Below, piece by piece: positions 1 through 64,000 of a stretch of DNA of 64,000 bases. Source of the stretch: Candidatus Buchananbacteria bacterium (GTDB lineage Bacteria > Patescibacteriota > Patescibacteriia > Buchananbacterales > UBA6539); NCBI GenBank assembly GCA_041664165.1, contig JBAYLH010000004.1, positions 11,974 to 75,973 of the forward strand. The letters are read 5' to 3'. Positions within the stretch are counted from its first letter, which is position 1, and each line of letters starts with the position of its first letter. The translations under genes were made by a program, and so were the position numbers. A model generated the notes under the pieces. The model was not told the DNA's origin, did no database searches, and worked only from the letters and a program-made list of their open reading frames with translations.

Positions 1-974
1 AACTTCGGCTATAAGTCGGGGTATATTTAGTTAGAACCCGGCCATAACGAACTTTGGCTTCATTGGCGTAGCCAATAGCATGGCCAGTGCCGGAGTCAGG
101 TACGCCAGCGACAATGTCAATTTCAACACTGTCTCTTTTGGCCAAAGCTGCCCCGCAGCGGTAACGAACCGTTTCAACCTGTTTGCCTTCATATTCGGCG
201 GCCGGGTAACCAGTATAAATCCAGAAGAAACAACAAATGCGGCAGTTGCACTTATCTCCTTCCTGGAGAACTCTTGGTCCAGCTTCGGTGATTTCTAGAA
301 TTTCTCCAGGCTTGAAACAGCGCGTTGGCTGATATCCAAGGTTATACAAGGCACAACTTTCCGTGGTAATGGCATAACCGCCGGGTTTTTCGCCGAAGCA
401 AAGTGGACTGACACCATAACGATCACGGGCAGCAATTAAGCGGCCATCTTCAGCCAAAATCATCAGCGATATCGAGCCGTCGATCTGTGACCAAAGATTA
501 TTGATGCCGGTAACGAAGTCCTGACCTTGGCAGATTAACCGGGCGACAACTTCGGTGCTGTTGATTTTCGTGCCGTTAGTTCCAATCAGTGGTGCTGTTT
601 GGCGTAGTCTTTCAACTAGTTCTTCCAGGTTATTGATTAAACCCATAGTGACGATGGCAAAAGTGCCAAAGGCAGAGTCAACGATTACCGGTTGGGCATC
701 ATGGTCGGAAATAACCCCAATGCCGAGCTTGGCGTCTTTGACTGGATTGCCAAATTTGAGGGTATTCGTTAAAGTGGTGATGTCTTTTTCGAAACGATCC
801 TTAAATTGGGCACCGGCGCTAATATCATGAATCTTGCGCCAGAGTTGGCCGCCGGTTACAAAAGTCATTCCAGCCCGTTGGCTTCCTAAATGGGAATGAT
901 AATCCGTTCCATAAACGACATCCAGGATACAAGTTCTGGTATCTTGATGTGAAACACCAAAGATTCCACTCATC
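1..974 (-). CDS. purF: amidophosphoribosyltransferase-like protein (class II glutamine amidotransferase N-domain + PRTase domain); gene continues beyond window start (C-terminus missing)
   Basis: Minus-strand translation from ATG at 974 gives MSGIFGVSHQDTRTCILDVVYGTDYHSHLG..., and further on a PRTase-type motif VAGVPDSGTGHAIGYANEAKVRYG. AAGGAG lies 8 nt upstream of the ATG. The plus-strand track ORFs 80..298 and 555..830 are antisense shadows of this gene. Confidence 0.6.
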
Positions 975-1024
975 GTTTTTCTCCTTGTCCTTTACCTGAT
1001 TACGTTAATGCCAAAAGTGAAAAG

Positions 1025-1056
1025 AGCGAGTTCCCTCGCGCTGGTATTTTACTGCT
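1025..1056 (-). terminator. putative rho-independent terminator downstream of the 1075..2565 gene
   Basis: On the minus strand GCGAG-GGAA-CUCGC hairpin followed by a U-rich tract (UCUUUUCACUUUUGG). Confidence 0.4.
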
Positions 1057-1074
1057 TTAATTTTTAGCTGTCAA

Positions 1075-2565
1075 TCAAAGTAATTTGGAAATATAGTAAT
1101 CAACCGGAGCAAACTCATCAGTTAAAATTTTAACCCCAGCATCAATTTTAATTTCATTTGTCCATAAATGACTGACTAATTCTTTTTGGATATCCGATGA
1201 CTTATCCAGCAGTTCTTGTTTAGTCAGCCGGCTTTGATTTTTTGAAGCGATAATAACTATATTCTGACTTTTTTCAGTATTCGTACCGTCATAGTAATGA
1301 GCGGGAAAAATATAGATTTGTGGAAAGAATTGTTTCAAAGTAAGGTATTCGGCCTGAAAAAAAATTGATTTTTCGCCACTCAGCGAAGAAATCAAATTTA
1401 AAACCAAAATACCATTATCCGACAAAGACTGATAAATTTTTTCGACGGTTTCTTCGGTGGTCAGCTGAAAAGGAATTGAGTAATAAGAAGCAAAAGCGTC
1501 GCCGTAAATGATATCGTAAGTAGTTTTGTTTTGGTTCAAAAATAGCCGGCCGTCTTGGTGATAAATTTTTAGTCGCGGGTCATCGGCTAGCTGAAAATAT
1601 TTTTTCGCCACCTCGGTTACTTTCGGGTCAATTTCCACTACGGTCATTTCGGCTTCAGGGTAGCGGCTTAAAAAATTAACCGGTGCGACATAAGCGCCGC
1701 CGCCCAAAGTTAAAGCCTTTTTTATCTGCGGCTGAAAAAGATTATCTAAAAGGTAAAACTGTTCATATTTAGAAAATAAATTTGGCGAATTTTTGTAGAT
1801 GATTGAATGAGTCTCGGTTGCTAAGTATAAAATCCGGATCGGTATCTTGTCAGTGCCATAAAATTTATCAGCGACTCGGATGTGGTTATAAGCGCTGTCG
1901 GTTTCAAAAATGTAGGGCGAAGGGATGGTTTGAAAAATTAGCCAAACTAAGCCAATAAAAACCAAGGCCGCAATTTTTAGTTTAAATTTGCCGGATAAAA
2001 GCGAGCTTAAAATTAAAATTAAGCTCAAGCCGAAAAGGATTTGAGTGCTGCCGAAAGCGGGAATTAAATAAAACCCGGCCAAAAAAGTGCCGGCAATACT
2101 GCCCAAAGTTGACAAAGCATAGAGATTTCCGGCGACTTCCCCGGAACCTTGAATATTTTCGATTTTTAGCCTGATCGCATAGGGAGAAACCATGCCTAAA
2201 ATTACGCTCGGTAAGGCAAAAAGCAGTAAAGTTGCTGAAATTGAGCCAAATTTTACCCCCTGAGCCATGGCAAAATTTAAGACCGGCTGTTTGATTAAAG
2301 TGATTAGTAGAATCGAGATGCCGCCAAAAAATAAAATTTTAGCTAAAATCGACAGTTGGGGATTTTTTTCTGAAATTTGCCCGCCTAAATAATAGCCGAG
2401 ACTCAAGGAACCCAAAATTATGCCAATCAGCGAAGCCCAAACAAAAATTGAAGTTCCCAAGTAAGGCGCTAGAATTCTTGAGCCGATGAGTTCTAAAATC
2501 ATCACCGCCGCGCCGGAGACAAAGATAATCGCATTAAGGCTTTGATTTTTATATTTTTCGTTCAT
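1075..2565 (-). CDS. spermidine synthase-like (polyamine aminopropyltransferase family) protein fused to an N-terminal polytopic membrane domain
   Basis: 496-aa ORF. The N-terminal ~200 aa are hydrophobic helices. The C-terminal half has a PABS-type motif LGGGAYVAPVNFLSRYPEAEMTVVEIDPKVTEVAKKYF. Confidence 0.7.
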   Translation of the reverse strand: MNEKYKNQSLNAIIFVSGAAVMILELIGSRILAPYLGTSIFVWASLIGIILGSLSLGYYLGGQISEKNPQLSILAKILFFGGISILLITLIKQPVLNFAMAQGVKFGSISATLLLFALPSVILGMVSPYAIRLKIENIQGSGEVAGNLYALSTLGSIAGTFLAGFYLIPAFGSTQILFGLSLILILSSLLSGKFKLKIAALVFIGLVWLIFQTIPSPYIFETDSAYNHIRVADKFYGTDKIPIRILYLATETHSIIYKNSPNLFSKYEQFYLLDNLFQPQIKKALTLGGGAYVAPVNFLSRYPEAEMTVVEIDPKVTEVAKKYFQLADDPRLKIYHQDGRLFLNQNKTTYDIIYGDAFASYYSIPFQLTTEETVEKIYQSLSDNGILVLNLISSLSGEKSIFFQAEYLTLKQFFPQIYIFPAHYYDGTNTEKSQNIVIIASKNQSRLTKQELLDKSSDIQKELVSHLWTNEIKIDAGVKILTDEFAPVDYYISKLL

Positions 2566-2598
2566 TATTAGGTTATTAATTTCAACAGTTGCTATTTT

Positions 2599-3717
2599 TT
2601 ATGCCGCGCCGGAGAAAAAAATGGTTAAAATGATGATTATTAAAATTAAAATAATCGCCAGCAGCAGAAAAATCATTTTGATTTTATTGGTTTTATCTTT
2701 GAACCGATAAACTAAAACCAAGCCAATCGCCAAAGCGATCATAAATAAGGTCAATAAAAGCAAGGCAATAACTTTGCCTTTTGATTGCAGAAAAAGAGAA
2801 GTAATGCCGAAAGCCGTAGTTAGAAAATAGAGAAAAACTACCGCTTGCCTTTGGGTCAAGCCGATGTCTAAAAGTCGGAAGTGAAGATGCTTGGCGTCCG
2901 GTTTGGTCGGCGACGAGCCTTGCCAGATTCGGCGGCCAATAACCCAGATGACGTCTAAAATCGGTATGCCCATAATTAAAAGCGCGGTGGCAATTTTTGA
3001 ACCGGAAATAATCGCCAAAATCCCCAGCATGAAGCCGCAAAAAACGCTGCCGCCTTCGCCGAGAAAAATTTTTGCCGGATGCCAGTTAAAAGCCAAAAAA
3101 CCCAGGCAGCTGCCGGCTAAAATTAAAGCTAAAACGGAAGTGCCAGATCCGGCAACATCCCAGGATAAACTGACGATAAAAATAATCAGCGAGCCGATCG
3201 CGGTGACGCCGGCGGCCAAACCGTCCAGTCCGTCTAAAAATTTTGTCGTATAAACCATGCCCAGCAGCCAAAAGAAAGTGAGAAATAAACCCAGTTCGAC
3301 TGGGAATTTTAAAACGCCGCCCAAAGGGTTAGTGATGAATTGAATTCTGACGCCGGCCGCGATTACCAAAATAATCGCCATAAGCGGAAAAATAAACTGC
3401 CGGCTCGGCTTTAAGCTATACTTATCGTCAAGAAAACCGCCGATCATTAAAATTAAGCCGGCGGCTAAAATCGCTAAAATATGGAGGTTAGTGATTTTGG
3501 CATCGCTAATGTAGCCAAAATACCAAAAAATAACGGTCGTAACCGTAAAGGCTAAAAAAACCGCCAAACCGCCAAGCAGCGGAATCGGTTTGGAGTGGAT
3601 TTTACGCGGCGCCGGGGAATCAACAATTTTATTGGTCTGGGCGATAATTCTGATCAGCGGCGTAAAAAATAAGGCAAAAATTGTCGCCAGAAAAAACGGG
3701 GCTAAATAAAACGTCAT
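2599..3717 (-). CDS. polyprenol-phosphate HexNAc-1-phosphate transferase, glycosyltransferase family 4 (MraY/WecA family)
   Basis: 372 aa, ~10 TM segments. Motifs DDKYSLKPSRQF and DGLDGLAAG typical of MraY/WecA-type phosphosugar transferases. Confidence 0.75.
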   Translation of the reverse strand: MTFYLAPFFLATIFALFFTPLIRIIAQTNKIVDSPAPRKIHSKPIPLLGGLAVFLAFTVTTVIFWYFGYISDAKITNLHILAILAAGLILMIGGFLDDKYSLKPSRQFIFPLMAIILVIAAGVRIQFITNPLGGVLKFPVELGLFLTFFWLLGMVYTTKFLDGLDGLAAGVTAIGSLIIFIVSLSWDVAGSGTSVLALILAGSCLGFLAFNWHPAKIFLGEGGSVFCGFMLGILAIISGSKIATALLIMGIPILDVIWVIGRRIWQGSSPTKPDAKHLHFRLLDIGLTQRQAVVFLYFLTTAFGITSLFLQSKGKVIALLLLTLFMIALAIGLVLVYRFKDKTNKIKMIFLLLAIILILIIIILTIFFSGAA

Positions 3718-3729
3718 TATTTTTTCTTA

Positions 3730-6483
3730 TTATATTTCAGAGGCTTTGATAATCCTAATTTTGCCGCCGGCATCCAAAGAAACAGTGTCACGGCGATTAA
3801 TCTGGCCGGCAATTAAAAAATTGGCTAGCGGATCTTGAACTTTTTCCTGAATTAACCGGCGCAAAGGCCGGGCGCCGAATTCCGGGTCAAAGCCTTCGCT
3901 GGCTAATTCGGCCAAGGCTTGAGGGGAAGCGATTAAACCAATCCCCTTTTCGGAGAGATTTTTTCGGACTTTATTAAGCATTAAGCTGGCAATTTTTTGG
4001 ACGTCTTCCAGGCTCAGCGGTTTAAAGACAATTACGCCGTCAAACCGATTTAAAAATTCCGGCCGGAAGTACTGATTTAATTCCTTTTCAATCAGCGTTT
4101 GTTTGATTTGTTCAAGCGGAATATTTTGTTTGACCATTTCCTGAATTGATTTGGTGCCGGCATTGGAAGTGGCGATGATAATTGCGTTAGTAAAATCAAT
4201 CGTTTTCCCGCCGCTGTCAGTCAGCCGGCCGTCATCCATAATCTGTAAAAAGATATTTAAAATGTCAGGGTGAGCTTTTTCGATTTCATCAAGTAAAACC
4301 AAGGCAAATGGATTTTTTCGGACGGCTTCGGAAAAATAGCCGCCTTCTTCGGTCGTGCCGATTAAACGGTTAATACTGTTTTTTTCCTGATATTCGGACA
4401 TATCCAGCCGAATCATATTCTCTTCCGCGCCAAAATAAACTGCCGCCACGGTTTTAGCCAGTTCGGTTTTACCGACGCCGGTCGGTCCCAAAAAGAGTAA
4501 ATTAACGATTGGCCGTTTGAGATCGCGCATTTCGGCTCTGGCTCGCCGCAGACTGGCCGCCACCATGGCCACGGCTTCTTGCTGGTCAACCATTCTTTCG
4601 TGAATTTTATCTTCCAAATTAAGCAATTTTTCCGACTCTTCCTCGGTGATTTTGGTCAGCGGAATATTGGTTTTTTCCGAAATAATTAAAGCTACGTCGT
4701 TGGCGGCAATTAGAGAATTTTTCCCTTTTTGGTCGTGAGATCTAGCGGCGACTTCCTGCATAATCTGAATCGCCTTTTCCGGCAAAAAGCGGTCATGCAA
4801 ATAGCGGTCAGAAAGTTTTACCGCTTCTTCGATGGCATCGTAAGAGAAAAAGACCTGATTATGATATTCAATGGCGCCGGCTTTGGCTTCTAAAATTTGA
4901 ATGGCTTCGTTGCCGGAAACTTCTTCAACATTGATTTTTTCCAAGGAATTATCAAGCGAGCTTTTGCCTTCAAGGTAGCGGTGATAATCGCCGGGGGTAG
5001 TCGTGGTTAAGCACAAAATTGAATTATTAGCCAAAGCCTGAGCTAAAACATCCGCCAAATCAATACTGCCCTGCCGGCCGGCGGTAATGCCGATCATATT
5101 ATGAATATCGCCGATATATAAAATTATATTGCCGGATCGCCGAATTTCACTGAGGATTATTAATAATCGCTGCTGGGCTTCGGCCGGGCTGACGCCGCTG
5201 ACTAATTTGGCAACGCTTAAGCTGACTAAGCGCTTATCTTGCAAAAATTTCGGGACGTTTTCTTCGACCATGCTTTGAGCTAAGCCTTCGATGATGGAAT
5301 TTTTTCCGACGCCGGGGTTGCCGACTAAAATTACGCTGCGCCGGGTGCCGCCGGACATGATATTGAAAATGGATGCGATTTCTTTTTCCCGGCCGACGCA
5401 GGGCACTAAATAGCCGGCCTGGGCCAGTAAAGTCAAATCTTGGCTGAAAGTATCCAAAGCCGGCGTGGCAATCGCGGTCATTGACCGATTCATGGTATTT
5501 TTCGGCCGCAAGCCGGCTCGGCCTCGGAAATGCTGCCAGTTTTCCCGCAGCTGCCGCCTGATCCGTAGCCAGGCGATGACATTGGTAATTTTATCCAAAG
5601 TGATGTCGATATCGTAAAGCACTTCCTTAACTTCGTTATCTTGATTAGCCAAAGCTTCTAAAAGTTCGGTGATGTCAACTTTTTTTTGCCGCAGCTGGTA
5701 AGCCAAAAAATAGGCTTGAAAGATTATTTCTTTGATTTTATTGCTTAAAATCGCCGGTAATTCCGATTTTAGCGGCTGCTTCGCCAAAATTTTGGCAATT
5801 TTAGATTTTAAAGCCGAAAAAGAAACCCCAAGCCGGGAAAAAATTATTTGCGTCTGCTCAAAAGTCAGCAAAGCGACCAAAAGATGAATGGGATTAGTTT
5901 TTTCGTCATCGTAGCGGTTGGTTAACTGCCAGGCTTTAGTGATGGCCAAACTGGCTTCAGGGGTAAAATAAGGAGTGATATCGATTTTTTTATTTTTCGG
6001 CAATTGCTTGAATTCTTGCCAGCTGATCGGTTTTAAAATCAAATTTTCCGCCTCGAATTTTCTTTTTGGAATATGCTTGATTTTTTCCAATTCTCTTTGA
6101 AAGCGATAAAACAGGTAGCAATTGGAAAGCATGGAAAGCCAGAAAATAAAAAGTTGCCAGTTATGGATTAAAAAAACATACCAAACCGGAATTTTTTGTT
6201 CCACGGCGGCAAATAAAACCCAGCCAAACATTAAAACTCCCAAAACGCCAAAAAGGATTAAAGTCAAATTAATAACGTTTTTGACGAATAATTTGACTTG
6301 ATCCTGGGTAATCTGCAAGAAGTTGATTTTTTTGCCCCAATAAATTATTTCGCTGCCGGTCCAGGCGACTAAACCCAGCCCGTCGCACTCAATGCAGTTT
6401 TTTCTGTCAATTTTGCCGTTGCCTTGGCAATTAGGGCAAACTAAAATTTGCAGCTGTGATTTTTCCGGTTTGACTTCCGCCAT
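3730..6483 (-). CDS. ClpC/ClpB-family AAA+ chaperone ATPase with N-terminal Cys4 zinc ribbon and two transmembrane segments
   Basis: 917 aa. N-terminus CPNCQGNGKIDRKNCIECDGLGL, then hydrophobic helices. Two AAA modules with Walker A motifs GNPGVGKNS and GPTGVGKTELAK, plus Clp_N-like repeats. Confidence 0.75.
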   Translation of the reverse strand: MAEVKPEKSQLQILVCPNCQGNGKIDRKNCIECDGLGLVAWTGSEIIYWGKKINFLQITQDQVKLFVKNVINLTLILFGVLGVLMFGWVLFAAVEQKIPVWYVFLIHNWQLFIFWLSMLSNCYLFYRFQRELEKIKHIPKRKFEAENLILKPISWQEFKQLPKNKKIDITPYFTPEASLAITKAWQLTNRYDDEKTNPIHLLVALLTFEQTQIIFSRLGVSFSALKSKIAKILAKQPLKSELPAILSNKIKEIIFQAYFLAYQLRQKKVDITELLEALANQDNEVKEVLYDIDITLDKITNVIAWLRIRRQLRENWQHFRGRAGLRPKNTMNRSMTAIATPALDTFSQDLTLLAQAGYLVPCVGREKEIASIFNIMSGGTRRSVILVGNPGVGKNSIIEGLAQSMVEENVPKFLQDKRLVSLSVAKLVSGVSPAEAQQRLLIILSEIRRSGNIILYIGDIHNMIGITAGRQGSIDLADVLAQALANNSILCLTTTTPGDYHRYLEGKSSLDNSLEKINVEEVSGNEAIQILEAKAGAIEYHNQVFFSYDAIEEAVKLSDRYLHDRFLPEKAIQIMQEVAARSHDQKGKNSLIAANDVALIISEKTNIPLTKITEEESEKLLNLEDKIHERMVDQQEAVAMVAASLRRARAEMRDLKRPIVNLLFLGPTGVGKTELAKTVAAVYFGAEENMIRLDMSEYQEKNSINRLIGTTEEGGYFSEAVRKNPFALVLLDEIEKAHPDILNIFLQIMDDGRLTDSGGKTIDFTNAIIIATSNAGTKSIQEMVKQNIPLEQIKQTLIEKELNQYFRPEFLNRFDGVIVFKPLSLEDVQKIASLMLNKVRKNLSEKGIGLIASPQALAELASEGFDPEFGARPLRRLIQEKVQDPLANFLIAGQINRRDTVSLDAGGKIRIIKASEI

Positions 6484-6485
6484 GG

Positions 6486-6860
6486 TTAGAATAAGCCGAT
6501 AAAATTATTAAATATTTCATAGCCGATTATGACTGGCAAAATCAACCAAAACAAAAACAGGCAAAAAATCAGTATGGCCCAGACAAAAAGCAGAATCGTC
6601 CGGGCGATAATCTGAACGAGACGGATAAAAAAACTGATAATTCGGCCTTCAATGTCATATTGGCCGAACATCGGCGTAAAAAGATTTTTTGCCCAAACCG
6701 CCAGGCCAAGCCGTTCTTGCTGACCCTCAATTTCATTAAGGCAGTAAGCAGCGGTTTTAATCAGTCCCTTGGTGTACCACCAAATCGGCCAATACAAAAT
6801 ATCGCCGATTAAGTCGATAGCGACGTACTTGAAGCTGGTAAAGGCGAGGTTATTTGTCAT
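6486..6860 (-). CDS. hypothetical small membrane protein (operonic with the ClpC-like gene, 2-bp gap)
   Basis: 124-aa ORF; C-terminal 60 aa strongly hydrophobic; it ends 2 bp before the ClpC-like start. Confidence 0.5.
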   Translation of the reverse strand: MTNNLAFTSFKYVAIDLIGDILYWPIWWYTKGLIKTAAYCLNEIEGQQERLGLAVWAKNLFTPMFGQYDIEGRIISFFIRLVQIIARTILLFVWAILIFCLFLFWLILPVIIGYEIFNNFIGLF

Positions 6861-6927
6861 ATTTTAGTTAGTATCTTGACATTAATTATAACATAAAATT
6901 ATTTAAATAAAAATATGAGTTGAAGAT

Positions 6928-7144
6928 AAAAAAAAGAGCCCGCTTTGATGTATCCATACATTTAGGCAGGCTAGAAATGTTTCTGCATTGTTGCTTGGGG
7001 CCTCAAGTTTTAAGAGCTGACAAATCGGCATGCCTGCCTTGTCCTCCCAAGATAGGAGGAAACGACTCAGCTGAGTCTCTTTTGCCGCTCATTGCATGGG
7101 CAGGGGTACGCCATTTGGCGCTACCCGGGCAGAACATTTCGTGG
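6928..7144 (-). ncRNA. candidate structured small RNA of unassigned identity (6S-like long-hairpin architecture), ~215 nt
   Basis: GC-rich island in AT-rich intergenic DNA. Minus-strand TTGACA and TGnTATAAA promoter elements lie upstream. 5' segment CGAAAUGUUCUGC pairs with 3' segment GCAGAAACAUUUC; several internal perfect hairpins (GACUCAGCUGAGUC; CCUCC-UAUCUUG-GGAGG). Ends in hairpin AGCCUGC...GCGGGCU followed by U8. Only spurious ORFs (track 6920..7147). Confidence 0.4.
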
Positions 7145-7151
7145 TGATAAC

Positions 7152-7178
7152 TTTATATCAAAAATGAATATCTGTCAA
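7152..7178 (-). promoter_or_regulatory. putative sigma70-type promoter for the 6S-like RNA candidate
   Basis: Minus strand TTGACA, 15-nt spacer, extended -10 TGaTATAAA; the predicted start coincides with the paired 5' end of the RNA. Confidence 0.3.
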
Positions 7179-7180
7179 CT

Positions 7181-7504
7181 TTAAGTAATCGCGAAAAGTT
7201 TGTTAAATTCTTTTTTTATCTCTTCTTTTATCCTTTCTTCGGAAAAAAAAGTCGTAACAATTCCCGGCAGATCGCTTTCGCCGATTACTTCTTGGTCGGT
7301 TACAATAACCGTTCCGGAAAAATCAATCGTCAAAAATAGCTTTTCAACCGTGAACGAAAAACGCATGAAATTATCTTGCCAGCTTTTTTGCGGGTCAACT
7401 ACCGTCAGACCGGAAAAATTTCTGCCAATCAGTTCGTTGAGTTTATCGTCAATTTTTTGAATTGCCCCGGCTTGAGTGGTTTGGTGCAAAAGCGTGAGTT
7501 TCAT
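7181..7504 (-). CDS. hypothetical protein (107 aa)
   Basis: The track ORF 7181..7774 overlaps the upstream lipoprotein gene in another frame. An internal start MKLTLLHQTTQAGAIQKIDDKLNELIGRNF at 7504 sits 28 nt after the lipoprotein stop and is preferred. No recognisable family. Confidence 0.45.
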   Translation of the reverse strand: MKLTLLHQTTQAGAIQKIDDKLNELIGRNFSGLTVVDPQKSWQDNFMRFSFTVEKLFLTIDFSGTVIVTDQEVIGESDLPGIVTTFFSEERIKEEIKKEFNKLFAIT

Positions 7505-7532
7505 ATTTTTTATAATTATTAATGACAATTCT

Positions 7533-8081
7533 TTACTTATACCACTGGCACTCTTCTGCCACGCAGCCGCAGCTAACGCCATATTTTGTCTGGTCGTAGC
7601 AATCCGTCCATTCGCAAGTGCTGACTTCGCCGTTATTGGCCAAACCACAAATTTGGCCGGAGCAACCGGTGGCAGCGCAATCGGCATCAGTCTGGCATTT
7701 AGCTTTAGTTGAACGGCCGCAAAAGCCATTAAGATTAGTGGTAATTTTTTCCGCCTTGTTGTCTTGGCAATCAATGGCGCAGTTACATTTATCTTCTTTA
7801 TTTTTTACATCACAAACGCCATTGCCGCAATTGCTGCAGACGCCGATATCGCCTGGAGGGTTTGAGGCCTTACAATCGCCATTGTAACCAATATTATACA
7901 TCGGTTTTAAGCTGCCGCAGCAAGTAGCAGGTAAAAAATCATCATTCAGCCTCGTTTGTTCCCCTTCTTTGGCACAAACATCGTTACTCGCTTGATTATT
8001 ATTTATAATTGGTTTTTGAGTGCAACTGCTTAAAATGAATAAGCTGATGATAAAAGCAGAAAGCAAAAATGTTTTTTTCAT
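7533..8081 (-). CDS. cysteine-rich secreted lipoprotein
   Basis: 182 aa. Lipobox LSSC after a hydrophobic signal peptide. About 20 Cys in the mature part in CxC/CxxC-like spacing (CSNCGNGVCD, CNCAIDC, CGCVAEEC). Confidence 0.6.
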   Translation of the reverse strand: MKKTFLLSAFIISLFILSSCTQKPIINNNQASNDVCAKEGEQTRLNDDFLPATCCGSLKPMYNIGYNGDCKASNPPGDIGVCSNCGNGVCDVKNKEDKCNCAIDCQDNKAEKITTNLNGFCGRSTKAKCQTDADCAATGCSGQICGLANNGEVSTCEWTDCYDQTKYGVSCGCVAEECQWYK

Positions 8082-8183
8082 AATTTTTCTTTTTTAATCG
8101 CCTGCCTAATTTCAGACATTAAAGTTAAATAAAAACTAAGATTATTCAGCGTTGCCAATCTCATGCCTAGCGGCTCGTTAGTA
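8079..8183. repeat. direct repeat copy 1: duplicate of the tgt 3' end (~105 bp, 3 mismatches relative to copy 2)
   Basis: cataattt(t/c)tc(c)ttttttaatcgcctgcctaatttcagacattaa(a/g)gttaaataaaaactaagattattcagcgttgccaatctcatgcctagcggctcgttagt; on the minus strand it encodes a Tgt C-terminal remnant ...NEPLGMRLATLNNLSFYLTLMSEIRQAIKKEKL*. Confidence 0.85.
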
Positions 8184-8348
8184 TTGAGATTTCTTCCTTC
8201 TTATTACCATACCGACAATACCAATAATAACCGCAAGTAGCCCTAGTAGTTGGCCGCCAGGGCTATCGTCATATTCACCGTATACAAACATAAACACCCC
8301 AAACAATATGACGATAATTAATCCCGCTTTAGACTTATACCACTTCAT
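8178..8348 (-). CDS. small two-helix membrane protein (56 aa) in the segment inserted between the two tgt-tail repeat copies
   Basis: MKWYKSKAGLIIVILFGVFMFVYGEYDDSPGGQLLGLLAVIIGIVGMVIRRKKSQY*. Its ATG overlaps the tgt stop (TTATGA). Below the 60-aa track cutoff. Two hydrophobic helices and a basic tail. Confidence 0.4.
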   Translation of the reverse strand: MKWYKSKAGLIIVILFGVFMFVYGEYDDSPGGQLLGLLAVIIGIVGMVIRRKKSQY

Positions 8349-9487
8349 AATTTCCCTTTTTTAATCGCCTGCCTAATTTCAGACATTAAGGTTAAATAAA
8401 AACTAAGATTATTCAGCGTTGCCAATCTCATGCCTAGCGGCTCGTTAGTGTGGAAAAGGTGATGCAAATAAGCTTTGGAGTATTGTTTAAGATTAGTTTG
8501 GTTAATTGGCGAAAAGTCTGATTTATATTTGGCATTAGTGATGTTGATGGTTTTATAGAATTTATCATTCTGAGGCCGAAGGCCGAAGAATCTCTGAGAT
8601 CCTTCCCTTTCGCTTCGCTTATGATCAGGATGACGACGAGAAGGTTGACTCCATAAATACAGCCGGCCATGCCTGGCCTCCCGGGTCGGGATGACGCAGT
8701 CAAACATATCAATCCCCTGTTTTACCGCGGCGACGATTTCTTCCGGCCTTCCCAATCCCATTAAGTACCTTGGTTTGTTTTCCGGTAAAAACGGCATGAC
8801 CCAGTTCAAAATTTCTCTCATTTTTTCCCGCGGTTCACCGACAGCCACCCCGCCAATGGCATAGCCGTCAAACTCAAGGGCGGTAATTTCTTTGGCTGAC
8901 TTTAGCCTCAAGTCTTTGTAGATTCCGCCCTGGATTATCCCGAATAATTTTTGATTTTTCGTTTTGAAGCTTTTTTGGCAGCGGCCAGCCCAGCGGGTGG
9001 TTCTTTCCATGGCCAGCTTAACTTTTTGTTTGGCCGCCGGATAGCCGATAACGTCATCAAAAGCCATGGCGATGTCAACGCCGAAGTCTTTTTGAATTTG
9101 CATTGACAATTCCGGAGTTAGCAGATATTTTTTGCCGCTGGTTGGATCGGAAAATTCTACGCCGGCTTCGGAAATTTTTCTCAAATTAGCCAAAGAAAAA
9201 ACCTGAAAGCCGCCGGAATCAGTTAAAATCGGTCCCGGCCAATTCATAAACCGATGCAGTCCGCCGGCTTTTTTAATCAGCGAATTGCCCGGGGACAGCA
9301 TTAAATGATAGGTATTAGCCAAAATAATTTCCGCATTGAGATTTTGCAGCTCGTCAGCCGCTAAATTTTTTACCGCCCCTTTGGTGGCAATCGGCATAAA
9401 AAAAGGACCATCAATATCGCCGTGCGAGGTTGCGAGCTTGGTTAGCCTAGCTTTGGTGCGGGTAGATTTTTTTAAAACTTTAAACAT
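8345..9487 (-). CDS. tgt: queuine tRNA-ribosyltransferase
   Basis: 380 aa. Motifs LTDSGGFQVFSL, GIIQGG, FDCVIPTR, SKAYLHHL. The last ~35 codons lie in repeat copy 2. Confidence 0.85.
   Translation of the reverse strand: MFKVLKKSTRTKARLTKLATSHGDIDGPFFMPIATKGAVKNLAADELQNLNAEIILANTYHLMLSPGNSLIKKAGGLHRFMNWPGPILTDSGGFQVFSLANLRKISEAGVEFSDPTSGKKYLLTPELSMQIQKDFGVDIAMAFDDVIGYPAAKQKVKLAMERTTRWAGRCQKSFKTKNQKLFGIIQGGIYKDLRLKSAKEITALEFDGYAIGGVAVGEPREKMREILNWVMPFLPENKPRYLMGLGRPEEIVAAVKQGIDMFDCVIPTREARHGRLYLWSQPSRRHPDHKRSEREGSQRFFGLRPQNDKFYKTINITNAKYKSDFSPINQTNLKQYSKAYLHHLFHTNEPLGMRLATLNNLSFYLTLMSEIRQAIKKGKL
8346..8450. repeat. direct repeat copy 2 (the authentic tgt 3' end)
   Basis: Near-identical to 8079..8183. 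Confidence 0.85.
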
Positions 9488-9496
9488 TGATAATAA

Positions 9497-9556
9497 AATA
9501 AGAAAATAAAAAATTAAGAAATTAATTTATTTTCTTATTTTCTTAATTTTTTATTT
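9497..9556. terminator. AT-rich long inverted repeat between the DUF11-like gene end and the tgt start (likely terminator)
   Basis: aagaaaataaaaaattaagaaattaa / ttaatttattttcttattttcttaattttttatttt form a near-perfect palindrome. Confidence 0.35.
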
Positions 9557-9562
9557 TTGGGC

Positions 9563-11473
9563 TTACTCGGTAATGTCGATAACTAAGCCTCGGCCGCCGC
9601 CAATTTGATCATCTTCTAAATTTGAGGTTATGGCCTGTCCGGTTTTAGTAATTTGAGAATTATTGGTCTTGTCGGTTGCCGTCAGGGTAGTTTGATCGGT
9701 CAAAATCAGTAGTTTTCTCACCTGCTTTTTAGTCGGTATAACGGAAATATCAAACCAGCAGTTCAAATCGGAAAAACTTTTATTGGCCGGGATTTTATTG
9801 ATTGTCCAGCTGATTGTCCGATCCTTAGAATTATATTTGATTTCACCGGCTTTGACATAAAATTTATTTTCCCAGTTTACGCCGTCAGGCAATTTAGTGC
9901 TGACTTCAACATTATTAACTTCATGAAGGCTGTTGGCGATTGACCAATAAATTCTGAAAGTTGTTTTTTGACCGACTACCGGCGGCAGTGGTCCGGTTCC
10001 GACCGCCAGGTTGTCATCGTCAAAATAGCGGCCTTCATTTTTTAATTCAATGTCCGTGTTGATATTATTTACGATTTCATTGCTGCTGACTTTCAGGTCG
10101 GTAACCGCCAGGTCGCCAATTTTTTCAATGCTGGCAGCCGATTTGCTTTTGACCTGCAAATTAGCCTCGCTCAAATTGACTTGATTAGCGTCTTTGACTT
10201 TAATTGAGAAATCAATCGTGCCAGAATCAAGCGGCTTGACTACATCAAGCTGGGAAATCTGGTCTTTATTCCAGGTAATTTGATTATCTTTGACTAAGCC
10301 GGCGTGTTTATCGTCTAAATTCGACCAATCCAAAATATTAGAGTCTAAAGCGATAGCAAAAGAAACATTGCTTAAATCTTTATCGCCTAAATTTTTATAG
10401 ACAATGGAATAAGTCAGGGTCTGGCCGAAACTAATCGGCTGGCCTTGATTGGAACCGTTGATAATCAAGTCGACGCTTAGGCCCGGCTGGATAATTTCGG
10501 TGGTAATTGATTTTTCCTGTTGAACCGAAAATTCATCGGAATCGGGCTTTAAAAAACCGATTTGAATCGAGAAATTCGGCTTAGTATTTTGGGGGTCATT
10601 CAAATAGCCGCCAGTGATGCTGAGTTCGCCTTCCTGGTTTTTACCCAAAGTGTCAATTAGCCATTCATTATTTAAGCTGCGGGCGTCGGCGGCTTGAACG
10701 GTCGGCTGAGGAGTTGCCTCTTGAAAGACAAAGTTGCTTGGATAGTTGGCAACAATTTTTACTTTGGTCAAATCCTGGCTGGAATTATTGCGATAGGTTA
10801 TTTTGTAAGTTACCTTTTTCTCCGGCAAAATTTGCGATGGGCCGTCCAGGCTGATTTCTAAAATTGACGAGGTAACTTGGCTGCTGAACGAAGCCGTATC
10901 TTTAAAAACTGAGCTGAAATTTTTTGGCTGAAATGAAGCGGTGGCATTGATGGTTTTGATTGAACCGACTTCGCCGATTAATTTTCCTTTGATTTCAATT
11001 TGGCCGCTGGCACCCACCCCTAAAGTTCCCAAATTCCAAGCCGTATTGAAGTCATTGGCCGGGGCCGGTTGGGCGGAAATAAATTCAAAATTATCAGGAT
11101 AGCGAAAAATTATTTCAACATTATCCAAGGGGACATTTTCGACATTTTTATAATTTAAAACATAAACTACTTCGTCGCCGGAGGCAATGCTTTGCTGACC
11201 CTGTAATTCGAGTTTGATGCTGCCGCCCGAAAAATTTTTATTTTGATTAAAGATGACAAAGCCCAGCCAGCTAATCGCCGCTAAAATTAAAACCACGGCA
11301 ATAAAACTGAAAAAAAACATTTTAAACCGGCTTTTTCTCCTCACGTCCAGATGGGAAATGTCGGGCAGGCTGCCGTCTTGGTTGCTGTAAATTTTCATTA
11401 AATCCTTTTGGACTGACGATCCGTCTCGGCCGTCAGCTTCTTTTTTGAGTTGTTTTAAGCGGTTGGATTTCAT
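9563..11473 (-). CDS. membrane-anchored surface protein with repeated beta-sandwich (DUF11-like) domains
   Basis: 636 aa. N-terminal TM helix (FFFSFIAVVLILAAISWLGFVIF). Repeated ~100-aa modules rich in N/S/T/Q. Confidence 0.55.
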   Translation of the reverse strand: MKSNRLKQLKKEADGRDGSSVQKDLMKIYSNQDGSLPDISHLDVRRKSRFKMFFFSFIAVVLILAAISWLGFVIFNQNKNFSGGSIKLELQGQQSIASGDEVVYVLNYKNVENVPLDNVEIIFRYPDNFEFISAQPAPANDFNTAWNLGTLGVGASGQIEIKGKLIGEVGSIKTINATASFQPKNFSSVFKDTASFSSQVTSSILEISLDGPSQILPEKKVTYKITYRNNSSQDLTKVKIVANYPSNFVFQEATPQPTVQAADARSLNNEWLIDTLGKNQEGELSITGGYLNDPQNTKPNFSIQIGFLKPDSDEFSVQQEKSITTEIIQPGLSVDLIINGSNQGQPISFGQTLTYSIVYKNLGDKDLSNVSFAIALDSNILDWSNLDDKHAGLVKDNQITWNKDQISQLDVVKPLDSGTIDFSIKVKDANQVNLSEANLQVKSKSAASIEKIGDLAVTDLKVSSNEIVNNINTDIELKNEGRYFDDDNLAVGTGPLPPVVGQKTTFRIYWSIANSLHEVNNVEVSTKLPDGVNWENKFYVKAGEIKYNSKDRTISWTINKIPANKSFSDLNCWFDISVIPTKKQVRKLLILTDQTTLTATDKTNNSQITKTGQAITSNLEDDQIGGGRGLVIDITE

Positions 11474-11481
11474 ATTTTAGT

Positions 11482-13920
11482 TCATTTGGCTAAAGCGGCG
11501 CCATAAAATTGATCAGTATTAAGTTTGGCTTTGAAACTGACCCCGCTATCGTCGCTGGCAAGGTCAGGCGGAAATTTTGCCAATGGTTTCAAGCCATTAT
11601 TCAGCTTGAGGTAGCTGCTTAGGTCAGACCCCAGGCTGCCAGCTTGTTTTTGAGCCAGCAAGCTGTAGTAGAAGGTATTTTGGCCTTCCAGGGCGATTTT
11701 AAACGGCAGGCGGTATTTAATAGTAACGGACTGGATTTCTCCCGGCTTGAGCTGAAGCCAGTTGCCAAAAACGGTTTTGCCGCTTTCTTTGTAAATATCA
11801 GTATCGGTTTTTTCATCTTTGGTTTTTTCGGTTTCAACGCTAAGCAAATCGCTATCGGACTGGTACTCTGGCAGCGGGCTTTCAAAAAATTTGGCCATTG
11901 GTTTTTTAAAGCCAGTCGCGGCCAATAAGGTGCTGCCCAGCGGAACATAAAATCTGACATAACTATTATTTTGAACGCCGGTAAAAATGTTTTCGCCGGA
12001 AGTACCCGTATGGCGCCGGGTGACTTTAACGGTATCAATTATCGAACCATCGGACTGAACCTCGGCGGCGTGTTCGATTGTTTCCTTGACGACGCCGTCG
12101 GTTTTGCCGCCGGCCAAGTTGGTGTGGACAACGGAAAGGTAGTCGCTGTTAGTTTTTTTAATTTCGCCGGCCCAGCCTAAATCGGTTATTAATTTTTCAG
12201 TTTGATAATCATTAAAATAAATCAAAAGCTGTTTTTCATTCAAACTGCTTTTAAAGACCTCAAAAAGCTTTTTTAAATCAGCGCCATCGGCCGAAAACAG
12301 CTTGTTTAGGAGAATTGGGGCTAAATCGGCAATAAATTGTTTCGGTTTATTTTCTTTTTTATCATACTCAATCTCGACGATTTTTTGGGTTTCAGCGACA
12401 AAATTTTGACTGGTAATATCGCGGCCGTACTCCGGCATCGGAATCGGCCCGAAAATAGCGAGCAATTTTTCCATTACCGTTGAAGTCAAGGTGATGACGC
12501 CGTCAACGCTTGGTCCGCTGGCATTTTGGTAAAACCACTCGATTTTTTTGGCCGTGGTCGGAAAATCCGGCCACCAGTTGGCATCCTGAAATTCCCACCG
12601 CGAATTAATCAGATGCAGCGGTTCGGGCGAGATGACTTTTGGCACCAAAGCGCCTTGCAAATCATAAGTGCCGCCGGGCGGGATGTCTAGTTTTTTAATT
12701 TCGCCTTGATCAATATCAGCCAAGGCAAAGCTGCCCATAAATCCGCCGCCGCCGCGCAACTCATTGTTATTCAAAAAAATTACCAGATAGCGTTGCCATT
12801 GATTTTGGCCTAAAATTTTTAACAAAACGGTATTAAGGTCATAAAGCCCTTTCAAGCCGGATTCGATTTTTGGCAAATCCGCCAAAACTTTGGTAAAGGT
12901 TTCGCGGTGTTCGGCCGGCAGATCGTTAACTTTGATGCTTTGGATTTTAATTTTAGCCTCGTTAAATTTATTTATCGCCGTTTTTAAATCCCCCTGAAAA
13001 CCAGCCAAAGATTCGTAGTAGCCTTTTAAGTTTTTGCCGTCGATTATTTTTTGGCCGCCAGAAATCAGGATTTGGCCGGTTTCGGCAATAATTTGGCCGG
13101 CGGAAAGCAAGGCTAAACCGGAGCTGACGGACCGATTTTGGTCGGGCAGCAGTTTTAAAATGTCGCTGCTCAAAAGATTCAAGTCGTTGATTTCTTTTTG
13201 GGCGGAAATAAAATTATTTTTTGCCTGGCCAAATGAGGCATTGGCGCCGTTTAAATCAAAATCAGTAACGGCTTGTTCCCCTTGTTTGAGATTTTCAATC
13301 GCTTCGTTGGTCAGGAGCAAAACCCGGTCTTTGGTATCCTGCAAATCTTCATAGTAAGTAAAAGCCTGAAGTGGCAGGATTAAAACGATTGCCATCAGGA
13401 TAAAAACGGCTACCTTTTTATGCCAGTTTGTCGGAATTTGAAGACTGGAAATTTGGATATAACTGGGTTTGGCAAAAATATCTTCAATTTCTTGTTCCTC
13501 AAATGAAGATATTGTCTTTTTGAGTTCGCCTGATTTTTCGACTTGATCTTCTTTTGGGGGTTGTTCGGCTAATGGTTTTTTTAACGAAGCAACCATTAAA
13601 TTTTTGCTGCCGATAAAATCAACGCAGATTTTATTATTATTTTTTTTGGGTGGCATTTTAGGCGGCTTGATCTGGCTAATCGGTTCCGATTTAGGCTTAG
13701 CCGTCGAAGCTAGAAGATTTTTTTCAAACAGCTCTTGATAGGGATTTTTGAGATTAACAATATGAGCCGACCTGATTTTTTGGCCTAATTCAATATTCAG
13801 CGAAATTTCTGGTTCGCTTTTTGACTCTTTTAATAAATTATCATCTGATAATCGCTTCCGGCCGAGCCTTTTGGCGGAGGTGATAATTTTTTTTGCTTTT
13901 TCTTTTGATTTTTGAGGCAT
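11482..13920 (-). CDS. DUF4012-family membrane protein (polysaccharide-locus associated)
   Basis: 812 aa with an internal TM helix at ~aa 170. Central motif QRYLVIFLNNNELRGGGGFMGSFALADI resembles the DUF4012 signature (N.ELR.TGGF.GS). Confidence 0.6.
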   Translation of the reverse strand: MPQKSKEKAKKIITSAKRLGRKRLSDDNLLKESKSEPEISLNIELGQKIRSAHIVNLKNPYQELFEKNLLASTAKPKSEPISQIKPPKMPPKKNNNKICVDFIGSKNLMVASLKKPLAEQPPKEDQVEKSGELKKTISSFEEQEIEDIFAKPSYIQISSLQIPTNWHKKVAVFILMAIVLILPLQAFTYYEDLQDTKDRVLLLTNEAIENLKQGEQAVTDFDLNGANASFGQAKNNFISAQKEINDLNLLSSDILKLLPDQNRSVSSGLALLSAGQIIAETGQILISGGQKIIDGKNLKGYYESLAGFQGDLKTAINKFNEAKIKIQSIKVNDLPAEHRETFTKVLADLPKIESGLKGLYDLNTVLLKILGQNQWQRYLVIFLNNNELRGGGGFMGSFALADIDQGEIKKLDIPPGGTYDLQGALVPKVISPEPLHLINSRWEFQDANWWPDFPTTAKKIEWFYQNASGPSVDGVITLTSTVMEKLLAIFGPIPMPEYGRDITSQNFVAETQKIVEIEYDKKENKPKQFIADLAPILLNKLFSADGADLKKLFEVFKSSLNEKQLLIYFNDYQTEKLITDLGWAGEIKKTNSDYLSVVHTNLAGGKTDGVVKETIEHAAEVQSDGSIIDTVKVTRRHTGTSGENIFTGVQNNSYVRFYVPLGSTLLAATGFKKPMAKFFESPLPEYQSDSDLLSVETEKTKDEKTDTDIYKESGKTVFGNWLQLKPGEIQSVTIKYRLPFKIALEGQNTFYYSLLAQKQAGSLGSDLSSYLKLNNGLKPLAKFPPDLASDDSGVSFKAKLNTDQFYGAALAK

Positions 13921-13967
13921 CTAAATATTAAAAAGTAATAATTGAGATTACCTTATTATAACACAAA

Positions 13968-15086
13968 TTAAGTAGTTTCGTAAATTTTTAGAGTTTTCTC
14001 GGCGCAGGCCGGCCAATTAAATCTTTTAATCTGATTTAAGCCTCGGTTTTTTAAATTAATATACAATTCCTGATCGGTTAAAACCCGATTGATTATTTCC
14101 GCCATTTCCGCCGGATTATTTGGGTTAAAATAAATAGCGCTGTCCTGCAAAATCTCCGGCAGACTCGTGGAATTTGAGGCGACAACCGGCGTGCCGCAAG
14201 CCAATGATTCCAGCGCCACTAAGCCGAAACCTTCGCAAAAAGATGGCAAAACAAAAATTTCAGCCGCATTATATAGCAATGGCAGATCAAAATCTTGAAT
14301 AAAGCCGGGTTGGATAATGTCGGTTTTAAACGGTGAATTAACAATCGCCAGGCTAATTTCCGGATAGCGCGGGTCTGGTCGGCCGCCTAAAACCAGCTGG
14401 TAGTCAAGCCGGTACCGGGATTTAACTAAATTGAAAGCCTTGATTAAATTCGGCAAATTTTTATGGTCACGCCAAACGCCGGTATAAAGAATAAACGGCT
14501 TGGTGATGTTATAAGCTTTTTTTGCGGCTAAAATTTTATTTTGATCATTTATTTCTTTATATTCCGGGCCGATGCCGAGATAAATCACTTCGATTTTTTC
14601 CGGCCTGACTTTAAAAAATTTAAGCAGATTGTCTTTGGTATGATTTGACACGGTAATGATTTTTTTCGCCCTTTTAATTCCCTGTCCAAAAACCAGATTA
14701 TAGCCTAATTTTTTAATGACTGACTTTTTGACGTTTGGCCCCGGAAAAAAATAAGGCGTAATGTCATGGATAGTAACAATAAATTTTTTGGGGTAAAGCA
14801 GCGGCACGTTGAAATGGGGAAAATGAACCAAGTCCAGATTGTATTGCAATAATTTTTTCGGCATTTCAAACTGTTCGGCCAGGCTATACCAGCGGCAATT
14901 CACTCTGATTTTTTTGATCCGCTCATTGGGCGGGGTAAATTCGGAATAGCCCGGTTCGCGCATAAATAAAAAATATTCGTTGGTTTTATCCAATTCAAAA
15001 AGCTGATCGGTCAAATTTTTGACATAAACGCCAATCCCCGTTGTTGATTTGGCGCCGTACATTCTGGCATCAATTCCAATGCGCAT
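13968..15086 (-). CDS. glycosyltransferase family 4
   Basis: 372 aa; EGFGLVALESLACGTPVVASN (GT4 E-x7-E region). Confidence 0.8.
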   Translation of the reverse strand: MRIGIDARMYGAKSTTGIGVYVKNLTDQLFELDKTNEYFLFMREPGYSEFTPPNERIKKIRVNCRWYSLAEQFEMPKKLLQYNLDLVHFPHFNVPLLYPKKFIVTIHDITPYFFPGPNVKKSVIKKLGYNLVFGQGIKRAKKIITVSNHTKDNLLKFFKVRPEKIEVIYLGIGPEYKEINDQNKILAAKKAYNITKPFILYTGVWRDHKNLPNLIKAFNLVKSRYRLDYQLVLGGRPDPRYPEISLAIVNSPFKTDIIQPGFIQDFDLPLLYNAAEIFVLPSFCEGFGLVALESLACGTPVVASNSTSLPEILQDSAIYFNPNNPAEMAEIINRVLTDQELYINLKNRGLNQIKRFNWPACAEKTLKIYETT

Positions 15087-15095
15087 AGAAAAAAA

Positions 15096-16247
15096 TTAGG
15101 AATTATTCTCCAATTTATGGTTTGTCGTCCCCGACTCGATAATTTTTAAAATCTGCTCCGCCGCCGACCGCCAATTAAATTTTTTGGCTTGGACAAATCC
15201 CCTTTCCTTAAGCAAATTTTTCAATCTTTCATCGGCTAAAAATTGATTGATTACTGTCGCCAGTTCATTGAAATTATTCTGGTCGATTAAAAGTCCGGCA
15301 TTGCCGACCGATTCAACCAGTGCCGAATTAAAGCCGCTGATAACCGGCGTGCCACAGGCCATGGCTTCCAGCGGCGGCAAACCAAAGCCCTCATAAATCG
15401 AGGGATAAACAAATAATTTGGCTAAGCCATAAAGCGCCGGCCGATCAGATGAATCAACGTAACCCAAAAATTTAATCCGGTCTTTGGCTGGTGATTTTTG
15501 CCAAAGCTGGTAAATTTTTTGGTATTTCCAGGCCGGACTGCCGGCAATTACCAAATGAACCGACTGGTTAGTAACTTTTTCAAAGGCTAAAATCAAGCTT
15601 TCCACGTTTTTTCTCGGTTCCAAATTTCCTAGGTAAAAAATGTAATCATTGGGCAGCTTAAACTTATTTTTAACTCTTGCCTTCTCCGATTCGGCGATTG
15701 GCTTGAAAAATAGGTCATTAACGCCGTTATAAACCACTTTAATTTTTTCCGGCGGAATTTGATAGAATTTGATAATATCGTTTTTGGTATTTTCGGAAAT
15801 GGCAATAATGACATCCGAATTTTGGCAGAGTTTTTTCGGCGCAATCAGGCTATGCCAAATCTTTTTTTTGGCCGTAAAAAATTCCGGATAGATTTCAAAG
15901 GAAAGGTCGTGGACGATTAAAATCTTTTTGCAGTCTCCGGAAAGGTTGGAAAACAAAAAACTCGGCGTCAAAAAAACGTCAACCCCGCCGATTAATTTGT
16001 CAATTTCGGCCACTTTCAAAAGCCGCAGCGACAAGTTAAAAATTTTATTGGGATAATTAAAGCCTTTGTCGGTTACGTTAGGATAATTAAACTCCGGCAC
16101 TTTTGATTTTTTTGACGAATTATAAAATAAAAAATATTGATTTCGGGAATCAATTTTAAATAAATTGGAGACTAGGTTGTATGTGTATTCGCTGATGCCG
16201 GAGTATTGCTTTTCCATCAGACAGCGAATATCAATGCCGATTTTCAT
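15096..16247 (-). CDS. glycosyltransferase family 4
   Basis: 383 aa; EGFGLPPLEAMACGTPVISG. Confidence 0.8.
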   Translation of the reverse strand: MKIGIDIRCLMEKQYSGISEYTYNLVSNLFKIDSRNQYFLFYNSSKKSKVPEFNYPNVTDKGFNYPNKIFNLSLRLLKVAEIDKLIGGVDVFLTPSFLFSNLSGDCKKILIVHDLSFEIYPEFFTAKKKIWHSLIAPKKLCQNSDVIIAISENTKNDIIKFYQIPPEKIKVVYNGVNDLFFKPIAESEKARVKNKFKLPNDYIFYLGNLEPRKNVESLILAFEKVTNQSVHLVIAGSPAWKYQKIYQLWQKSPAKDRIKFLGYVDSSDRPALYGLAKLFVYPSIYEGFGLPPLEAMACGTPVISGFNSALVESVGNAGLLIDQNNFNELATVINQFLADERLKNLLKERGFVQAKKFNWRSAAEQILKIIESGTTNHKLENNS

Positions 16248-16250
16248 AGT

Positions 16251-17405
16251 TTAAAAGCCGCATTTAATCTGGGAATTTTTTAGTTTTTGCCATTCGCTCT
16301 CGATCAATTCTCTGATTTCTTTTTTGAATCTTTCCGTACTGAATTGTTCGGCGTAATCTTTAATTTTAATCGGATTGTAATCTTCGGGTTTGAAGCGGAC
16401 AATCGCATCGGCCAAAGCTTCCCAGGTCTGTTCGTCAAAAAATTTGCCCGTTTGGCCTTCGACGACGGTTTCGCAGGCACCGCCGGCGGCTAAAGCGATA
16501 ACCGGCCGACCGCAGGCCATTGATTCAACCGCCGTGATGCCAAAGTCTTCGATTTGTGGATGGACAAAGGCAATTGCCTCGCTGTAGAGCTTGGCCAGTT
16601 CGGTTTGGCTAATTTTGCCCAAAAATTCAATATTTTGCTTGGCCAAGTTTTTAAGATTTTTTTCCTCCGGCCCGGTGCCAAAAATTTTTAAAGGGATGCC
16701 CAGCCGGTTAAAAGCTTTAATGGCAATATCAAATCTTTTATAAGCGACCAGCCGGCCGCCGGTTAAAAAGTATTTGCCGACAGCGGGTGAAATTTGAAAA
16801 TTATTAGTATCGACTGGCGGGTGGATAATTAGGCTGTCCCGGCGATAATATTTTTTTATCCGATCGGCAACGTTTTTCGAATTAGCGATGAAATAATCAA
16901 CCCTTTGAGCAGACAGCTGATCCCAAATCCGCAGCTGGTTTAAAATCAGCGGAATAATTTTTTTTATCAGCCGGTTATATTTCAACTCTTCAACGTAGCG
17001 GTGGGTGTCCGACCAAAGATAGCGGGTTGGGGTATGGCAATAGCAAAAGTGAAGCGTATTTGACCGGGTGATTATGCCTTTGGCCATGGCGGAACAGCTT
17101 GATAAAACCACGTCATAATCCATCAAGTCGTAACTTTCCGTGGCGGTCGGCATCAACGGTAAAAACCATTGATAATGTTTTAGCGCGGCCGGCCAATTCT
17201 GCAGAAAAGAAGTCCTAATGTCTTTATCCTTGAAAATTTGGCCGAGTTTTTCCCGATCATAAAGCAAGGTGTAAGTCGGCGCCTCGGGCCACATTTCTAA
17301 AAACACCTGCAGAACTCTTTCGGCCCCGCCCTCTTGGATTAAATGGTCATGAATTAAAGCTACCTTCATCCCGTTAGAGGCCTGCTCGGCTAGAAATTTT
17401 TCCAA
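16251..17405 (-). CDS. glycosyltransferase family 4
   Basis: 384 aa; EDFGITAVESMACGRPVIALAAGG. Confidence 0.8.
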   Translation of the reverse strand: MEKFLAEQASNGMKVALIHDHLIQEGGAERVLQVFLEMWPEAPTYTLLYDREKLGQIFKDKDIRTSFLQNWPAALKHYQWFLPLMPTATESYDLMDYDVVLSSCSAMAKGIITRSNTLHFCYCHTPTRYLWSDTHRYVEELKYNRLIKKIIPLILNQLRIWDQLSAQRVDYFIANSKNVADRIKKYYRRDSLIIHPPVDTNNFQISPAVGKYFLTGGRLVAYKRFDIAIKAFNRLGIPLKIFGTGPEEKNLKNLAKQNIEFLGKISQTELAKLYSEAIAFVHPQIEDFGITAVESMACGRPVIALAAGGACETVVEGQTGKFFDEQTWEALADAIVRFKPEDYNPIKIKDYAEQFSTERFKKEIRELIESEWQKLKNSQIKCGF

Positions 17406-17483
17406 CGGAGCAGGTGTTAATTATTAATAATATAAATCCGATATAATCATAATCAGTCATATAATTATTGCCTCTGACGGGAT

Positions 17484-18917
17484 TCATTCGGTTTGCCTCC
17501 TTTTAATAATCGCACCCGGCGTTTTAAAAATTATCTGCAAATCCAAGGCTAACGACCAATTTTCAATATAGTAAGTGTCAAGTTTGATTTCTTCCTCAAA
17601 ATCCAAATCCGACCGGCCGGAAACCTGGGCTAAGCCGGTAATCCCCGGCCGAATGGTTAAAACTTTTTTATGGTGCCGCTGGTATTTGGTAACTTCTTCG
17701 AGTTCATGCGGCCGCGGCCCGACTAAGCTCATCTTGCCGATTAAAACAATAAAAAGTTCAGGCAGCTCATCAATACTGAAACGTCTGATAATTTTTCCAA
17801 TCCTGGTAATTCTCGGATCATTTTTAAATTTCATCATCGGCGAGCCATCCCGTAAATTTTTTTGTTGGGCTAAAAATTCCGGATCAAACCGGTATTGATG
17901 GGCATTTTTAATCATTGATCGAAATTTAAAGTACGAAAAAGGCTTGCCGAATTGGCCCGCTCTTTGGTAAAGAAAAAATACCGAGCCGGCTGAATCTAGC
18001 TTAATCGCCAGCGCGGCCAGCAACATTACCGGCGAGGTTAGAATAATTAAAATGATTGCGCCGACAAGATCAAAAGTTCTTTTATAAATCCGGCCCCAGC
18101 CGTCAAGCCGGGTTTTTTTTACTTCGACTACCGGCATGCCGGCGTAAGTTACTACCTCTAAATTAGTCAGCTGAGTGCCTAATAAATCAGCAGTATATTT
18201 AAAATCCAAATGGTACTCGTTGGCTAAATTGATTAAATCGATAGTTTGTTCCGTATTGGCGTTAGGATTAACTTCAATAATTTCATCAACCGAGTCGGTC
18301 TCGGCCATCGCTTTAATTTTTTCGGCAATCGGCGAGCTAAAATCCGAAAATTGAGCCACGACCCGATAACCCAATGATTTATGGTCGGTAAATTCTCTAA
18401 TCAATTCTTTAGCCACTTGGCCGTTACCGATAATTGCCAGCCGGTGAACGCCAAAGCCGAATTTATAGGAAAATTTTTTACTGGTTCGAATAATTAATCT
18501 TTCCAGGCTGACAAAAATGATGGCCAAAACCCAGACGGCGATGATAATAAAACGGGAATCAAATAAAAAACGGGAAAAAACCATAACGGCTAAAACCAAA
18601 GCCAGGCCGGCGGAGCAAGCGACAAAAACCCGGCCGAGCTCCTCCCGTAATTTTTTAGTGCCGCCGATGGTATAAAGGCCGGCTAAACCAAAAATTGCCA
18701 CCCAGCAAAGTCCAATAACTAAAGTCAAACTGAAGTAATCTTTGAAAGGTAAATTAAAAATTACCGGCCTGACATTTTGCACGATTGGCAAAAAGCGGAT
18801 AAAATAAGCGGCAATGGCGGCAAAAATTAAAGCCAGATAGTCAAGCGGCGGCTTCACCGCGACAAATATCAATTCGGAACGTTTCATTTGATAAGTTAAT
18901 ATAAAGCGATAAAGCAA
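17484..18917 (-). CDS. polyprenyl glycosylphosphotransferase (bacterial sugar transferase, WbaP/CpsE-like priming enzyme)
   Basis: 477 aa, N-terminal TM helices. C-terminal KRTFDLVGAIILIILTSPVMLLAALAIKLDSAGSVFFLYQRAG ... DELPELFIVLIGKMSLVGPRP. Confidence 0.8.
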   Translation of the reverse strand: MLYRFILTYQMKRSELIFVAVKPPLDYLALIFAAIAAYFIRFLPIVQNVRPVIFNLPFKDYFSLTLVIGLCWVAIFGLAGLYTIGGTKKLREELGRVFVACSAGLALVLAVMVFSRFLFDSRFIIIAVWVLAIIFVSLERLIIRTSKKFSYKFGFGVHRLAIIGNGQVAKELIREFTDHKSLGYRVVAQFSDFSSPIAEKIKAMAETDSVDEIIEVNPNANTEQTIDLINLANEYHLDFKYTADLLGTQLTNLEVVTYAGMPVVEVKKTRLDGWGRIYKRTFDLVGAIILIILTSPVMLLAALAIKLDSAGSVFFLYQRAGQFGKPFSYFKFRSMIKNAHQYRFDPEFLAQQKNLRDGSPMMKFKNDPRITRIGKIIRRFSIDELPELFIVLIGKMSLVGPRPHELEEVTKYQRHHKKVLTIRPGITGLAQVSGRSDLDFEEEIKLDTYYIENWSLALDLQIIFKTPGAIIKRRQTE

Positions 18918-18990
18918 ATAAAGCGATGAGCGAGATAAAGATTTTTATGAGTATAGAATAACAAAAATTTAAGTAAAAATCAACCTGACC

Positions 18991-19019
18991 TTGACAAGCT
19001 CAAATTTTTATGTTAATAT
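18991..19019 (+). promoter_or_regulatory. sigma70-type promoter of rnpB
   Basis: TTGACA (18991-18996), 17-nt spacer, TAATAT (19014-19019); G19027, 7 nt downstream, is the first nt of the predicted P1 helix. Confidence 0.5.
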
Positions 19020-19026
19020 AAATTTT

Positions 19027-19820
19027 GTCCAAGTAAGCTAGATGATCGCCCCCCACTTTCTATGTTCTATGTGTATGTTCTAAAACTTAATAACGGCAAA
19101 TTGTATTTCGGATATACTAGCGACCTTCAGCGTAGAATTAAAGAGCATACTAACGGTGAATCAACCTTTACAGCGAGTTGCAGGCCATTAAAATTAGTAT
19201 ATTACGAAGCCTATAACTCAAAAGAGGATGCCCAAAAAAGAGAAAAAGTATTAAAACAGTTTAAGGGTAGCTATGGTCATTTGAAAAAACGCATCCAAAA
19301 AAGTATTGATAGAAAATAGAAATTAGAAAGTGGGGGGAGGAAAGTCCGAACACCACTAGCGGTAGCTCCTAACGGGAGCCGAGAGCAACAAAAGAATAGA
19401 AGCGCTTAAGACTTCTGGACTTTTGCCAAGCTTAGGGCAAGTGCAACAGAAAATATACCGCCCCCCACCTTCTGTTCAACATTAGTGATTTAAAATCACT
19501 TAAGTGAGCGAGGCGGTTCCGCCTTACTATATTCATTGATCTAAAAGATGATGACTAGAAGGTGGGGGGTAAGGTTGAAAACGTGGGCCCGCCTTCGCGC
19601 GGGATAATCCGCTTCGCCATCTTGGCTTCGGCGGAAAAAGTAAGAGCCCACGCACGACAGACTGGTGACAGTCGGTGTGGTAAACTCCTGCCTGGTGCAA
19701 TGCCAAATTTGGTCGGCAGCACGAGCCTAATGGCAACATTAGGCCAAGATAGATGATCATCTCCCCCACTTTTTTAAAAAATGGGGGAACAGAATTCGGC
19801 TTACCGGCTTGCTTGGACAA
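19027..19820 (+). ncRNA. rnpB: RNase P RNA (bacterial type) with large insertions in P3, P12 and J2/4
   Basis: P1 GUCCAAGUAAGC (19027-) pairs with GCUUGCUUGGAC (19807-19818). P2 AGAUGAUC pairs with GAUCAUCU. P4 5' strand AGGAAAGUCCG at 19338. Conserved AGUGCAACAGAAAAUAUACCGCC, GUAAGAGCCCACGCACG, GGUAAACUCCUGCC...GCCAAAUUUGG, and P4 3' strand ACAGAAUUCGGCUUA at 19790. These match the E. coli M1 RNA landmarks recalled from memory (GGAGGAAAGUCCGG, GUGCAACAGAGAGCAAACCGCC, GUAAGAGCGCACC, GGUAAACUCCACC, ACAGAACCCGGCUUA). Confidence 0.8.
19062..19319 (+). CDS. GIY-YIG nuclease-family small protein (YhbQ/UPF0213-like), encoded inside the rnpB P3 loop
   Basis: 85 aa MFYVYVLKLNNGKLYFGYTSDLQRRIKEHTNGES...; pattern YVYVL..NGKLYFGYT.DL.RR..EH matches the GIY-YIG core. 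Flanked by CCCCCCACTTTC (19049-19060) and GAAAGTGGGGGG (19326-19337). Confidence 0.65.
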   Translation: MFYVYVLKLNNGKLYFGYTSDLQRRIKEHTNGESTFTASCRPLKLVYYEAYNSKEDAQKREKVLKQFKGSYGHLKKRIQKSIDRK

Positions 19821-20025
19821 TAAAAAATATCTCTTTTGACGAGGTATTTTTTGTTTGCTAAAATTAATTTGTCCTGGCAGCTGTTACTTCGGTAAGTTAG
19901 AGGTAATAATTGCTGCTGCGATGCAATGCCGCCAGTGAGTAGGCAACCAAGCTGCTTAGTTTTATGCGGTTAGAGCTGAATTTCGGCTCATCAAGGTTGT
20001 CAAAACCAAACTCTGCCTGATTAGG

Positions 20026-20058
20026 TGAGCTCCAAGCTTCTGGCGGCTCTTTTTTTTA
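20026..20058 (+). terminator. possible terminator downstream of rnpB (the T-run overlaps the rnhA stop)
   Basis: Imperfect GC hairpin GAGCUCC...GGCGGCUC followed by TTTTTTTT. Confidence 0.3.
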
Positions 20059-20481
20059 TTTTAATGCTTCATCAATGGCTTCATTAACCAGCTTATCCGC
20101 CAGTTTATTGTCGGTTCGATAGATATGAGTATATTTGACTTTTTTAAATCCGGTCGCCAAATTCCAGGCTTTGACAAATAAAATCGCCAAGTCGGCATTT
20201 TTTACTTTATATTTTTGGCTTAATTGCTGCTGAACTAATTCGCTGTCCAAAAAGACATCAACTTCGGCAGCCCCTAGTTCTTTGGCTTTTTCCAGTCCCA
20301 AAATTACCGCCTGATATTCCGCCTGGTTATTGGTAGCATGGCCGATAAATTTTTTGTACGTTAAAATCTTGTCGTCGTATTTTAAAACGACGCCAATTCC
20401 CGCCGGGCCAGGATTACCCCGGGCGCCGCCGTCAGTATATAAAATTATTTTAACCATATATTTGCCAAAGGTTAATGCCAC
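20056..20481 (-). CDS. rnhA: ribonuclease HI
   Basis: 141 aa; ILYTDGGARGNPGPAGIGVVL ... NNQAEYQAVILGLEKAKELG ... DSELVQQQL. Confidence 0.8.
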   Translation of the reverse strand: MALTFGKYMVKIILYTDGGARGNPGPAGIGVVLKYDDKILTYKKFIGHATNNQAEYQAVILGLEKAKELGAAEVDVFLDSELVQQQLSQKYKVKNADLAILFVKAWNLATGFKKVKYTHIYRTDNKLADKLVNEAIDEALK

Positions 20482-21094
20482 TATTGAGGATCATTCTAAC
20501 GGCAAAATAGAATAATATCAAGGCCATAAAGTTATAAACTATTCTCACAATTTTTTGATTAGTTAAAACTTTTTTGAATCGAGAAAAAATATAAACAATA
20601 ATCATAGTAGCCACGAGCCAGCCAAATTCAAAAATAAGTAGAAAAAGCCATTGGCCAAAAAATAAAATTTTATTTGCCTCAAAGGCCAAGGGGACACAAA
20701 TAGTTACCCAAAAAAGCCAAAATGAGCCGTTAAGCAAAGTTAAAATAAAGATTTTTTTAAAAGTAAAAACCCTTGCCCCATTATCAGTAATTGAATTAAT
20801 CTTTGAAACTTGCCAGGCCAGGTAGATTAGAAAAAATCCGCCGAAGAGGGCGGTAAAATAAAAAATCTGTGGCGATGGATTGAGAGAAAAAACTACGGCT
20901 AAAACAACAATCGCTACCATTGATTCGGCGATCAATCCCCAGAAAATTGTTTTGAGGCTTTTAACAAACCCTAATCGCAATGATTCTGAACAGCAAGAGA
21001 TAATTAATGGGCCGGGATTGGCTCCGCCAATTAAACCAAGAACAAAAATACTCAGTATTTCACCTAAAATTTTATTTAGCATATTTAAAGACAT
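20450..21094 (-). CDS. LysE/RhtB-family amino-acid exporter-like membrane protein
   Basis: 214 aa, 6 predicted TM helices, N-terminal GANPGP motif. Overlaps rnhA by 32 nt. Confidence 0.55.
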   Translation of the reverse strand: MSLNMLNKILGEILSIFVLGLIGGANPGPLIISCCSESLRLGFVKSLKTIFWGLIAESMVAIVVLAVVFSLNPSPQIFYFTALFGGFFLIYLAWQVSKINSITDNGARVFTFKKIFILTLLNGSFWLFWVTICVPLAFEANKILFFGQWLFLLIFEFGWLVATMIIVYIFSRFKKVLTNQKIVRIVYNFMALILFYFAVRMILNSGINLWQIYG

Positions 21095-21101
21095 AAAGAA
21101 A

Positions 21102-21154
21102 GTAGGTTGGTAGGACGGTAGGAGGTAGGAAATATTTTGTTCCTACTAACCTAC
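21102..21154 (-). terminator. long hairpin at the recJ 3' end (terminator or attenuator-like)
   Basis: GUAGGUUGGUAGG ... CCUACUAACCUAC (13 bp with one G-U), followed on the minus strand by a U-rich tract; it overlaps the recJ stop codon and lies 30 nt upstream of the LysE-like start. Confidence 0.35.
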
Positions 21155-22872
21155 TTCTTGTTAATTCTCAAATCGACAATCTTTAGCTGCAACTCCCGGT
21201 TGCCATTCCATTCATTAACATCCACTTCGAAAATCATATCAACTTTATCCCCCACCTTTAATTTCGCACACCAATCACCAAAACAAAAACCAATGGTTTT
21301 GCGGATTATCGGCGTGGTATGTTTAACCATCAGCCGGAGATGTTTGCCATCCTGGCCCAAAGTCTGCATTTCCGCGACCGTCAGATTTTGCGCCAGAAAC
21401 CGCGGCTTGGGATTGCCTTCACCGTAAGGCGGAAATTTTGCCAATTCCTCAAATAATTCCCAATTAACCTGCTCTAGTTTTATTTCAGCGTCAATCTCTA
21501 AAATCGGCTTAAGATCTTTGCCGGTTAGTTCCGCTTCGGCTAATTTAGTCATGGCCTGGATAAAAAGTTCAAGGCTCGGTTCATCTTTAAGGGTAAAGCC
21601 AGCGGCCTGGCCATGACCGCCATAACGGGTTAAATACTGGTCGCATTTTTGAATCGCTTCGATAATATTAAATTCAGGGATACTTCGACCGGAGCCGATA
21701 ATTTCGCCGTTGTAGCGGCTGATTACCAAACTCGGGCGGTTAAATTCATCGGTAATCCGGCCAGAAACTAAACCGACAATTCCGGTCGGCCAGTCCGTGC
21801 CGACAATGGCCAAAAATTTTTGGTCTTTAACCGAGCCTAAGATTTCCTTGGCCGCCGCCGTAATTTTTTCCGTCAGCTGCTGGCGCTGAGTATTGGTTTG
21901 GTTTAATTCTAAAGCTAATTTTTGAGCTTCCTCTACTTGGTCGGTAATCAAGAGTTGATAGGCCGAACTGGCGTGGTTGAGCCGGCCGGCCGCATTGAGC
22001 CGCGGCGAGATTTGCCAGCCAACCACTCGTTCGTCAATCACGGTCAAGTTATTACTCATTTTTTCAATTAATTTCAAAAGGCCGAGCCGCTTGGTTTTTT
22101 GCAAAACAATTAAACCGTACTTAACTAAAATCCGATTTTCGGCAAGCAACGGCTGCATATCGGCAATGGTGGCAATTGCCACTAAATCCAACAGCCATTT
22201 TTCAAAACCGGTCTCGAGCTGATTGACCTTAAAATCCTTTTGCTTTTTGGTAATCGCCTGGGCTAGTTTAAAAGCCACGCCGCAGCCGCATAAACCCCGG
22301 AAGGGATAGGTTTCTTTTTCAACATTCGGATTGATAATAGCAAATGCCTCGGGTAAAATTTTTGGCTGGTGGTGGTGATCGGTAACAATCACTTCTACCC
22401 CTTTTTGATTTAGCAAGTCGATTTCTGTTTTATTGGAAACACCGCAGTCAACCGTAATCAATAATTTTGTCCCTTTGGCGGCTAATTCGGTTACCGCCTC
22501 AATATTTAAACCATAGCCTTCGGTTTCCCGGTAAGGGATATAAACATCAGGCTTGCCGCCCAAACCCCGTAAAAGCTCAACGAGTAAAGCCGAGGAGCAT
22601 ACCCCGTCAGCGTCGTAATCGCCGTAAACAACGATTTTTTCTTTGTTTTCTATAGCCGTTAAAATCCGATTGACAGCCTTTTCCATCTCAGTAAATAAAA
22701 ACGGATCAGAAAGATTTTTTTCGTATTCCGGGTTTAAAAAATCGTCAATGTTTTGCTGAACATTCAGTCCTCGGTTAAACAGCAGCTGCAAAACAATCGG
22801 ATTAATTTCGGGAAAATGGTTGAAATCCGACTCTGCCAACCCTGGTTTTACTTCCCATTTTTTTTCTAGCAT
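21151..22872 (-). CDS. recJ: single-stranded-DNA-specific exonuclease RecJ
   Basis: 573 aa; DHH motifs VVYGDYDADGVCSSALL, ITVDCGVSN, VIVTDHHH; C-terminal OB region. Confidence 0.85.
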   Translation of the reverse strand: MLEKKWEVKPGLAESDFNHFPEINPIVLQLLFNRGLNVQQNIDDFLNPEYEKNLSDPFLFTEMEKAVNRILTAIENKEKIVVYGDYDADGVCSSALLVELLRGLGGKPDVYIPYRETEGYGLNIEAVTELAAKGTKLLITVDCGVSNKTEIDLLNQKGVEVIVTDHHHQPKILPEAFAIINPNVEKETYPFRGLCGCGVAFKLAQAITKKQKDFKVNQLETGFEKWLLDLVAIATIADMQPLLAENRILVKYGLIVLQKTKRLGLLKLIEKMSNNLTVIDERVVGWQISPRLNAAGRLNHASSAYQLLITDQVEEAQKLALELNQTNTQRQQLTEKITAAAKEILGSVKDQKFLAIVGTDWPTGIVGLVSGRITDEFNRPSLVISRYNGEIIGSGRSIPEFNIIEAIQKCDQYLTRYGGHGQAAGFTLKDEPSLELFIQAMTKLAEAELTGKDLKPILEIDAEIKLEQVNWELFEELAKFPPYGEGNPKPRFLAQNLTVAEMQTLGQDGKHLRLMVKHTTPIIRKTIGFCFGDWCAKLKVGDKVDMIFEVDVNEWNGNRELQLKIVDLRINKK

Positions 22873-23080
22873 ACCCTGTTAGTAACTGGCTTAATGATTA
22901 GGTAAAATTTGGCGCCGTTAGGTTATTTCTAACGGGACGTAGGAAATTATTTTACCATTTACTTTGGCTTAATTCAAATTTTAGCTGCCAATATTTTTGG
23001 CGATTTTAGCCAAAATTTTGACGGTTTATCCAAAATGAGATAAAGTAAATTAAGCTTTTAGCTCTAATTGATTAAATTAT

Positions 23081-23182
23081 ATGACCAAGGCAAAAAAAAG
23101 ATGGCAAAAAGTGGTCTGGTTTTTCGTGGCAATTGCCACCATTTTTTCAATGGTAATTTGGACAATTGGCATCGGGCTTTGA
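23081..23182 (+). CDS. speculative 33-aa single-TM peptide
   Basis: MTKAKKRWQKVVWFFVAIATIFSMVIWTIGIGL*, lying before the bidirectional terminator. No SD. Kept at low confidence; the overlapping track ORF 23068..23358 runs through the terminator and antisense into lepA and is rejected. Confidence 0.2.
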   Translation: MTKAKKRWQKVVWFFVAIATIFSMVIWTIGIGL

Positions 23183-23204
23183 TTTTTTACTCACTGATTA
23201 AAGC

Positions 23205-23240
23205 TAAAAAAATACCCTTGGCTTCAAGGGTATTTTTTTA
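23205..23240. terminator. bidirectional rho-independent terminator (lepA 3' end)
   Basis: AUACCCUU-GGCUUC-AAGGGUAU, perfect 8-bp stem, A7 upstream and U7 downstream. Confidence 0.7.
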
Positions 23241-25013
23241 TCGTTTTAAAACCGCCAAGAAAGCTTCGGGCGGAATATCAACTTTACCCTGTCCCCTGGC
23301 CATCATTTTCTTTTTACCTTTCTTTTGTTTTTCCAAAAGTTTTCTTTTTCGAGTATAATCGCCGCCGTAAAGCTTGGCGGTAACATCTTTGCGCAAAGCC
23401 GACAAATGTTCGGCCGCAATTACCCGGCCGCCGATTGAAGCCTGAATTTTAATCATAAACATCTGGCGGGGCAAAGTTTCCTTCAAAGATTGGACAATTT
23501 TTCGGCCGAGGTAGTAAGCTTCGTCTTCATAAACCAAAGAGCTTAAGGCCTCAACTTTTTCTTCGGCGACTAAAATATCAAGCCGGACAATATCAACCGA
23601 CTCGTAGGCTAAAAAATCATAATTCAAAGAGGCATAGCCGGAGGAAACGCTTTTCAGCTTATCATAAAAATCAACCAGCAAAGCGGTTAAGGGAACATGG
23701 TAGTGCAAAACCGCAATGCTTTCATCCAGGTATTCCGTATTCAAATAAATTCCCCGTTTAGCCGAAACCAGCTGCATGATGCCGCCGAGATACTCTTTGG
23801 GCGAAAAGATGTCAACTAGCATTATCGGTTCCAAAGTCTTTTCAATCATTTCCGGCTTGGGCAGCTCTTGAGGGCTGTGAATCACTATGTCCTTGCCATT
23901 TTTTAGTTTAATTTGATAAGCAACGCTGGGGACAGTAACGACTAGCTCAAGGCCATATTCCCGCCTTAGCCGCTCCTGAACAACTTCCAAATGAAGCAAC
24001 CCCAAAAAACCGCAGCGAAAGCCAAAGCCTAAAGCCGAAGAATTTTCCGGTTCATAAATTAAAGCGGCATCGTTAAGTTTTAATTTTTCGATGGCTTCTC
24101 TTAATCTTGCATATTGGTCGCCTTCCTTGCAGAATAAACCGGCAAAAACCATCGGCTTAACTTCTTTATAACCCGGCAGCGGCAAAACTTGGCTGAGCGC
24201 GGTAGTAATCGTGTCGCCGACTCGGCAATATTGAATCTCTTTTAAGCCGGTAACAATATAGCCGATTTCGCCTGACTGGAGTTTTTCGGTTTTAACGAAT
24301 TTCGGACTGAAATAGCCGACCTCTAAAACTTCCGACGTTTTTTTGGTTGATAAAAAATTGATTTTATCGCCGACTTTGATTTCGCCGTCGACGACTCGGA
24401 CTTCAGCGATAATGCCTCGGTATTCGTCGAATTTTGAATCAAAAATCAAAGCCCGGATCGGTCGATTCAAATTCGGCTGGGGCGGCTTGACTTTAGAAAT
24501 AACCGCCGCCAAAATTTCCGCTACGCCTTGGCCGGTTTTAGCTGAGACTAATAAAATTTCTTCAGCTTGGCAACCGACCAGCTGGCAAATTTCGTGTTTA
24601 GTTTTTTCCACTTCCGCGTTTGGCAAATCGATTTTATTAATCACTGGAATAATGGTTAAATCCTGTTCAAGCGCCAGATAAAGATTGGCAACGGTTTGCG
24701 CCTGGACTCCTTGAGTGGCGTCAACCAAAAGAATCGCCCCTTCGACGGCCGCCAAACTTCTCGATACCTCGTAGCTGAAATCAACGTGACCGGGAGTGTC
24801 AATCAAATTGAGCTCGTAATTTTGCCATTTCATCCGCACCGGCGTCAGTTTAATCGTGATTCCCCTTTCCCGTTCGATATCCATCTGGTCTAAAATCTGT
24901 TCTTTCATTTCCCGCCCCGAAATCGTGCCGGTCAATTCTAAAAAACGGTCCGCCAAAGTGGACTTTCCGTGATCGATATGAGCAATGATGCAAAAATTTC
25001 TAATTTTATCCAT
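23238..25013 (-). CDS. lepA: elongation factor 4 (LepA)
   Basis: Start taken at MDKIRNFCIIAHIDHGKSTLADR (matches canonical LepA N-termini). The track start at 25040 adds MNTNPLLKF. G-domain and C-terminal LepA domain present. Confidence 0.9.
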   Translation of the reverse strand: MDKIRNFCIIAHIDHGKSTLADRFLELTGTISGREMKEQILDQMDIERERGITIKLTPVRMKWQNYELNLIDTPGHVDFSYEVSRSLAAVEGAILLVDATQGVQAQTVANLYLALEQDLTIIPVINKIDLPNAEVEKTKHEICQLVGCQAEEILLVSAKTGQGVAEILAAVISKVKPPQPNLNRPIRALIFDSKFDEYRGIIAEVRVVDGEIKVGDKINFLSTKKTSEVLEVGYFSPKFVKTEKLQSGEIGYIVTGLKEIQYCRVGDTITTALSQVLPLPGYKEVKPMVFAGLFCKEGDQYARLREAIEKLKLNDAALIYEPENSSALGFGFRCGFLGLLHLEVVQERLRREYGLELVVTVPSVAYQIKLKNGKDIVIHSPQELPKPEMIEKTLEPIMLVDIFSPKEYLGGIMQLVSAKRGIYLNTEYLDESIAVLHYHVPLTALLVDFYDKLKSVSSGYASLNYDFLAYESVDIVRLDILVAEEKVEALSSLVYEDEAYYLGRKIVQSLKETLPRQMFMIKIQASIGGRVIAAEHLSALRKDVTAKLYGGDYTRKRKLLEKQKKGKKKMMARGQGKVDIPPEAFLAVLKR

Positions 25014-25057
25014 AAATTTAAGTAATGGATTAGTATTCAACCCCGCACCAATTCAAA
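24981..25057. repeat. direct repeat copy 1 (authentic lepA 5' end plus ~45 bp upstream)
   Basis: agcaatgatgcaaaaatttctaattttatccataaatttaagtaatggattagtattcaaccccgcaccaattcaaa. Confidence 0.85.
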
Positions 25058-25160
25058 TCATTAGAACCCAACTTTAAAAATAAGTAAGCTACTAGGCGGC
25101 TTCGCACGCAAGAATTAACGGATTTATTTTAAAATCTTTTGCGGAATTTGGTGCGGGGTG

Positions 25161-25237
25161 AGCAATGATGCAAAAATTTCTAATTTTATCCATAAATTTA
25201 AGTAATGGATTAGTATTCAACCCCGCACCAATTCAAA
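25161..25237. repeat. direct repeat copy 2 (duplicate of the lepA 5' end), 180 bp upstream of copy 1
   Basis: 77/77 identical to copy 1. Minus strand gives a 42-codon chimeric ORF (25092..25220) MNTNPLLKFMDKIRNFCIIAHPAPNSAKDFKINPLILACEAA*. Confidence 0.85.
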
Positions 25238-25266
25238 CTAGCAGAAGTTTTTAGTGTTTTACTGAT

Positions 25267-26874
25267 TTAGGTCAGCTTGTCTTCTTCGACTATGGCTTCG
25301 GCGATAACCGGCCGCTTCAAAAATTTCTTTTTGAATGAATTAATGAATATTTCCAGTTCTTCGCTTTTAAGCAGCCAGCAGATGAGAAAATAAGCCGCTA
25401 AACCGACGGCGGTGGCGGCAATGGTCTGAGTGGCGACGCCGACAAAAGTCTGCAAACCCATTATTTTTTCAATCGGGTATTTGACGGCCTGAGCCGTGAT
25501 GGCCAGCATAAAGGTCGCCGTCATTATTTTTATCAAAGAAGCCGCAATTTTTTCTCCATCTAGCTTACCTAATCGGTAATGTAAAATCAAGACCAGCAAA
25601 AGCAAGTTTAAAATATTGGCCAAAGAAAAAGCTAAAGCCAGGCCGGAAACGCCGAATGGCTCAATTAACATTAATGACAGGATGATATTAGCGAAGGCCG
25701 CGATCAAACCGACATAAAAAGGCGTTTTACTGTCGCGCTGGGCGTAAAAAGCCCGAACTAAAACTAAAACTAGCGACTGGGCGAATAAGCTGAAAGCGAA
25801 AAGCGAAAGGGTTTCCAAAGTTAAAACCGTATCTTCCCAGTTAAAGCGGCCGGTGCCTAAAACCACTCTGACGATTTGCGCCCGCAAAATAATTAAAAGG
25901 GCTGAAGCCGGCAGTACAAAAAATAAAATCTGCCGGGAAGCCAAAGAAACCGAATCAATAAATTTCTTTTTGTTATTGGCTAATTCGGAAAAAGTCGGAA
26001 AAGCGGCAATGGCAAAAGAAACGCCAAAAAGGCCCAAAGGAAAACTTTGGATATTATTGGCTAAATTAAAAATAGTAATACTGCCGACAGCCAGAGTTGA
26101 ACCGATAATGGTAACGACTAAAAAATTTATTTGGGAAATTATCAAGCCGAAAGTCCGAGGCACCATCATTTTTAAAATTTCCCTCAAGCCTTTATCGGTC
26201 AGATCGAAAATCAGCTTATAACGGTAACCCAAAGAAATAACCATTGGAATTTGGATTAAAAGATGCATTAAAGCGCCCAAAACTACGCCCCAAGCTAAAC
26301 CATAAATTCCCCAGTACTTGGTAAAATACAAAGCTCCAATAATAATGCCGATGTTATAGAAAACCGGGGCAATTGAATAAATAAAAAATTTTTTAAACGA
26401 CTGCAAAACGCTGCCGATTAAGCCGGAGAGACCCAAAAAAATCGGGCTCAAAAACATAATTTGGGTCAGAGTCGTCGTAATTTTCAGTTCGGCCGACCCA
26501 AAACCGGGAGTAATTATTTTGACCAGCCAAGGTGCCAAAACGACAAAAAGACCGGAAATTATAATTAAAGCGACAAACATGACATTCAAACAAATATTGG
26601 TCAGCCGCCAAGCTTTTTCTTTGTTATTCAGGTAGCTGGTAAAAATGGGAATAAACCCGGCCGACAAAGCGCCTAAAACCAGCAGATTAAAAATTAAATC
26701 CGGAATCCGGAATGCCGCGTAATACATATCCAGCTCGGCGCCGGCCCCGAATTCGCCCGCCAAGACGCGGTCTCGCAAAACTCCGAGCAGCCGGGAAACC
26801 AAAGAAGCTGCCCCTAAAATTATGGCAGCCGAAGTGATGGTTTTTGATTGGCTGTTGAATATTTTTTTTAGCAT
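25267..26874 (-). CDS. murJ: lipid II flippase MurJ (MviN family)
   Basis: 535 aa, ~14 TM helices; N-terminal AIILGAASLVSRLLGVLRDRVLAGEFGAGAELDMYYAAFRIPD. Confidence 0.8.
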   Translation of the reverse strand: MLKKIFNSQSKTITSAAIILGAASLVSRLLGVLRDRVLAGEFGAGAELDMYYAAFRIPDLIFNLLVLGALSAGFIPIFTSYLNNKEKAWRLTNICLNVMFVALIIISGLFVVLAPWLVKIITPGFGSAELKITTTLTQIMFLSPIFLGLSGLIGSVLQSFKKFFIYSIAPVFYNIGIIIGALYFTKYWGIYGLAWGVVLGALMHLLIQIPMVISLGYRYKLIFDLTDKGLREILKMMVPRTFGLIISQINFLVVTIIGSTLAVGSITIFNLANNIQSFPLGLFGVSFAIAAFPTFSELANNKKKFIDSVSLASRQILFFVLPASALLIILRAQIVRVVLGTGRFNWEDTVLTLETLSLFAFSLFAQSLVLVLVRAFYAQRDSKTPFYVGLIAAFANIILSLMLIEPFGVSGLALAFSLANILNLLLLVLILHYRLGKLDGEKIAASLIKIMTATFMLAITAQAVKYPIEKIMGLQTFVGVATQTIAATAVGLAAYFLICWLLKSEELEIFINSFKKKFLKRPVIAEAIVEEDKLT

Positions 26875-28040
26875 AGTTTGGCGGTTTGTTCGGCGATCAT
26901 TAATTCTTCGTTAGTCGGAATTACTAAATTTTGAGCTTTCGGCCATGATTTTTTGAAATCTTTCATCACCAATCTTCTGACATCGGCATTTCTTTCGCCG
27001 GTGCCAGCGGTAAAAATAACATAATCAACGCCGCCCATCAGCGTGGCGTAATTGCCTAAATAGCGCAAAATATTATAGGTAAACATTTTCAAAGCCAGCT
27101 TGGCCAATTTTTTTTCTTTTTGGTTAAATTTTTTGGGCGGAGTATAACCAGGAATTTTATAGCCCGCGGCAATCATGATGTCGCGCATGTCGTTACTGTA
27201 GCCGAAAATTCCCAAAAGGCCGGATTTTTTATTAAGAATTTCTTCAACTTCGTCAATATTCAAACTTAATTTTTTCATTAAAAAGAAAGCAACTGACGGA
27301 TCCAAATTGCCGCTTCGGGTTCCCATCATTAAACCCTCCAGGGGTGTAAAGCCCATTGAAGTTTCTATTGCTTTGCCATATTTAGTAGCCGTAACGGAAC
27401 AGCCGGAACCAAGATGGCAGGTAATTAATTTTAGCTTAGTCAATGGTTTTTTCAGTTTTTCCGCCGCGGTAATGGCGACATACTGATGGGATATGCCGTG
27501 AAAACCATAGCGTCGAATGCCGAAATCCAAGTAATATTTATAAGGAATCGCGTAAAAATACGCATAATCGGGAATAGTTTTATAAAAGGCCGTATCGAAA
27601 ACCGCCACATTTTTAATCTTAGTCATGGTTTGCAGGCAAGTTTTGATGCAGGCAAGATTAACCGGGTTATGAAGCGGCGCGAGCTGGCTAAAATTTTCCA
27701 GTTTAGGCAGATTTTTTTGGGTAATCACGGTCGGCTCGGTAAAAAGATTGCCGCCATGAACTACCCGATGGCCGATAATTTTTATCTTTTTCTTCCAGTG
27801 GTTTAAATGAGTCAAGACGATCTGCAAAGCCTGGTTATGGTCAGTAATCCCTTCCGGATAATTTTTCATCACCATTCTTTTTGAAGAATTTTCCGAAATA
27901 CTGATAAAAGAACCGGGCAAGCCGATTTTTTCAACAATTCCCGAAACGGCAATACTAAAATCGATTTCGTGAAAAATTTTAAATTTTAGAGTCGCCGAAC
28001 CGGAGTTGATAACCAAAATATACTGTTTTAGCTTGGCCAT
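26868..28040 (-). CDS. ackA: acetate kinase
   Basis: 390 aa; ILVINSGSATLKFKIF, RVVHGG, CHLGSGCSV, LEGLMMGTRSGNLDP. Confidence 0.85.
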   Translation of the reverse strand: MAKLKQYILVINSGSATLKFKIFHEIDFSIAVSGIVEKIGLPGSFISISENSSKRMVMKNYPEGITDHNQALQIVLTHLNHWKKKIKIIGHRVVHGGNLFTEPTVITQKNLPKLENFSQLAPLHNPVNLACIKTCLQTMTKIKNVAVFDTAFYKTIPDYAYFYAIPYKYYLDFGIRRYGFHGISHQYVAITAAEKLKKPLTKLKLITCHLGSGCSVTATKYGKAIETSMGFTPLEGLMMGTRSGNLDPSVAFFLMKKLSLNIDEVEEILNKKSGLLGIFGYSNDMRDIMIAAGYKIPGYTPPKKFNQKEKKLAKLALKMFTYNILRYLGNYATLMGGVDYVIFTAGTGERNADVRRLVMKDFKKSWPKAQNLVIPTNEELMIAEQTAKLC

Positions 28041-28147
28041 AGCTGACTGAAATTAGTCTAATTTAGATTTAACAATCATGGCAACCACCACGCCGATAAA
28101 AATTACGATTAGCACAAACCACATTTGTCCGCTGTTCATATATTTTA

Positions 28148-28720
28148 TTAAATTATAAGTTCGCCTTTAGCGGCTTCGGTAATGCCCGCCGCGTTAGCTT
28201 CATCGGTATCAAGATGAATTCTTGGCTTAAAATTCGGATTAACCCTGACCAAAACCTGGTGAAGCGTCAGGCTCCGCCGGCCGGGAATTTTAACGGAAAT
28301 CAGCCGGCCGTCAGTCAGCTTTAATTTTTCAGCGGTTTTGGGATCAGTATGAAAATGCCGCTGGGCAATGATTAAAGCGCAGCGCGAAACTTTGCCCTTG
28401 GGACCGATGATTTCAGCTATCAAACAGCTGCCGGCCTTTTGGGGACAGGTGCACTCGACTACCGGCGGCTTGACTTTCAAATGATAAGCTTCGGTTTGGG
28501 AAATTTCCACCTGGGTATTTTTTCTTTCCGGCCCTAAAATCCTGACATTTTCTAAAATTTTTCCGCCGACTTTTATCTTTACCATTTCTCGGCAGGCAAA
28601 CTGCCCGGTTTGCGATAATGATTTAATCGGCGTTAACTTGTAATTTGAGCCATAAATAGCATCCAAATCAACCCGAGAGATATGGCAATGATGGGCGGAA
28701 ATTTCAATAATTACTTTCAT
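28148..28720 (-). CDS. PduL/EutD-type phosphate acyltransferase (phosphotransacetylase)
   Basis: 190 aa; SAHHCHIS, LSQTGQFAC, VRILGPERKNTQVEISQTEAY, RHFHT, HLDTDEANAAG, consistent with the two-repeat PduL fold. Confidence 0.65.
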   Translation of the reverse strand: MKVIIEISAHHCHISRVDLDAIYGSNYKLTPIKSLSQTGQFACREMVKIKVGGKILENVRILGPERKNTQVEISQTEAYHLKVKPPVVECTCPQKAGSCLIAEIIGPKGKVSRCALIIAQRHFHTDPKTAEKLKLTDGRLISVKIPGRRSLTLHQVLVRVNPNFKPRIHLDTDEANAAGITEAAKGELII

Positions 28721-29745
28721 ATTTTTTGTTTAAATGATTTTAATTTTTCCTCTAATTCCTGACGTGAAAGCAAACCATTTTGAGCCCCAACTTCAGTTAA
28801 GACCGAAGCGCTATTAATCATCCCCCATTTCAAAGCCTTGCCAATATCAGTTTTATTAATGATTAATCCGGCTAAAAAGCTTGAACCAAAAGCATCGCCC
28901 ACCCCGGTAGTATCCAAAACTTTAGCTTTAAAAATATTTTGGCGATAAATTTTTTTGCCGTCATAAGCCCAGGCGCCTTTTTTGCCGCCGGTAATTACCA
29001 CGATTTTTGGTCCCCATTCGTGTAAAATATTCAAAAGATAGACCGGCTGATTCAAAAAATTAGGATTTCGCCGGCCCAATTTAACACCCGACAAAACTAA
29101 TTCGATCGCTTCGTCCTTATTTAAAATTAAAACTTGAGTTTGCTCCAAATAAACCGCTAAAGCTTTTTTACCGGCCGCCAGCTGCAAATTTCCCGGATTC
29201 CAGGCGATTTTAGTCTGGTTTTTCGAGGCTGACTTGAAAATTTCTTTTAAAGCGACGACCCAGTTTTTACCTGATAAAGAAGTAAGATAAAACCAATGGC
29301 TGGCCGGCGCTCCTAATTTTGAAGCGTTAATTGAAAGCATTTCGTTAGCGCCGCGGGAAGAAAAAACAATGTGTTCCCGGTCTTTTTTGTCGGTCGCAAT
29401 AATGAAAGAAAAGCCGCTGTGATTTTTATTGTCTAGCTGAATCAAGCCGGTATTAACTTTCTGTTTTTTCAGGTTATTAACAATTTCCCTGCCGATTTCA
29501 TCCCGGCCGATTCGAATGATAGCGGCCGTCTTGAAGCCGAGTTTGGAAAACGAAACGGCTGAATTGGCCGCCCCGCCGCCGAAATTTAAATAGACTTCCT
29601 TGGCATTGATTTTTCCGCCATATTCAAAAGCTAGCATTTTCGGCGTGGCTAAATTTTGGGGGGTGGAAAAAATTTTTCCCTGATCGGTATAAAAGGTAAA
29701 ATCCTTAACCGCGCCGCCGATGGTAATTATATCTGATTTAATCAT
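28717..29745 (-). CDS. PfkB-family carbohydrate kinase (ribokinase-like)
   Basis: 342 aa; GGAVKDF, GGGAANSAVSFSKLGFK, DTTGVGDAFGSSFLAGL. Confidence 0.75.
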   Translation of the reverse strand: MIKSDIITIGGAVKDFTFYTDQGKIFSTPQNLATPKMLAFEYGGKINAKEVYLNFGGGAANSAVSFSKLGFKTAAIIRIGRDEIGREIVNNLKKQKVNTGLIQLDNKNHSGFSFIIATDKKDREHIVFSSRGANEMLSINASKLGAPASHWFYLTSLSGKNWVVALKEIFKSASKNQTKIAWNPGNLQLAAGKKALAVYLEQTQVLILNKDEAIELVLSGVKLGRRNPNFLNQPVYLLNILHEWGPKIVVITGGKKGAWAYDGKKIYRQNIFKAKVLDTTGVGDAFGSSFLAGLIINKTDIGKALKWGMINSASVLTEVGAQNGLLSRQELEEKLKSFKQKI

Positions 29746-29760
29746 AGCCTTGATAAATTA

Positions 29761-31317
29761 TTATTTTTCATTTTTAGCAATTGGCAGGCTGAAATAAAAA
29801 GTCGATCCTTGCCCCAAAACGCTGGTAAACCAAATATCCCCTTGGTGGAGATTAATAATCGATTTAGTGATATATAAACCCAAGCCAGTGCCTTCGGTTT
29901 CTGATTTTAAGACTTTCTTGCTGCGGAAAAATCGGGTGAAAAGTTTCTTTTGGTCGGCCGGCGAAATTCCAATGCCGGTATCGGCAACGGCAATGACCAA
30001 GTAGCCGTTTTTATTCTTAGTATAAGAAGTACTGGCGGTAATTAGCTCGGCGGTTTGCTTTTTAATTTTTTCGCCGGTAGTTTTTTCAACCGAAATGATT
30101 ACCTTGCCGTTTTCTTTGGTATATTTAATCGCGTTGGAAACTAAATTAGTGATTACCTGAGCCACCCGGTTGCCGTCAGCGATCACCGGCGGCAGCGAAC
30201 TTTTTTTGTTCTGCCACTCGATTGCCACTTTCTTTTTTGCCGCTTCGGCCGAAAACCCGGTGATCACGTCGGAAATTATGGTTGAAATTTTTATTGGTTT
30301 TGACTCGATCTCGAATTTGCCCTCTTGCAGTTTGGCCAGATTCAAAAGATCACGGACTAAAATCAATAATCTTTCATTACCGCGATAAACCTGATCAATT
30401 AATTCCAGCTGCTCGTCGTTTAATTTACCCGATTTTTGGCTTTTTAACATTTCCAGGCTCCACTTGGTAATGCCGAGCGGCGCTTTAAGTTCGTGAACGG
30501 TAATTGAGACAAATTCTCTTTCCTTTTTTAAAACTTCTTCCGGTTTTTCTTTGAGCCCGTTATTAGAATGGTTAAATTGATTTTCTCCAATCGGCAGGTA
30601 TAAAGAAAAGACGGTTTTAATATTTTTTTGGCTGGTAAACTCAATTTTACCGCCGCTAGCCTCGATTATTTTTTTGGCGAGGTATAAATCTAAACCCAGC
30701 CCTTCGGTTTGGGCTTTCATCGCATTGCTGCCCCGAAAAAATTTGGTAAAGACCAAGCTGAGCTGGTTCGGTGGAATGCCGATGCCATTATCTTGAATTT
30801 CAAACAATAAATAATCTTTGGCTTTTTTTAAGCTAATTTTAATTTTACCCTTAGCCTGGCTGTATTGAATTGAATTATCAATTAACGAACTGATAATTGA
30901 CTCAAGATAAGGTGAATCAATATAAGCCTTGGGCAGATTATCGCCGGTTTTAAAACTAATCAGGCAATTTGAGGCCGCCGCAAACTCTTGGCAATTCACC
31001 AGGGCATTTTTAATCATTGCCGCGACGTCGACAAATTGAGGCGTTAACTGAATTCCTTTTTCCTCGAAATCAGCCACGCGAAGCAAATCGCCGACCACTT
31101 TAACCATGAATTTGTTACTCTGGTAAGCTCCCTGAAGTGTTTCCCGCTGCTTGTCGGTTAATGGCCCCAATTTACCGCTTAAAACATTATCCAACGACCA
31201 GCGAATCGCCGAAATCGGCGTCCGGAGCTGATGCGAAGCGATGGTGATAAAATCACTTTTTATTTCTTCGATCTTACTGGTTTTTCCGACTGAACTTTCT
31301 TTTTTGATCTTTGGCAT
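29761..31317 (-). CDS. soluble sensor histidine kinase with two tandem HisKA-HATPase_c modules
   Basis: 518 aa, no TM. H-boxes ASHQLRTPISAIRW and HELKAPLGITKWSLEML. Two G-boxes DNGIGIPPNQ...GLGLDL and DTGIGISPADQ...GTGLGLYI. Confidence 0.7.
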   Translation of the reverse strand: MPKIKKESSVGKTSKIEEIKSDFITIASHQLRTPISAIRWSLDNVLSGKLGPLTDKQRETLQGAYQSNKFMVKVVGDLLRVADFEEKGIQLTPQFVDVAAMIKNALVNCQEFAAASNCLISFKTGDNLPKAYIDSPYLESIISSLIDNSIQYSQAKGKIKISLKKAKDYLLFEIQDNGIGIPPNQLSLVFTKFFRGSNAMKAQTEGLGLDLYLAKKIIEASGGKIEFTSQKNIKTVFSLYLPIGENQFNHSNNGLKEKPEEVLKKEREFVSITVHELKAPLGITKWSLEMLKSQKSGKLNDEQLELIDQVYRGNERLLILVRDLLNLAKLQEGKFEIESKPIKISTIISDVITGFSAEAAKKKVAIEWQNKKSSLPPVIADGNRVAQVITNLVSNAIKYTKENGKVIISVEKTTGEKIKKQTAELITASTSYTKNKNGYLVIAVADTGIGISPADQKKLFTRFFRSKKVLKSETEGTGLGLYITKSIINLHQGDIWFTSVLGQGSTFYFSLPIAKNEK

Positions 31318-31344
31318 ATCTAAAATTATAGCATAAATTTTTCA

Positions 31345-31390
31345 AACATAAAACCCCCGGCTAGTCAGAGCCGGAGGCATAAAACCTGCA
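31345..31390 (-). terminator. terminator downstream of the CAP-domain gene
   Basis: Minus strand CCUCCGGCUCUGACUAGCCGGGGG then UUUUAUGUUUG. Confidence 0.45.
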
Positions 31391-31402
31391 ATAATCTTCA
31401 TT

Positions 31403-32503
31403 TTACAAAATTAAAATATTACTCGCCACCTGCTCAACAAAATGAAATTTTACTAAAATCATTGCTAAGAGCAAAGCGATCAAGGCGACGCTTTGCAAAA
31501 TAACCGAAGGATGCTGAATGTCAATCCGGATAAAAATATTTAAAATTAAAGAAATTATCATAAAAATCAAAAAGGCAATAAAGAAAATGTTTGAGTACTC
31601 AATGACAAAATCAATTAACTTTCTCGTATTATCAGTTGTAACCGTTATCACCCCCTCATTATTGGGTAAAAGGCTGCCGGGTAGGCCATTCTCGCTAATA
31701 TTGACATTATCATCAATGTTTTGTTCCCCGGCTACTTTTGGTTTTTTGACCGTTTCTTCGGGCGTTATCTTTGGTTTAGCCGTTACCGGTTGTTCGACCG
31801 GCTTACCAGCCGCAAGCGAGCTCAGATCCTTTCTCTGAGTACCAAAAAATTCAACTAACAAAGTCGTTCGGTGGCCGGAAAGCTGGCCGCTCAAAACAGC
31901 AACGCCGATTTCCTTGTATTTATTATTCAAAATATTGCGCCGGTGAGTCGGGCTTTTCAAGAAAGCTTCGGAAACATCTTCGGCATTGGTAAAATCCATA
32001 GCGAGATTTTCGCCCGCGTAAACGTAGTCGTATTCCGATCGGTCAATCCATTGCCAGGGTTTTTTGCCTTCCGGCGTATCGTGGGCAAAGTAATTGCGGT
32101 TAATCATGTCTTGTCCCTTTAGCTCGGCAAATTTAACCAAAACAAAATTTTCTTTTAACGGTTCTACTCCGGCTTCCACTCGCGATTTATTGACTAAAGA
32201 GATAATATTTTTGGAAATTATGGCTGAAAGCTGAGCCGGCGTCGGATAAGTAAAAAATAAAAAACCGGTCACTATTACTTTGACTAAAATGGCGGCAACG
32301 GCAAAATTAATCAGGCTTTTTGACCTTAAAACTTTCGGCTGGTGATTGTTGCCCGAATAAGGAATAAAGAGATCTTTGAGCAAATTGGCTGAATCACGAA
32401 AAAACCGGGGAAAGTTTTCTTGACCCCGAGATAATTCTTTAATTTCCCGCTTTTGACCGGCAAAGAATTTATGCCACTTGGATTGTTTTTTAGAATTAAA
32501 CAT
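31403..32503 (-). CDS. CAP (SCP/PR-1-like) domain protein, membrane-anchored
   Basis: 366 aa. N-terminal [15 protein letters not shown] motif, then a TM helix. CAP core NRNYFAHDTPEGKKPWQW...GENLA...SPTHRRNIL..YKEIGVAV; C-terminal TM anchor. Paralogue of 55834..57735. Confidence 0.65.
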   Translation of the reverse strand: MFNSKKQSKWHKFFAGQKREIKELSRGQENFPRFFRDSANLLKDLFIPYSGNNHQPKVLRSKSLINFAVAAILVKVIVTGFLFFTYPTPAQLSAIISKNIISLVNKSRVEAGVEPLKENFVLVKFAELKGQDMINRNYFAHDTPEGKKPWQWIDRSEYDYVYAGENLAMDFTNAEDVSEAFLKSPTHRRNILNNKYKEIGVAVLSGQLSGHRTTLLVEFFGTQRKDLSSLAAGKPVEQPVTAKPKITPEETVKKPKVAGEQNIDDNVNISENGLPGSLLPNNEGVITVTTDNTRKLIDFVIEYSNIFFIAFLIFMIISLILNIFIRIDIQHPSVILQSVALIALLLAMILVKFHFVEQVASNILIL

Positions 32504-32609
32504 AGTGGTCTGAATTCAACTGTTTTATTATATCATAAGATGATAACTTTGTCAAACAAATCTACAAAAAATGGCTAATTTTAGATAATTTTTTAACTAA
32601 AAACTAGGT

Positions 32610-33860
32610 TTACTCGTCATTAAAAGGCGAAAAATTTTCTGGCATGTCCAAAATTGGCCTTTTTTTTCTGAAGCCGGAAAGCAAGATCAAAGCTAAAAAT
32701 AAGGTAACCAAGAGCCAAACCGTCAGCCAGCATTGCGGATAGCCCATGGCTAACGGCACGATGATGATGATTGATACCAGCCACCAAAGTTTTTTAGCTA
32801 AAGAGTTAGCGGTTCTTTGGCCATAAGTTCGTAAAATGGCGATTACGACTGCGTTTAAAATAAATATCAGCCAAATGGCGGTTTGGCAATTTTGAGGCTG
32901 GCTGTCCTGAGCTTTGCCGGCGGCAACTTGATTGTTATCTTTTGACTCATTAAATTGTTTCTCTCCCAAAACATTGGTTTCAGTCTGAACGCCATTAGCC
33001 AGGATGTTGCCTTGGTATTTAGTAATTTTTTCGCCCAAAACCGCCGGATTGTTATTTGATAAAGCGGCATTTTGTCCGGTTGATTTTGCCATCGTAAAAT
33101 TCAGCTCTGAACTGAAAATTCTTGCTGCCCCGCGCCATTGCTTCGGATCCGCCAAGCTTACTATTCGATAATAATAGGTAGCACCCGGCCTCAAACCGGT
33201 TAGAATAACCGAGTGATAAGTCATTGTCTCAAAATTAAAACCAGACGATAACGGGTAATTAAGGTTATTATCAGTTAAAGAAAGCTGGTTACCGGTTTTT
33301 GATGATTCGCCAAAGACAACCTGACTGGTGGCAGCGTGCGTCGTAAACCAAATAATTTTGATTGAATCTGCCGAAAGATAATTAACCGAAATATTAGAAA
33401 TCAAAAGCATCGGCCCAAATCCCCTTTCCGGCCGGCTAATCTGATAAGCGGCAATGTTTAAATTTAACCTGGCTGCCGGTTTCAATCTAACCAAAAAATC
33501 GGTTGTTTTGACCGGTTGCCAGCCATTAGGCAGTTTAACTTTAACCTGGTAATTGCCGGCGGCTTCAAGCAAGCCAAAATAATAATAGCCAGCATCGTCA
33601 GTTTGACTGGTTTTAACCAAATTTTGTCCCTGATATAAAGCGACGGGAAATCCGGCGGCTCCTTTTTCGCCAAGGTCTAAAATTTTGTTAAGGTTTAAAT
33701 CTTCAAAAACCAATCCGGAAATTGAGCTCAAACCTTGAGCTGAAACCGGTGCCAGGCAATAGCCGAATAAACCGCCAAAAATTAACAACAAAAACAACCC
33801 TAGCTTAGCAGAGTTGTTTTTATTCCCTCCAAAGCGGAAAAAACTCATTTCTAAAGACAT
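32610..33860 (-). CDS. secreted/anchored protein with SdrD/Cna-B-like fold domain and FN3-like domain
   Basis: 416 aa. Signal/TM N-terminus; GLVFEDLNLNKILDLGEKGAAGFPVALYQGQNLVKTSQTDDAGYYYF...GNYQVKV (Cna B-type). Two C-terminal TM helices. Confidence 0.5.
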   Translation of the reverse strand: MSLEMSFFRFGGNKNNSAKLGLFLLLIFGGLFGYCLAPVSAQGLSSISGLVFEDLNLNKILDLGEKGAAGFPVALYQGQNLVKTSQTDDAGYYYFGLLEAAGNYQVKVKLPNGWQPVKTTDFLVRLKPAARLNLNIAAYQISRPERGFGPMLLISNISVNYLSADSIKIIWFTTHAATSQVVFGESSKTGNQLSLTDNNLNYPLSSGFNFETMTYHSVILTGLRPGATYYYRIVSLADPKQWRGAARIFSSELNFTMAKSTGQNAALSNNNPAVLGEKITKYQGNILANGVQTETNVLGEKQFNESKDNNQVAAGKAQDSQPQNCQTAIWLIFILNAVVIAILRTYGQRTANSLAKKLWWLVSIIIIVPLAMGYPQCWLTVWLLVTLFLALILLSGFRKKRPILDMPENFSPFNDE

Positions 33861-33876
33861 AACTAATCAATTTTAT

Positions 33877-34953
33877 TTATTTTGCTTTTAGGCCGCCGCC
33901 AGTATAGCGATTTGAAGCATTCCATAAAAACCAGCCATTACCCCCGGCCTCATCACTGGCCCGAATTTGAGTCCTGATCATTTCCGGCGTGTATTTTGTC
34001 CCCAAGTCAAAAGCTTGCAGCCATGGTCGGAGCTTCGTTTGGCTGGCTTCGAATTTGTCTTTGACCCGGATCAAACTGCGATAAATTACCTCATAAGGAT
34101 GCTCCGCTGGATTGGCGAATTTTTCAAACCCGGCCGGATAATGGGAAGGATAAACCATCGGACAAATATAGTCAAAATTGTTAATCGCATCCTCAAACCG
34201 CTGGCCGATGTTCAAGCCGTCGGAACGCCACAAAACCATGCCGAATAAGTCAGCGGAAGTGATGATCGGATAAAATCTAAGAGTTTGATGAACGTATTGA
34301 TAAAAATCGGCCATTGCTTTGGCCTTGCCTTCATAAGTGGCATTGTCTAAATTAGCATAGACAATTTGTTTAATATTGCCGTCGGACGGAAAACGAATGT
34401 AATCAAAGTTTACCTCGTCAAAGCCGATTTCAGCCGCCGCTTTAGCTAAATCTAAGTTATAGTCCCAAACTAGCTTTTGGGTCGGATCAACCCAGGAAAG
34501 CCCCTTAAAATCATGCCAAATGCCTCCTCCTGCGGTCTTTAAAGCAATGTCAGGCCGTTTTTCCGCCAAATAGGGATCTTGAAAAACGGCAATCCGGGCG
34601 ATGGTGTAAATCCCCTTTTGTTTCAGCTCTTTCAGCCACTCGGCTAAATCGGGAATTCGAACCTCTTCGGACTTAATTTCGTCGGCTAGCGGAATGGCTG
34701 TTTCAAAAAAAATTTTACCGCTATAGTCTTTGATGTCAATTACCACCGAATTAAGCTCGGTTTTTTCGATTAAATCAACCAATTCCTGCCGTCTTGATTT
34801 TGAACCGGCGGTATAGGCAGTCAGGTAAATTCCCTTACTTTCAATTTTTTCCGGCTTGCTGACAACCTGATAGCTGGAATTATTCAGCGCTAAGACAAAA
34901 GAAAAAAACAGAATTGACGTCAGAGTCAGCAAATTGACTAAAGTAACTAGCAT
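33877..34953 (-). CDS. putative secreted glycoside-hydrolase-like TIM-barrel protein (DUF4015/GHL-type), tentative
   Basis: 358 aa with signal peptide; GIYLTAYTAGS...VVIDIKDYSGKIFFE...IYTIARIAVFQDPYLAEKRPDIALK. Confidence 0.4.
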   Translation of the reverse strand: MLVTLVNLLTLTSILFFSFVLALNNSSYQVVSKPEKIESKGIYLTAYTAGSKSRRQELVDLIEKTELNSVVIDIKDYSGKIFFETAIPLADEIKSEEVRIPDLAEWLKELKQKGIYTIARIAVFQDPYLAEKRPDIALKTAGGGIWHDFKGLSWVDPTQKLVWDYNLDLAKAAAEIGFDEVNFDYIRFPSDGNIKQIVYANLDNATYEGKAKAMADFYQYVHQTLRFYPIITSADLFGMVLWRSDGLNIGQRFEDAINNFDYICPMVYPSHYPAGFEKFANPAEHPYEVIYRSLIRVKDKFEASQTKLRPWLQAFDLGTKYTPEMIRTQIRASDEAGGNGWFLWNASNRYTGGGLKAK

Positions 34954-35023
34954 ATATAGCTATTTTAGCATAGTTTAGCTAAAGAAAAAGACCGCTTGAA
35001 AATCGAAGCATTTTTTGGTCAAA

Positions 35024-35260
35024 TTATTTTAGCGGCGATTTTGATTTAGCCAGCAAGACCGCGCTTAGACCAAAGGCAATGGTGAAAAAAATTGCGCCGT
35101 AAAAGCAGGGCGTTAAGAATGGATTTTTTACCCCGACCGCGCAGCCAAAAGTGCCAGCGGTTTGGTTCAGCCAGTTAGCCAATTCAACAAAAAAATTAAC
35201 CCAGGCAAAGCTGACGCCGGCCAAAAGGATGACAAATTGGGTGATAATGATTTTGCGCAT
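35024..35260 (-). CDS. hypothetical small membrane protein
   Basis: 78 aa, three hydrophobic segments. Confidence 0.4.
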   Translation of the reverse strand: MRKIIITQFVILLAGVSFAWVNFFVELANWLNQTAGTFGCAVGVKNPFLTPCFYGAIFFTIAFGLSAVLLAKSKSPLK

Positions 35261-35272
35261 AATTTTTTAAAA

Positions 35273-37033
35273 TTATTTAATAAAGCCGCCGGCCTGTAAC
35301 TTCCATAAATACCGGTAAATGCCTTTTTCTTTGACAATCAATTGGCGATGGGTGCCTTGTTCAACAATGCCGCCGCGGTTAATGACAATTATTCGATCCA
35401 TCATTTTAATCGTTGAGAGCCGGTGGGCAACGGCAATCACTGTTTTGCCGGCCATCAGTTTTTCCAAAGCATCTTGGATTAATTTTTCCGATTCCGAGTC
35501 CAAACTTGAAGTCGCTTCGTCCAGGATTAAAATCGGCGCATTGCGCAGAATTGCCCGGGCAATGGCGACCCGCTGGCGTTCGCCGCTGGAAAGTTTAACT
35601 CCCCTTTCGCCGACATAGGTTTGGTAGTTATCGGGCAGGCTGCTGATGAATTCATGGCAATGAGCCAGTTTAGCCGCGGCAATAACCTCGTCGTCTGATG
35701 CCTCGGGCCGGCTATAGCGGATATTATCCATCAAGCTTCGGTGAAATAAAATCGGATCCTGGGGCACTAAGCTGATATTTTGCCATAAACTTTCCTGAGT
35801 TGTCCGGCTGATGTCTTGATTGTCAACCAGAATCTGGCCGGCGGTAACATCATGCAGCCGAAGCAAAAGCCGGATTAAAGTAGTCTTGCCGGCGCCTGAT
35901 GAACCGACCAGCGCCAAATGCTCTCGCGGCATAATTTCTAAATTAAAATCCTTCAAAACCGCTCTGGTCTCATGATAATAAAAATCAATATTTTTAAATT
36001 CAATTTGACCGTTGGCAACTTTTAAACCTTTGGCGCCGGGAATATCATTTATTTCATAAGGCGTATTTAAAATTTCGGTCATTTCGGAGGCATCGGCCAG
36101 CCGTTCATAAATTTGCCGGGTAATTTTACCGAAATCCCAAACCCGATTAATAATATTGACCAGATAGGCTTGAATCAAGACAAAATCGCCGACCGTTAAA
36201 ATGCCTTTTTGCCAAAGCTTAACCGCCAGATAAAAAATCCCAATTTCCAAACAAATCGTCATAAACCCCTGGAAAGCTTCAAATAAACTGTCCAAATCCC
36301 AGGTAAACTTCCGCAGCCGGCGCAGTTCTTCGTTAACATTGAAAAAACCCTTAATTTCCCGGCGGTAGCCGTTAAAAAGCTTAACGGCATTATGGTTAGT
36401 CACGCTGTCGGCTAAAAAGCCGGTGGTTTTGGTTTCCGCCGCACTGCGCAAAAGATCGTATTTTAATTTGTAGCCGGTGAAAACAGCATTAATGCCCAAA
36501 AAAACCAGCACCCAAAGCAATATCCCAAATCCCAGGTAAACATTCCGAGTAAACAAAATAATGGCGATGGTGGCGATATTGACAAACAACGTCAGCAGAT
36601 TCCAAATTATCCGGTCGGCGATGGTTTCAAAAGCGCTGCTGTACCACTTTACTTTTTTAACTAGCGACCCGACGAAATTATTGCTGAAAAAGGCGTAAGA
36701 ATGATTAAGGAGATAAGCGAAGCTGCTATTAGACAAATCCGTCATTATTTTAGCTTCAAAATAATTGGCGCAAATCGTGGCAAGCCGCCAGAAAACCCAG
36801 CTTAAAAGTTCCAGGCCGAAAATGACGGTTAAAATAGCAATTAAACTTTTGGCAATTAAGCCGGCCGGCGAACCGCTAGTCAAAACATCAAAAAAATTCT
36901 TATAGTACAAAGGGATGACGACGTTCAAAATTGACGCAGCGATAACCGAGACTAAAATAAAAAAGCCCGAAGTTTTATGCTTCAGTGATGCCAAAAAGTA
37001 AGCTTTCAGGGTTTGCCGGGCATTACTTTTCAT
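35273..37033 (-). CDS. ABC transporter, fused permease/ATP-binding subunit (type I exporter, MsbA-like)
   Basis: 586 aa; six N-terminal TM helices; Walker A GSSGAGKTT, signature LSSGERQRVAIARA, Walker B ILILDEATSSLD. Confidence 0.8.
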   Translation of the reverse strand: MKSNARQTLKAYFLASLKHKTSGFFILVSVIAASILNVVIPLYYKNFFDVLTSGSPAGLIAKSLIAILTVIFGLELLSWVFWRLATICANYFEAKIMTDLSNSSFAYLLNHSYAFFSNNFVGSLVKKVKWYSSAFETIADRIIWNLLTLFVNIATIAIILFTRNVYLGFGILLWVLVFLGINAVFTGYKLKYDLLRSAAETKTTGFLADSVTNHNAVKLFNGYRREIKGFFNVNEELRRLRKFTWDLDSLFEAFQGFMTICLEIGIFYLAVKLWQKGILTVGDFVLIQAYLVNIINRVWDFGKITRQIYERLADASEMTEILNTPYEINDIPGAKGLKVANGQIEFKNIDFYYHETRAVLKDFNLEIMPREHLALVGSSGAGKTTLIRLLLRLHDVTAGQILVDNQDISRTTQESLWQNISLVPQDPILFHRSLMDNIRYSRPEASDDEVIAAAKLAHCHEFISSLPDNYQTYVGERGVKLSSGERQRVAIARAILRNAPILILDEATSSLDSESEKLIQDALEKLMAGKTVIAVAHRLSTIKMMDRIIVINRGGIVEQGTHRQLIVKEKGIYRYLWKLQAGGFIK

Positions 37034-37047
37034 AAAAATAAAAAAAG

Positions 37048-37302
37048 TTAAAACCCGATATTTAAGCGCGAGAGTTTCTGCGCCATGCCCATCTGGGCTT
37101 TACCCAAAGCTTCGTTAACGCATTTTTTAACCGCCGGCCCCTGGCTTTCAACCGGTAAATCCGGATTTAAAATAATTGACTCAACTTTCAAATCGCCGGT
37201 AGCAATTACTCTGATGCCTTGATACTCGGCCTCGTACTGTTCGCTTTTGGCCTGATCCTGCAAGGCTTTGAGCTGGCCTAATTGTTTTAGCTTGTCTAGC
37301 AT
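37048..37302 (-). CDS. ybaB: nucleoid-associated protein YbaB/EbfC
   Basis: 84 aa; conserved position directly downstream of dnaX; GIRVIATGDLKVESIILNPDL...VNEALGKAQMGMAQKL. Confidence 0.7.
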   Translation of the reverse strand: MLDKLKQLGQLKALQDQAKSEQYEAEYQGIRVIATGDLKVESIILNPDLPVESQGPAVKKCVNEALGKAQMGMAQKLSRLNIGF

Positions 37303-37324
37303 AGAGCTATAAATTATTTCTATT

Positions 37325-37350
37325 TATATTAATTAAGGTGGCGCAGAACC
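37325..37350. repeat. 26-bp direct repeat, copy 1 (tatattaattaaggtggcgcagaacc)
   Basis: Exact copy at 37684..37709. Confidence 0.8.
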
Positions 37351-37446
37351 CTAGCTACGTAATTTCATCCCATTTTTACCGCCACGGGAAATCGTCCCGA
37401 TTCAAGATCGGGATCCCGACTTCCTTATTTTATAAAAAATATTTAT

Positions 37447-37527
37447 GTACGTCGGGAAACCCCGATTACCAGAGCCCCGCCTCCGCTAACGCTCCGGCGG
37501 GCGGGCAGAATCTGGCGTCTCCCGACG
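37447..37527 (-). other. degenerate tRNA-Gln-derived fragment (anticodon arm only) with a 30-nt GC-rich insertion in the anticodon loop, closed by a 9-bp outer helix
   Basis: Minus strand GACGUCGGGA-GACG-CCAGA-UUCUG[CCCGCCCGCCGGAGCGUUAGCGGAGGCGGG]GC-UCUGG-UAAUCGGGGUU-UCCCGACGU. The CCAGAUUCUGGCUCUGGUAAUCGGGGUU portion is identical to the intact tRNA-Gln. D and T arms are absent. Confidence 0.4.
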
Positions 37528-37627
37528 TCGCCATTATTTATTTTGCCTTGGTGGCGAGTCGGGATGCCGACTTTTTTTAATATAAAATTGGAAACGTCGG
37601 CACTACACTTAGCCACAAAACTCGGGG

Positions 37628-37644
37628 ACAGGGAGTCCCCGCCC
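37628..37644 (-). repeat. 17-bp copy of the tRNA-Gln 3' end (ACUCCCUGUCCCCGAG)
   Basis: Exact repeat of 37751..37767, same orientation, 107 bp downstream of the tRNA 3' end. Confidence 0.7.
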
Positions 37645-37683
37645 GAACCTCCCTAATGGTAAGCATGGCGGGTGCGCCCTTTT

Positions 37684-37709
37684 TATATTAATTAAGGTGG
37701 CGCAGAACC
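37684..37709. repeat. 26-bp direct repeat, copy 2
   Basis: Exact copy of 37325..37350. Confidence 0.8.
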
Positions 37710-37750
37710 TTGATTGACGGAGCCCTTACCTTGATTAATAGTATCCAATT

Positions 37751-37821
37751 CTCGGGGACAGGGAGTCGAACCCCGATTACCAGAGCCAGAATCTGGCGTC
37801 CTACCATTAGACGATCCCCGA
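37751..37821 (-). tRNA. tRNA-Gln (anticodon CUG)
   Basis: UCGGGGA-UC-GUCU-AAUGGUA-GGAC-G-CCAGA-UUCUGGC-UCUGG-UAAU-CGGGG-UUCGACU-CCCUG-UCCCCGA-G. U1-A72 and G73 as in bacterial tRNA-Gln; G18G19 and T-loop UUCGA present; CCA not encoded. Confidence 0.75.
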
Positions 37822-37949
37822 GAATTGGATACTATATTTTCTAAAAATCTTTTGAATACCTGGCCATAACAGGTTAAACATTAGACCTGCCTGTCGGCAG
37901 GCAGGCGATCCCCCGAGTTTTGGGGCTAAACGATTAAATTTAATCTATA

Positions 37950-39541
37950 TTATTCAACCAGCTGACCGCCGAAAGACTGCAAAACATTATCAATTGAATC
38001 CTGGCTGGTTTTGGCTTCCGCCAAGGTAGCCACTTCGACTTTCTCTTCGGGCAAATCTTTAACCACGGCCGTTCTGACTATCAGCTGAACGCCGAAAACA
38101 TCGCGCAAAACCTGTTCTAAAATCAGGCGATTTTTATTATCATTAACTCGCTGCTGGTGGAATTTATGGCGAAAGCAGACTTCCAAAATACCGTCTTCGC
38201 CGACAGTTGACGGCTGGGAAATTCTCAAAGTTGAAGCCAGGCTTTGGTTATATTTTTTTAGGCAAATCAAAACTTCCTCCCATTTTTCCTTGACCTGGTC
38301 CAAAGTTAATTTGACTTTAGCGATTGGTATTTTCGGAGTTTCTTTTTCCGGCTCTTTTTCTTTCACTTCCGACTCTTCGATTTTCAAAATCGGCTCGGTT
38401 TTTAGACCCGATCCCCCGCCGCCTTGCGGCTTATCATCGGAATGGCTATCGTCGCCAATTATTTCCAAAACCGCCAACTCCAGCGGCAGCTGTAAAATAT
38501 CGGCAAACTTTAATTCCTGTTTTTTTACTAAAATAATTTCAATGATCTTAATTAGAAATTCCAGGGAAATTTGGCTGGAAACTTCAATCGCTCTTTTTTC
38601 CAAATCCTTACTCAAACCGCCGGTGAATTCATTAAGTTGGCTGCTGACTTTCATCAGCAAAATTTTTCTTAAAACTTCGATTAAATCGCCGGTAAATTTA
38701 TCCAAATCAATCCCCTCGGAAACCAAGCGGTTGATTAAGCCGATCGCGCCGGCCGAATCTTTCCGGTTTAAAAATTCAATGAATTCCAGGACTAAATCAA
38801 ACCGGGAACGGGGCAAAACTAATTCGGCTTGTTCGGCCGTAATTTCCTTGTCGCCCAAAGATAAGATCTGACCCAGCAGGCTTTCCGCATCGCGGATGCC
38901 GCCTTCGGCGTAGTAAGCGATATTTTCTAAAATCGACTGGCTAACGACCTTGCCTTCTTTTTCAGTGATAAAATTCAGCCGCTTGGCGATCTCAAGCTCG
39001 GAAACTTTGCGAAAATCAAAATGCTGGCAGCGAGAAATAATCGTTTGCGGCACTTTATAAATTTCCGTGGTCGCTAAAATAAAAATGGCATGAGCCGGCG
39101 GTTCTTCCAAAGTCTTAAGTAAGGCATTAAAAGCCGAAATTGACAGCATGTGGACTTCATCGATAATGAAAACTTTGAATTTCCGGCTGGTCGGCGTAAA
39201 TCGGGAATTATTAATGATATTTTCCCGGACGTTGTCAACGCCGGTGTGCGAAGCGGCATCAATTTCAATATATCCAAAGACCGGGCCGCCATCATTTCCT
39301 GGCAGGAATCGCAGACATTGCAAGGCTCGCTTTCGTTCGGCTGGCGATTTGAGCAATTCACCGCTTTGGCCAAAAGCCGCGCCGTCGTGGTCTTGCCTAA
39401 GCCGCGGGGACCGGAAAATAAATAAGCATGAGCGACTTTGCCGGTTTCCAGCTCGCTTTGCAAGGTAGTTTTGATATGGTTTTGACCGACCACTTCCTTA
39501 AAGGTTTGCGGCCGGTATTTGCGGTATAAAGCCAAGGACAT
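37950..39541 (-). CDS. dnaX: DNA polymerase III subunit gamma/tau; reading frame interrupted (apparent -1 shift near 39281..39300) inside the N-terminal ATPase domain
   Basis: Frame A (39541->) MSLALYRKYRPQTFKEVVGQNHIKTTLQ...GPRGLGKTTTARLLAKAVNC...CNVCDSCQEMM. Frame B continues NDGGPVFGYIEIDAASHTGVDNVREN...FIIDEVHMLS...ISRCQHFDF. The switch falls in the GC run ccgggccgcc. Confidence 0.8.
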
Positions 39542-39620
39542 AAAAGATTTTTACTGCTATTTAGAATAATCTGCAGCAACTAAAATTTTAACCCATTTTT
39601 TGACTTTTTGCAAGCGAAAA

Positions 39621-39997
39621 AAATGGCAAAAAAAGACCCGGGAGAAACTGGTTATATAAGTTACCGTTACTCTCCGGGTCGCATGCCCCTTGGCATATTA
39701 GGATGGGTGTATGGTCGCCCACTTACGGCGACCGGTAATAGTTGAATGAAACGCCGGAGACCGGCAGCGGGCATTACGCGAAAAAAACCGCATAACAACT
39801 CCCCTAAAATTTTTAACCCAGCAAGTTGCTGGAGGTTGATTGGGGCTACCTCCACTCTAGCCCTCACCTACGTCGCTTCATAAAACATTCCTCCTTGGTT
39901 ACCCGCCCTTATATTCTCATCCTTTGAAACTGAATGCTTTCCGGCCTTAAATTTGATGTGGCTTAGCCACGGCCAGGGCATTCCAGCAAAAGATGGT
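39621..39997 (-). ncRNA. candidate structured RNA (~375 nt) of unassigned identity between rplY and dnaX; SRP RNA considered but signature not confirmed
   Basis: GC-rich block with own promoter (minus-strand TTGACA) and strong terminator (GACCCGG(G)AGA...UCUCCGGGUC + U7GCCAU7). Many perfect local hairpins (GGUCGCC-GUAAGUG-GGCGACC, GGAGGU...ACCUCC, CCAGC-AAGUU-GCUGG, GUGGC-UAA-GCCAC). Contains AAGGAGG-N8-AUG AAG CGA CGU AGG UGA mini-ORF. Confidence 0.4.
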
Positions 39998-40002
39998 AAT
40001 AC

Positions 40003-40033
40003 CATTATTTGATTAAATGACAAAATTTGTCAA
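40003..40033 (-). promoter_or_regulatory. putative promoter of the structured RNA candidate
   Basis: Minus strand TTGACA followed 17-19 nt later by AAATAAT/ATAATG. Confidence 0.3.
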
Positions 40034-40046
40034 GCGGTTTGGCCGC

Positions 40047-40075
40047 CAAAACTAAAACCCCCGAGTGCCGGGGGC
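40047..40075 (-). terminator. rho-independent terminator of rplY
   Basis: Minus strand CCCCCGGCACUCGGGGG then UUUUAGUUUUGG. Confidence 0.6.
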
Positions 40076-40101
40076 TTTAATTATTTGAGGTTGGGTTATT
40101 A

Positions 40102-40761
40102 TTATTCCTCGGTTTTTTCCGCGGTTTCTTCTTTACCTTCAACTGCCGGCAATTCAGTTTTTTCCGGTTTGCTTTCCAAATCAGTCAATTCCTTTTCGCT
40201 TCTTGGCTCCTGAACCAAAGCGATAACGTCGTTAGGAATATTCAAAACCGTTATCCCTTCTGGGATTTTGATGTCAGCAACGTGGATAGAGTTATCGAAA
40301 GTCTTCAAAATTGACAAATCAACTTCAATTTCATGAACCAAGTACTGCGGCAGGCATTCAACATCCAAAGAATCGATATTAGTGACCAAAGTGCCGCTTA
40401 GCTCCTTAACGGCCGGCGCTTCATTGATAAATTTAAGTTCAATTTTTGTATGCAGCTTTTCATCCATTTTGATTTGATGGAAATCAACGTGCATAATTCG
40501 GTTGTTGACCGGGTCAAGCTGGTAATCCTGGATTAAAATTTTAACCGGCTTGGAGTCGTCAATAACCAAATCAACCAAAGTGCTTTCGCCGGCTTGGGTT
40601 AAAACTTTTTGAAAAACGGGATAGTCAACTGATAAATTAATCGGTTTAATTTTGTGACCATACAAAACTGCCGGAATTTTTTCCTGTTTCCGCAATTTGC
40701 CGACTTTTTTGCCGGTTTCTTTTCGGGTGGTGGCTTTTAGGATTGTTGCTGAACTTGTCAT
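40102..40761 (-). CDS. rplY: 50S ribosomal protein L25 (Ctc form)
   Basis: 219 aa; L25 N-domain followed by a Ctc C-terminal extension rich in E/K. Confidence 0.8.
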   Translation of the reverse strand: MTSSATILKATTRKETGKKVGKLRKQEKIPAVLYGHKIKPINLSVDYPVFQKVLTQAGESTLVDLVIDDSKPVKILIQDYQLDPVNNRIMHVDFHQIKMDEKLHTKIELKFINEAPAVKELSGTLVTNIDSLDVECLPQYLVHEIEVDLSILKTFDNSIHVADIKIPEGITVLNIPNDVIALVQEPRSEKELTDLESKPEKTELPAVEGKEETAEKTEE

Positions 40762-40785
40762 AACTTTATTACCAATTCTATAGCT

Positions 40786-41136
40786 TTAATATTTAAAATT
40801 AACAAAATGATCAATCAAAACTTTATCTTTATTTAAAAGCTGCTCGTGAACTTCAATGACGTCATCGCAGGTTATCGGCTTGGCTGATTTGAATCTGATC
40901 ACGTCATCGCTAGTCAAATCAGTAACTAAGCCGACCGAACTGATGCCTGAGCTGCTGACCGTTACTACCGCCAAAACGGCAGCCTGGCAATGCCGGCAAC
41001 GGATATAAAACAAATGGGCATTATCGCTTTCTTCCAAAACTCTGGCTTCAACCGGATCGTAACGCAAATTGCAGACCGGGCAATGAGTAACCAAACTTGA
41101 GCCGTCATTAAATAAATTGGAAAGTCTGTCCTCCAT
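40786..41136 (-). CDS. hypothetical zinc-ribbon protein (CPVC...CRHC)
   Basis: Start moved to MEDRLSNLF (41136) because a TTGACA-17-TATATT promoter (41150..41178) lies between the track start (41196) and this ATG. Confidence 0.5.
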   Translation of the reverse strand: MEDRLSNLFNDGSSLVTHCPVCNLRYDPVEARVLEESDNAHLFYIRCRHCQAAVLAVVTVSSSGISSVGLVTDLTSDDVIRFKSAKPITCDDVIEVHEQLLNKDKVLIDHFVNFKY

Positions 41137-41149
41137 AAAATACTTTAAC

Positions 41150-41178
41150 AATATAGCTAAAATTTTGATTTTTGTCAA
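41150..41178 (-). promoter_or_regulatory. sigma70-type promoter (TTGACA-17 nt-TATATT) giving a near-leaderless transcript for the zinc-ribbon ORF
   Basis: Direct sequence match to the consensus, correctly spaced upstream of the ATG at 41136. Confidence 0.4.
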
Positions 41179-41258
41179 TCCCGCGATATAAACCAATCAT
41201 TTAAGCTAAATAATTCAAATTGACGATGAATATTACCGGGCTCGGCTCGCCGTGAATC

Positions 41259-42362
41259 TTAATTGCGGTTTCTGATAATCATGCTTTCAACCATGCCGAT
41301 TAAAATCAGGCAGACAACCAGAAAGCTCCCGCCGTAGCTCAAAAAAGGCAGAGAAATTCCCGTTACCGGCACGATGCCGATATTCATGCCGATATTAATC
41401 ATAATCTGACTGAAAAACAAAGCCGAAACGCCCAAAATAAACAACTGGGCGAAACTATCTTTCATTGATTTTACCGCTTTAATCAGACGGTAAAAAATTA
41501 CGCCCAAAAAAAATAAAACTAAAATTACGCCCAAAAACCCCAGCTCTTCGGCAATGACGGCAAAGATAAAATCGGTTTCGGCCGCCGGCAGAAATTTCAG
41601 CTGGCTTTGCGAACCGAAGCCGAGCCCCCGGCCAAAAAGACCGCCGGCGCCAACCGCCGTTACCGCCTGCCGGACATGATAGCCGCGGCCGTAAGGATCA
41701 AGCGCCGGGTTGAAAAAAGTCAAAATCCGGTCTCTTTGATAGGTTTGAAAAAGAAAAAGCCAGGCAACTAAAGCCGCCAAAGCCAAGCCGCCGGCCAAAA
41801 ACAGCAGGTGCTGCTTTTTCGCTCCGGCAAACACCAGCATAAAAATCCAGATTAAAAATAAAATAATCGCCGAACCGAAATCAGGCTGAAAAATTACCAG
41901 TAAAAAAAACCCGCCGGTGATTAAAGCCGATAAGGCAAAGTTTTTAAATTGCTTTATTTCCAGGATTTTTTTACTTAAAAACCAGGCCAAAAAAGCAATT
42001 AAAGCGATTTTAGCCAATTCAACCGGCTGAAAATTTATTCCCATTAGCGAAAACCAGCCGGTGGTGCCGCGGATAGTTTTGCCTAAAAACAAAACCGCGA
42101 CTAAAGTTACGGCCACGGCAATATAAATAAAGTAGCTATAATCCTGCCAAATCCGATAATCCAAAAGACTGATTAAAAAAAGCAGGCCTAAGCCGATTAA
42201 GGCAAAGACAATCTGCTTTTTAAAATTCAAAAAATCCGGGTTTGCGGAACTGACCGAAATACTGTAAATCGCGGATAAGCCGAAAGAAACCAATAAGGCA
42301 ACTGCGCCAAACAGCATCCAATCAAAACTCTTTAAAGCCGCGAATAATCTTTTAAAAAACAT
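41259..42362 (-). CDS. SEDS-family peptidoglycan glycosyltransferase (FtsW/RodA)
   Basis: 367 aa, 10 TM helices, FtsW/RodA/SpoVE-like conserved loops. Confidence 0.75.
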   Translation of the reverse strand: MFFKRLFAALKSFDWMLFGAVALLVSFGLSAIYSISVSSANPDFLNFKKQIVFALIGLGLLFLISLLDYRIWQDYSYFIYIAVAVTLVAVLFLGKTIRGTTGWFSLMGINFQPVELAKIALIAFLAWFLSKKILEIKQFKNFALSALITGGFFLLVIFQPDFGSAIILFLIWIFMLVFAGAKKQHLLFLAGGLALAALVAWLFLFQTYQRDRILTFFNPALDPYGRGYHVRQAVTAVGAGGLFGRGLGFGSQSQLKFLPAAETDFIFAVIAEELGFLGVILVLFFLGVIFYRLIKAVKSMKDSFAQLFILGVSALFFSQIMINIGMNIGIVPVTGISLPFLSYGGSFLVVCLILIGMVESMIIRNRN

Positions 42363-42370
42363 AAGAATTG

Positions 42371-44062
42371 TTACGCTCCGTTACGGACAAAAGTGATTAC
42401 TTTCTGACCCTCAATTAATCCCGACCTGACTTCAACCATACCTTCATCGCCTTTCAAGCCAAGGATAACTTCAACCGTTTTAGGATTGTCATTTTCTAAA
42501 ATTTGAACGATTTTTTTGCCATTTTCTTCCTTAACCGCCCGTAAAGGAATAAATAAAACGTCATTAATTTCGGCGGTTTTAACCGTAATATTGGCCGTCA
42601 TACCGGGTTTAATCTTTTCAACTACTGATTTGACGCTATCTGGCTGGTCTTTTTCAAAAGCGACCGTTACCCGATAATAGATCACGTCCTGAATTTCCGT
42701 TTGTGCCGGATTAATGGTCGTAACCGCGCCGCTGAATATATCGTCGCCGGTAAAGGCATCCAAAGTAATACTGACTTTGTCGCCGACGCTGATTTTGACA
42801 ATATCCGATTCCGGAATATCAACTTCAATTTCATAATTTTCCGCCGCCAGCATCTTAATCACCGGCTCGGTCAAATTGGTCTGTTCGCCGACCGAATAAG
42901 GCGTATCGGTAATCACGCCGGCAATCGGCGCTTTAATAATCGTTTCGTCGTATCGAGCCGCGGCCAAATCAAGGCTCGACTGGGCTTTGGCCACCTGCGC
43001 CTGGTATAAAGAAATGTCTTCCGGCCGGGCCGGGGCTTTTTTAAAATCTAAATTGGCCTGAGCCTGGGCTAAATTATTTTCCGCGGTTTTGACGTCATTT
43101 TCCGCGGCATTAACCTTGGTTTGGTAATTAAGCTTGGCGTCGGCCAAAGTTTGCTCGTCAGTATGGATGGTGGTGAGACTGGTATTAGTGGTTGTTCTTT
43201 CGGTATTAATATCGGTTTTTAAAGCGTCCAAATCCGTTTGAATCAGATTTGAGTTGATAATGACATAATCAAAAAGTTTCGATAAATTATCCAGAGTTTG
43301 ACTGACTTGGCTTAAGGCCGATAAGGTTTTATTAATCGCCGAATCAACTTTTGTAATATCGCTGTTATTGAGATTAGCTTCGCTATAGGCTAATTCCGCC
43401 CCGTCGATCATGCTTAATGAAATATTATATTGGTTTTCAACATCCTGCCGCAGCTGGGTATTGGAAGTTAAAAAATAATTCGAACTATTTTTGAAATTAA
43501 GCGTATCGTAAACTTTTTGAATCGAAATATTAGCCTTAGTTATCGCCGAATTAGCGTCAACCAGACTGCCTTGTTTTTCGTTTTGGAGCGCCTGGCTATA
43601 GGTTTGTTTGGTATTATCTAAGTCAGACTGAGCGTTAGCTAAATCGGTTTTAGATTTTTCAAACGCCGCCTGAGAAACCGCAACATCCTGAGTCGTAGCG
43701 CCGATTTTAATTTTTCCCAAATTAGCCAATGCCTGGGCTAAATCGGCTCTGGCGCTATTGACATTAATCGCCAAATCATTGGCCTTGAGCTGGGCTAAAA
43801 TTTGATCCGCTTCGACTTTATCGCCGGTTTTTACTTTCAGAATTGCCAGCTGGCCGGGATTTTTGAAATTTAAGCTGATTTCCGAGGCTGATTTGACTTT
43901 ACCGGTCGCTGAAACCGTCTGGCTGATAGTGCCGCGCTTAACCTCCTGGGTAACATACTCAACTTTTTTGCCCGAGCTGGCAAATTTAAAATAAGCGCCG
44001 ATAGCGATAATCAAAATAACGACAACGGCCCAAAAAATCTTAGACTTAAGTATTTTTTTCAT
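42371..44062 (-). CDS. HlyD-family periplasmic adaptor (membrane fusion protein) with very long coiled-coil
   Basis: 563 aa; N-terminal TM anchor; biotinyl-lipoyl-like half-domains flank a ~300-aa coiled coil; C-terminal beta-barrel-like region. Confidence 0.6.
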   Translation of the reverse strand: MKKILKSKIFWAVVVILIIAIGAYFKFASSGKKVEYVTQEVKRGTISQTVSATGKVKSASEISLNFKNPGQLAILKVKTGDKVEADQILAQLKANDLAINVNSARADLAQALANLGKIKIGATTQDVAVSQAAFEKSKTDLANAQSDLDNTKQTYSQALQNEKQGSLVDANSAITKANISIQKVYDTLNFKNSSNYFLTSNTQLRQDVENQYNISLSMIDGAELAYSEANLNNSDITKVDSAINKTLSALSQVSQTLDNLSKLFDYVIINSNLIQTDLDALKTDINTERTTTNTSLTTIHTDEQTLADAKLNYQTKVNAAENDVKTAENNLAQAQANLDFKKAPARPEDISLYQAQVAKAQSSLDLAAARYDETIIKAPIAGVITDTPYSVGEQTNLTEPVIKMLAAENYEIEVDIPESDIVKISVGDKVSITLDAFTGDDIFSGAVTTINPAQTEIQDVIYYRVTVAFEKDQPDSVKSVVEKIKPGMTANITVKTAEINDVLFIPLRAVKEENGKKIVQILENDNPKTVEVILGLKGDEGMVEVRSGLIEGQKVITFVRNGA

Positions 44063-44200
44063 ACTTTAAATGCTTAATAATTACCCTAGTATTATATAAC
44101 TTTTTACCAATTTTTTCAAGTTTTTTCCATACAGTTTTTTCCATAACTTAACCGAGCAGAAAGTTAACCTCCTAAAAAATTAGTTTAGACAAAACAAAAA

Positions 44201-44227
44201 ATACTCTATTTCTAGAGTACTTTTTGC
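44201..44227. terminator. bidirectional terminator hairpin
   Basis: UACUCUA-UUUC-UAGAGUA flanked by A-run and U-run. Confidence 0.5.
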
Positions 44228-44265
44228 TATTTGAGCCTTTGGTAACCGTTTTCGAACCTCTATTC

Positions 44266-46113
44266 TTAGTTTACTATCTGGTAGCTGGAAATTGTTTCAT
44301 AATCAACATTGAATATTTTCTTGCCCTGATAAGCATTGTCAGGACTTGGCACCGTAGCGATATGTTTAAGAGTCTGGCCGGCGACTTCATAAATTTTCCA
44401 ATCCGGCGTCTTGAGCAAACTCCCGTCGGCGTATTTTTTTACCCCCAAAACCTGGCCGCCGGTTTCAATCGTCGGCAAAGGGCTGAAATAAGCCGCCAAA
44501 TCATCGTCGCTGATATTATAAATCGTTTTACCGGCATACCGGTTTAATTCAGCTAAACCGGTAATTTGTCGCGGGGATTGATTTTCAATGATATAAATTT
44601 TTCTGTTTGGAGTTCGAATCAACGCCCCGTCGGCGTATTTTTTTACCCCCAAAACCTGGCCGGGGACTGAAACTTTTTTATCAGTATATTGAGCCAACAC
44701 GCCATAATCAACGTCATAGATTCTTTTGCCGTTTAATTGATTATCTGGGCCTGCAATCGTATCAAGGTATAATAGCTTGTCATTTTGGACTAAATAAACT
44801 TTCCAGTCGCGAGTCCGCAATAAAGTGCCGTTGGCGTATTTTTTTACCCCCAAAACTTTTTCGCCGGAATTTACCCCTTGATTCTGGTAATAGTTGAAGG
44901 ATTCATTATCAATATTATAAATTTTTTGGCCGGCATAATAATTTTCACTGGCAGCCAGGGTGGCAACATGCCGAATTGTCTGGTCTTCAATAATATAAAC
45001 TTTGCCATCGGCTGTTCTGACGATTGTGCCAACCACGTATTGTTTGACGCCTAAAACTTTACCCGTCGTATCCGGGTGGCTGCCGGTATAATTTAAGCCT
45101 AAATAATTATCAATGGTCCAAAAATCGACATTATTAATCTTTTGCCCTTCATAATTATCTATTAATTCCTGATGAGTGCCGATATAACGAAATTTTTGAT
45201 TTTCAACCCGATAAATTCGCCAGTCGCAAGTTCGCAGCAATTGGCCGTCTCTAAACGTTTTCAGCCCAAAAACCGGATTTTGAGTGTAGCTATAAATGAC
45301 ATTGAAATCAACATCAAAAACCGCCGAGTCATTGTAAGTTCTTTGGCTTAGAGGAATTTTTTTGGAAACATCGACGGCTTTTTGATTTTCGATCTGATAA
45401 AGCTGGCCGTCGCAGGTCCTCAAGTAAGAACCATTAGCATATTCTTTGACGCCTAAAACTTCCGGGCCATAGTGGCAGCGGTCATAAGTTTCAAGAATCG
45501 GCGGCAAGCCCGGCGCATTAATCACGGCAAAAGTACCGATATCATTAACGGCAAAAATAGTTTTATTATCAACATCAAAAATTGCCTTTTGGCCTAAAAC
45601 CCATTGACTGTTATTATTCAAAAAATAAATTCCCAGGCTAGTCAAGTCGGCCGGCAAATTGGCAATGGTTAAATTAACGTTAAGATTCTGCAAAAAATTG
45701 CCGCTTAAATTATTGTTCCGGTCTTTGGCCGACAAATTAAAAATTTTACCGCCGATAATTGCATTCTGACTATCGCAGGGCTGATTGGTCGAATCAAGGC
45801 CGACATAATTTACTTCAAAGATAGTGTAGTCTTTAACCGCTAAAGGCGGGATTTCTAATTCCAATAAAATATCATTGCCTGATCGCCGAATTAACTTACC
45901 ATTGCGATATTGATCCGGAATCACTAGCCAATTATTAATCGCCGTTATCGGCTCTAAAATAGTACTTCCGCCCCCGCCGCCGCCATAGCCAAAAGCGATG
46001 TGGTTATTTAAAAATTCACCGGCGCCAAAATTGCCGGACAAATAGACAATGGCTAAAACCGCCAAGCTGCCTGCTGAAATATTGAATTTTGAGCGTTTAA
46101 GCAATTCAAACAT
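44266..46113 (-). CDS. secreted repeat protein (six tandem ~60-aa VLGVKxYxxG...RTxDxKxY repeats)
   Basis: 615 aa; N-terminal signal/TM; repeats e.g. QVLGVKKYADGSLLKTPDWKIYEVAGQTLKHI. Confidence 0.55.
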   Translation of the reverse strand: MFELLKRSKFNISAGSLAVLAIVYLSGNFGAGEFLNNHIAFGYGGGGGGSTILEPITAINNWLVIPDQYRNGKLIRRSGNDILLELEIPPLAVKDYTIFEVNYVGLDSTNQPCDSQNAIIGGKIFNLSAKDRNNNLSGNFLQNLNVNLTIANLPADLTSLGIYFLNNNSQWVLGQKAIFDVDNKTIFAVNDIGTFAVINAPGLPPILETYDRCHYGPEVLGVKEYANGSYLRTCDGQLYQIENQKAVDVSKKIPLSQRTYNDSAVFDVDFNVIYSYTQNPVFGLKTFRDGQLLRTCDWRIYRVENQKFRYIGTHQELIDNYEGQKINNVDFWTIDNYLGLNYTGSHPDTTGKVLGVKQYVVGTIVRTADGKVYIIEDQTIRHVATLAASENYYAGQKIYNIDNESFNYYQNQGVNSGEKVLGVKKYANGTLLRTRDWKVYLVQNDKLLYLDTIAGPDNQLNGKRIYDVDYGVLAQYTDKKVSVPGQVLGVKKYADGALIRTPNRKIYIIENQSPRQITGLAELNRYAGKTIYNISDDDLAAYFSPLPTIETGGQVLGVKKYADGSLLKTPDWKIYEVAGQTLKHIATVPSPDNAYQGKKIFNVDYETISSYQIVN

Positions 46114-46146
46114 AAGTCTTTGGTTAGGTAAAAATAGTCTCTTATC

Positions 46147-47820
46147 TTACAATGAAATCCGATACAAAGTCAAGTCTTCTTTTTCCAATACTTTTTTAAG
46201 AAACGAAGAATTAATCAAATCAAGCGGCGGATTATTTTTCAAAGCCGCCAAGTCATGGCTTAAAATTACATACTTAATCCCCTTGCTGGCTAGCTCTTTT
46301 GCCTGCCAATCAGGGTCTTTTTGGCTGAAAATTATCGTCTGAATTTCATTGGCTAGTTCGTTTCCGCCTTGGCTGAAAATTTCACCAATTTCCATATTTT
46401 CGCCGATAATAACTTCCCGGTCAAAAAATTCCTTGGCCGGATTCAAGGTAATCAATTTTTGGTTAAAGCCAAGCGATAGATACTGATGCCAGGGTAAAAA
46501 TAGAACTTTAAAGTCCGACTGGTCATCATTTAACAGCTGATTAGTTTGCTGCCAGCTGGCTGGAAACCAGACTGGTTTGAGCTGCCGGCTGAATCCGCCC
46601 CAGATCGGATAAGTATATAAAATCGGAATCAAAAAAACCAAAGCAATAAAATATTTTAATCTGGCAGCGAATTTATTGCTTAATTTTTCCAAAACAACAT
46701 AAAGGCCGAAAGCGGCAAAATAACTATAGCTCAAGCAAAGCAGACCGCTCCATTTCTCCGTATCGCGAAAACCCGGCCAAAACCACAGCTGGTTAAATAG
46801 AAGTTGGTTAAAGCCTTTAAAAATAGTTTCCCCGACGCCGCAAGAAAAAATAAACCCTAATATCCCGCAAAGTAAAAAAAATACAGTTTTTTCTTTTGCC
46901 GGCCGCTTCAAGCTTTGGCAGATGCCAAAAGCGACTAAGCTCAAAATGACCGCCAGCAAGCCGACCCAAAAATAAAAATTATCTTTCGGCCATAAAAAAT
47001 AATCGACCCAGGGCTGAGCTTCGCCCCAAAAACCGTACAAAGCTAAAACATTTAAAACCGTACCTAAGTGTTGATCGGAAGCGGTTTTAAAAGCCTGCCA
47101 ATTTTTTTCATCAAAACCGATAACTACCGAGTTATCGAAATTGGCGATAAAAGGCAAGAGCCAATACAAGCTAAAAACCAAAAGACTGACGCCGACCATT
47201 GATAATTTAATCACTGAATTTTTTACTAGGTTTTTATTTTTTAAATTGGCCATCAGATAATATAAGGCGTAAATAAAAATAACAACCGAAGCAATTGCCA
47301 AAAAATGAATTGAAAAAAGGCTGATTAAAAACAGCCAAAAAAACAGCCAAAAAGCATTTTTATAATCCGGATTTTGGAAAAATCGAATCAGATAAAAACT
47401 TAAAGCCGGCAAAAAAGCATAAGCAAAAAGCAATGGCCACTGGCCGGCTAAAAATCGTTCGTAAACAAATGGCGTGGCAGTGTAAAAAATTGCCGCCCAA
47501 AAAGCTAAGCCGTATTTTTTTGGCGCCGGCAAAAATCGATAGCTTAAAAAACCAATCAGAAAAAATAGGCAAAAAATCATTACTTTTTCAATTACCCAGC
47601 CGGGCAGCAAATAATTGGCAAAATTTAAAACATATTTTAAAAGTAAAGTATTATGGGGCATCCCGGCGCCGAAAAGCACTTTAAGCTTAGGGACAAAAAT
47701 CATATCCAAACTTAAAATATACCCCGGCAAAAGCATTTGCCAAGAGATCAGAACCGAAACCAAAGCAAAAAATAAGCCGGCTAAAATATTTTTATTGGAT
47801 TGTTTAGTTGTATCTTTCAT
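46147..47820 (-). CDS. large polytopic membrane protein, possible GT-C-type glycosyltransferase (tentative)
   Basis: 557 aa, more than 12 predicted TM helices; sits in a locus with a GtrB-like GT2 and two further GT2s. Confidence 0.45.
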   Translation of the reverse strand: MKDTTKQSNKNILAGLFFALVSVLISWQMLLPGYILSLDMIFVPKLKVLFGAGMPHNTLLLKYVLNFANYLLPGWVIEKVMIFCLFFLIGFLSYRFLPAPKKYGLAFWAAIFYTATPFVYERFLAGQWPLLFAYAFLPALSFYLIRFFQNPDYKNAFWLFFWLFLISLFSIHFLAIASVVIFIYALYYLMANLKNKNLVKNSVIKLSMVGVSLLVFSLYWLLPFIANFDNSVVIGFDEKNWQAFKTASDQHLGTVLNVLALYGFWGEAQPWVDYFLWPKDNFYFWVGLLAVILSLVAFGICQSLKRPAKEKTVFFLLCGILGFIFSCGVGETIFKGFNQLLFNQLWFWPGFRDTEKWSGLLCLSYSYFAAFGLYVVLEKLSNKFAARLKYFIALVFLIPILYTYPIWGGFSRQLKPVWFPASWQQTNQLLNDDQSDFKVLFLPWHQYLSLGFNQKLITLNPAKEFFDREVIIGENMEIGEIFSQGGNELANEIQTIIFSQKDPDWQAKELASKGIKYVILSHDLAALKNNPPLDLINSSFLKKVLEKEDLTLYRISL

Positions 47821-48568
47821 TGGTAATGTCGATAAAAGCCAGCAAATTAATCACTAATAAAATTATGACAAAAGCGGAAAACCGGAAGTAGCTGCCGTTA
47901 ACCGATAAATTAAAGCCAGTGACGCTCAAATAGATAAAGACGACGGCCAAGTTGATAGTGGCAATAAAGATATTATTTTTTTGCTTCCCCCAGTTTTTTA
48001 ACGAGGTTTTAAGCTTAGCCGAAAAATTTCGGTTTTTAAAGCTAACCGATTTATCAGCTCTCGACGTTTTTTCGCCCTTAACGGAAATTACAAACGAGAT
48101 TATGTTTATCAAGGCTAAGACCAAAAAAAGAATAATAAAGCGGTAATAATTTTGTTGGTTTGGCAATTCAGCGCCAAAAAGCAACAAATAAACGATAACC
48201 ACGAAAATATTGCCAAAACTTGGCCAAAGGCGGTTATTGATAAAAATTTTTCGCCGGTTTTTTGCCGATTGGGTAACTAGCTCAGTTTTTGATTTTACCG
48301 TCTCGGCAAATTTTTGCGGCTCGGTTTTGAACTCGAACATCCGGGCTGTCGTCGCCATTAATAAAAATAAATAAATCCAGACTGCAAAAATTTCGGCTAG
48401 ATTATAGTTAGCAAAAATTAGGGCAACCAGGCAGCCGCCCAAAGAAATTAAGCCTAAGCAAGAAGCTAACAATGCTTCCCGATCGAAATTTTTAAATATT
48501 TTTTTAATTTTTTCTGGCATAAAACAGCAAAAAGATGAATAAGGCCGCGCAACCGCCGAAAATAACAT
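47804..48568 (-). CDS. hypothetical polytopic membrane protein
   Basis: 254 aa, ~7 hydrophobic helices. Confidence 0.45.
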   Translation of the reverse strand: MLFSAVARPYSSFCCFMPEKIKKIFKNFDREALLASCLGLISLGGCLVALIFANYNLAEIFAVWIYLFLLMATTARMFEFKTEPQKFAETVKSKTELVTQSAKNRRKIFINNRLWPSFGNIFVVIVYLLLFGAELPNQQNYYRFIILFLVLALINIISFVISVKGEKTSRADKSVSFKNRNFSAKLKTSLKNWGKQKNNIFIATINLAVVFIYLSVTGFNLSVNGSYFRFSAFVIILLVINLLAFIDITNERYN

Positions 48569-50645
48569 CAGTCAATCGGTTAAAACTATTTTCCATCGTT
48601 AAATCAAGATCATAGCTGCCGTCACTGTTTTTTTGGCACCGAAATTTTTCCTCACATAAAACCTTGGCGTCAATCCACCAGCCATTGTCATAATTATTAA
48701 TTTGGAAATGATTAGCTTCGGCAATTGATTTACGATCAGCCGAATAAATCTTCCAGGTTTGACTGTATTTTTTGGGATAAACCAATAGAAATGGATTCTT
48801 GATTCCCTGCAAACTAAGCTGATATTTCCAAACATTAATCGGCTTGGCGGTTAAAGACTCCGGCCTAATTTTTTCGATATTATTTTTGGCATATAGATAG
48901 TAGCTATAAATTCCTTTCGGCGCAAATTCAGAAAGTTTCACGTTATCATACAAATCAACAATATTTTTCGAGCCATCCGAAGGGGCGTAAAAATAAAGCT
49001 GAAATGTGTCAACATTATTCACATCCGAGCTGACAATGGCTTCAAAGGTGTGCCACTGATTATCGGTAGCTTCAAAAGATTCAAAATTATCTTGGTTTTT
49101 ACCGGCTTCATTTTTAAAATTATAATAATACTGGACTTTTCCGCCTTCTAAATTTTTATAATCGAAAGCCAATTTATAAAGCTTGTCATTTTCAATTTTG
49201 ACCGGAAAAGACCGCAAGGTACAGGCAAAATGGTTATTGGAAAAAAGCTGAAGCGCATTTTTTCCCGCCGTGGCGTCCGAAACGATGGCTGAACCGATTT
49301 GGGGCCGGCCGGGAAGATAATTGCTGCAATCAGACACTTCGTTTTCCCATAAACCAGCTTCAAAAGACGGGTTGAAATCTTTTAACAAATTAATATCCGA
49401 GCCAAGATAGCTAAACGAATTATTCCCGCTTTTTAAGGTCAACCAGTTACTAAGGCCAAAATTAGCCGGGAAATCCGACCTAGAAATAGCAACCTCTCGC
49501 TCGGAAACAAAAGCAATTAATCTGACATTATCATATAAATTAACGACATTTTTCGAGCCATCCGATGGGGCATAAAAATAAAGACTGAAACTGTCAACAC
49601 CTTGAATCTGAGGAATAATAACGTTACTGAAGGTGTGCCACTTAAAATCAGCAACATTAACCAGGCCGAATTTTTCCTGCAACTGGTCGGAACCATTTTT
49701 AAAATTATAATAATACTGGACTTTTCCACCTTCTAAATTTTTATAATCGAAAGCCAATTTATAAAGCTTGTCATTTTCAATTTTGACCGGAAAAGACCGC
49801 AAGGTACAGGCAAAATGGTTATTGGAAAAAAGCTGAAGCGCATTTTTCCCCGCCGTGGCGTCCGAAACGATGGCTGAACCGATTTGGGGCCGGCCGGGAA
49901 GATAAGCCGAACAATCAGCCGCCGTTTTTTCCCATAGACCGGCTTCAAAAGAAAAGTTGTCATTTTCCAATAAATTCTTGCCGATTGAGTGGTAAAACCT
50001 GATTTTGTTTTTGAATAAATCAGCCAAAGACGTGCTTGAGTCGTTTTGATAAGTTGAAAAATCAACTACCAAATCCCCGATTTTAATCAGGCTGTTTGCC
50101 TCAACGTCAGTAACGGTAAAAATCACGACATCATTTAATTTGATACTGCTGCCATTCAAGTCCAGTCTTTGACCGGGCAAAATAAAGTTGACTTTTTTGC
50201 CGGCCAAATCGTATTGAATTTTTAAAATACTGTTTTCGTTGACATCAGCTTTAAACTCAAAGGGCAAATTGAAACTAAAGCTATTTATAAACTCAGAAAA
50301 ATTAAACGAGTAATCGCTGAAAATTTTTAAATAGATATTTTCTGCCCCGGTCAAGAGCGGACTTATATTTTTAGCCAGATTAATACCGGCGTTATTAATT
50401 ACCGCCGCTTTTTGGCCGGCCGCTTGGTTTTTTTTAATGTCAGTCAGCAAAAATTCAGAATTAACCGATTTCGATTGATTATTTTTTTGATCGGTAAAAA
50501 CCAAAGAAACGCTGTCGGCAACATACGGCTGATAGCCAAAATTAATATTTTTTTTATAAAAACCCACCAGCAGATAAGAACTGACAAAAATCAGCAATAT
50601 GACCGCCAAAGCTCCTGGTTTAATTTTTAATTTTTTAGCTTTCAT
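48504..50645 (-). CDS. surface-anchored protein with two tandemly duplicated beta-sandwich (carbohydrate-binding-like) modules
   Basis: 713 aa, N- and C-terminal TM anchors; 195-aa internal repeat with a 77-aa stretch identical between the copies. Confidence 0.55.
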   Translation of the reverse strand: MKAKKLKIKPGALAVILLIFVSSYLLVGFYKKNINFGYQPYVADSVSLVFTDQKNNQSKSVNSEFLLTDIKKNQAAGQKAAVINNAGINLAKNISPLLTGAENIYLKIFSDYSFNFSEFINSFSFNLPFEFKADVNENSILKIQYDLAGKKVNFILPGQRLDLNGSSIKLNDVVIFTVTDVEANSLIKIGDLVVDFSTYQNDSSTSLADLFKNKIRFYHSIGKNLLENDNFSFEAGLWEKTAADCSAYLPGRPQIGSAIVSDATAGKNALQLFSNNHFACTLRSFPVKIENDKLYKLAFDYKNLEGGKVQYYYNFKNGSDQLQEKFGLVNVADFKWHTFSNVIIPQIQGVDSFSLYFYAPSDGSKNVVNLYDNVRLIAFVSEREVAISRSDFPANFGLSNWLTLKSGNNSFSYLGSDINLLKDFNPSFEAGLWENEVSDCSNYLPGRPQIGSAIVSDATAGKNALQLFSNNHFACTLRSFPVKIENDKLYKLAFDYKNLEGGKVQYYYNFKNEAGKNQDNFESFEATDNQWHTFEAIVSSDVNNVDTFQLYFYAPSDGSKNIVDLYDNVKLSEFAPKGIYSYYLYAKNNIEKIRPESLTAKPINVWKYQLSLQGIKNPFLLVYPKKYSQTWKIYSADRKSIAEANHFQINNYDNGWWIDAKVLCEEKFRCQKNSDGSYDLDLTMENSFNRLTDVIFGGCAALFIFLLFYARKN
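49108..49319. repeat. intragenic direct repeat copy A (~212 bp)
   Basis: More than 98% identical to 49693..49904 (offset 585 bp = 195 codons). Confidence 0.85.
49693..49904. repeat. intragenic direct repeat copy B
   Basis: See copy A. Confidence 0.85.
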
Positions 50646-53040
50646 GACGCCTCGTTTTAATTATTTCTAAAATGCTCAGCAAAATCAGAAGTAAAAAAGT
50701 TAGCCCGGAAACCGTCAAAGTCAGCGAATAAGGCATTTGTTTTTCAAAATAGATCATTAAATAAAGTTCATCACCGGCCTGATAATCCCGAGGAATATCT
50801 CCGGGGGCGATTAAAAAAAGATTTCCGATAATGTTGCCTTTGAAATGATTTTCCGGCTTAAGATATTTTTTGGCGATAAGGCCGAAATCAGCATAGTCAA
50901 AAGACGTGCTAGAAAAATGACAGCGGCGGTTTTCGGTCGTCTCAAAATTTTCCCAGGCCGTCTGGCATTCGACATTATCCCAATCTTTTTTGTCAATAAA
51001 ATAGACCCGCCAATTATCAGAAAAAGTTTGATTGAACTGCAATAAAAACGGGTAAGCCTTATTAACATTCAATTTCAAATAATACTTGTTGGCATTATCC
51101 GCGGCCGCTTTATAGGAAACATAGGGACTATTAAGAGAAAAATTGATGTCTTTAATGGAATTGACGCTATTTAATTCCGACTTGCTGAGTAAAACCGGCT
51201 TTTGTTCGATATTTAATTTATCATTATAAAAATTATTCACATCCAGGCCTAAAATATTTTTTGGACAATAAATAAAAAAATCGTAATTGTCGGCTCCATT
51301 GAACCGATAATGGGTAAAATTATTATTCTGCTCGGCGATATAAAAATTTGCCTGCCGGCTAAGCTGATTTTTGATTTTCAAAGAATTATTTTCTAAATTT
51401 AAAACCTGATAGGTATCAATATTTTTGTCGGCGTTCACAACGTCATGAAAAATAAAAATATTTTTGAGATTAAAAATTGCCAAATTATTAATATTTATTT
51501 GGCCTAAATTATCGTAAATCTCGTTGTAGAACCGGACAAAGTCATTATCAACTAGCCTCAAATTCGGAACGATCAAGCTTTCGTATTTTGTGTAAAAAAA
51601 AGAATTTAGGTCTAGATAATATGGCGCCCAGTTAAACTTCAGCCAATGATAAGGAGCAAAAATCGTTGCCTCCGAGAAAGTATAACTATTTTTACTAATC
51701 AAATCCGATTGATAACCGGCCGGTATATTGCTGACTTTTTTAAAACCATAATGACCCGATAGAAATGGCAATAAATTAACCGCCAGATAAATAACGATCA
51801 AAAAACTAAAAATTTTAACTTTTTTTCCGGGCCGCTCAAGTTTAGACAAGCTGCCAACCAGGATAACGACCAAAAAAGAGTAGAACAGGCTTTGGCTAAA
51901 TTGTAAAAACCCGTAGTCGTTATATAGAAAAACAAAAATCGTCTTATTGAGATGGGAAAAAATATTAAAAGAAGTAAAAAAAGCCAAAGTGTTTAAAAGA
52001 AAAATTAAACAAATTAAAATAATAATTCTCAAACCGCTTTTGTTTTTTAGCCAGATTAAGGCGGCTAGCAACAGGCCGATATTAAAAGCAATCTGAACCG
52101 TTTTAAAAAATTCAAAGCGGCCGGACGCCGCAAAATTATCGGCAAAACCGGGAATTCCCAAATGATTGTAAAAAAAACTTAAAGCTGACGGGGTGAAACC
52201 GCCGGGATGGGAAAAAGAATTAGTAAAAGATTGTTTAAAGTTGTAATTAGCCTGTTCAAACTTGCTAAAAGCATCCTGGTAATTACTGACGATGCTATCG
52301 GAACTGGCCAAGGAAGGAAAACTGGTGGTTAAAATCGGACTGGCGCAGAGACCGAAGACCAGAGAAAAAAAGAGCCAGCGGGATAAATTAAAATATTTTT
52401 TATCATAAAAAACCCAGATAATCGCCAACAGAGAAAAAATAATAATCGGAATTAACCGCAGATAAGAAAACAGATAGACGCCAAAAAAAACCGAGACTGC
52501 TAAATTATGCACCTTCCCCTTTTCCAGATAATTCAGAAAAAAATAGCAAAAAATAATAAATGATACATAAACATAACTAATCGTAAAAAGAGTGGCAACC
52601 AGGAGCGAAAACGGATTAAAAGCTAAAAATAAAGCTCCCAGCCCGATACTTAGATCACTAGCATCGGGCATTAATTTTTTCAGTAGTTTTTGGCCGAAAT
52701 AAAAACCTAAAAAATAATACAAAAAGTAATAAATAATTTGGCCTAAATCCGAACCAAAAATCGAAGTTAGTAAAAGCTGATAAAAAGAAATAATTAAATG
52801 GGCGAAACTCATGGCGGAATTATCAAAACCGAAATAAAACCCGTCAGTTCTGACAAATTGGCCGAGTTTGGACAAAGCGAGTCTTTTCGCCTGCAAAACA
52901 CTATCGTAATAAAAACCGCTGTCGGCAAAGGCCCAAATTCCCCGCTGGAAAATTAAAAATGACATGGCGATAAAAGCAAAAATCAAAAACCAAATCCAAT
53001 GCCACTGAGATTTAATAATATTTTTTAGCTTATCGGTCAT
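50635..53040 (-). CDS. large polytopic membrane protein, possible GT-C/YfhO-like glycosyltransferase (tentative)
   Basis: 801 aa, about 14 TM helices in the N-terminal 450 aa, large C-terminal extracytoplasmic domain. Confidence 0.45.
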   Translation of the reverse strand: MTDKLKNIIKSQWHWIWFLIFAFIAMSFLIFQRGIWAFADSGFYYDSVLQAKRLALSKLGQFVRTDGFYFGFDNSAMSFAHLIISFYQLLLTSIFGSDLGQIIYYFLYYFLGFYFGQKLLKKLMPDASDLSIGLGALFLAFNPFSLLVATLFTISYVYVSFIIFCYFFLNYLEKGKVHNLAVSVFFGVYLFSYLRLIPIIIFSLLAIIWVFYDKKYFNLSRWLFFSLVFGLCASPILTTSFPSLASSDSIVSNYQDAFSKFEQANYNFKQSFTNSFSHPGGFTPSALSFFYNHLGIPGFADNFAASGRFEFFKTVQIAFNIGLLLAALIWLKNKSGLRIIILICLIFLLNTLAFFTSFNIFSHLNKTIFVFLYNDYGFLQFSQSLFYSFLVVILVGSLSKLERPGKKVKIFSFLIVIYLAVNLLPFLSGHYGFKKVSNIPAGYQSDLISKNSYTFSEATIFAPYHWLKFNWAPYYLDLNSFFYTKYESLIVPNLRLVDNDFVRFYNEIYDNLGQININNLAIFNLKNIFIFHDVVNADKNIDTYQVLNLENNSLKIKNQLSRQANFYIAEQNNNFTHYRFNGADNYDFFIYCPKNILGLDVNNFYNDKLNIEQKPVLLSKSELNSVNSIKDINFSLNSPYVSYKAAADNANKYYLKLNVNKAYPFLLQFNQTFSDNWRVYFIDKKDWDNVECQTAWENFETTENRRCHFSSTSFDYADFGLIAKKYLKPENHFKGNIIGNLFLIAPGDIPRDYQAGDELYLMIYFEKQMPYSLTLTVSGLTFLLLILLSILEIIKTRRHES

Positions 53041-53863
53041 GATAAATTGCTTTCTTGTATAAACCTTCGAACCTTTGCCGCTGCCGGCCGGAAAACAACA
53101 CTCCGACGAGTAGCTGAAGATAAATTAAAATATGCTGTTTTAAGCTTAAGTCTAGCTTGAATGTCTTGATGGTTTCTTTTCTTAAGCGGAAAGCTTTCCA
53201 AGCGTTAGTTTTAGCCTGATGAGCCGTCGAACCGGAGTGATAACGGTAAAACAATAAAAATTTATTAACATTAGAAATTTTGTATCCTGAATAGACGACT
53301 CGATACCATAAATCAAGATCTTCGAGGTATAAATAATTTTGGCGGTAAGCACCGACTTTTTTGATCACCGATTTCCGAAACATCACGGCCGGGTGGACAA
53401 CTGGCAAATAAATAATCAATTCCTTTTTAATTGTTTCCGGATCAACTAGCTTGGTTCGATAGTCGATTTTTTTGTCATTTTCATCGATGATTTTAACAAA
53501 ACTGCCGACCACGGCAATCTCGGGATAAAATTTCAAAAAATTAAACTGCTCGAAAAAACGATTTCTAACCGCAATGTCATCGCCGTCCATCCGGGCGATA
53601 ATTTCCGCTTTGGCGGTTTTTAAACCGTAATTCAAGTTATGAACAATCCCCTGGTTATTTTCATTTTTAATATAGATAATTCTCGGGTCAGCCAAATACT
53701 TTTTAACAACCCGATCCGAGCCATCGGTTGAAGCGTCATTAATTAAGATCAGCTCAAAATCGGAAAAAGTCTGATTTAAAATACTTTCGATCGCTTTGGT
53801 CAAAAATAACTGGGCGTTATAGAAAGGCATGATCACTGAAATTTTTGGCGTAATTTCCGGCAT
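53030..53863 (-). CDS. glycosyltransferase family 2
   Basis: 277 aa; VIMPFYNAQLFLTKAIESILNQTFSDFELILINDASTDGS; DGDD motif. Confidence 0.8.
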   Translation of the reverse strand: MPEITPKISVIMPFYNAQLFLTKAIESILNQTFSDFELILINDASTDGSDRVVKKYLADPRIIYIKNENNQGIVHNLNYGLKTAKAEIIARMDGDDIAVRNRFFEQFNFLKFYPEIAVVGSFVKIIDENDKKIDYRTKLVDPETIKKELIIYLPVVHPAVMFRKSVIKKVGAYRQNYLYLEDLDLWYRVVYSGYKISNVNKFLLFYRYHSGSTAHQAKTNAWKAFRLRKETIKTFKLDLSLKQHILIYLQLLVGVLFSGRQRQRFEGLYKKAIYHDR

Positions 53864-53865
53864 AA

Positions 53866-54723
53866 CTAATTTTTATTTCTGAATAAATTAAATATTGCGA
53901 CCCGAAAACGGGCGGGAAGAAGGTAAAGCGTCAGCCACTGAAAAAAATTATATAAAAAATCAAAACCGGAAAAATGATAAGCTTGATTATCCAAAAACTG
54001 CCGACGGATTTTCAAAGTATTTAATTCAAGATTTTTTAATTTCTGGTAAGTAATCGAATTTTTTTGCTGGCGGTATTTTAAAATTACTTCCGATAAATTC
54101 GCAAATTGGTAAAATTGGCCGATTCTAAAGGCTAATTCCAAGTCTTCGGCGACCGGCAATTGCTCATTATATAAGCCGATTTTGACAAAAACTTCCCGGG
54201 TAATCATGGCGGCCGGCTGAGCCACCGGCGAATAACGAAATATTTTTTTTCTTAATTCCGAATCTAAGGCTTGATATTTACGAACACTGATAACTTTACC
54301 GTCGGCAAAAAATTCGAGCCAGCCGCCGCAGATTCCAACCTTCGGGCTACTAAGCATTAATTGATATTGTTTTTCCAGCCGCCTTGGCCGGGAAACGTCA
54401 TCAGCATCTTGCCAGGCCAAATATTTTCCCTTCGCCAAACTGACTAATTTGTTCCGATTGGCCGGGATGCCTAAATTAAATTTATTTTTAAAAACAACGA
54501 TCCTTGAATCTTGAGCGGCGAATCTTTGAATAATCGGCCAAGTCCCGTCAGTTGAAGCATCGTCAATAATAACGAACTCAAAATTAAAAAAAGTCTGGTT
54601 TAAGACACTTTCAATTGCCTCGGCGATATAAGATTCGGAATTGTAGGCCGTCATTAGAACTGAGACTGCCGGAGTTTCGGACATATAGATTTTACCGGTT
54701 AAAATTTTTCTTTTCTCTGACAA
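53866..54723 (-). CDS. glycosyltransferase family 2
   Basis: 285 aa; VLMTAYNSESYIAEAIESVLNQTFFNFEFVIIDDASTDGT; QDADD. Confidence 0.8.
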   Translation of the reverse strand: MSEKRKILTGKIYMSETPAVSVLMTAYNSESYIAEAIESVLNQTFFNFEFVIIDDASTDGTWPIIQRFAAQDSRIVVFKNKFNLGIPANRNKLVSLAKGKYLAWQDADDVSRPRRLEKQYQLMLSSPKVGICGGWLEFFADGKVISVRKYQALDSELRKKIFRYSPVAQPAAMITREVFVKIGLYNEQLPVAEDLELAFRIGQFYQFANLSEVILKYRQQKNSITYQKLKNLELNTLKIRRQFLDNQAYHFSGFDFLYNFFQWLTLYLLPARFRVAIFNLFRNKN

Positions 54724-55645
54724 TGTATAGTGGCCGATTCATCGCTTCGCTTTGGATACTGCCAATATACAAAGCAATTAGGCCGAGGCAGCTCAAAATT
54801 ATGCCGGTCATAAATAAATTAATTACCGCCAAAATCGCCGACCCGGAGAAATTAAATCCCGTCACATCGCCTAGAATGTATTTATCGATAAAAATAAATA
54901 AACCCAGCGGCCCGGAAAACAAAATTATTAATACCCCTAAATAGCCGGCAAATTTCAAAGGAAAAAGGCTATGGGAAATAAAAGCTGAAACTGACAAATG
55001 CAAAAGCTTCAACCGGTTGTAAGAAGCTTGGCCGTTAGCCCGTTGGTTTGGCGTAAAATAAATATAGTCTTTACTAAAACCCAGCCAGTCTAAAAGCCCG
55101 CGGGCAATTCGGCCGTGTTCGGTAAACCGGTTAAATTCGTTAATGACTTTTCGGTCGATTAAACGGAAATCGGTTGCCCGAGCCGAAATTTTTGTCTCGC
55201 CGATGAAATCCATAATTTTGTAAAAGGCCAAAGAACCAACTTTTTTGATTAAACCAGAGCGCTTACTTTTTTCTCTGACGCCGATAACCATCTCCGCCCC
55301 GGCTTGCCATTTTTCAACAAACTGAGGAATTAATTCAACGGGGTGCTGCAAATCAGCGTCAATAATTATTGCCGCCTCGCCCTTGGCATTATGCAAACCG
55401 GCGGTAACGGCGATTTCCTTGCCGAAATTACGGGAAAAATCTAAATAGCTTACCCGGCTGTCAATCTTTGTTAATTCATTAATTTTTTCAAGACTTTGAT
55501 CAATTGAACCGTCATTAACAAAAATAATTTCATAACTAAAACCCGAGCCTAACCGGTTCAGCTCAGGCATCAAGGCTTGATAAATTAACGGAATATTATC
55601 CTGTTCGTTGCAAATCGGGATAATAATAGAAAGTAATTTATTCAT
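54692..55645 (-). CDS. polyprenol-phosphate glycosyltransferase (GT2, GtrB/DPM1-like, C-terminal TM pair)
   Basis: 317 aa; SIIIPICNEQDNIPLIY...IFVNDGSID...IIIDADLQHP; two C-terminal TM helices. Confidence 0.75.
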   Translation of the reverse strand: MNKLLSIIIPICNEQDNIPLIYQALMPELNRLGSGFSYEIIFVNDGSIDQSLEKINELTKIDSRVSYLDFSRNFGKEIAVTAGLHNAKGEAAIIIDADLQHPVELIPQFVEKWQAGAEMVIGVREKSKRSGLIKKVGSLAFYKIMDFIGETKISARATDFRLIDRKVINEFNRFTEHGRIARGLLDWLGFSKDYIYFTPNQRANGQASYNRLKLLHLSVSAFISHSLFPLKFAGYLGVLIILFSGPLGLFIFIDKYILGDVTGFNFSGSAILAVINLFMTGIILSCLGLIALYIGSIQSEAMNRPLYIVREKKNFNR

Positions 55646-55770
55646 AAATATTAATAAAATGGCTTAATTTGGATAAAATTTAATTGATATCTTAACTCGA
55701 TTGAACCAGATAATATATCAAAAAACTGCTTAAAAGTCAATAGCGACAATATTTGCGACAATATTTGATT

Positions 55771-55805
55771 TAAAAAACAAATACCCGACGCTAGCTAGCG
55801 GGTAT
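55771..55805 (-). terminator. terminator downstream of the CAP-domain gene 55834..57735
   Basis: AUACCCG-(ACGCUAGCUAG)-CGGGUAU hairpin; minus strand followed by UUGUUUUUU. Confidence 0.5.
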
Positions 55806-55833
55806 TAATTTCCCTCCGATAATCATAAATTTT

Positions 55834-57735
55834 TTAAATAATAATCAAAATCGCGACTAGAGTAATAAACCCTAAAGTTGATAAAATAAGATGAGGATAT
55901 TGTTTTTTAATTTCAATAAAAATACTAAGCAACAAAGAAATCACGGCAACAACTAAAATAATTTCATAATACCAGCTGGAAACATCAAAAATCAGCTCAA
56001 CATTTTTTAGCGGATATGATTTAATAAATAAGTATTGCTTGATCAGCGAAGGCTTGACCGGAATAATATTTTCCCAGCCCAAATCAATAGTCTCGGCATT
56101 GCCATACTTGTCCTCAACCGTTAAGCTGGGCAAAGTAATGGTATCAAAAACTTTATTTTCAATATTTTTGTAAACTATCATCTGGCCTTCCCATTCTTGA
56201 AAGCCGCCCGATTCCGATTCGGCCGGCGCTAAAGCAATCCGATAATTATCAAAATTAACTTCCGCTTTAACCGCATCGGAGTTTAAATAGACTATTGCTT
56301 TGATAATCTTATCGGCTTGGTTGGTCGGCGAGACTAAAACCACTTTGCTTTTCTGTAAATCAATTTCCGGCGGCGTGCCGTCAACCATTAATTCATAAAT
56401 CGCTGAACTACTATTTTGTTCACCCTTAATCGCGGTAAACTTAATTTTTTGTTCGCCGCCCGGAAAGCTGACTGAAAAATCAAAAAAATCGCTTTGCCAG
56501 GATTGACGTTTAGCCATTTCGACGCCATTACTATAAAGCGTTACTGTTTCCGCTTTCGGTGCGTAAACGATGAATTTAACCGCTTCATTAATTCCGGCCG
56601 AATTACTGCTTGAAAAAATCATCACCGGCGCGGCTAAAACTTCCTTAATCTCCGGCTGAACCGGCAAAGGCTGTTCTAGTGGTTTTACCGGCGCGGCTAA
56701 AACTGCTTTAACCTCAGGTTTGACTGGTAAAGGTTTTACTACCGGTTTTGCCGGCAGGGTTTGATTGATATTTGCCGGTATCGGTTTCACTGCCACTTTT
56801 GCCGGCGGCGGCACTGGCGCCGGTTTAGCTACATTAGTATTAGTTTTTTGCTCGCTTAAAACATTAGCTGGTTTATTCACCGCCGCATTAACTAGTTGGA
56901 TATTGGTATTAGTTATCGCTGGTTCCGGCTTGACTTGAACTGACGGTTCAACCGGTTTTTCGTTTTCCCGCCAATTACCCGCGCTCGGAGCGGCAAGATA
57001 CTGAGCCACCAAGGTCGTATCGTGCTGATTATAATTGCCGGAAATCATGCCAACGCCAATTTCGGAAAAATCCGGATCAATCAAATTGGCATAATGAGTT
57101 TTGCTTCTCGTCCAGGCCGCCACCACTTCATCGGCGCTGGCAAAACCCATGGCTAAATTTTCCCCGGCCACATCGTATTTATAGCCAATGTTGGCAATCC
57201 AATCGGCTAAATCCTTGTTATCCGGTCCGATATGAGCAAAATATTGATTAATTAGCATGTCTTGAGCCTTGGCAAAAGCGGCTTGGTCTAATAGACTGCT
57301 TTCTTTGACTATCGGCACTTTTAAATTCTGTCTGATCCGATTGGTTAATTCAACGACTCTTCGGCTTTCTTGAACCATTAAATTCGGAGTTAGCCAGGCA
57401 CCGGCCGGAAAAAACAAAACAAAGCCGGTAACAACGGCTTGAACCAGCAAAACCGCCACGGTATAAAAAAGCAGCCGGCGCGGCCTTAAAATATAAGGCT
57501 GATAATTGTTGCCGGCATAAGGAATGAATAAATCTTTTAAATCAAGCGGGTCTAACGGATTACGGCCCTGTTTAACTTCGTCGCCATCGGAAACTCCGTC
57601 TTGATCAGTATCGGGATTATTAGGATCAGTCCCGTAGATATTGATTTCTTCATAATCAGTCAAACCATCCTTATCGCTGTCAATATTCAATAAGTTGATA
57701 TAAACTGGTGATTTTTTTCCTTTATTTCTACTCAT
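55834..57735 (-). CDS. CAP (SCP/PR-1-like) domain protein with N-terminal thrombospondin-type-3-like Asp-rich repeats, proline-rich linker and C-terminal TM anchor
   Basis: 633 aa; [12 protein letters not shown]...[17 protein letters not shown]; [15 protein letters not shown] + TM; CAP core [10 protein letters not shown]...GENLA...[16 protein letters not shown]; tandem KP(L/V)PV(K/Q)PE(V/I)K repeats. Confidence 0.65.
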
Positions 57736-57797
57736 TTAAACCTGGTTATTAATGATATTTTTATTAAATCATAATTTAACAAATTTGTCAAATTTTT

Positions 57798-57841
57798 AAA
57801 AAAAAGACCTCTGGAAATTCTTTTTGGGAATCACCAGAGGC
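57798..57841 (-). terminator. rho-independent terminator of the high-GC lipoprotein gene
   Basis: Minus strand GCCUCUGG...CCAGAGGUC then U8. Confidence 0.6.
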
Positions 57842-57882
57842 GTAATTGAATTACTTTTGTCCGCAATCCTCCTTTGAGCGGA

Positions 57883-60800
57883 CTAGTGTTGGCGGATGAC
57901 GCTTTGAACCGCCAAACTGTGCGGAATTTCCGGTGGCGTGGTCTGCGCTACCGGGTCATGGCCGCAAAGCGGAACAGATTCACCATTGGCCACCAGAAAC
58001 GCCATGATATCGGTCGCATTGGCATCACTGGAAACCGTGACGATGTTGCACGCCCAACTTCCGTCGGCATTGATCGTCGTCAGCGGGGTCTGCCAGGCGG
58101 GTTTGATGCTCCAGAGAGTGGTCACCTTGATGTATACGGCGATCTTGAACATTGCCGGATCCACGCCGGTTACTACGCCCTGTAGCGAGCCGTTGACGGC
58201 ACCATAAGGCGGTACCGAGGTGAACATAATCCTCGGCGTCCGGTCGACCCAAGCCCGAGCCAAAACCTGCGAATCAGGGATTGACGGCGGGGCTTCGGTG
58301 CCGATGAGTTCCGGCGCCGTAACGTTATTGGCGATCAGAAATGCCAGAATCTCGCCGGCATACTGATCGCGCCCACCTGTAACAATGTTGCACGCCCAGG
58401 TCCTATCGGGGTTGGGAATCGTATAGCGACTCCCGCCGAAGTCCGGCTTGGTCCACCAACGCTTGACGCCGGCATCATCAGCCACGCGGATATAAACGGC
58501 AATCCGCGCCGCTGCCGGATCAATATTCCGGACGTTACCCTGGAGCGAGAAGTCCTCCACATTGCCGAACTCCGGAATGTGGCGGTTAAAGTCAATCGTC
58601 GGCAAGCCGGCTGGGTTGACCGTAACATGGACTACCTGCGAAGCGAAGTTCCCCGAGCTGTCGGTGAGCTTCACCGTGATCGTGGTATTCCCCGCCGTGG
58701 TTTTGGCCGTAACCGTCATCTTGGTTCCCACAATGGAAACCGTGATTAGGCCGCTGTCAAAACCAGTCGCTGACCAAACCGGCGCCGGGTCATAGCTGTC
58801 CGAACCAGCCAAGGTGACTTCAACGGAAGCCTCCTGGTCTAGCGTGATGTCGGCAAGCGGGTTAATAATCGGCCTAGTCGTATCGACGACATACACCGTT
58901 CTCGTCTTCGGTACGGCAACATTGCCAGAACCGTCATGAACGTTGTACGTCAATGCGTGTTGGCCGACGTGATGGATATCGACGGTGCCGGTAATAACTA
59001 TGGCTGCCGTCAAATTGCCATCATTGTCATCGGTGGCGGTTGCTCCGGGATCCGTATATTGCGCCGCGGAATTAACCTCCACAGTTTGCGGATTTTGTCC
59101 CAAAAGCGTAATCACCGGCGGCGTCGTATCCGCAGCGCGAACCACATGAACGACCCGAGTCGCTGTTGCCGTGTTGCCGGCCGCATCAGACACCGTATAG
59201 GTAATCGTGTAATTACCGACCACCGAAGTATTCACCGTGCTGACATAGGTAATGTTGGTGCTAATGTCGCCGTCATAGTTGTCGACGGCATGTGCTCCCA
59301 GGTGTGGATATGAGCCAGAACCAACCAGCACGGTATCCGGGTTATAACCCAAAATCGTAATGACCGGTGGCGTGGTGTCCGTAGCGCGAACGACGTGAAC
59401 CATGCGCGTTACCGGCATGGCTGAGTTACCGGCGGTATCGCTGACGTTGTAGGTCAGCACATAGTTGCCGATTACGGTCATGTTGACCGTACCAGCAACC
59501 ACGATCCGGCTCGTGATATTGCCATCGACATCGTCGGTGGCGGTTGCACCCGGGTCACTGAAATGGGATGCGGAGTAGACCTCGACAGTCATTTCCGCCG
59601 TTCCCAATCTGGTGATAACCGGCGGGATGATATCTCTGCCAACACCACGGTTAACCCAGACGTACGCCACGGCGCCGAAATCTTCCGGCGTCGGCAACGT
59701 TGTCTGACCGTTTAAGGTGGGCACTACGCACCAGAAAGGCACCAGGTAGGCCCAGATTTCGGTCGCGTTCTGATCGTTACCGCCTGTCGTAATGTCACAG
59801 GCCCAACGACCGTCGCTACCGATATCGCTTAGCGGGTTTCCAAACGATGGTTTAGTCCACCACCCGCCGCCGACACGCTCGACTACGGCCACTCGGAATA
59901 GCTCCTGATGGATGCTGGAAGCCACGCCTTTAAGAATACCTTCCGTATCGCCGTAAACTGGCACATACGTGAAGGCGATCAGCGGCACACGGCTAATAGC
60001 GACCGACGCAACCGCGTCATCAAGGCACGGAATATCACCGCCGCAAACCGCTTTGGTCGGCCTGATCTCGCAGGGAACAGAAGTTCCCACAGGAACCAGA
60101 TATGCGATAACTTGCGATGCCCTCTCATCGTCAGGCATCATCGTGATGTCGCACGACCAGGTCCCGTCGGTATTTACTAGTACCAAGACACCACAGTTCG
60201 GTTTCAAGTGCAGGACACCATCTACTTTTTTAATGTAAACGGCGACGCGGTAATTGCCGAGCTGAGCCGACGGAATTCCGGTAATGACTCCGTGAGCCAT
60301 ACCATTCTGGTCGCCGTAGGCCGAAACCTCAGTGAAGTTAATGCTACCGTTGGTATCGTAGTCGCCATGATCAACCGGCACTCTCACCGCGTATGCCGAG
60401 GCCAAAGTACCAGCGACGTACGGCTGCTGCCCAATTGAAGTACTAGGCAGCACTGCTGTCTTGGGAACGACTACGGCCAGATACTGATCGGCCAAATGGT
60501 CGCTACCGCCCGTGGTCACATCGGTTCCCCAGTTACCGCCGATAATCGGCGTAAAACCGGCTTGGCCGTAACCTGGCTTGATATACCAAACACCTTGGTA
60601 AGACAGGTAGACGGCGACGGCATAGTTACTGAGCTGGTCAACCGGAACGCCGGTAACCACCCCGTACAAGATGCCGTTAAGATCGCCGAATTCCGGAACA
60701 TCCGTGAATCTGATGTTCACGTTTTCGACTGTTCCGGGTTGACCAGGAATGGGATCGAGAAATACCTCCGCCGGCACAAACTGCCGCGGCGGTACCTCGT

Positions 60801-61344
60801 TGGAAATCCCAGTCACCCTGACTTTGTAGGTGCCGGGGTCGAGGTTTTCGAATACGGCAAACAGATAGGCTCCGTCGCCGTGAACAATTTCCATTGTCTG
60901 CACCCTCGCCGTCACCGAGGTAACATTGAGTTGGTGTGACATCGCGTACGCGTATGGAAGCGGAAAATACCGCCCCTGATAGTCATACACATAGTAACAT
61001 CCTTGGAACCAGTAAACGGGCTGATTTTGATAATTCATGTCCACGCGATGAAGCGTGACATTTTCCACGACCCCGAATTGGGTCGTGTATACCGCGTCCT
61101 CGGGCATCCATTGCCCGGCCGCGGAGAGGGACATCAGTTGGAACGTCACCTTCTGGACGTTGTCGTTTTTGACAAACGCCCGCGCGTCCCAGGTGCCATC
61201 AGGCCGCTGAACCGTATCCGCTTCGTAATCAAAAGCCGGAGCCGGTGTTACTTGTTGAACCGGCGGGCAGCCCGGAAGCACACCCGCGACGATAAACATC
61301 ATCGCCAGTAACACTGTCATTCTCAGTATCTTCATCTTGGTCAC
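57883..61344 (-). CDS. giant secreted repeat lipoprotein (five ~90-aa repeats + three Ig-like/DUF5011-like domains); compositionally foreign (high GC)
   Basis: 1153 aa. Lipobox VLPGC. Repeats of the form F(T)xVPxYGxxxGxLxGVxxG...AVYIxV...WxxKP...WACNIVTGG...AFLVAN; PPVIT...DPGATATDDxDGN(I/L)T modules x3. The ORF is ~58% GC against ~40% flanks. AAGGAG SD 9 nt upstream. Confidence 0.7.
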   Translation of the reverse strand: MTKMKILRMTVLLAMMFIVAGVLPGCPPVQQVTPAPAFDYEADTVQRPDGTWDARAFVKNDNVQKVTFQLMSLSAAGQWMPEDAVYTTQFGVVENVTLHRVDMNYQNQPVYWFQGCYYVYDYQGRYFPLPYAYAMSHQLNVTSVTARVQTMEIVHGDGAYLFAVFENLDPGTYKVRVTGISNEVPPRQFVPAEVFLDPIPGQPGTVENVNIRFTDVPEFGDLNGILYGVVTGVPVDQLSNYAVAVYLSYQGVWYIKPGYGQAGFTPIIGGNWGTDVTTGGSDHLADQYLAVVVPKTAVLPSTSIGQQPYVAGTLASAYAVRVPVDHGDYDTNGSINFTEVSAYGDQNGMAHGVITGIPSAQLGNYRVAVYIKKVDGVLHLKPNCGVLVLVNTDGTWSCDITMMPDDERASQVIAYLVPVGTSVPCEIRPTKAVCGGDIPCLDDAVASVAISRVPLIAFTYVPVYGDTEGILKGVASSIHQELFRVAVVERVGGGWWTKPSFGNPLSDIGSDGRWACDITTGGNDQNATEIWAYLVPFWCVVPTLNGQTTLPTPEDFGAVAYVWVNRGVGRDIIPPVITRLGTAEMTVEVYSASHFSDPGATATDDVDGNITSRIVVAGTVNMTVIGNYVLTYNVSDTAGNSAMPVTRMVHVVRATDTTPPVITILGYNPDTVLVGSGSYPHLGAHAVDNYDGDISTNITYVSTVNTSVVGNYTITYTVSDAAGNTATATRVVHVVRAADTTPPVITLLGQNPQTVEVNSAAQYTDPGATATDDNDGNLTAAIVITGTVDIHHVGQHALTYNVHDGSGNVAVPKTRTVYVVDTTRPIINPLADITLDQEASVEVTLAGSDSYDPAPVWSATGFDSGLITVSIVGTKMTVTAKTTAGNTTITVKLTDSSGNFASQVVHVTVNPAGLPTIDFNRHIPEFGNVEDFSLQGNVRNIDPAAARIAVYIRVADDAGVKRWWTKPDFGGSRYTIPNPDRTWACNIVTGGRDQYAGEILAFLIANNVTAPELIGTEAPPSIPDSQVLARAWVDRTPRIMFTSVPPYGAVNGSLQGVVTGVDPAMFKIAVYIKVTTLWSIKPAWQTPLTTINADGSWACNIVTVSSDANATDIMAFLVANGESVPLCGHDPVAQTTPPEIPHSLAVQSVIRQH

Positions 61345-61564
61345 TCCTTTTCTTTTGTGCCGTCATTGGCACGTTGGACTCAACCTTGCACCCTCAACAA
61401 ACGCTAAAACCGCCTCATTGGCGGTTCTCATAGCTAACTTTTAGTTTTTCCTTTTTCTCCTTTACTCATACTCATCAAATTGTCAAGCTACCATCCGCAT
61501 CAATCAGCCTTTTATTTTACGCTAATTTTAGTTGTTTTGTCAAGTTAAAGTCTTGTTAAGCTAA

Positions 61565-61600
61565 TAACAAAAATTCTCTGATTTAAGAGAATTTTTGTTG
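61565..61600 (-). terminator. terminator downstream of the 61617..61955 gene
   Basis: AAAAAUUCUCU-GAUUUA-AGAGAAUUUUU, perfect 11-bp stem, U-rich 3' side on the minus strand. Confidence 0.5.
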
Positions 61601-61616
61601 ATTTGATTATTAAATT

Positions 61617-61955
61617 TTAGTCCTTGGTAATCTTACCCAAAACAAACATGATTATTGACAAAACAAGACTGAATAACAGCGCCCATAAAAACCCGGCCAC
61701 TTTAAATCCGGGCACAATCGCGCCAGTCAGCATTACCAAAGCGGCATTAATCACCAAGGTGAATAAGCCAAGCGTCAAAACATTAATCGGCAAAGTCAGG
61801 ATTACCAAAACCGGTTTCAAAATCGCGTTAAGCAAACCTAAAATCAAAGCGGCCACCAGCGCGGCGAAAATATCAGTAATCGCAATACCAGGCAATAAAT
61901 AAGCCGTGATAATAACGGCCAAAGTTGCCACTAACCATTTGAGTAAAAATTTCAT
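61617..61955 (-). CDS. small four-helix membrane protein (DUF360/holin-4-like family, tentative)
   Basis: 112 aa; four hydrophobic helices; LPGIAITD...LKPVLVILTLPINVLTLGLFTLVINA. Confidence 0.4.
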   Translation of the reverse strand: MKFLLKWLVATLAVIITAYLLPGIAITDIFAALVAALILGLLNAILKPVLVILTLPINVLTLGLFTLVINAALVMLTGAIVPGFKVAGFLWALLFSLVLSIIMFVLGKITKD

Positions 61956-61965
61956 ATATTTAAAA

Positions 61966-63213
61966 TTAATTTAAGCCGATAATTGAAGAAAAAACCAAAA
62001 CCACGGTCGCGGCGATGATGCCAAAAATTGTCGCCCAAGAGATTAGATTATCAAACCAGCTATTAACTTGTTCGCCCATAATCCTTTTATTATTAATAAT
62101 CAGCATCACGAAAATTAGAATAAACGGCAGTAAAATTCCATTGACATCCTGGGATAAAATCATAATATTGATTAAAGAAATTTTGGGAATAATGACGATT
62201 AGCGCCGGAATTAAGATGCTGGCGGCAATAATTGAATAAAAGGCCTTGGCATCTTTCCACTTCGTATTAAAACCATATTCCCAGCCAGCGGCCTCGCAAA
62301 TCGCATAAGCCGTGGCCGTCGGTAAAATAAAAGCCCCTAAAACCGAGGCGGCAAATAAGCCAAAAGCGAATAAGACCTCGGCTAAATGTCCGGCTAGCGG
62401 CTCAAGGGCAATGGCGGCATCTTTGGCGTCGGTAATTCTGATGCCATGTTGGTATAAAGTTGCCGCCGTACAAATAATAATAAAAAAACTGACAATGTCA
62501 GTGATAAAAGCGCCCAGATAAACTTCCGCTTTTTCCGCCTTGTAATGTTTAATTTCCAAACCCTTGTCGACCACGTAAGACTGAATAAAAAACTGGCCCC
62601 AAGGAGTAATCGTGGTGCCAATTAAAGCAATCATGGTGAGTAAAAACGGCGTCGTCCATTCAAGAGTCGGCTTGAACATACTCGCAAAAGCCTGGCCGAA
62701 ATCGGGTTTAATAATAAAACCGTTGATAATGTAAACAATGTAAAAGGCCGAAAAAATCAAAAAAATCTTTTGCGTCGTTTTGAAAGAACCTTTGTACAAA
62801 ATAAACCAGATGATAAAAGCGGCAATCGGCACGGCGACATATTTGGAAATTCCTAAAATTGAAAGCGAAGCGCCAATCCCGGCGAATTCGGCCGTCATTG
62901 TTCCTAAATTGGCAATTAGCATGGTAACCATGGCAAAGGCGGTCCAGCGAACGCCGAAATTTTCCCGAATGATCCCGCCCAAACCCTGGCGCGTTACCAG
63001 CCCGATTCGAATTCCCATTTCCTGAGTTACCGCCAAAGAAAAAGTGATCAGTAAAAGCACCCAAAGCATTTTGGTGCCGAAATGGGCGCCGACAATCGAA
63101 TAAGTGGTAATGCCGCCGGCATCATTATCAGCATTGGCGGAAATAATACCGGGGCCAACCACGCTAAAGAAAAATAATAATTTTATCCAGTTGCGCCGTA
63201 ACTTTTTTTTCAT
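61966..63213 (-). CDS. NRAMP/SLC11-family transporter with non-canonical metal-site residues (DPGN->DAGG; MPH->LPT)
   Basis: 415 aa, ~11 TM. GPGIISANADNDAGGITTYSIVGAHFGTKMLWV aligns to MntH [33 protein letters not shown]. TM6 GAFILPTATAY aligns to GATVMPHAIYL. Confidence 0.65.
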   Translation of the reverse strand: MKKKLRRNWIKLLFFFSVVGPGIISANADNDAGGITTYSIVGAHFGTKMLWVLLLITFSLAVTQEMGIRIGLVTRQGLGGIIRENFGVRWTAFAMVTMLIANLGTMTAEFAGIGASLSILGISKYVAVPIAAFIIWFILYKGSFKTTQKIFLIFSAFYIVYIINGFIIKPDFGQAFASMFKPTLEWTTPFLLTMIALIGTTITPWGQFFIQSYVVDKGLEIKHYKAEKAEVYLGAFITDIVSFFIIICTAATLYQHGIRITDAKDAAIALEPLAGHLAEVLFAFGLFAASVLGAFILPTATAYAICEAAGWEYGFNTKWKDAKAFYSIIAASILIPALIVIIPKISLINIMILSQDVNGILLPFILIFVMLIINNKRIMGEQVNSWFDNLISWATIFGIIAATVVLVFSSIIGLN

Positions 63214-63227
63214 AATAAAATCGAGTT

Positions 63228-64000
63228 TTAAGCCTGAGGGGCAAAAGTTCTCATCACGTCGTCAATATAGACAACGCCCAAAAGCCGCCGTTTTTTATCC
63301 AAAACCACCGCCGTAAACAAATTGTATTTAGTCATAATATCGACAATCTCGGTAAATTTTTGGTTTGGTTTTAAAATTGACGTGGCGGGAAACAGTTTTA
63401 ATAATTCTTTAAGATTTTTTTCGGGTTCGGAAATAATCAGCCGCCGCAAAGAAACGGCTCCGTAAAAATGCTGGTCAACGTCAGTAACGTAAATATACAA
63501 AATCGAACGAAACTTCGGCGAAGCTAATTTAATTTCTTCAATGGTTTGTTTTACCGTCCATTCCGGCCGAACCGTCATATAATCCAAACTCATCAAGCCG
63601 CCGGCCGTATCGTCGGGATAAGAAATCAAACTTTCGACTTCTTGCGCCACTCCCGACTGCAATTGCGACAGATAAGTTTTTACTTCTTCTTTGGATAAAG
63701 TCTTCATCAAATCGACCACCTCATCGATTGACATCTGGGATAAAATCTTAGTCACTTGCTCGGGACTTAAAAACTTCACCATGTTTTTTTGAAGGCGCGG
63801 ATCCACTTCTTCAAAAACTTTGGCGGCTCTTTTTGCATCCAAAGAAGTAACCAGCTGGCTGCCTTGTTTAATATTCAAATCCTCGATAATATTGGCCAAA
63901 TCGGCCGGATGAAGTCTGTTCAAATCTTTGGAACCAATGTCTAATTTTAAAACTCCTTTAACCGGCTGAGTTTCGCGCCAGTCGATTAAATGAACTTTAA
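63228..64000 (-). CDS. MgtE N-terminal domain + CBS-pair protein lacking the MgtE transmembrane channel domain; 5' end beyond window
   Basis: ORF is open to the window edge (…KVHLIDWRETQPVKGVLKLDIGSKDLNRLHPADLANIIEDLN…). MgtE_N-like helical region, then two CBS motifs, stop at 63228, 14 nt before the NRAMP-like gene. Confidence 0.6.
   Translation of the reverse strand, partial: KVHLIDWRETQPVKGVLKLDIGSKDLNRLHPADLANIIEDLNIKQGSQLVTSLDAKRAAKVFEEVDPRLQKNMVKFLSPEQVTKILSQMSIDEVVDLMKTLSKEEVKTYLSQLQSGVAQEVESLISYPDDTAGGLMSLDYMTVRPEWTVKQTIEEIKLASPKFRSILYIYVTDVDQHFYGAVSLRRLIISEPEKNLKELLKLFPATSILKPNQKFTEIVDIMTKYNLFTAVVLDKKRRLLGVVYIDDVMRTFAPQA

Follow-up and report, generated by a model that had tools for sequence, protein, structure and literature searches.

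The C-terminal displacement or "orphan" arrays of the Rhs, CdiA and T6SS effector-immunity loci consist of a conserved gene body that gains a new 3′ end together with a linked downstream gene, while the former 3′ end, together with the gene linked to it, moves downstream in the same orientation, and repeats of this event build arrays (Jackson et al. 2009, PMC2935791; Kirchberger et al. 2017, PMC5361080). Homology-facilitated illegitimate recombination (HFIR) has been proposed for such additive arrays (PMC5361080); in an E. coli HFIR assay, single crossover of a circular molecule accounted for most products, in which the homologous locus was duplicated over 109-950 bp (PMC3240628), and the original HFIR work, as cited within PMC5361080, concerns Acinetobacter, Streptococcus and Pseudomonas. 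Integrase-mediated islands and prophages that insert at 3′ ends, whether of tRNA, tmRNA or protein genes, are bounded by a direct repeat that includes the gene 3′ end, the incoming copy restoring the gene and the old end lying at the far junction. Integron arrays are one-directional series of small promoterless genes, mostly of unknown function, that are added proximally and expressed from upstream. The minimal mobile elements of Neisseria are cassettes that are exchanged between conserved flanking genes by transformation; one element takes the place of another, and they are not known to leave copies of flank fragments behind. To our knowledge, the logic of C-terminal displacement has until now been known mainly from polymorphic toxin loci. 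The Patescibacteria (CPR) are mostly uncultured, and gene exchange in them is largely inferred.

The locus described here lies in a window of 64,000 nt (the whole stretch of DNA that was analysed) of a Candidatus Buchananbacteria bacterium, where a copy of the 3′ end of tgt, the gene for tRNA-guanine(34) transglycosylase, is found downstream of the intact gene. We consider it likely, with a probability of about three in four, that this arrangement was produced by recombination for which the conserved tgt tail served as anchor, either by single crossover (ends-in) or by HFIR; uptake of DNA probably came first. The features of the locus are as follows:

7181..7504, minus strand: p107/p108, a conserved hypothetical protein, recognised by synteny across relatives
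7533..8081, minus strand: Cys-rich lipoprotein gene, 182 aa, with an eight-cysteine-cluster domain (TIGR04289, 52.8 bits versus a cutoff of 50)
8078..8164, minus strand: 28-aa ORF inside the relic (MRLATLNNLSFYLTLMSEIRQAIKKEKL, then stop), seen in the sequence; relic ORF family F5, present in 7 loci
8078..8182, minus strand: copy 1, the displaced native tgt tail or relic (repeat search, alignment and the empty-site configuration of the relative L003)
8181..8190, minus strand: junction between the 3′ end of the peptide gene and the relic, where the alignment of the copies loses identity (compared with the junctions in L085, L088 and L111)
8178..8348, minus strand: gene for a 56-aa peptide with two TM helices, the cargo of the cassette (homologues, AF2, junction comparison)
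8345..8449, minus strand: copy 2, the functional tgt tail, i.e. the last 34 codons and the TGA (repeat search, alignment)
8408..8436, minus strand: weak sigma-70-like match in the tail, TAGGCA-17-AATAAT, a consensus match only, duplicated in the relic at 8141-8169
8345..9487, minus strand: tgt, 380 aa, intact (PF01702, TIGR00430, structures)

A repeat search and a 3-mismatch pattern search showed that exactly two copies of the 105-nt direct repeat exist (8078-8182 and 8345-8449), which are 97% identical and bracket the gene for the 56-aa two-helix membrane protein, with 162 nt between them. No 105-nt repeat was matched in any of 100 dinucleotide-preserving shuffles. The sequence-only reading had reported direct repeats of about 105 bp with 3 mismatches; they are real, and its coordinates were one base off. 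One mismatch (8123 versus 8390) exchanges ACT and ACC, synonymous Thr codons in the tgt frame, and the other two (8088-8087 versus 8355-8354) exchange GAA and GGG, resulting in tails that end in KKEKL and KKGKL, respectively. Copy 2 is the genuine end of tgt, as that reading had held: it belongs to a bona fide Tgt, the product of which matches PF01702 with an E value of 7.4e-138, the equivalog TIGR00430 with 460.6 bits (cutoff 306.75) and solved Tgt structures with an E value of 7e-104. Copy 1 contains no stop codon in the tgt frame (TNEPLGMRLATLNNLSFYLTLMSEIRQAIKKEKL, followed by the terminal stop). The overlap of stop and start codons that had been described, TTATGA, is present at both copies, at the tgt stop and the ATG of the 56-aa ORF as well as at the TGA of copy 1 and the ATG of the lipoprotein gene.

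A pair of ~100-nt repeats, one of them at the 3′ end of an ORF, and an A in copy 1 versus a G in copy 2 at two of the three differences are reminiscent of a diversity-generating retroelement, in which copy 1 would act as the template repeat and copy 2, at the 3′ terminus of the target gene, as the variable repeat. This explanation is hardly credible, because the remaining difference is T to C, dozens of adenines are identical in both copies, and no reverse transcriptase gene is present within ±10 kb. In addition, Tgt is a housekeeping enzyme and not a ligand-binding target of such elements, and the relics of relatives, 74% identical to the functional tails, differ from them by all types of substitution.

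The source of the window is a metagenome-assembled genome, and copies that differ by 3 SNPs are what two strains might produce, so that a false duplication by strain heterogeneity or a repeat-induced mis-join had been offered as an alternative. We reject such an assembly artefact as very improbable. The identical duplication is found in three separately assembled versions that stem from differing pipelines or samples and have SNPs elsewhere, i.e. the window, the ENA MEGAHIT contig k141_1443456 (L175; 4 SNPs versus the window in 19.5 kb) and a JGI contig (L176; 15 SNPs in 14.9 kb). The repeat of 105 nt is shorter than the MEGAHIT k of 141, which is taken from the contig name, and the junction between the peptide gene and copy 1 has no shared k-mer for a mis-join in the assembly graph. 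Homologous structures of tgt, peptide gene and relic are also present in independent, unrelated samples.

The sequence-only reading had proposed a search for the empty site downstream of tgt in relatives, and, in line with the prediction, L003 has one; this is the closest of the relatives in the genome database (Tgt 77% at the amino acid level). There, the stop codon of tgt and the ATG of the lipoprotein orthologue overlap directly (CTATGAAAAAAAC), and the peptide gene is absent. Copy 1 had been taken for a decoy tail; the configuration in L003 shows that it is instead the displaced native tail, and that the lipoprotein gene was formerly coupled to the tgt stop. Orthologues of the lipoprotein gene are coupled to the functional tail in L003 and L097, and to a relic in L108.

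A local rearrangement would dispense with horizontal input: the peptide gene would be native downstream of tgt, and the tail would have been copied past it by slippage, unequal crossing-over or non-allelic gene conversion. The high identity of the two copies in the window is compatible with this, as is the fact that no donor can be named. Nevertheless, we regard it as quite unlikely. The junction of copy 1 and the lipoprotein gene equals the L003 empty site base for base at the ATGA overlap, and thus the lipoprotein gene, not the peptide gene, was the original neighbour of tgt. In the genome database, the five closest relatives (L003-L007, Tgt 69-77% at the amino acid level) all lack the peptide gene next to tgt, and in more distant genomes it occurs in unrelated contexts. 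Moreover, a tandem duplication predicts the order A-B-A-B, not A-B-A.

If recombination with incoming DNA is assumed, copies as similar as those in the window call for a donor that was very close (conspecific), or for gene conversion between them at a later time. In a mosaic test for donor tracts, the segment-wise identity of the window tgt to 19 relatives was 55-83% throughout, and no relative was closer; the collections contain nothing with >83% nucleotide identity to it. The proteins encoded by tgt, the peptide gene and the lipoprotein gene are each singleton 90% clusters among ~15 billion proteins, and thus there is no empty site of the same species for comparison.

A near-isogenic filled/empty pair is provided by L111 and L113, which come from other samples than the window. 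L111 matches the L113 backbone (95%) up to ...GGGCATGCGATTAGC, and then continues with a foreign 63-nt tail end and the peptide gene. Past the insert, the L113 sequence restarts from 59 nt upstream (92-98%), so that 59 nt of the recipient's own tail are duplicated. Foreign sequence between duplicated recipient segments is not expected from a local rearrangement. In tail coordinates, the left breakpoint lies downstream of the right one; this geometry cannot be explained by one simple double crossover and needs a circular/ends-in intermediate or two successive events. L085 and L086/87 are 100% identical from the tail through the peptide gene to nt 74 of the relic, and diverge abruptly at the same conserved NEPLGMRLA-coding block, although these are short metagenome contigs, and breakpoints at a conserved block might, in principle, result from chimeric assembly. 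Breakpoints in the conserved part that suggest the horizontal acquisition of a module are thus seen in relatives only (L111/L113 and L085 versus L086/87).

On the joint side, the 3′ end of the peptide gene, CAACCTTAA, can be compared with CAACCTCAA of the tail in both L085 and L111, and a CTAAC match is possible in the window. The junction in the window is not placeable to the base, because 6 of the 10 nt that lie directly upstream of the repeat agree with the tail, and both the peptide homologues and the tail contain CTAAC. The junction at 8181..8190 is an illegitimate joint or the endpoint of a secondary deletion.

Relics of the tgt tail, one or two each, were found in 9 of ~39 related tgt lineages. 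All 13 secondary tail matches lie downstream of tgt on the same strand and none upstream, and the control queries (the reversed tail and 20 shuffled tails) had zero matches in 1.03 Mb. Fusion of the peptide gene to the stop of tgt occurs in six further lineages. A relic follows the fused peptide gene in L085/86/87 and L111, and a short decayed one is present in L088. In other lineages, the relic follows unrelated cassettes, i.e. a gene for an 80-aa protein in L104, a gene for a 117-aa Cys-rich protein in L116, and genes for a 101-aa lipoprotein and a 336-aa membrane protein in L004; L108 has two successive relics. Functional and relic tails encode the same conserved C-terminal helices of Tgt. 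These results show that insertion is recurrent and additive across the clade, with several unrelated cassettes. The recurrence of the scar in related uncultured Patescibacteria marks the tgt end as a hotspot of recombination, at which genes for small surface proteins accumulate. For comparison, distant peptide homologues in L089/L090, L093 and L094 are not adjacent to tgt and have no flanking duplications, and thus the duplication is a property of the tgt site and not of the peptide gene. A duplication of the lepA 5′ end at 24979-25246 suggests that there are further scars of this kind.

The recurrent use of one site and direct repeats that include and restore a gene 3′ end, the classical signature of islands in the 3′ ends of tRNA and protein genes, would also be left by an integrase-mediated element. 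The tgt 3′ end would then be attB, the replacement tail would have been part of attP, and the integrase gene and most of the element would later have been deleted, leaving the peptide gene between attL and attR. We consider this unlikely. The ORFs of the relic-bounded inserts of the nine relic-bearing lineages (100-1400 nt), read by eye, include no integrase or excisionase gene, and precomputed Pfam matches of the genes revealed no integrase, transposase or reverse transcriptase gene in the window within ±10 kb. The relics start at tail residue 2, 5, 8, 11, 16, 20, 25, 28 or 35, but always end with the tail, and variable 5′ ends with a constant 3′ end are the pattern left when a truncated homology fragment integrates by single crossover, and not that of a fixed att site. 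Furthermore, the breakpoints lie at the longest conserved DNA block, as homology-dependent exchange predicts, and the repeated segment of the L111/L113 pair is the recipient's own sequence, not that of an element. A trans-acting recombinase may be encoded elsewhere in the genome, outside the 64 kb. Of the cassette integration at a gene 3′ end with a replacement tail that the sequence-only reading had put forward, the integration is borne out by the empty site in L003 and by L111/L113; a self-mobile element has left no sign. A transposon or MITE was also considered and discarded, because there are no terminal inverted repeats around the 162-nt insert, and the duplication, 105 nt in the window and 59-140 nt in relatives, is not a fixed short target site duplication.

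In the recombination anchored on the tgt tail that we favour, copy 1 would be the original tgt 3′ end, shifted downstream by a unit of ~267 nt that recombined into the tail and consisted of a fresh tgt tail and the small membrane-protein gene, with its ATG fused to the tgt stop. The conserved tail itself would be the substrate, and no dedicated integrase or transposase would be involved. As an outcome, tgt would stay intact, the new gene would be coupled to its stop, and the old tail would become the leader of the lipoprotein gene. Two routes are conceivable, i.e. single-crossover (ends-in, Campbell-type) integration of a molecule that carries the tail and the gene, and HFIR. An extended homology on one side, an apparently non-homologous or microhomologous joint on the other side and a duplication of the observed lengths point to these routes, as far as sequence comparison can indicate. 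Uptake of DNA most plausibly preceded either route, and Saccharibacteria, which also belong to the Patescibacteria, are naturally competent (PMC10633639/PMC10187176). The molecular pathway (transformation, a circular or ends-in intermediate), the existence of a donor and any role of the relic in lipoprotein expression are inferred. A cassette between two tail copies could be moved by ordinary homologous recombination into genomes with a similar tgt tail, and repeated events would lead to stacked gene-relic units.

The traits of the Rhs, CdiA and T6SS arrays described above, i.e. a new 3′ end with a linked gene, displacement of the old end and its linked gene in direct orientation, array formation by repetition, and proposed HFIR or homologous recombination on the conserved part without an integrase, are shared by the tgt locus. 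In contrast to these arrays, the recipient is a housekeeping gene, the tail of which is conserved in sequence and presumably in function, with no polymorphic toxin tip; the cargo consists of small membrane or secreted proteins without a recognisable toxin or immunity domain, and the host is a patescibacterial (CPR) clade. Searches with Pfam, NCBIfam, PHROGs and PADLOC returned no matches of the cargo genes to toxin, immunity or defence families. As in HFIR and insertion-duplication in the E. coli assay (PMC3240628), one homologous segment anchors adjacent foreign DNA and the insert is flanked by a duplication; those are laboratory events with engineered substrates, whereas the tgt tail bears a natural, recurrent footprint at one chromosomal site in many lineages, with a pathway that we infer. 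Integrase islands resemble the tgt site in the restored gene, the old end at the far junction and the accumulation of fragments that can follow serial integrations, but the tgt inserts comprise only 0.1-1.4 kb, have no integrase and show a variable distal boundary instead of a fixed att core.

With integron arrays, the tgt arrays have in common the orientation, size, lack of promoters, mostly unknown function, proximal addition and upstream expression of the genes, as well as a remnant of the recombination site after each cassette. They differ in that no IntI gene is present within ±10 kb, the "site" consists of coding sequence of tgt, and exchange seems to depend on homology. No attC-like palindrome was found in the relic, and no inverted repeat pairs sequence across the cassette; an integron reading was rejected, because both intI (within ±10 kb) and attC-like imperfect inverted repeats are missing. 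Like the minimal mobile elements of Neisseria, the slot next to tgt is hypervariable between conserved genes (tgt versus p107, p124 and the ClpB-like gene) and is filled with differing small cassettes by recombination on its flanks, but here the flank fragment is duplicated and retained.

A more far-reaching and rather speculative view, to which we give distinctly less credence than to the recombination itself, is that the tgt tail is a portable homology arm. Small surface-protein genes flanked by tails might then be recombinase-free self-propagating cassettes, which loop out and re-enter genomes with a similar tgt and form integron-like additive arrays in competent Patescibacteria, and the relics might be kept by selection for relaying translational coupling and for a promoter. 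Irrespective of this view, the locus offers footprints of gene exchange in Patescibacteria at base resolution, i.e. filled and empty sites and breakpoints within a 150-nt conserved coding block, and stacked relics record the order of successive acquisitions. It indicates that the 3′ end of a housekeeping gene can be a recurrent landing pad for genes of small membrane or secreted proteins without a dedicated recombinase. Tail relics are a simple, searchable marker of recent gene gain in these genomes, and genetic tools for transformable CPR bacteria might use the tgt tail as a neutral site of integration.

The 56-aa product of the cassette gene is predicted by AF2 to be a two-helix hairpin (pLDDT 84.7), in agreement with the two TM helices that had been read from the 162-bp segment. 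The homology search proposed for it retrieved 240 homologues and, at E<=1e-3, 179 representative clusters, but no curated family: in profile searches with Pfam, NCBIfam, PHROGs and PADLOC, no family could be assigned. The best Pfam match is DUF308, with 17.1 bits versus a cut-off of 25; the LPXTG_anchor profile reaches 16.6 bits versus 15.9, a match to the hydrophobic tail only. The peptide belongs to a conserved, uncurated small-protein family of Patescibacteria with 13 invariant residues and an invariant acidic loop, YGEYDDSPGGQ. This uncharacterised family of strongly conserved hairpins of ~55 aa, with at least 179 sequence clusters, is worth annotating. No relative of the peptide was found in IMG/VR or among GenBank phages, on which basis a phage or virus as the vector of the gene was rejected. 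Its last two sense codons and its TAA stop (8178-8180), overlooked in the sequence-only reading, lie inside copy 1 in a different frame, and its closest homologues are longer at the C-terminus (62-69 aa; RRKKTQPPNQKQNQP...), which together indicate that the gene is 3′-truncated at the junction.

Inside the relic, the 28-aa ORF starts 13 nt past the stop codon of the peptide gene and terminates on the lipoprotein ATG, and its position suggests that it could relay translational coupling between the two genes. The fold of the relic is no better than those of shuffled sequences (z -0.81), and Rfam gave no match in 6800-8500, even at E<=1. On its right-hand side, the variable region that separates tgt from the p124 and ClpB-like genes is flanked by the conserved p107/p108 gene, and a RecR gene is located within ±10 kb of the site.

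A repeat search of the window detected a two-copy direct repeat at 8077-8187 and 8344-8454 (spacing 267), and a pattern search allowing up to 3 mismatches found exactly two copies of the 105-nt segment, copy 1 at 8078-8182 and copy 2 at 8345-8449. In 100 dinucleotide-preserving shuffles, there was no match at all. Around the tRNA-guanine(34) transglycosylase gene tgt, all genes are on the minus strand:

8345-9487, minus strand: tgt, with Pfam, NCBIfam and solved-structure matches
8345-8449, minus strand: copy 2, the last 34 codons and the stop of tgt
8178-8348, minus strand: peptide gene, a 56-aa ORF whose ATG overlaps the tgt stop as TTATGA
7533-8081, minus strand: lipoprotein gene, 182 aa

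The product of 8345-9487 is a genuine Tgt (Pfam PF01702, E 7e-138; NCBIfam TIGR00430, 460 bits; solved Tgt structures, E 7e-104). In the tgt frame, copy 1 stays open until a TGA in overlap with the lipoprotein start codon, again as TTATGA. The aligned copies differ at three positions, i.e. 8123 versus 8390 (ACT/ACC, synonymous in the tgt frame) and 8088-8087 versus 8355-8354 (GAA/GGG), so that copy 1 ends in KKEKL* and copy 2 in KKGKL*. The repeat and frame analyses thus bear out the sequence-only reading in its description of 105-bp repeats, a tgt end in copy 2, overlapping stops and a small ORF; its coordinates, 8079..8183 and 8346..8450, locate the repeat pair but are off by one base.

Two other assemblies of the locus were compared with the window, the ENA MEGAHIT contig k141_1443456 (177,838 bp; L175) and the JGI contig Ga0376277_0007426 (26,887 bp; L001/L176). 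Relative to the window, the ENA contig has 4 SNPs over 19.5 kb and the JGI contig 15 over 14.9 kb, all confined to 13.6-15.7 kb, and both contigs are identical to the window over tgt, the peptide gene, copy 1 and the lipoprotein gene. At 105 nt, and broken up by mismatches, the repeat does not reach k = 141, and the copy alignment places the joint between the peptide gene and copy 1 in sequence that the copies do not share, so that a graph mis-join could not have made it. An assembly artefact of strain heterogeneity, initially considered as an alternative, is ruled out by the presence of the same structure in both assemblies, together with the repeat length and the joint without shared sequence.

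The order DUF11 protein - tgt - variable region - p107 - p124 - ClpB-like is conserved among GTDB representative genomes. An empty site, as sought by the sequence-only reading, was found in the closest relative, L003 (JBAZSB010000001; Tgt 77% at the amino acid level), which has no peptide gene and in which the orthologous lipoprotein gene has its ATG in direct overlap with the tgt stop (...AGA CTA TGA AAA AAA CAC...). Accordingly, copy 1-ATGA-lipoprotein in the window is the ancestral tgt-lipoprotein junction, and copy 1 the displaced native tgt tail. The earlier view of copy 1 as a decoy tail was right about its TGA overlapping the lipoprotein ATG, but not about its origin. Copy 1 and its counterparts in relatives are called relics below.

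For an overview of the relatives, the last 50 Tgt residues and the peptide were used as tblastn queries against 175 sequence records (1.03 Mb in total). The tail query gave 182 matches, all on the tgt strand, and 13 of these are the second or third within a locus, lying exclusively downstream of tgt. The tail query in reversed form and in 20 shuffled versions had no matches in the 1.03 Mb. Relics occur in 9 of ~39 non-redundant lineages (counting those with a tail identity of 70% or more and with 300 nt or more downstream), and a short decayed relic was seen by eye in L088.

Arrangements downstream of tgt in related loci
L085, L086, L087, L111: peptide gene, then relic
L083/L084, L102: peptide gene, no clear relic
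L104: 80-aa protein with C-terminal TM helix, then relic
L116: 117-aa Cys-rich secreted protein, then relic
L004: 101-aa lipoprotein and 336-aa membrane protein, then relic
L098: tiny 25-30-aa TM peptide, then relic
L108: 74-aa ORF, relic 1, tiny peptide, relic 2, lipoprotein, p107

The serial relics of L108 record two successive additions ahead of an L003-like arrangement. At least seven unrelated genes begin on the tgt stop in one or other lineage. The 3′ ends of the relics coincide with the tail end, the 5′ ends vary (tail residues 2, 5, 8, 11, 16, 20, 25, 28 and 35), and the ATGA overlap of the relic end with the next gene is kept in the window, L108 relic 2, L116 and L004.

A second family of tiny proteins, with 25-30 aa and one TM helix (e.g. 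MILVLGAILIIIIIGLLVYAAATDD), is the commonest immediate tgt neighbour in the clade, with nine loci (L113 399-479, L111 1150-1230, L085 922-999, L108 1730-1822, and L100, L103, L098, L102 and L104). It lies behind relics in L111, L104 and L108, and is absent from the tgt-to-p107 interval of the window.

Breakpoints could be localised by comparing close relatives. L111 and L113 stem from different samples and have backbones that are 92-98% identical. L113 is empty, i.e. tgt ends with TAA and the tiny peptide gene is next. L111 matches L113 up to ...GGGCATGCGATTAGC, continues with a dissimilar 63-nt tail end and the peptide gene, and then returns to the L113 sequence from 59 nt upstream of the switch to the contig end. 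This pattern indicates a foreign tail end plus gene, flanked by a duplicate of the recipient's own tail. Together with the empty site of L003, it supports the original proposal that a small cassette integrated at the 3′ end of a gene with a replacement copy of that end. In a second comparison, L085 and L086/L087 (three samples, different assemblers) are 100% identical from tgt (at least 190 nt of it) across the peptide gene to nucleotide 74 of the relic, and then split abruptly at the same block as in L111/L113. Past this breakpoint, the best match of L086/L087 is the native tail and downstream sequence of L098 (about 80%). The shared block encodes NEPLGMRLA, the longest near-identical stretch among the lineages, and is therefore the expected place for homology-dependent exchange to resolve.

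In L085 and L111, the peptide gene runs to its natural end, CAACCTTAA, and there meets the relic at the tail position with CAACCTCAA, a microhomology of 8/9. The window junction lies further in on both sides, as the peptide lacks QPPNQKQNQP and the relic begins at TNEPLG; this would fit an independent event or, alternatively, a secondary deletion of ~70 nt at a junction like that of L085.

A search with the 56-aa product yielded 240 homologues at E<=0.01, the named ones nearly all from Patescibacteria, whereas in Pfam, NCBIfam, PHROG and PADLOC no family match passed the threshold. A profile search of 1.84 billion representatives gave 179 clusters at E<=1e-3, of which 75 reach E<=1e-10. Family members have ~55 aa and 13 invariant residues, centred on F-x-YG-x-x-DDSPGGQ-x-x-GL. 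AlphaFold predicts helices at 3-26 and 30-55 (pLDDT 84.7), and the basic ends and acidic loop suggest to us an N-in/C-in topology. The closest homologues (82-91% identity) have 62-69 aa and end in ...RRKKTQPPNQKQNQP(NQGRN). The window peptide ends in ...RRKKSQY*, with its stop inside copy 1 in another frame, so that the cargo gene is truncated where it meets the relic. Distant family members have unrelated contexts without flanking duplications, and no member was found in IMG/VR or GenBank phages. The low-complexity tail carries premature stops in L085 (CAA>TAA, 436-443) and L111 (TAG, 980-990). In L084 (888-900) just 'G CTATGA' separates the peptide stop from the next gene, possibly a relic worn down to its last 6 nt. 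These variants are decay states of the cassette. The lipoprotein contains an eight-cysteine-cluster domain (TIGR04289, 52.8 bits versus a cutoff of 50).

The called genes within ±10 kb encode a GIY-YIG protein, a sugar transferase, three glycosyltransferases, DUF4012, the DUF11 protein, Tgt, the peptide, the lipoprotein, p107, p124, the ClpB-like protein, an MraY-type transferase, a spermine-synthase-like protein, GATase, L21, an unannotated 98-aa gene product and RecR (10 kb from the locus); integrase, transposase and reverse transcriptase genes are absent from this set. The repeat search found no terminal inverted repeats bounding the insert, the relic folds no better than shuffles (z -0.81), and Rfam has no match in 6800-8500. 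The relic-bounded inserts of relatives span 0.1-1.4 kb and encode small membrane or secreted proteins only (ORFs inspected by eye). The locus does not belong to the integrase islands, integrons, transposons or DGRs, nor, without a variable toxin tip or immunity gene, to the polymorphic-toxin loci.

The constant proximal boundary (tail end and ATGA), the variable distal boundary, the breakpoints in the best-conserved block, the duplicated recipient segment and the lack of a recombinase gene argue for integration via tail homology. We favour a course in which DNA uptake comes first and tail-anchored recombination next; once between two tails, a cassette could spread by ordinary homologous recombination, as suggested by the L085/L087 and L111/L113 comparisons. 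The structures and breakpoints are observed directly, and from them we infer transformation, a circular or ends-in intermediate and a donor, which in the window must have been nearly conspecific, unless the copies (97% identical) were homogenised later. In an E. coli assay for homology-facilitated illegitimate recombination (HFIR), 56/60 products were PCR-positive for a partial duplication of the homologous locus, and duplications of 109-950 bp were found in the 14 sequenced products, resulting from a single crossover of a circular molecule with truncated homology (PMC3240628); their structure equals that at tgt. For Vibrio T6SS, HFIR is the proposed source of additive effector-immunity arrays (PMC5361080), and it has been put forward for Rhs "orphan" strings as well (PMC2935791). 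Saccharibacteria, which belong to the Patescibacteria, are naturally competent (PMC10633639/PMC10187176). The locus is an insertion hotspot in a CPR clade, additive and recombinase-free, in which cassettes enter at the 3′ end of a housekeeping gene; it is a variant of a known process that works like laboratory insertion-duplication and like C-terminal displacement in Rhs, CDI and T6SS. The mechanism is familiar to recombination specialists; what is informative is that it recurs in uncultured Patescibacteria and has left filled/empty pairs and stacked relics there, which makes the gene flow of this group directly testable.

The insertion would leave tgt intact, the peptide gene, with an AAGGGA motif upstream of its start, would take over the ATGA coupling to tgt, and the lipoprotein gene would keep the relic as leader. 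The change from GGG to GAA removes the AAGGGA motif from the relic. The relic also holds a 28-aa ORF (8078-8164), which opens 13 nt past the peptide stop, has its end on the ATG of the lipoprotein gene and could relay translational coupling to that gene. Both tail copies contain a weak promoter-like match, and the genes from tgt through the peptide and lipoprotein genes to p107 are not separated by any terminator-like site.

Two features stand out in Tgt (8345-9487, above all 8549-8653 and 8495-8512). The Tgt of the clade lacks the CxCxxC zinc-binding cysteines of solved Tgt (query SPINQT----NLKQYSKAYLHHL). A ~35-residue insert (residues 279-313), hypervariable among relatives, corresponds to a 4-residue loop in solved enzymes; the DNA encoding it has a high GC content and short hairpins, which fall short of significance (z -1.3). 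At this insert, L085 (1-26) has a perfect GC-rich hairpin, GTCCCGCCCTTCGCGAAGGGCGGGAC, in frame in tgt, which we take to be reminiscent of RPE, palindromic elements inserting into coding regions.

Between p107 and p124, a GC-rich intergenic stretch in an AT-rich genome (6861-7180, minus strand) has a promoter-like TTGACA-17-TAAAGT at 7178-7150, a terminal hairpin followed by a U8 run, and a strongly stable fold (-93 kcal/mol, z -4.3). The syntenic L003 spacer (6200-6556) starts with TTGACA-17-TATAAG, folds with z -4.0 and has a terminator-like hairpin at its end; the two spacers have little primary sequence in common. The p107-p124 spacer has no Rfam match at E<=1 and is a candidate for an unclassified small RNA of ~200-250 nt. 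RNase P RNA (bacterial class A, 19323-19819, plus strand, 141 bits) and tRNA-Gln(CTG) (37750-37822, minus strand) are the only Rfam or ARAGORN matches in the 64 kb.

At the start of lepA/EF4 (23238-25040, minus strand), an 88-nt direct repeat (24979-25066 / 25159-25246, 95% identity, spacing 180) spans the first ~20 codons and ~26 nt of leader. A 42-aa chimeric ORF (MNTNPLLKFMDKIRNFCIIAH followed by PAPNSAKDF...) begins in the distal copy, ~92 nt of unrelated sequence separate the two copies, and a MurJ-like gene is the neighbour on the upstream side. The arrangement may be a similar recombination scar, at the 5′ end of a gene. Two further repeat pairs with 585-nt spacing, one of 283 nt (49109-49391 / 49694-49976, 91% identity) and one of 92 nt (48923-49014 / 49508-49599, 77%), are probably tandem paralogous genes. 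A family of repeats with ~200-nt spacing is located at 44383-45422, and a 63-nt tandem repeat at 56624-56749.

Follow-up and report, generated by a model that had tools for sequence, protein, structure and literature searches.

Palindromic modules that may behave like a small mobile-element family in the RNase P RNA gene of Patescibacteria

Rickettsia palindromic elements (RPEs), reportedly described by Ogata and colleagues in 2000-2002, are said to be short palindromes that lie in frame in protein genes and also in RNA genes. RPEs are found genome-wide and have no associated nuclease gene. REP/REPIN systems involve RAYT, an HUH/Y1 enzyme, and REPINs number hundreds per genome. Among stable RNAs, the intervening sequences (IVSs) of 23S rRNA are removed by RNase III, and STRR repeats were reportedly found by Vioque in 1997 inside helix P12 of the cyanobacterial RNase P RNA gene, rnpB. 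Insertions in the rRNA genes of CPR bacteria are said to have been noted by Brown and colleagues in 2015.

The insertions in CPR rRNA genes have been catalogued (Tsurumaki et al. 2024, PMC11270868). Some of them, of the non-intron kind and located at stem-loops, encode GIY-YIG proteins; that work makes no mention of rnpB as an insertion host. Diverged CPR RNase P RNAs carry large helix extensions and fall below Rfam cut-offs (Lui et al. 2021, PMC8172020), and helix P19 is a variable-length helix that stacks on P2 and is sporadically lost (PMC12974513). Full-text searching of the published literature turned up no bacterial rnpB described as carrying palindromic modules or a GIY-YIG gene.

We analyzed a 64-kb stretch of DNA from a Patescibacteria MAG (the window), in which a type-A RNase P RNA gene, rnpB, occupies positions 19027-19818 of the plus strand and is identical in sequence in four assemblies. 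The Rfam model RF00010 matched over 19323-19819 (141 bits). The true start was placed at 19027, because an ORF at 19062-19319 is preceded by P1, P2 and the P3 5' strand; this 5' part of the gene was located via the P1/P2 inverted repeats and by reading of the sequence. The features are as follows.

19027-19038 and 19807-19818, plus strand: P1, an inverted repeat in the sequence
19040-19047 and 19755-19762, plus strand: P2, an inverted repeat in the sequence
19049-19061, plus strand: 5' arm of P3, CCCCCCACTTTCT, from the sequence and its inverted repeat
19062-19319, plus strand (sense relative to rnpB): GIY-YIG ORF in the P3 loop, from PF01541 and PDB 1zg2
19325-19337, plus strand: 3' arm of P3, AGAAAGTGGGGGG, followed at once by the P4 5' strand AGGAAAGTCC
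19461-19473, plus strand: 5' arm of P12, CCCCCCACCTTCT, whose first ~8 nt align with the canonical P12 stem
19474-19556, plus strand: P12 interior, 83 nt, 36% GC, three small hairpins on folding
19557-19569, plus strand: 3' arm of P12, AGAAGGTGGGGGG, followed by the J12/13 sequence TAAGGTTGAAAA
19763-19787, plus strand: P19 (the J2/4 hairpin), CCCCCACTTTTTT/AAAAAATGGGGG, a near-perfect zero-spacer palindrome with C19769 unpaired
19789-19803, plus strand: P4 3' strand, ACAGAATTCGGCTTA, from the sequence and the Rfam alignment

Three palindromes of the form CCCCC(C)AC...GTGGGGG (C5AC palindromes) lie in this gene, at P3, P12 and P19. The P12 arms are a perfect 13-bp inverted repeat flanking the 83 nt, and the P19 palindrome, of 25 nt, sits between the P2 3' strand (19755-19762) and ACAGAA (19789-19794). 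CCCCCACYTT was found six times in the 64 kb, where 0.35 sites are expected; this 17-fold enrichment rests on five sites inside rnpB, and 0 of 100 shuffles reached six. Elsewhere in the window we found no C5-run palindromes beyond the three of rnpB. A half-site in the window's recJ, CCCCCACCTT at 21249, has no partner arm and was taken as coincidence. Folding gave -53 kcal/mol for the P12 hairpin (z -7.3) and -13.1 kcal/mol for the hairpin at 19760-19790 (z -2.4), both better than shuffles, and the P12 interior folded alone scored z -4.7. A preliminary description of this DNA had reported the coordinates and pairing of the P12 arms, an AT-rich interior with its own hairpins and an arm motif common to the three elements, all of which agree with our results; the near-perfect zero-spacer palindrome that it placed in J2/4 at 19764-19787 was likewise found, with its start 1 nt earlier.

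The same description took the P12 and J2/4 elements for insertions, and here our results differ. The P12 hairpin lies between J11/12 (ACAGAAA..ACCG) and J12/13 (GUAAGG.UGAAA), which is the place of P12, and the P12 columns of RF00010 take up the paired strands ACCGCCCCCCAC and GUGGGGGGUAAGG, the rest being modelled as a loop insertion. Judged by this pairing, the base of the palindrome is the ordinary P12 stem. The third element was put by the Rfam alignment in the J2/4 columns of RF00010, and a hairpin between the 3' strands of P2 and P4 has the position of P19; on positional grounds, the supposed insertion site is this optional helix. Among the 54 relatives whose rnpB could be parsed in its 3' part, 41 carry a J2/4 hairpin of 14-158 nt, with unrelated sequences and every one at z<-2 (median z -5.7 versus shuffles), and J2/4 measures 2-5 nt in the other 13. 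A hairpin at this site is thus the rule in the lineage and no anomaly; a J2/4 of only a few nucleotides is normal for E. coli-type RNAs, but not here. Since a natural helix exists at each of the two sites, P12 and P19 appear to be re-stemmed helices, P12 being also extended, and not insertions into naked junctions.

Furthermore, the window P19 is shared with the nearest relative, L067 (loci are denoted by L numbers), where it reads CCATCACTTTT-AGA-AAAAGTGAGGG and differs by one compensatory C-G to U-A change and single mismatches. Its retention with a compensatory change, across a saturated synonymous divergence of the ORF, indicates that it is old and constrained as RNA, and not a recent scar. 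The P12 interior had no relatives in the related loci compared or in the rest of the 64-kb window. A mosaic or recombinant S-domain was considered and rejected, since identity to L067 is merely lower throughout the whole S-domain; P0003, considered as a closer relative, proved to be the same organism as L067.

The conservation of the window P19 lends weight to an alternative in which the elements are lineage-specific helix expansions, whose C-run/G-run stems converge for stability in an AT-rich genome or for one RNA-binding factor, and in which the ORF is a passenger. It fits the prevalence of P19 hairpins in the lineage, the inheritance of the window P19 with its compensatory change, the strong structure of the P12 interior, and the large helix extensions that Lui et al. 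(2021, PMC8172020) describe as typical for the RNase P RNAs of CPR bacteria. It also fits the Rfam consensus of P3 and P12, which already consists of C-run/G-run stems, so that ~8 nt of the arm likeness is generic. The evidence that bears against it comes from related genomes.

Scanning at the species level for GTGGGGGGAGGAAAGTCCGA gave 65 loci, of which nearly all belong to Patescibacteria (Parcubacteria/Paceibacteria, Saccharibacteria, and Doudna-, Falkow-, Yonath-, Nomura- and Zambryski-bacteria); all of the loci were thus chosen by a GTGGGGGG P3 3' arm. A scan at the Rfam gathering threshold detected 2 of 10 insert-bearing rnpBs, which reproduces the detection problem of CPR rnpBs; because eight of the ten insert-rich genes were missed, helix sites were assigned by sequence anchors. 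In these loci, C5AC.../...GTG5 palindromes were observed at P3, J5/7, P12, P15/16 and P19, and in the rnpB 5' leader or 3' trailer. A module may be empty (20-35 nt), or it may hold an AT-rich cargo (40-100 nt) or an ORF, and the stems around every cargo are perfect and 13-22 bp long. Empty modules are often perfect zero-spacer palindromes, as in the P3 of L042 (CCCCCCACCAAT directly followed by ATTGGTGGGGGG), which is a property of the DNA level and not of the RNA level.

The distribution of the modules among relatives is patchy. C5AC-type P12 hairpins are empty in L014, L050 and L069 and enclose cargo in L044, L054 and the window itself; P12 is ordinary in L005, L007, L009, L012 and L067. The C5AC form of P19 is empty in the window and L007, and contains cargo in L009, L027, L039 and L044. 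In L069, an identical second hairpin abuts a run of N, and may be an assembly artefact.

The ORF in the window P3 encodes a product of 85 aa with a GIY-YIG domain (PF01541, E 1.5e-15) of the small stand-alone UPF0213 type (PDB 1zg2, E 1.6e-10); the UPF0213-type catalytic domain is its only domain, and a fused DNA-binding domain of the I-TevI kind is absent. Every close homologue looked up (63-78% identity) resides in P3 of an rnpB. Among the scanned loci, P3 contains the ORF in ~23 species and is empty in ~40, a fixed site with occupied and empty alleles among relatives, as for homing endonuclease genes. The ORF is found in the P15/16 arm, flanked by CCCCCACCAC arms, in L036, L053 and L069; in L042 this arm bears a C5AC hairpin that is empty, and in L077 its hairpin is normal. 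Outside rnpB, L200 has a GIY cassette with CCCCTCAC arms directly 5' of tRNA-Cys, and a 10-nt direct repeat of the tRNA-Cys 5' end upstream of the cassette. The cassette measures 285-299 nt between the arms, which are alike at P3, P15/16 and the tRNA leader. In the rnpB loci every copy of the ORF has the sense orientation. Intact ORFs have dN/dS values of 0.03-0.16, i.e., strong purifying selection, with synonymous sites saturated between species. Several copies of the ORF are degenerate. A phage origin was rejected, the one viral match being distant (48% identity) and outside any rnpB. Extra C5AC hairpins were present in 12 of 26 rnpBs that carry the GIY-YIG ORF and in 4 of 40 without it (odds ratio 7.7, p 0.0012, kinship ignored).

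We compared the 7 nt that follow CCCCCAC within and between genomes. Different helices of the same genome matched at 4.7-4.9 of 7 positions, versus ~3.0 of 7 between genomes, whether the helix was the same or different, and 0 of 10000 permutations reached the observed arm similarity (p<1e-4, kinship ignored). By this measure, arm sequence appears to track the genome and not the helix. Individual cases agree with it: CCCCCACAC is found in four helices of L044, the P19 of L007 (CCCCCCACTTTC-TAT-GAAAGTGGGGG) matches that genome's own P3 arm, and CCCCCACCAC arms recur in L069, L054 and L039. At the strain level, the GIY proteins of L012 and L014 are identical and 2 SNPs separate the two over ~690 nt, but the P12 hairpin has been replaced in its entirety, with GCCGCCGTCGCTCAAGCTATGGCGAGC in L012 versus TCCCCCACCTTCAC-TTTT-GTGAAGGTGGGGGG in L014. 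The L012 allele, which is not of the C5AC type, was found in three independent assemblies, and L050, a sister species, has a C5AC-type P12. In L036, J5/7 holds a 97-nt paralogue of the genome's own P3 module, arms and interior included (76-79% identity, E 2e-8 to 5e-11), and this copy is absent from its sister L053.

Copies are also found outside the ribozyme gene. The recJ gene of L033 contains a 69-nt module with the arms of that genome's P3, in frame, which adds ~22 aa that are absent from the RecJ of the window; an in-frame entry into a protein gene alongside RNA genes, as in RPEs, is thus seen in this relative and not in the window. In L202, a C5AC palindrome adjoins tRNA-Met. Helix expansion does not predict sequence likeness between different helices of one genome, the whole-hairpin swap between L012 and L014, a paralogous module with a homologous interior in L036, or the same arms in an in-frame recJ insert and beside tRNAs. 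Nor does it predict zero-spacer perfect palindromes, which an RNA cannot use as such. We therefore regard helix expansion without module copying as unlikely, despite what the two natural helices lend to it.

The reading that best accommodates these sequences is that the modules behave like a small mobile-element family in a ribozyme gene, because they are gained, lost and copied between helices among ~60 genomes, and once into a protein gene. For the window, we consider it somewhat more probable than its negation that a family of DNA-level palindromic modules re-wrote the P12 and P19 stems and extended P12. Terminal inverted repeats common with a candidate autonomous partner, as in MITEs, are present, in that the P12 and P19 arms match those of the GIY-YIG cassette. 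Dispersed copies, which MITEs would also have, were not found in the 64 kb, where the three copies are all in rnpB. Target-site duplications were absent from the flanks of the window rnpB copies and of the L033 recJ module, the 10-nt repeat of L200 being the only candidate.

The interiors gave no sign of a cassette. Smith-Waterman comparison with shuffles found no GIY cassette DNA in them (z <= 1 for the window P12), and an HMM search of their six-frame translations found no trace of the GIY protein (best E 0.03). Given this lack of DNA and protein similarity, we rejected the view that the interiors are deletion derivatives of the cassette or decayed copies of its ORF, and a MITE-like origin by deletion is not supported. 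The mobile-hairpin family that had been proposed gains from the patchy, swapped and copied modules, from their genome-specific arms and from P19 hairpins that have the same arms with and without cargo, and loses from the lack of target-site duplications at the rnpB copies and of deletion-derivative interiors. Its idea that the modules target this RNA gene is too narrow, given the copies beside tRNAs and in recJ.

We also scanned metagenome sequences for CCCCCACYTT-N(0-30)-AARGTGGGGG, which returned at least 120 loci. Among the matches listed, none was near an rnpB, only five had a tRNA or tmRNA at a distance of 200 nt or less, and the palindromes were unrelated REP-like or terminator types of other organisms. 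The scan carries no information on this lineage, but it indicates that the bare motif is not diagnostic.

How the modules spread may be envisaged as follows. The master copy would be the P3 hairpin enclosing the UPF0213-type GIY-YIG gene, with module arms of the form C5-6AC.../...GTG5-6, and its arms, with or without cargo, would be copied from one hairpin-coding site to another, through break-induced gene conversion or template switching on short C-run/G-run homologies. The trigger could plausibly be the encoded nuclease, if it is structure-tolerant and cuts palindromic DNA that forms hairpins or cruciforms. Selection would then keep copies only where the ribozyme tolerates them, at P3, J5/7, P12, P15/16, P19, leaders and trailers. 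At the RNA level the modules would be ordinary long stable helices, and P12 and P19 would keep their structural role. We are less confident of a role for the nuclease in module copying than of the module family itself.

A second alternative, which we consider more improbable than helix expansion, is that the arms are RNA processing signals for RNase III or the encoded protein, the P3 loop and P12 interior being excised and the ribozyme left fragmented but base-paired; the need for recognition by a single enzyme would keep the arms alike. Perfect 13-22 bp stems around every cargo would suit such an enzyme, as would an ORF that is always sense, strongly conserved and associated with extra C5AC hairpins, and RNase III-cleaved insertions of the IVS type have been proposed for CPR rRNA genes (PMC11270868). 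However, cargo-less hairpins such as the window P19 and the L014 P12 need no excision, and the in-frame recJ copy and the strain-level swap would go unexplained. Moreover, the characterised GIY-YIG enzymes are, to our knowledge, all DNases. Finally, a chance likeness of three GC-rich stems would agree with the lack of enrichment of CCCCCAC by itself (6 sites in the window versus 4.4 expected) and with the frequency of such palindromes in metagenome contigs of no relation. It is effectively refuted by the 17-fold enrichment of the 10-mer, with five of its six sites in rnpB, and by the recurrence of the pattern in many related genomes with genome-specific extensions.

If a module family is at work, the peripheral helices of RNase P RNA, a textbook conserved ribozyme, would harbour selfish or semi-selfish DNA, with a protein gene inside P3 and sister hairpins that re-write P12, P19, P15/16 and J5/7. 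This would explain why many rnpB genes of Patescibacteria escape standard annotation, and the copying of palindromic modules would be a route to the "expansion segments" of structured RNAs. The locus would also be a natural system for learning what small stand-alone GIY-YIG (UPF0213) nucleases do. By analogy with RAYT and REPINs, we tentatively raise a further possibility, doubtful at present, that the UPF0213-type GIY-YIG gene and the C5AC palindromes are an autonomous/non-autonomous pair and a mobile element of a new kind. Such a pair would live in RNase P RNA helices and tRNA leaders, ride their promoters, and spread when a structure-specific nuclease cuts DNA that forms hairpins or cruciforms and the arms are copied into further helices; this would be the first biological role for the widespread, uncharacterised UPF0213/YhbQ family.

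The modules share features with several known systems. The extensions described for CPR RNase P RNAs are at the same positions, a J2/4 hairpin and an extended P12, and are treated there as structural variation, with no shared palindromic stems, P3 ORF or gain and loss between strains described (PMC8172020, PMC12974513). The CPR rRNA insertions have in common with the modules the phylum, a stable-RNA host, positions at the tops or bases of stem-loops, non-intron GIY-YIG ORFs and short ORF-less inserts that were proposed to be IVS-like; the modules differ in that the host is rnpB, the ORF-less hairpins share the cassette arms, and the ORF is not sparse but old and strongly conserved. IVSs and STRRs, like the modules, add sequence to a stable RNA by lengthening the stem of a helix that tolerates it, and P12 of rnpB is known to receive genomic repeats; STRRs are tandem heptamers, whereas the C5AC modules are palindromes with a nuclease partner. 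RPEs are similar in form, being short palindromic modules that enter protein genes in frame and RNA genes, as the L033 recJ copy does, and both kinds would be tolerated because they form a peripheral hairpin or a protein loop; unlike RPEs, the C5AC copies are concentrated within a single ribozyme gene and its surroundings, and a GIY-YIG ORF lies inside one copy. The REPIN/RAYT system likewise combines palindromic hairpins with one nuclease gene that the hairpins themselves flank, but in rnpB the enzyme is of the GIY-YIG/UPF0213 type and the copies number 2-4, almost all in one gene.

The GIY-YIG gene housed in helix P3 of the RNase P RNA gene, rnpB, is of the UPF0213 type, encodes 85-90 amino acids, and was found at this position in approximately 23 species of Patescibacteria belonging to several classes (window 19062-19319 and related loci L005-L079). 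Without exception, it lies on the sense strand of rnpB. Its dN/dS values were between 0.03 and 0.16 and its synonymous sites were saturated, so the P3-borne gene is a resident that has been maintained over a long time, rather than a homing gene in decay.

Both ends of the P3 cassette in the window carry short repeats. At the 3' end (19308-19330), three tandem heptamers, TAGAAAA TAGAAAT TAGAAAG, are followed at once by TGGGGGG, and at the 5' end (19056-19069) the sequence CTTTCTA TGTTCTA mirrors them, so that two alternative pairing registers arise (inverted repeats I1 and I9). The contigs of two independent Logan assemblies of the window organism, L003 and L004, both end 16 nt past the P3 3' arm, at window position 19353; strain variation and a repeat-induced break are both possibilities. 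Separately, the P4 3' strand of the window's nearest relative, L067 (+407), reads ACAAAATTCGGCTTA where the universally conserved ACAGAA is expected; either the sequencing is at fault here or a core position has truly changed.

The same GIY-YIG cassette was found in P15/16, not P3, of three related loci, with 289 nt between the arms CCCCCACCAC and GTGGTGGGGG. Its coordinates relative to the P3 3' arm are as follows.
L036, +273 to +562: GIY-YIG cassette in P15/16
L053, +213 to +502: GIY-YIG cassette in P15/16
L069, +217 to +506: GIY-YIG cassette in P15/16
The P15/16 site is occupied by an empty C5AC hairpin in L042 and, in L077, by an ordinary GC hairpin capped by a GCAA loop.

Outside rnpB, recJ of L033 contains a 69-nt palindrome inserted in frame, the arms of which are those of L033's own P3 (CCCCCCACTAA...); it adds ~22 amino acids that are absent from the window RecJ.
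L033, +1426 to +1495 (oriented coordinates), with the P3 3' arm of rnpB ~1.4 kb upstream: recJ palindrome
Window recJ has a single CCCCCACCTT half-site (21249-21258; minus strand, codons KVGD), and its partner arm is absent. This half-site is probably a coincidence, and is mentioned in view of the full module that a relative carries in recJ.

A second insertion family, unrelated to the C5AC modules, was also observed inside rnpB helices, with two copies within one gene.
L027, +47 to +210 and +465 to +625: second-family insertions
L066 and L076, in P12: second-family insertions
Its layout is CCATTGC-TTCG-GCAATGG, then AT-rich repeats of the ccaaat/aattc type, then CCACTGCGGAGCAGTGG. The GIY ORF of L027 is interrupted by a nested gtcattcc...ggaatgac element. 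Elements of 119-158 nt occupy P19 (J2/4) in L018, L042 and L058, and those of L018 and L042 open similarly, with GTCAGTGC / GCCAGTGC and then GCACTGACCGC. Directly 3' of rnpB in L036 and L077 lies an element of 141-144 nt with AACCCGCCCCCCATTAAT arms, the two copies being 82% identical.

When insert-bearing rnpB genes were scanned at the Rfam gathering threshold, only L044 and L054 were detected, and eight genes with large internal inserts were missed (L019, L027, L033, L036, L039, L049, L053 and L069). Standard annotation will therefore list such genomes as having no RNase P RNA.

Finally, more distant homologues of the rnpB GIY-YIG gene were found in tRNA contexts.
L200, 1480-1840: distant homologue in a tRNA context
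L202, 1350-2010: distant homologue in a tRNA context
L205, 1-330: distant homologue in a tRNA context
The L200 homologue lies immediately 5' of tRNA-Cys; its arms are CCCCTCAC, and 10 nt of the tRNA 5' end are repeated there. The L202 homologue is flanked by two tRNA-Met genes, the second of which is abutted by a C5AC palindrome, and the L205 homologue, on a viral contig, adjoins an apparent tRNA 3' half.

Follow-up and report, generated by a model that had tools for sequence, protein, structure and literature searches.

Locus and intact tRNA-Gln gene

The block described here separates dnaX from ybaB in a 64,000-nt stretch of DNA (the window) from a Patescibacteria (CPR) bacterium, with dnaX, ybaB, an ABC transporter, DUF4015 and L25 as flanking genes. 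An initial sequence-only reading had regarded the dnaX-ybaB junction as normally tight. This is not the case in the phylum, since 29 of 58 related loci hold a tRNA-Gln gene after dnaX on the same strand. Two assemblies made independently from other samples (L236 and L237) carry the block without any sequence difference, which excludes an assembly artefact. Comparison of the whole-block fold with shuffled sequences gave z = -8.2. At the gathering threshold, the sole Rfam match in the whole window was a tRNA, and a search of 37200-38050 at E ≤ 10 added only chance-level matches (E > 3). SRP RNA, which adjoins dnaX in Firmicutes, was considered as an identity of the block, as were GOLLD/ROOL and T-box RNAs; all were rejected for want of an Rfam match. 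The intact gene and its flanking arms are as follows.

37751..37821, minus strand: intact tRNA-Gln(CUG), 71 nt (ARAGORN; Rfam RF00005)
37822..37835, minus strand: leader arm ATAGTATCCAATTC, pairing with the trailer arm
37738..37750, minus strand: trailer arm AATTGGATACTAT, pairing together with G73 (37751) with the leader arm

The tRNA-Gln(CUG) proposed from the letters was upheld by both ARAGORN and Rfam, with an RF00005 score of 59.4 bits against a threshold of 29, as expected for a canonical tRNA. It has the discriminator base G73, and CCA is not encoded. The intron-mode ARAGORN search that had been suggested for this block returned 37751..37821 as its lone call. Across the intron, low-threshold, mitochondrial and tmRNA modes no second functional tRNA was found, low thresholds producing only spurious calls, and the fragments described below (the outer copy, piece B and the others) did not qualify as functional tRNAs, with no second tRNA in Rfam at E ≤ 10. 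Judged by these searches, the inner tRNA-Gln appears to be the sole functional-looking gene of the block.

Pairing of leader and trailer adds 14 bp to the acceptor stem, giving a helix of 21 bp in total. This corresponds to a perfect inverted repeat (I1; 21 nt, 100% complementary, 37738-37758 with 37815-37835), which is present in the minimum free energy (MFE) fold. The leader arm has no other mismatch-free occurrence in the window, and neither the leader/trailer arms nor the 26-nt repeat described below were found dispersed within it. Matches to TTACCCCCAAAAC at 44.4-44.9 kb were examined as possible dispersed copies and rejected, as they lie inside a protein-coding ORF. The most plausible role of the 14-bp extension is that of a clamp or processing stem at the RNA level, which would let the real tRNA fold correctly despite decoy strands identical to its own acceptor strands. 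A pre-tRNA whose acceptor helix is closed over 21 bp is unusual and raises the question of its processing in CPR bacteria.

A broken tRNA-Gln surrounding the intact gene

The intact tRNA is nested in a second, gutted tRNA-Gln, of which a 5' piece and a 3' piece remain, each with its own flanking arm.

37918..37929, minus strand: outer leader arm TTAGCCCCAAAA (I2)
37879..37917, minus strand: outer 5' piece, C(-1)TCGGGG+G+ATCG, corresponding to positions -1 to 10 with one extra G
37621..37653, minus strand: outer 3' piece GGGAGGTTCG[GGCGGGG]ACTCCCTGTCCCCGAG, comprising T-arm, acceptor 3' strand and G73
37609..37620, minus strand: outer trailer arm TTTTGTGGCTAA (I2)

The outer 5' piece is interrupted between positions 10 and 11 by the hairpin CCTGCCTG-CCGA-CAGGCAGG (37886-37905), continues after it with TCTAATG (positions 11-17) and terminates at 17; the pattern ATCG-N20-TCTAATG occurs once in the window. 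A 19-bp outer helix joins 37609-37627 with 37911-37929, one side of which consists of the outer leader arm and the outer 5' acceptor strand. The corresponding inverted repeat I2 (19 nt, 95% complementary, arms separated by 283 nt) is also present in the MFE fold.

The outer 3' piece carries a 7-nt GC insert in its T-loop, and from G57 on it matches the intact tRNA exactly over its final 17 nt (37621-37637). BLAST of the tRNA against the window recovered positions 56-72 at 100% identity (E=2e-4 within 64 kb), and nhmmer aligned the outer 3' piece to model positions 48-71. An exact 17-nt copy of the tRNA 3' end had been described before; it exists, but lies at 37621-37637, 113 nt after the tRNA, and not at 37628-37644. 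An exact direct repeat of a tRNA 3' portion starting in the T-loop is what an integrase-type island would leave. However, the gap between tRNA and repeat is only these 113 nt, neither recombinase nor cargo lies between the repeats or nearby, and none of the six flanking genes examined encodes an integrase.

Further fragments, repeats and hairpins

The block holds at least three extra partial copies of tRNA-Gln, together with direct repeats and GC-rich hairpins.

37449..37528, minus strand: piece B, tRNA positions 23-36 and 36-54 (BLAST E=1.3e-5 and 0.012; D1, D6, I6)
37706-37724, minus strand: degenerate copy of positions 36-54, GGCTCCGTCAATCAAGGTT, 74% (D1, D2)
37673-37704, minus strand: T-loop hairpin TGCGCC-[AT-rich 20-nt loop]-GGCGCA following the degenerate copy (combined entry 37673..37724)
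37679-37709, minus strand: direct-repeat copy 1, covering the T-loop and the 5' half of the TGCGCC/GGCGCA hairpin
37320..37350, minus strand: direct-repeat copy 2, GGTTCTGCGCCACCTTAATTAATATAAATAG, 18 nt before the ybaB start codon
37395..37421, no strand assigned: palindromes GTCCCGAT-tcaag-ATCGGGAT and TCGGGATCCCGA, with TCCCGAC/GTCGGGA-family arms
37556..37573, no strand assigned: hairpin GAGTCGGGATGCCGACTT, of the TCCCGAC/GTCGGGA-type arm family (D5, I5)

In piece B, positions 23-36 lie at 37506-37519 and positions 36-54 at 37458-37476. Both parts are 100% identical to the intact tRNA, in agreement with the earlier description of an anticodon-arm and variable-region copy with a GC hairpin in its loop. 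The anticodon loop is split by a 29-nt hairpin CCCGCC...GGCGGGG (37477-37505), and the piece is flanked by the arms ACGTCGGGA (37520-37528) and TCCCGACGT (37449-37457). Hairpin stems of this kind were also seen in the related loci L002 and L104, and L002 has a T-loop hairpin analogous to that at 37673-37704, with an AT-rich ATTAATTAA loop. The 26-bp direct repeat was likewise confirmed, with 26 nt exact and 31 nt at 97%, two copies being present where none is expected by chance, and the listed palindromes are present in the block on reading the sequence. The GAGTCGGGATGCCGACTT hairpin is followed by TTTTTAATAT, a terminator-like arrangement on the plus strand. The TCCCGAC/GTCGGGA 7-mers are about 100 times as dense in the block as elsewhere in the window, and the CCCGCC/GGCGGG arm family is enriched 14-fold in the block. 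The fragments are broken within loops, at 17/18 (D-loop), 36/37 (anticodon loop) and 54-57 (T-loop), and GC hairpins plug the breaks.

The earlier observation was real and understated. It lacked the 21-bp perfect helix enclosing the intact tRNA, the 5' piece at 37879-37917 with its CCTGCCTG hairpin, the 19-bp outer helix and the degenerate copy at 37706-37724. For annotation, the block represents one tRNA-Gln plus pseudogene debris, and not extra tRNAs or a riboswitch.

Nested tRNA-Gln genes in other Patescibacteria

Nesting around tRNA-Gln recurs in many deeply divergent Patescibacteria. Among 62 tRNA-Gln genes from dnaX-linked loci, 19 have partial self-copies within 1.5 kb, and in ten the 3' 12-mer of the gene recurs no more than 500 nt downstream, the background being one match in 844 kb. 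When the 3'-piece search was applied to other tRNAs as a control, the matches were tandem tRNA-Ser pairs from other phyla. Even the conserved genes of the related loci (L numbers) are no more than 65-75% identical in DNA sequence, so the tRNA-like fragments look recently formed in each lineage, although their similarity to the functional tRNA could also have been maintained by selection or by gene conversion with the intact gene as donor. In L086, a complete outer tRNA-Gln has its T-loop interrupted by a different complete tRNA-Gln with paired flanks, and in L082 the outer tRNA-Gln is split by a GIY-YIG ORF together with a different tRNA-Gln. Comparison of the spacer across related genomes, which had been proposed as a check, did not show one conserved structure; what recurs is tRNA-Gln with fragments of itself.

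Close relatives were sought in several ways. Genome and metagenome scans with DnaX returned nothing above 48% identity, an exact look-up of the YbaB protein retrieved only the same population with an identical spacer, and an all-against-all DNA comparison of the loci contained no close pairs. An empty-versus-filled pair was not found among close relatives, the only ones available being identical. A scan of phage contigs for this type of tRNA-Gln returned ordinary phage tRNA clusters without a link to the block.

The earlier interpretation of the block as a scar zone of integration and excision is sustained as far as the scars are concerned, the fragments being tRNA-derived and left by repeated events; the integrase mechanism itself fits poorly. 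It would require that tyrosine or serine recombinase elements entered the T-loop of tRNA-Gln, restored its 3' end and later shrank to stumps of 40-300 bp. The T-loop is a classic attachment sublocation, the 3' pieces of the window, L008, L083, L089, L097 and L131 do begin there, at positions 55-57, and in L083 the repeat extends 5 nt past the tRNA end. Yet no full-size island was found in any of the 62 loci, the ten loci with 3' pieces have intervals of 45-317 nt that are too tight for an integrase, and the upstream 5' pieces and nested complete tRNAs (window, L012, L086, L082, L008 and L089) are not products of a 3'-restoring event. We consider this origin quite improbable.

The block could instead be a functional structured RNA, that is, one processed transcript domain such as a processing scaffold for the release of tRNA-Gln out of the dnaX-ybaB transcript, a tRNA mimic or a decoy. 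The shuffle score and the presence of both closing helices in the MFE fold point in this direction, as do leader/trailer helices of 12-16 bp with unrelated sequences in 11 lineages. Counted by run length, extensions of at least 7 bp occur in 8 of 60 Patescibacteria tRNA-Gln genes. The same count gave 0 of 41 for the other tRNAs of the dnaX-derived loci, most of which are tRNA-Ser pairs of other phyla, and 1 of 390 for phage tRNAs. In addition, L012 has a tidy outer T-stem with a GAAA cap and a compensatory change at pair 7:66. The leader/trailer helices also contain 16 G:U against 7 A:C pairs (p=0.047), an excess that we discount, as G:U was an accepted pair in the score used to choose the helices. 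Covariation-like behaviour is limited to the leader/trailer stem and does not extend to the fragments. Their order, number, breakpoints and spacing differ in every lineage, as do their position and hairpin sequence among the other lineages, and the outer helices contain mismatches (L011 and the window). With no Rfam family at E ≤ 10 and a single tRNA in ARAGORN intron mode, the former suggestion of a tRNA-like regulatory RNA lacks support, and a functional role for the block as a whole is unlikely.

A GIY-YIG gene linked to tRNA-Gln

In nine of nine lineages (L082, L219, L220, L222, L224, L226, L230, L234 and L247), an ORF for a GIY-YIG protein abuts an intact tRNA-Gln gene. The common order is the 5' third of a tRNA-Gln with two GC hairpins in its D-loop, the 80-aa GIY-YIG ORF and a complete tRNA-Gln. 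In eight lineages, 3-18 nt separate the end of the ORF from the tRNA; in L234 (ORF end 1758, tRNA start 1744), the first 15 nt of the tRNA lie within the ORF. Upstream of the ORF, the tRNA-Gln 5' piece is broken at 17/18 by the two conserved hairpins in all nine. The neighbours of the cassette differ in every case and include ftsX, HIT, GreA/NUDIX, MFS, dnaX and CorA. L226 combines the ORF with a paired leader/trailer and extra 3' pieces. Thus, in the related loci a nuclease gene adjoins its presumed target, as expected of a homing-type element, whereas the block of the window has no such ORF. Between hosts, the GIY-YIG proteins share 61-85% identity, compared with 42% for FtsX, 57% for FtsE and 45% for DnaX, so by this identity comparison the putative nuclease is more conserved than host genes, a pattern that suggests mobility. 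Of more than 150 homologues at E ≤ 1e-8, the 120 listed have identities of 64-100%.

The protein is 80-85 aa long and consists of the catalytic domain only (PF01541), without the linker and C-terminal DNA-binding domain of the classical I-TevI/Seg architecture. It scores 18-22 bits with TIGR01453 (cut-off 56) and has no match in PHROG. The closest solved structures are the UPF0213 proteins 1zg2 and 1ywl, which are classed as bacterial Slx1-like (PMC1564403). The linkage described above provides this widespread family of tiny GIY-YIG proteins with a concrete candidate target, namely tRNA-Gln DNA at the D-loop and T-loop. The GC hairpins may be DNA structures recognised by the domain-less putative nuclease. 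As a separate observation, a related GIY-YIG ORF lies within the P3 loop of the RNase P RNA gene in the same genome as the window, and this placement was seen in four of four lineages.

Proposed origin of the block

The explanation that we favour, with a probability of roughly 0.58, is that a selfish homing-type cassette invaded the resident tRNA-Gln gene repeatedly and that the block of the window is what remains, without the ORF. We observed directly how the block is organised, that this organisation recurs and that nuclease gene and tRNA-Gln are linked; from these observations we infer that the nuclease caused the insertions and that the block descends from the GIY-YIG/tRNA-Gln cassette. 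In the proposed sequence of events, the putative nuclease would break an uninvaded tRNA-Gln gene, and repair from a cassette-bearing copy would import the nuclease gene along with a whole tRNA-Gln, so that the host would retain this essential tRNA. Remains of the broken gene would persist as 5' and 3' pieces flanking the new tRNA-Gln, and where donor and recipient differ, the right-hand junction would fall in the conserved T-loop. The window would later have lost the nuclease ORF and kept hairpins and at least two older generations of fragments.

Some hallmarks are shared with the cassettes. The 5' piece of the window terminates at position 17, as in those that bear an ORF, and the hairpin-arm families of the block (CCCGCC/GGCGGG and TCCCGAC/GTCGGGA) resemble those of the cassette. 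On the other hand, the hairpin in the 5' piece of the window belongs to the CCTGCCTG family and is inserted at 10/11, unlike the two D-loop hairpins of the ORF-bearing cassettes, and no ORF remnant was detectable in the 56-nt spacer where one would be expected (best p=0.05).

Local duplication without a mobile element, in which slippage or template switching driven by hairpins and palindromes was followed by decay, would produce some of the same features. The window, L008 and L089 have outer pieces that match the inner tRNA exactly, and for these loci duplication within the genome fits as well as import. Inverted T-arm copies occur 60-70 nt after the tRNA in L008, L089, L090 and L131, the breakpoints are in loops beside palindromes, and the CCTGCCTG hairpin, which occupies the same tRNA position in L012, is flipped in L151. 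This process does not explain the different, well-formed inner and outer tRNAs of L086, L082, L002 and L226, or the strict linkage between the nuclease gene and the tRNA-Gln 5' piece in all nine lineages. It also fails to account for the sparing of other tRNAs, for which the control set of other Patescibacteria tRNAs is very small. On balance, we doubt that duplication alone produced the block.

Invasion by a homing-type cassette may be one instance of a wider pattern, which we propose tentatively and at slightly less than even odds. Patescibacteria would carry undescribed selfish elements built on Slx1-like putative GIY-YIG nucleases of about 80 aa, with each lineage adapted to a single structured-RNA gene. 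One lineage would reside in the tolerant P3 loop of RNase P RNA, and the tRNA-Gln lineage would bring a spare tRNA and a hairpin-plugged 5' decoy and leave nested fossils behind.

Comparison with known systems

Previously, SegB of phages T4/T6 was characterized as a free-standing GIY-YIG homing endonuclease encoded in a tRNA gene cluster, with a recognition site that contains the conserved tRNA T-stem-loop motif (PMC2330249; PMC13096335). SegB drives the non-reciprocal inheritance of itself and of neighbouring tRNA genes, and causes duplication of a segment with a tRNA gene and the nuclease gene (PMC2330249; PMC13096335). The Patescibacteria loci similarly have a GIY-YIG gene among tRNA genes, and the many T-loop breakpoints of the block match the target preference of SegB. 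However, SegB is a phage protein, whereas the Patescibacteria protein is chromosomal. The latter is a bare catalytic domain of 80 aa and is closest to UPF0213/Slx1-like proteins. The cassette also differs in being tied to one tRNA species and in carrying a decoy 5' piece with two conserved hairpins. The SegB-tRNA relationship would thereby gain a counterpart on the chromosomes of bacteria, in a very large and uncultured phylum.

As in integrase islands (attL/attR), the intact gene is followed by a directly repeated tRNA 3' end, and the mobile DNA keeps the gene whole by bringing a portion of the tRNA with it. In contrast to these islands, the duplication mainly concerns the 5' third and mirrors the usual arrangement, whole tRNAs lie inside broken ones, the inserts are tiny and a recombinase is absent. 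The findings point to a mobile cassette that invades an essential single-copy tRNA gene by supplying its replacement, a strategy that parallels the restoration of the tRNA 3' end by integrative islands.

Insertions in rRNA genes of CPR bacteria, some with LAGLIDADG or GIY-YIG ORFs, are located at the tops or bases of stem-loops in the structured RNAs, and those with GIY-YIG ORFs are not introns (PMC11270868). The text of that work is confined to 16S and 23S rRNA, without mention of tRNA or RNase P RNA (PMC11270868). The phylum and the targeting of structured-RNA genes are the same. Unlike rRNA and RNase P RNA, a tRNA cannot tolerate a loop insertion, and this may explain why the cassette carries a spare tRNA-Gln.

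Disrupted archaeal tRNAs include genes with multiple non-canonical introns as well as split and permuted genes, and a mobile-element origin has been proposed for them (PMC4390854, PMC3293823). Like these, the block has short hairpin-like inserts in the D-, anticodon and T-loops and pieces flanked by complementary GC-rich leader and trailer sequences. In archaea, the pieces are spliced to working tRNAs by a dedicated endonuclease and ligase; the pieces of the block, unlike archaeal ones, are incomplete and partly mismatched, with an intact gene alongside.

The repeats of the block also break short-read assemblies, and the contigs of two public Logan assemblies stop 121 nt upstream of the ybaB start, at a calculated position of about 37423.

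The dnaX-ybaB junction

DnaX searches of genome and metagenome collections placed the host in the Patescibacteria (CPR), near Buchananbacteria, Falkowbacteria and Magasanikbacteria, and returned no relatives above 48% identity. The genes at the junction are arranged as follows:

37950-39356, minus strand: dnaX, whose N-terminal portion is read in another frame
37303-37949: spacer (the block), 647 bp, between dnaX and ybaB in minus-strand gene order
37048-37302, minus strand: ybaB
Beyond ybaB, minus strand: ABC transporter gene

A same-strand tRNA-Gln, usually CUG, directly follows dnaX in 29 of the 58 related loci. The tRNA gene is therefore ancestral at this position, and the assumption, from a sequence-only reading of the window, that the junction is "normally tight" does not hold for this phylum. 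The split of dnaX results from a 1-nt deletion at about 39271 that separates ORFs 39074-39541 and 37950-39356 and is absent from two independently assembled sequences of the host population, L236 and L237. Since dnaX forms a single 530-aa ORF in both assemblies, the split is a variant or error specific to the window sequence rather than a programmed frameshift.

Anatomy of the block

Two assemblies made independently from other samples reproduce the block without a single base difference, and two k-mer assemblies break inside it. The fold of the block is far more stable than that of shuffled sequences (z = -8.2). The tRNA-Gln(CUG) gene at 37751-37821 is solid (ARAGORN call, Rfam 59.4 bits), and a BLAST search of this tRNA against the 64-kb window found three exact partial copies, all within the spacer. 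These are listed with a degenerate copy that had previously been missed:

37621-37637: exact copy of tRNA positions 56-72
37506-37519: exact copy of tRNA positions 23-36
37458-37476: exact copy of tRNA positions 36-54
37706-37724: degenerate copy of tRNA positions 36-54, with a T-loop hairpin after it

The copy of the tRNA 3' end had been recognized from the sequence alone, 7 nt away from its true site, and the direct repeat (26-31 nt) and palindromes described there are present. The first copy of the direct repeat is the 5' half of the T-loop hairpin that follows the degenerate copy.

Three further elements had escaped notice. The acceptor stem of the intact tRNA is extended by 14 perfect leader/trailer pairs to 21 bp (inverted repeat I1). 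About 60 nt upstream of this tRNA lies a second tRNA-Gln 5' piece, CTCGGGG(G)ATCG-CCTGCCTGCCGACAGGCAGG-TCTAATG, which spans positions -1 to 17 and carries a hairpin inserted at 10/11. The flanks of this 5' piece and of the downstream 3' piece pair over 19 bp (inverted repeat I2), and the working tRNA-Gln is therefore nested in a gutted copy that once had its own extended leader/trailer helix. All breakpoints in the block are located in loops (D-loop 17/18, anticodon loop 36/37, T-loop 54-57), and the filler is made up of arms of GC hairpins belonging to three families, CCTGCC/GGCAGG, CCCGCC/GGCGGG and TCCCGAC/GTCGGGA, which are 11-, 14- and 100-fold denser, respectively, in the block than in the rest of the window.

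On the plus strand, which carries none of the neighbouring genes, two sites with a hairpin and a T-run (37556-37580 and 37408-37440) resemble intrinsic terminators. Such sites might keep antisense transcripts from entering the tRNA region, or they may be chance by-products of the hairpin repeats.

Recurrence of tRNA-Gln nests

Among the 62 tRNA-Gln genes of the dnaX-derived loci, 19 have partial self-copies nearby, and in 10 the gene's own 3' 12-mer recurs no more than 500 nt downstream, compared with one background match in 844 kb. Arrangements in related loci (L-numbers) include the following:

L008, L089, L011: 5' piece, intact tRNA, 3' piece
L012: compact version of the window design, sharing its hairpin and the tRNA position of that hairpin; leader/trailer stem of 12 bp; GAAA-capped outer T-stem
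L151: 5' piece with the window's hairpin, flipped
L086: complete outer tRNA-Gln, its T-loop interrupted by a different complete tRNA-Gln with paired flanks
L002: pseudo-copies riddled with hairpins

The order, number and spacing of the pieces vary from lineage to lineage, and the block has no Rfam match other than its tRNA; both results contradict a single conserved structured RNA. The fragments remain close to the functional tRNA despite a DNA identity between nest-bearing lineages of only 65-75% even in conserved genes. In each lineage they therefore appear recent, and a recurrent process is favoured over common descent, although selection or gene conversion could also maintain this similarity.

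Helices of 12-16 bp and unrelated sequence flank tRNA-Gln in 11 lineages, and pseudo-pieces are present in almost all lineages with the extended helix. By a run-length measure, leader/trailer extensions of at least 7 bp were found in 8 of 60 Patescibacteria tRNA-Gln genes versus 1 of 390 phage tRNAs and none of 41 other tRNAs from the dnaX-derived loci, the latter being a weak control for Patescibacteria because they are mostly tRNA-Ser pairs from other phyla. The helices contain 16 G:U pairs versus 7 A:C mismatches, an excess that is only suggestive because they were selected with G:U allowed. We infer an RNA-level role for the extended helix, either in clamping the true acceptor strands amid identical decoys or as an RNase III-type processing stem.

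A GIY-YIG nuclease cassette at tRNA-Gln

An 84-aa GIY-YIG ORF, together with a different tRNA-Gln, interrupts the outer tRNA-Gln of L082. A protein search with this ORF revealed more than 150 Patescibacteria homologues at E ≤ 1e-8, with 64-100% identity among the 120 matches listed. The same module was present in all nine distinct lineages whose contexts were examined (cassette loci L219-L235, L247 and L082):

Part 1: tRNA-Gln 5' piece, positions 1-17/18
Part 2: two conserved hairpins in the D-loop, [C/T]CCCGCC-loop-GCGGG[G/A] and TCCCGC-loop-GCGGGA
Part 3: TAGGAC(A)
Part 4: GIY-YIG ORF, ~80 aa
Part 5: intact tRNA-Gln abutting the ORF, 3-18 nt beyond it in eight lineages and overlapping it by 15 nt in L234

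In L234 the ORF terminates at the TAA of the tRNA D-loop; a leader/trailer stem of 8 bp and a pair of differing 3' pieces are further features of L226, and the second tRNA-Gln of L230 is chimeric. The nuclease C-terminal sequence ARKRENYLKKLKGGNEFKKI is invariant in eight of the nine lineages, L234 differing at 4 of 20 residues. The genes beside the module differ throughout (ftsX, HIT, GreA/NUDIX, MFS, dnaX, CorA). Between hosts the nuclease is 61-85% identical, whereas FtsX, FtsE and DnaX are 42%, 57% and 45% identical, respectively, which on these sequence comparisons is the signature expected of a gene that spreads horizontally.

tRNA-Gln also has neighbours from other GIY-YIG subfamilies in L110, L117 and L119; in L110 the nuclease is flanked on one side by the intact tRNA and on the other by a copy in which a TCCGCC hairpin replaces the D-arm. 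The second subfamily is found downstream of tRNA-Gln at these positions:

L110: 4292-4691
L117: 2507-2942
L119: 4305-4714

Several nuclease lineages therefore seem to target tRNA-Gln.

The closest characterised system is SegB of phages T4/T6, a GIY-YIG enzyme whose recognition site includes the tRNA T-stem-loop motif and which drives homing and segmental duplication of tRNA genes (PMC2330249; PMC13096335). The cassette protein is a bare catalytic domain, and it did not belong to the SegB family by the tests applied. It scored below threshold against the group I intron endonuclease model and had no PHROG match. Its closest solved structures are the UPF0213 proteins 1zg2 and 1ywl, which are classed as bacterial Slx1-like minimal GIY-YIG nucleases (PMC1564403). 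We speculate that the cassette protein may recognise hairpin or cruciform DNA.

Origin of the block

On sequence comparison, the simplest reading is a homing-type cassette that is specialised on the tRNA-Gln gene and brings a spare tRNA-Gln with it. The window has the cassette layout, with a 5' piece to position 17, a short gap, the intact tRNA and 3' pieces starting in the T-loop, and its hairpin arms are of the same kinds; the cassette ORF is absent from the block, where no ORF relic was detectable. With moderate confidence, the block is therefore called an ORF-less fossil of the cassette.

The earlier proposal of a scar zone is borne out, the partial tRNA copies having been confirmed and extended, but an integrase was probably not the agent. 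Integrase scars at tRNA-Gln account for a 3' repeat anchored in the T-loop, but not for the 5' pieces upstream, the nested arrangement, the very short intervals or the lack of any recombinase in the flanking genes and related loci. Pure hairpin-driven slippage is possible where the outer (broken) and inner (intact) copies do not differ in sequence (the window, L008 and L089), but explains neither the nests of two different tRNA-Gln genes nor the strict linkage to the nuclease. The block would represent a case of homing-endonuclease-associated tRNA gene duplication. A literature search found no paper describing the tRNA-Gln cassette or nests, and the block gives a testable lead to this undescribed cassette.

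RNase P RNA gene and other repeats

A GIY-YIG ORF is also present in the RNase P RNA gene of the window:

19025-19820, plus strand: RNase P RNA gene, starting near 19025 and not at the Rfam boundary 19323
19025-19038 with 19807-19820 (3' end), plus strand: helix P1
19049-19061 with 19325-19337, plus strand: helix P3, 13 bp
19062-19319, plus strand: GIY-YIG ORF, 85 aa, in the P3 loop

Given the P1 and P3 pairing from 19025, the Rfam match (19323-19819) starts downstream of the gene's actual 5' end. The gene is immediately preceded by a promoter-like TTGACA-17-TAATAT. Homologous ORFs occupy the same P3 loop in three further lineages (L240, L242, L245), with compensatory changes in the P3 extension. 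In CPR rRNA genes, GIY-YIG ORFs occur in non-intron insertions at stem-loops (PMC11270868); the text of that study mentions neither tRNA nor RNase P RNA.

Copies of the palindromic hairpin CCTGCCTRCCGRYAGGCAGG are scattered among Patescibacteria:

Window: 37886-37905
L012: 5287-5306
L151: 4601-4620
L089: 134-153 and 4689
L092: three copies
L128: array
L222: downstream

In three lineages it interrupts tRNA-Gln 5' pieces at position 10/11 (flipped in one), and its presence at unrelated sites too suggests a tiny mobile or recombinogenic palindrome.

In four lineages, the T-loop and T-stem of the intact tRNA-Gln recur in inverted form (e.g. GGGATTCGAAC) 60-72 nt past the gene (L008 6970-6982, L089 4979-4989, L090 2010-2021, L131 4665-4677), where they are able to pair with the 3' piece that lies downstream. 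This inverted copy matches RAWTSGAAC, the SegB cleavage motif reported for phage T6.

At 44439-44856 (plus strand), TTACCCCCAAAAC occurs three times with ~200-nt spacing within a 615-aa minus-strand ORF (44266-46113); it therefore probably reflects a repeat in the encoded protein and has no connection with the tRNA block.
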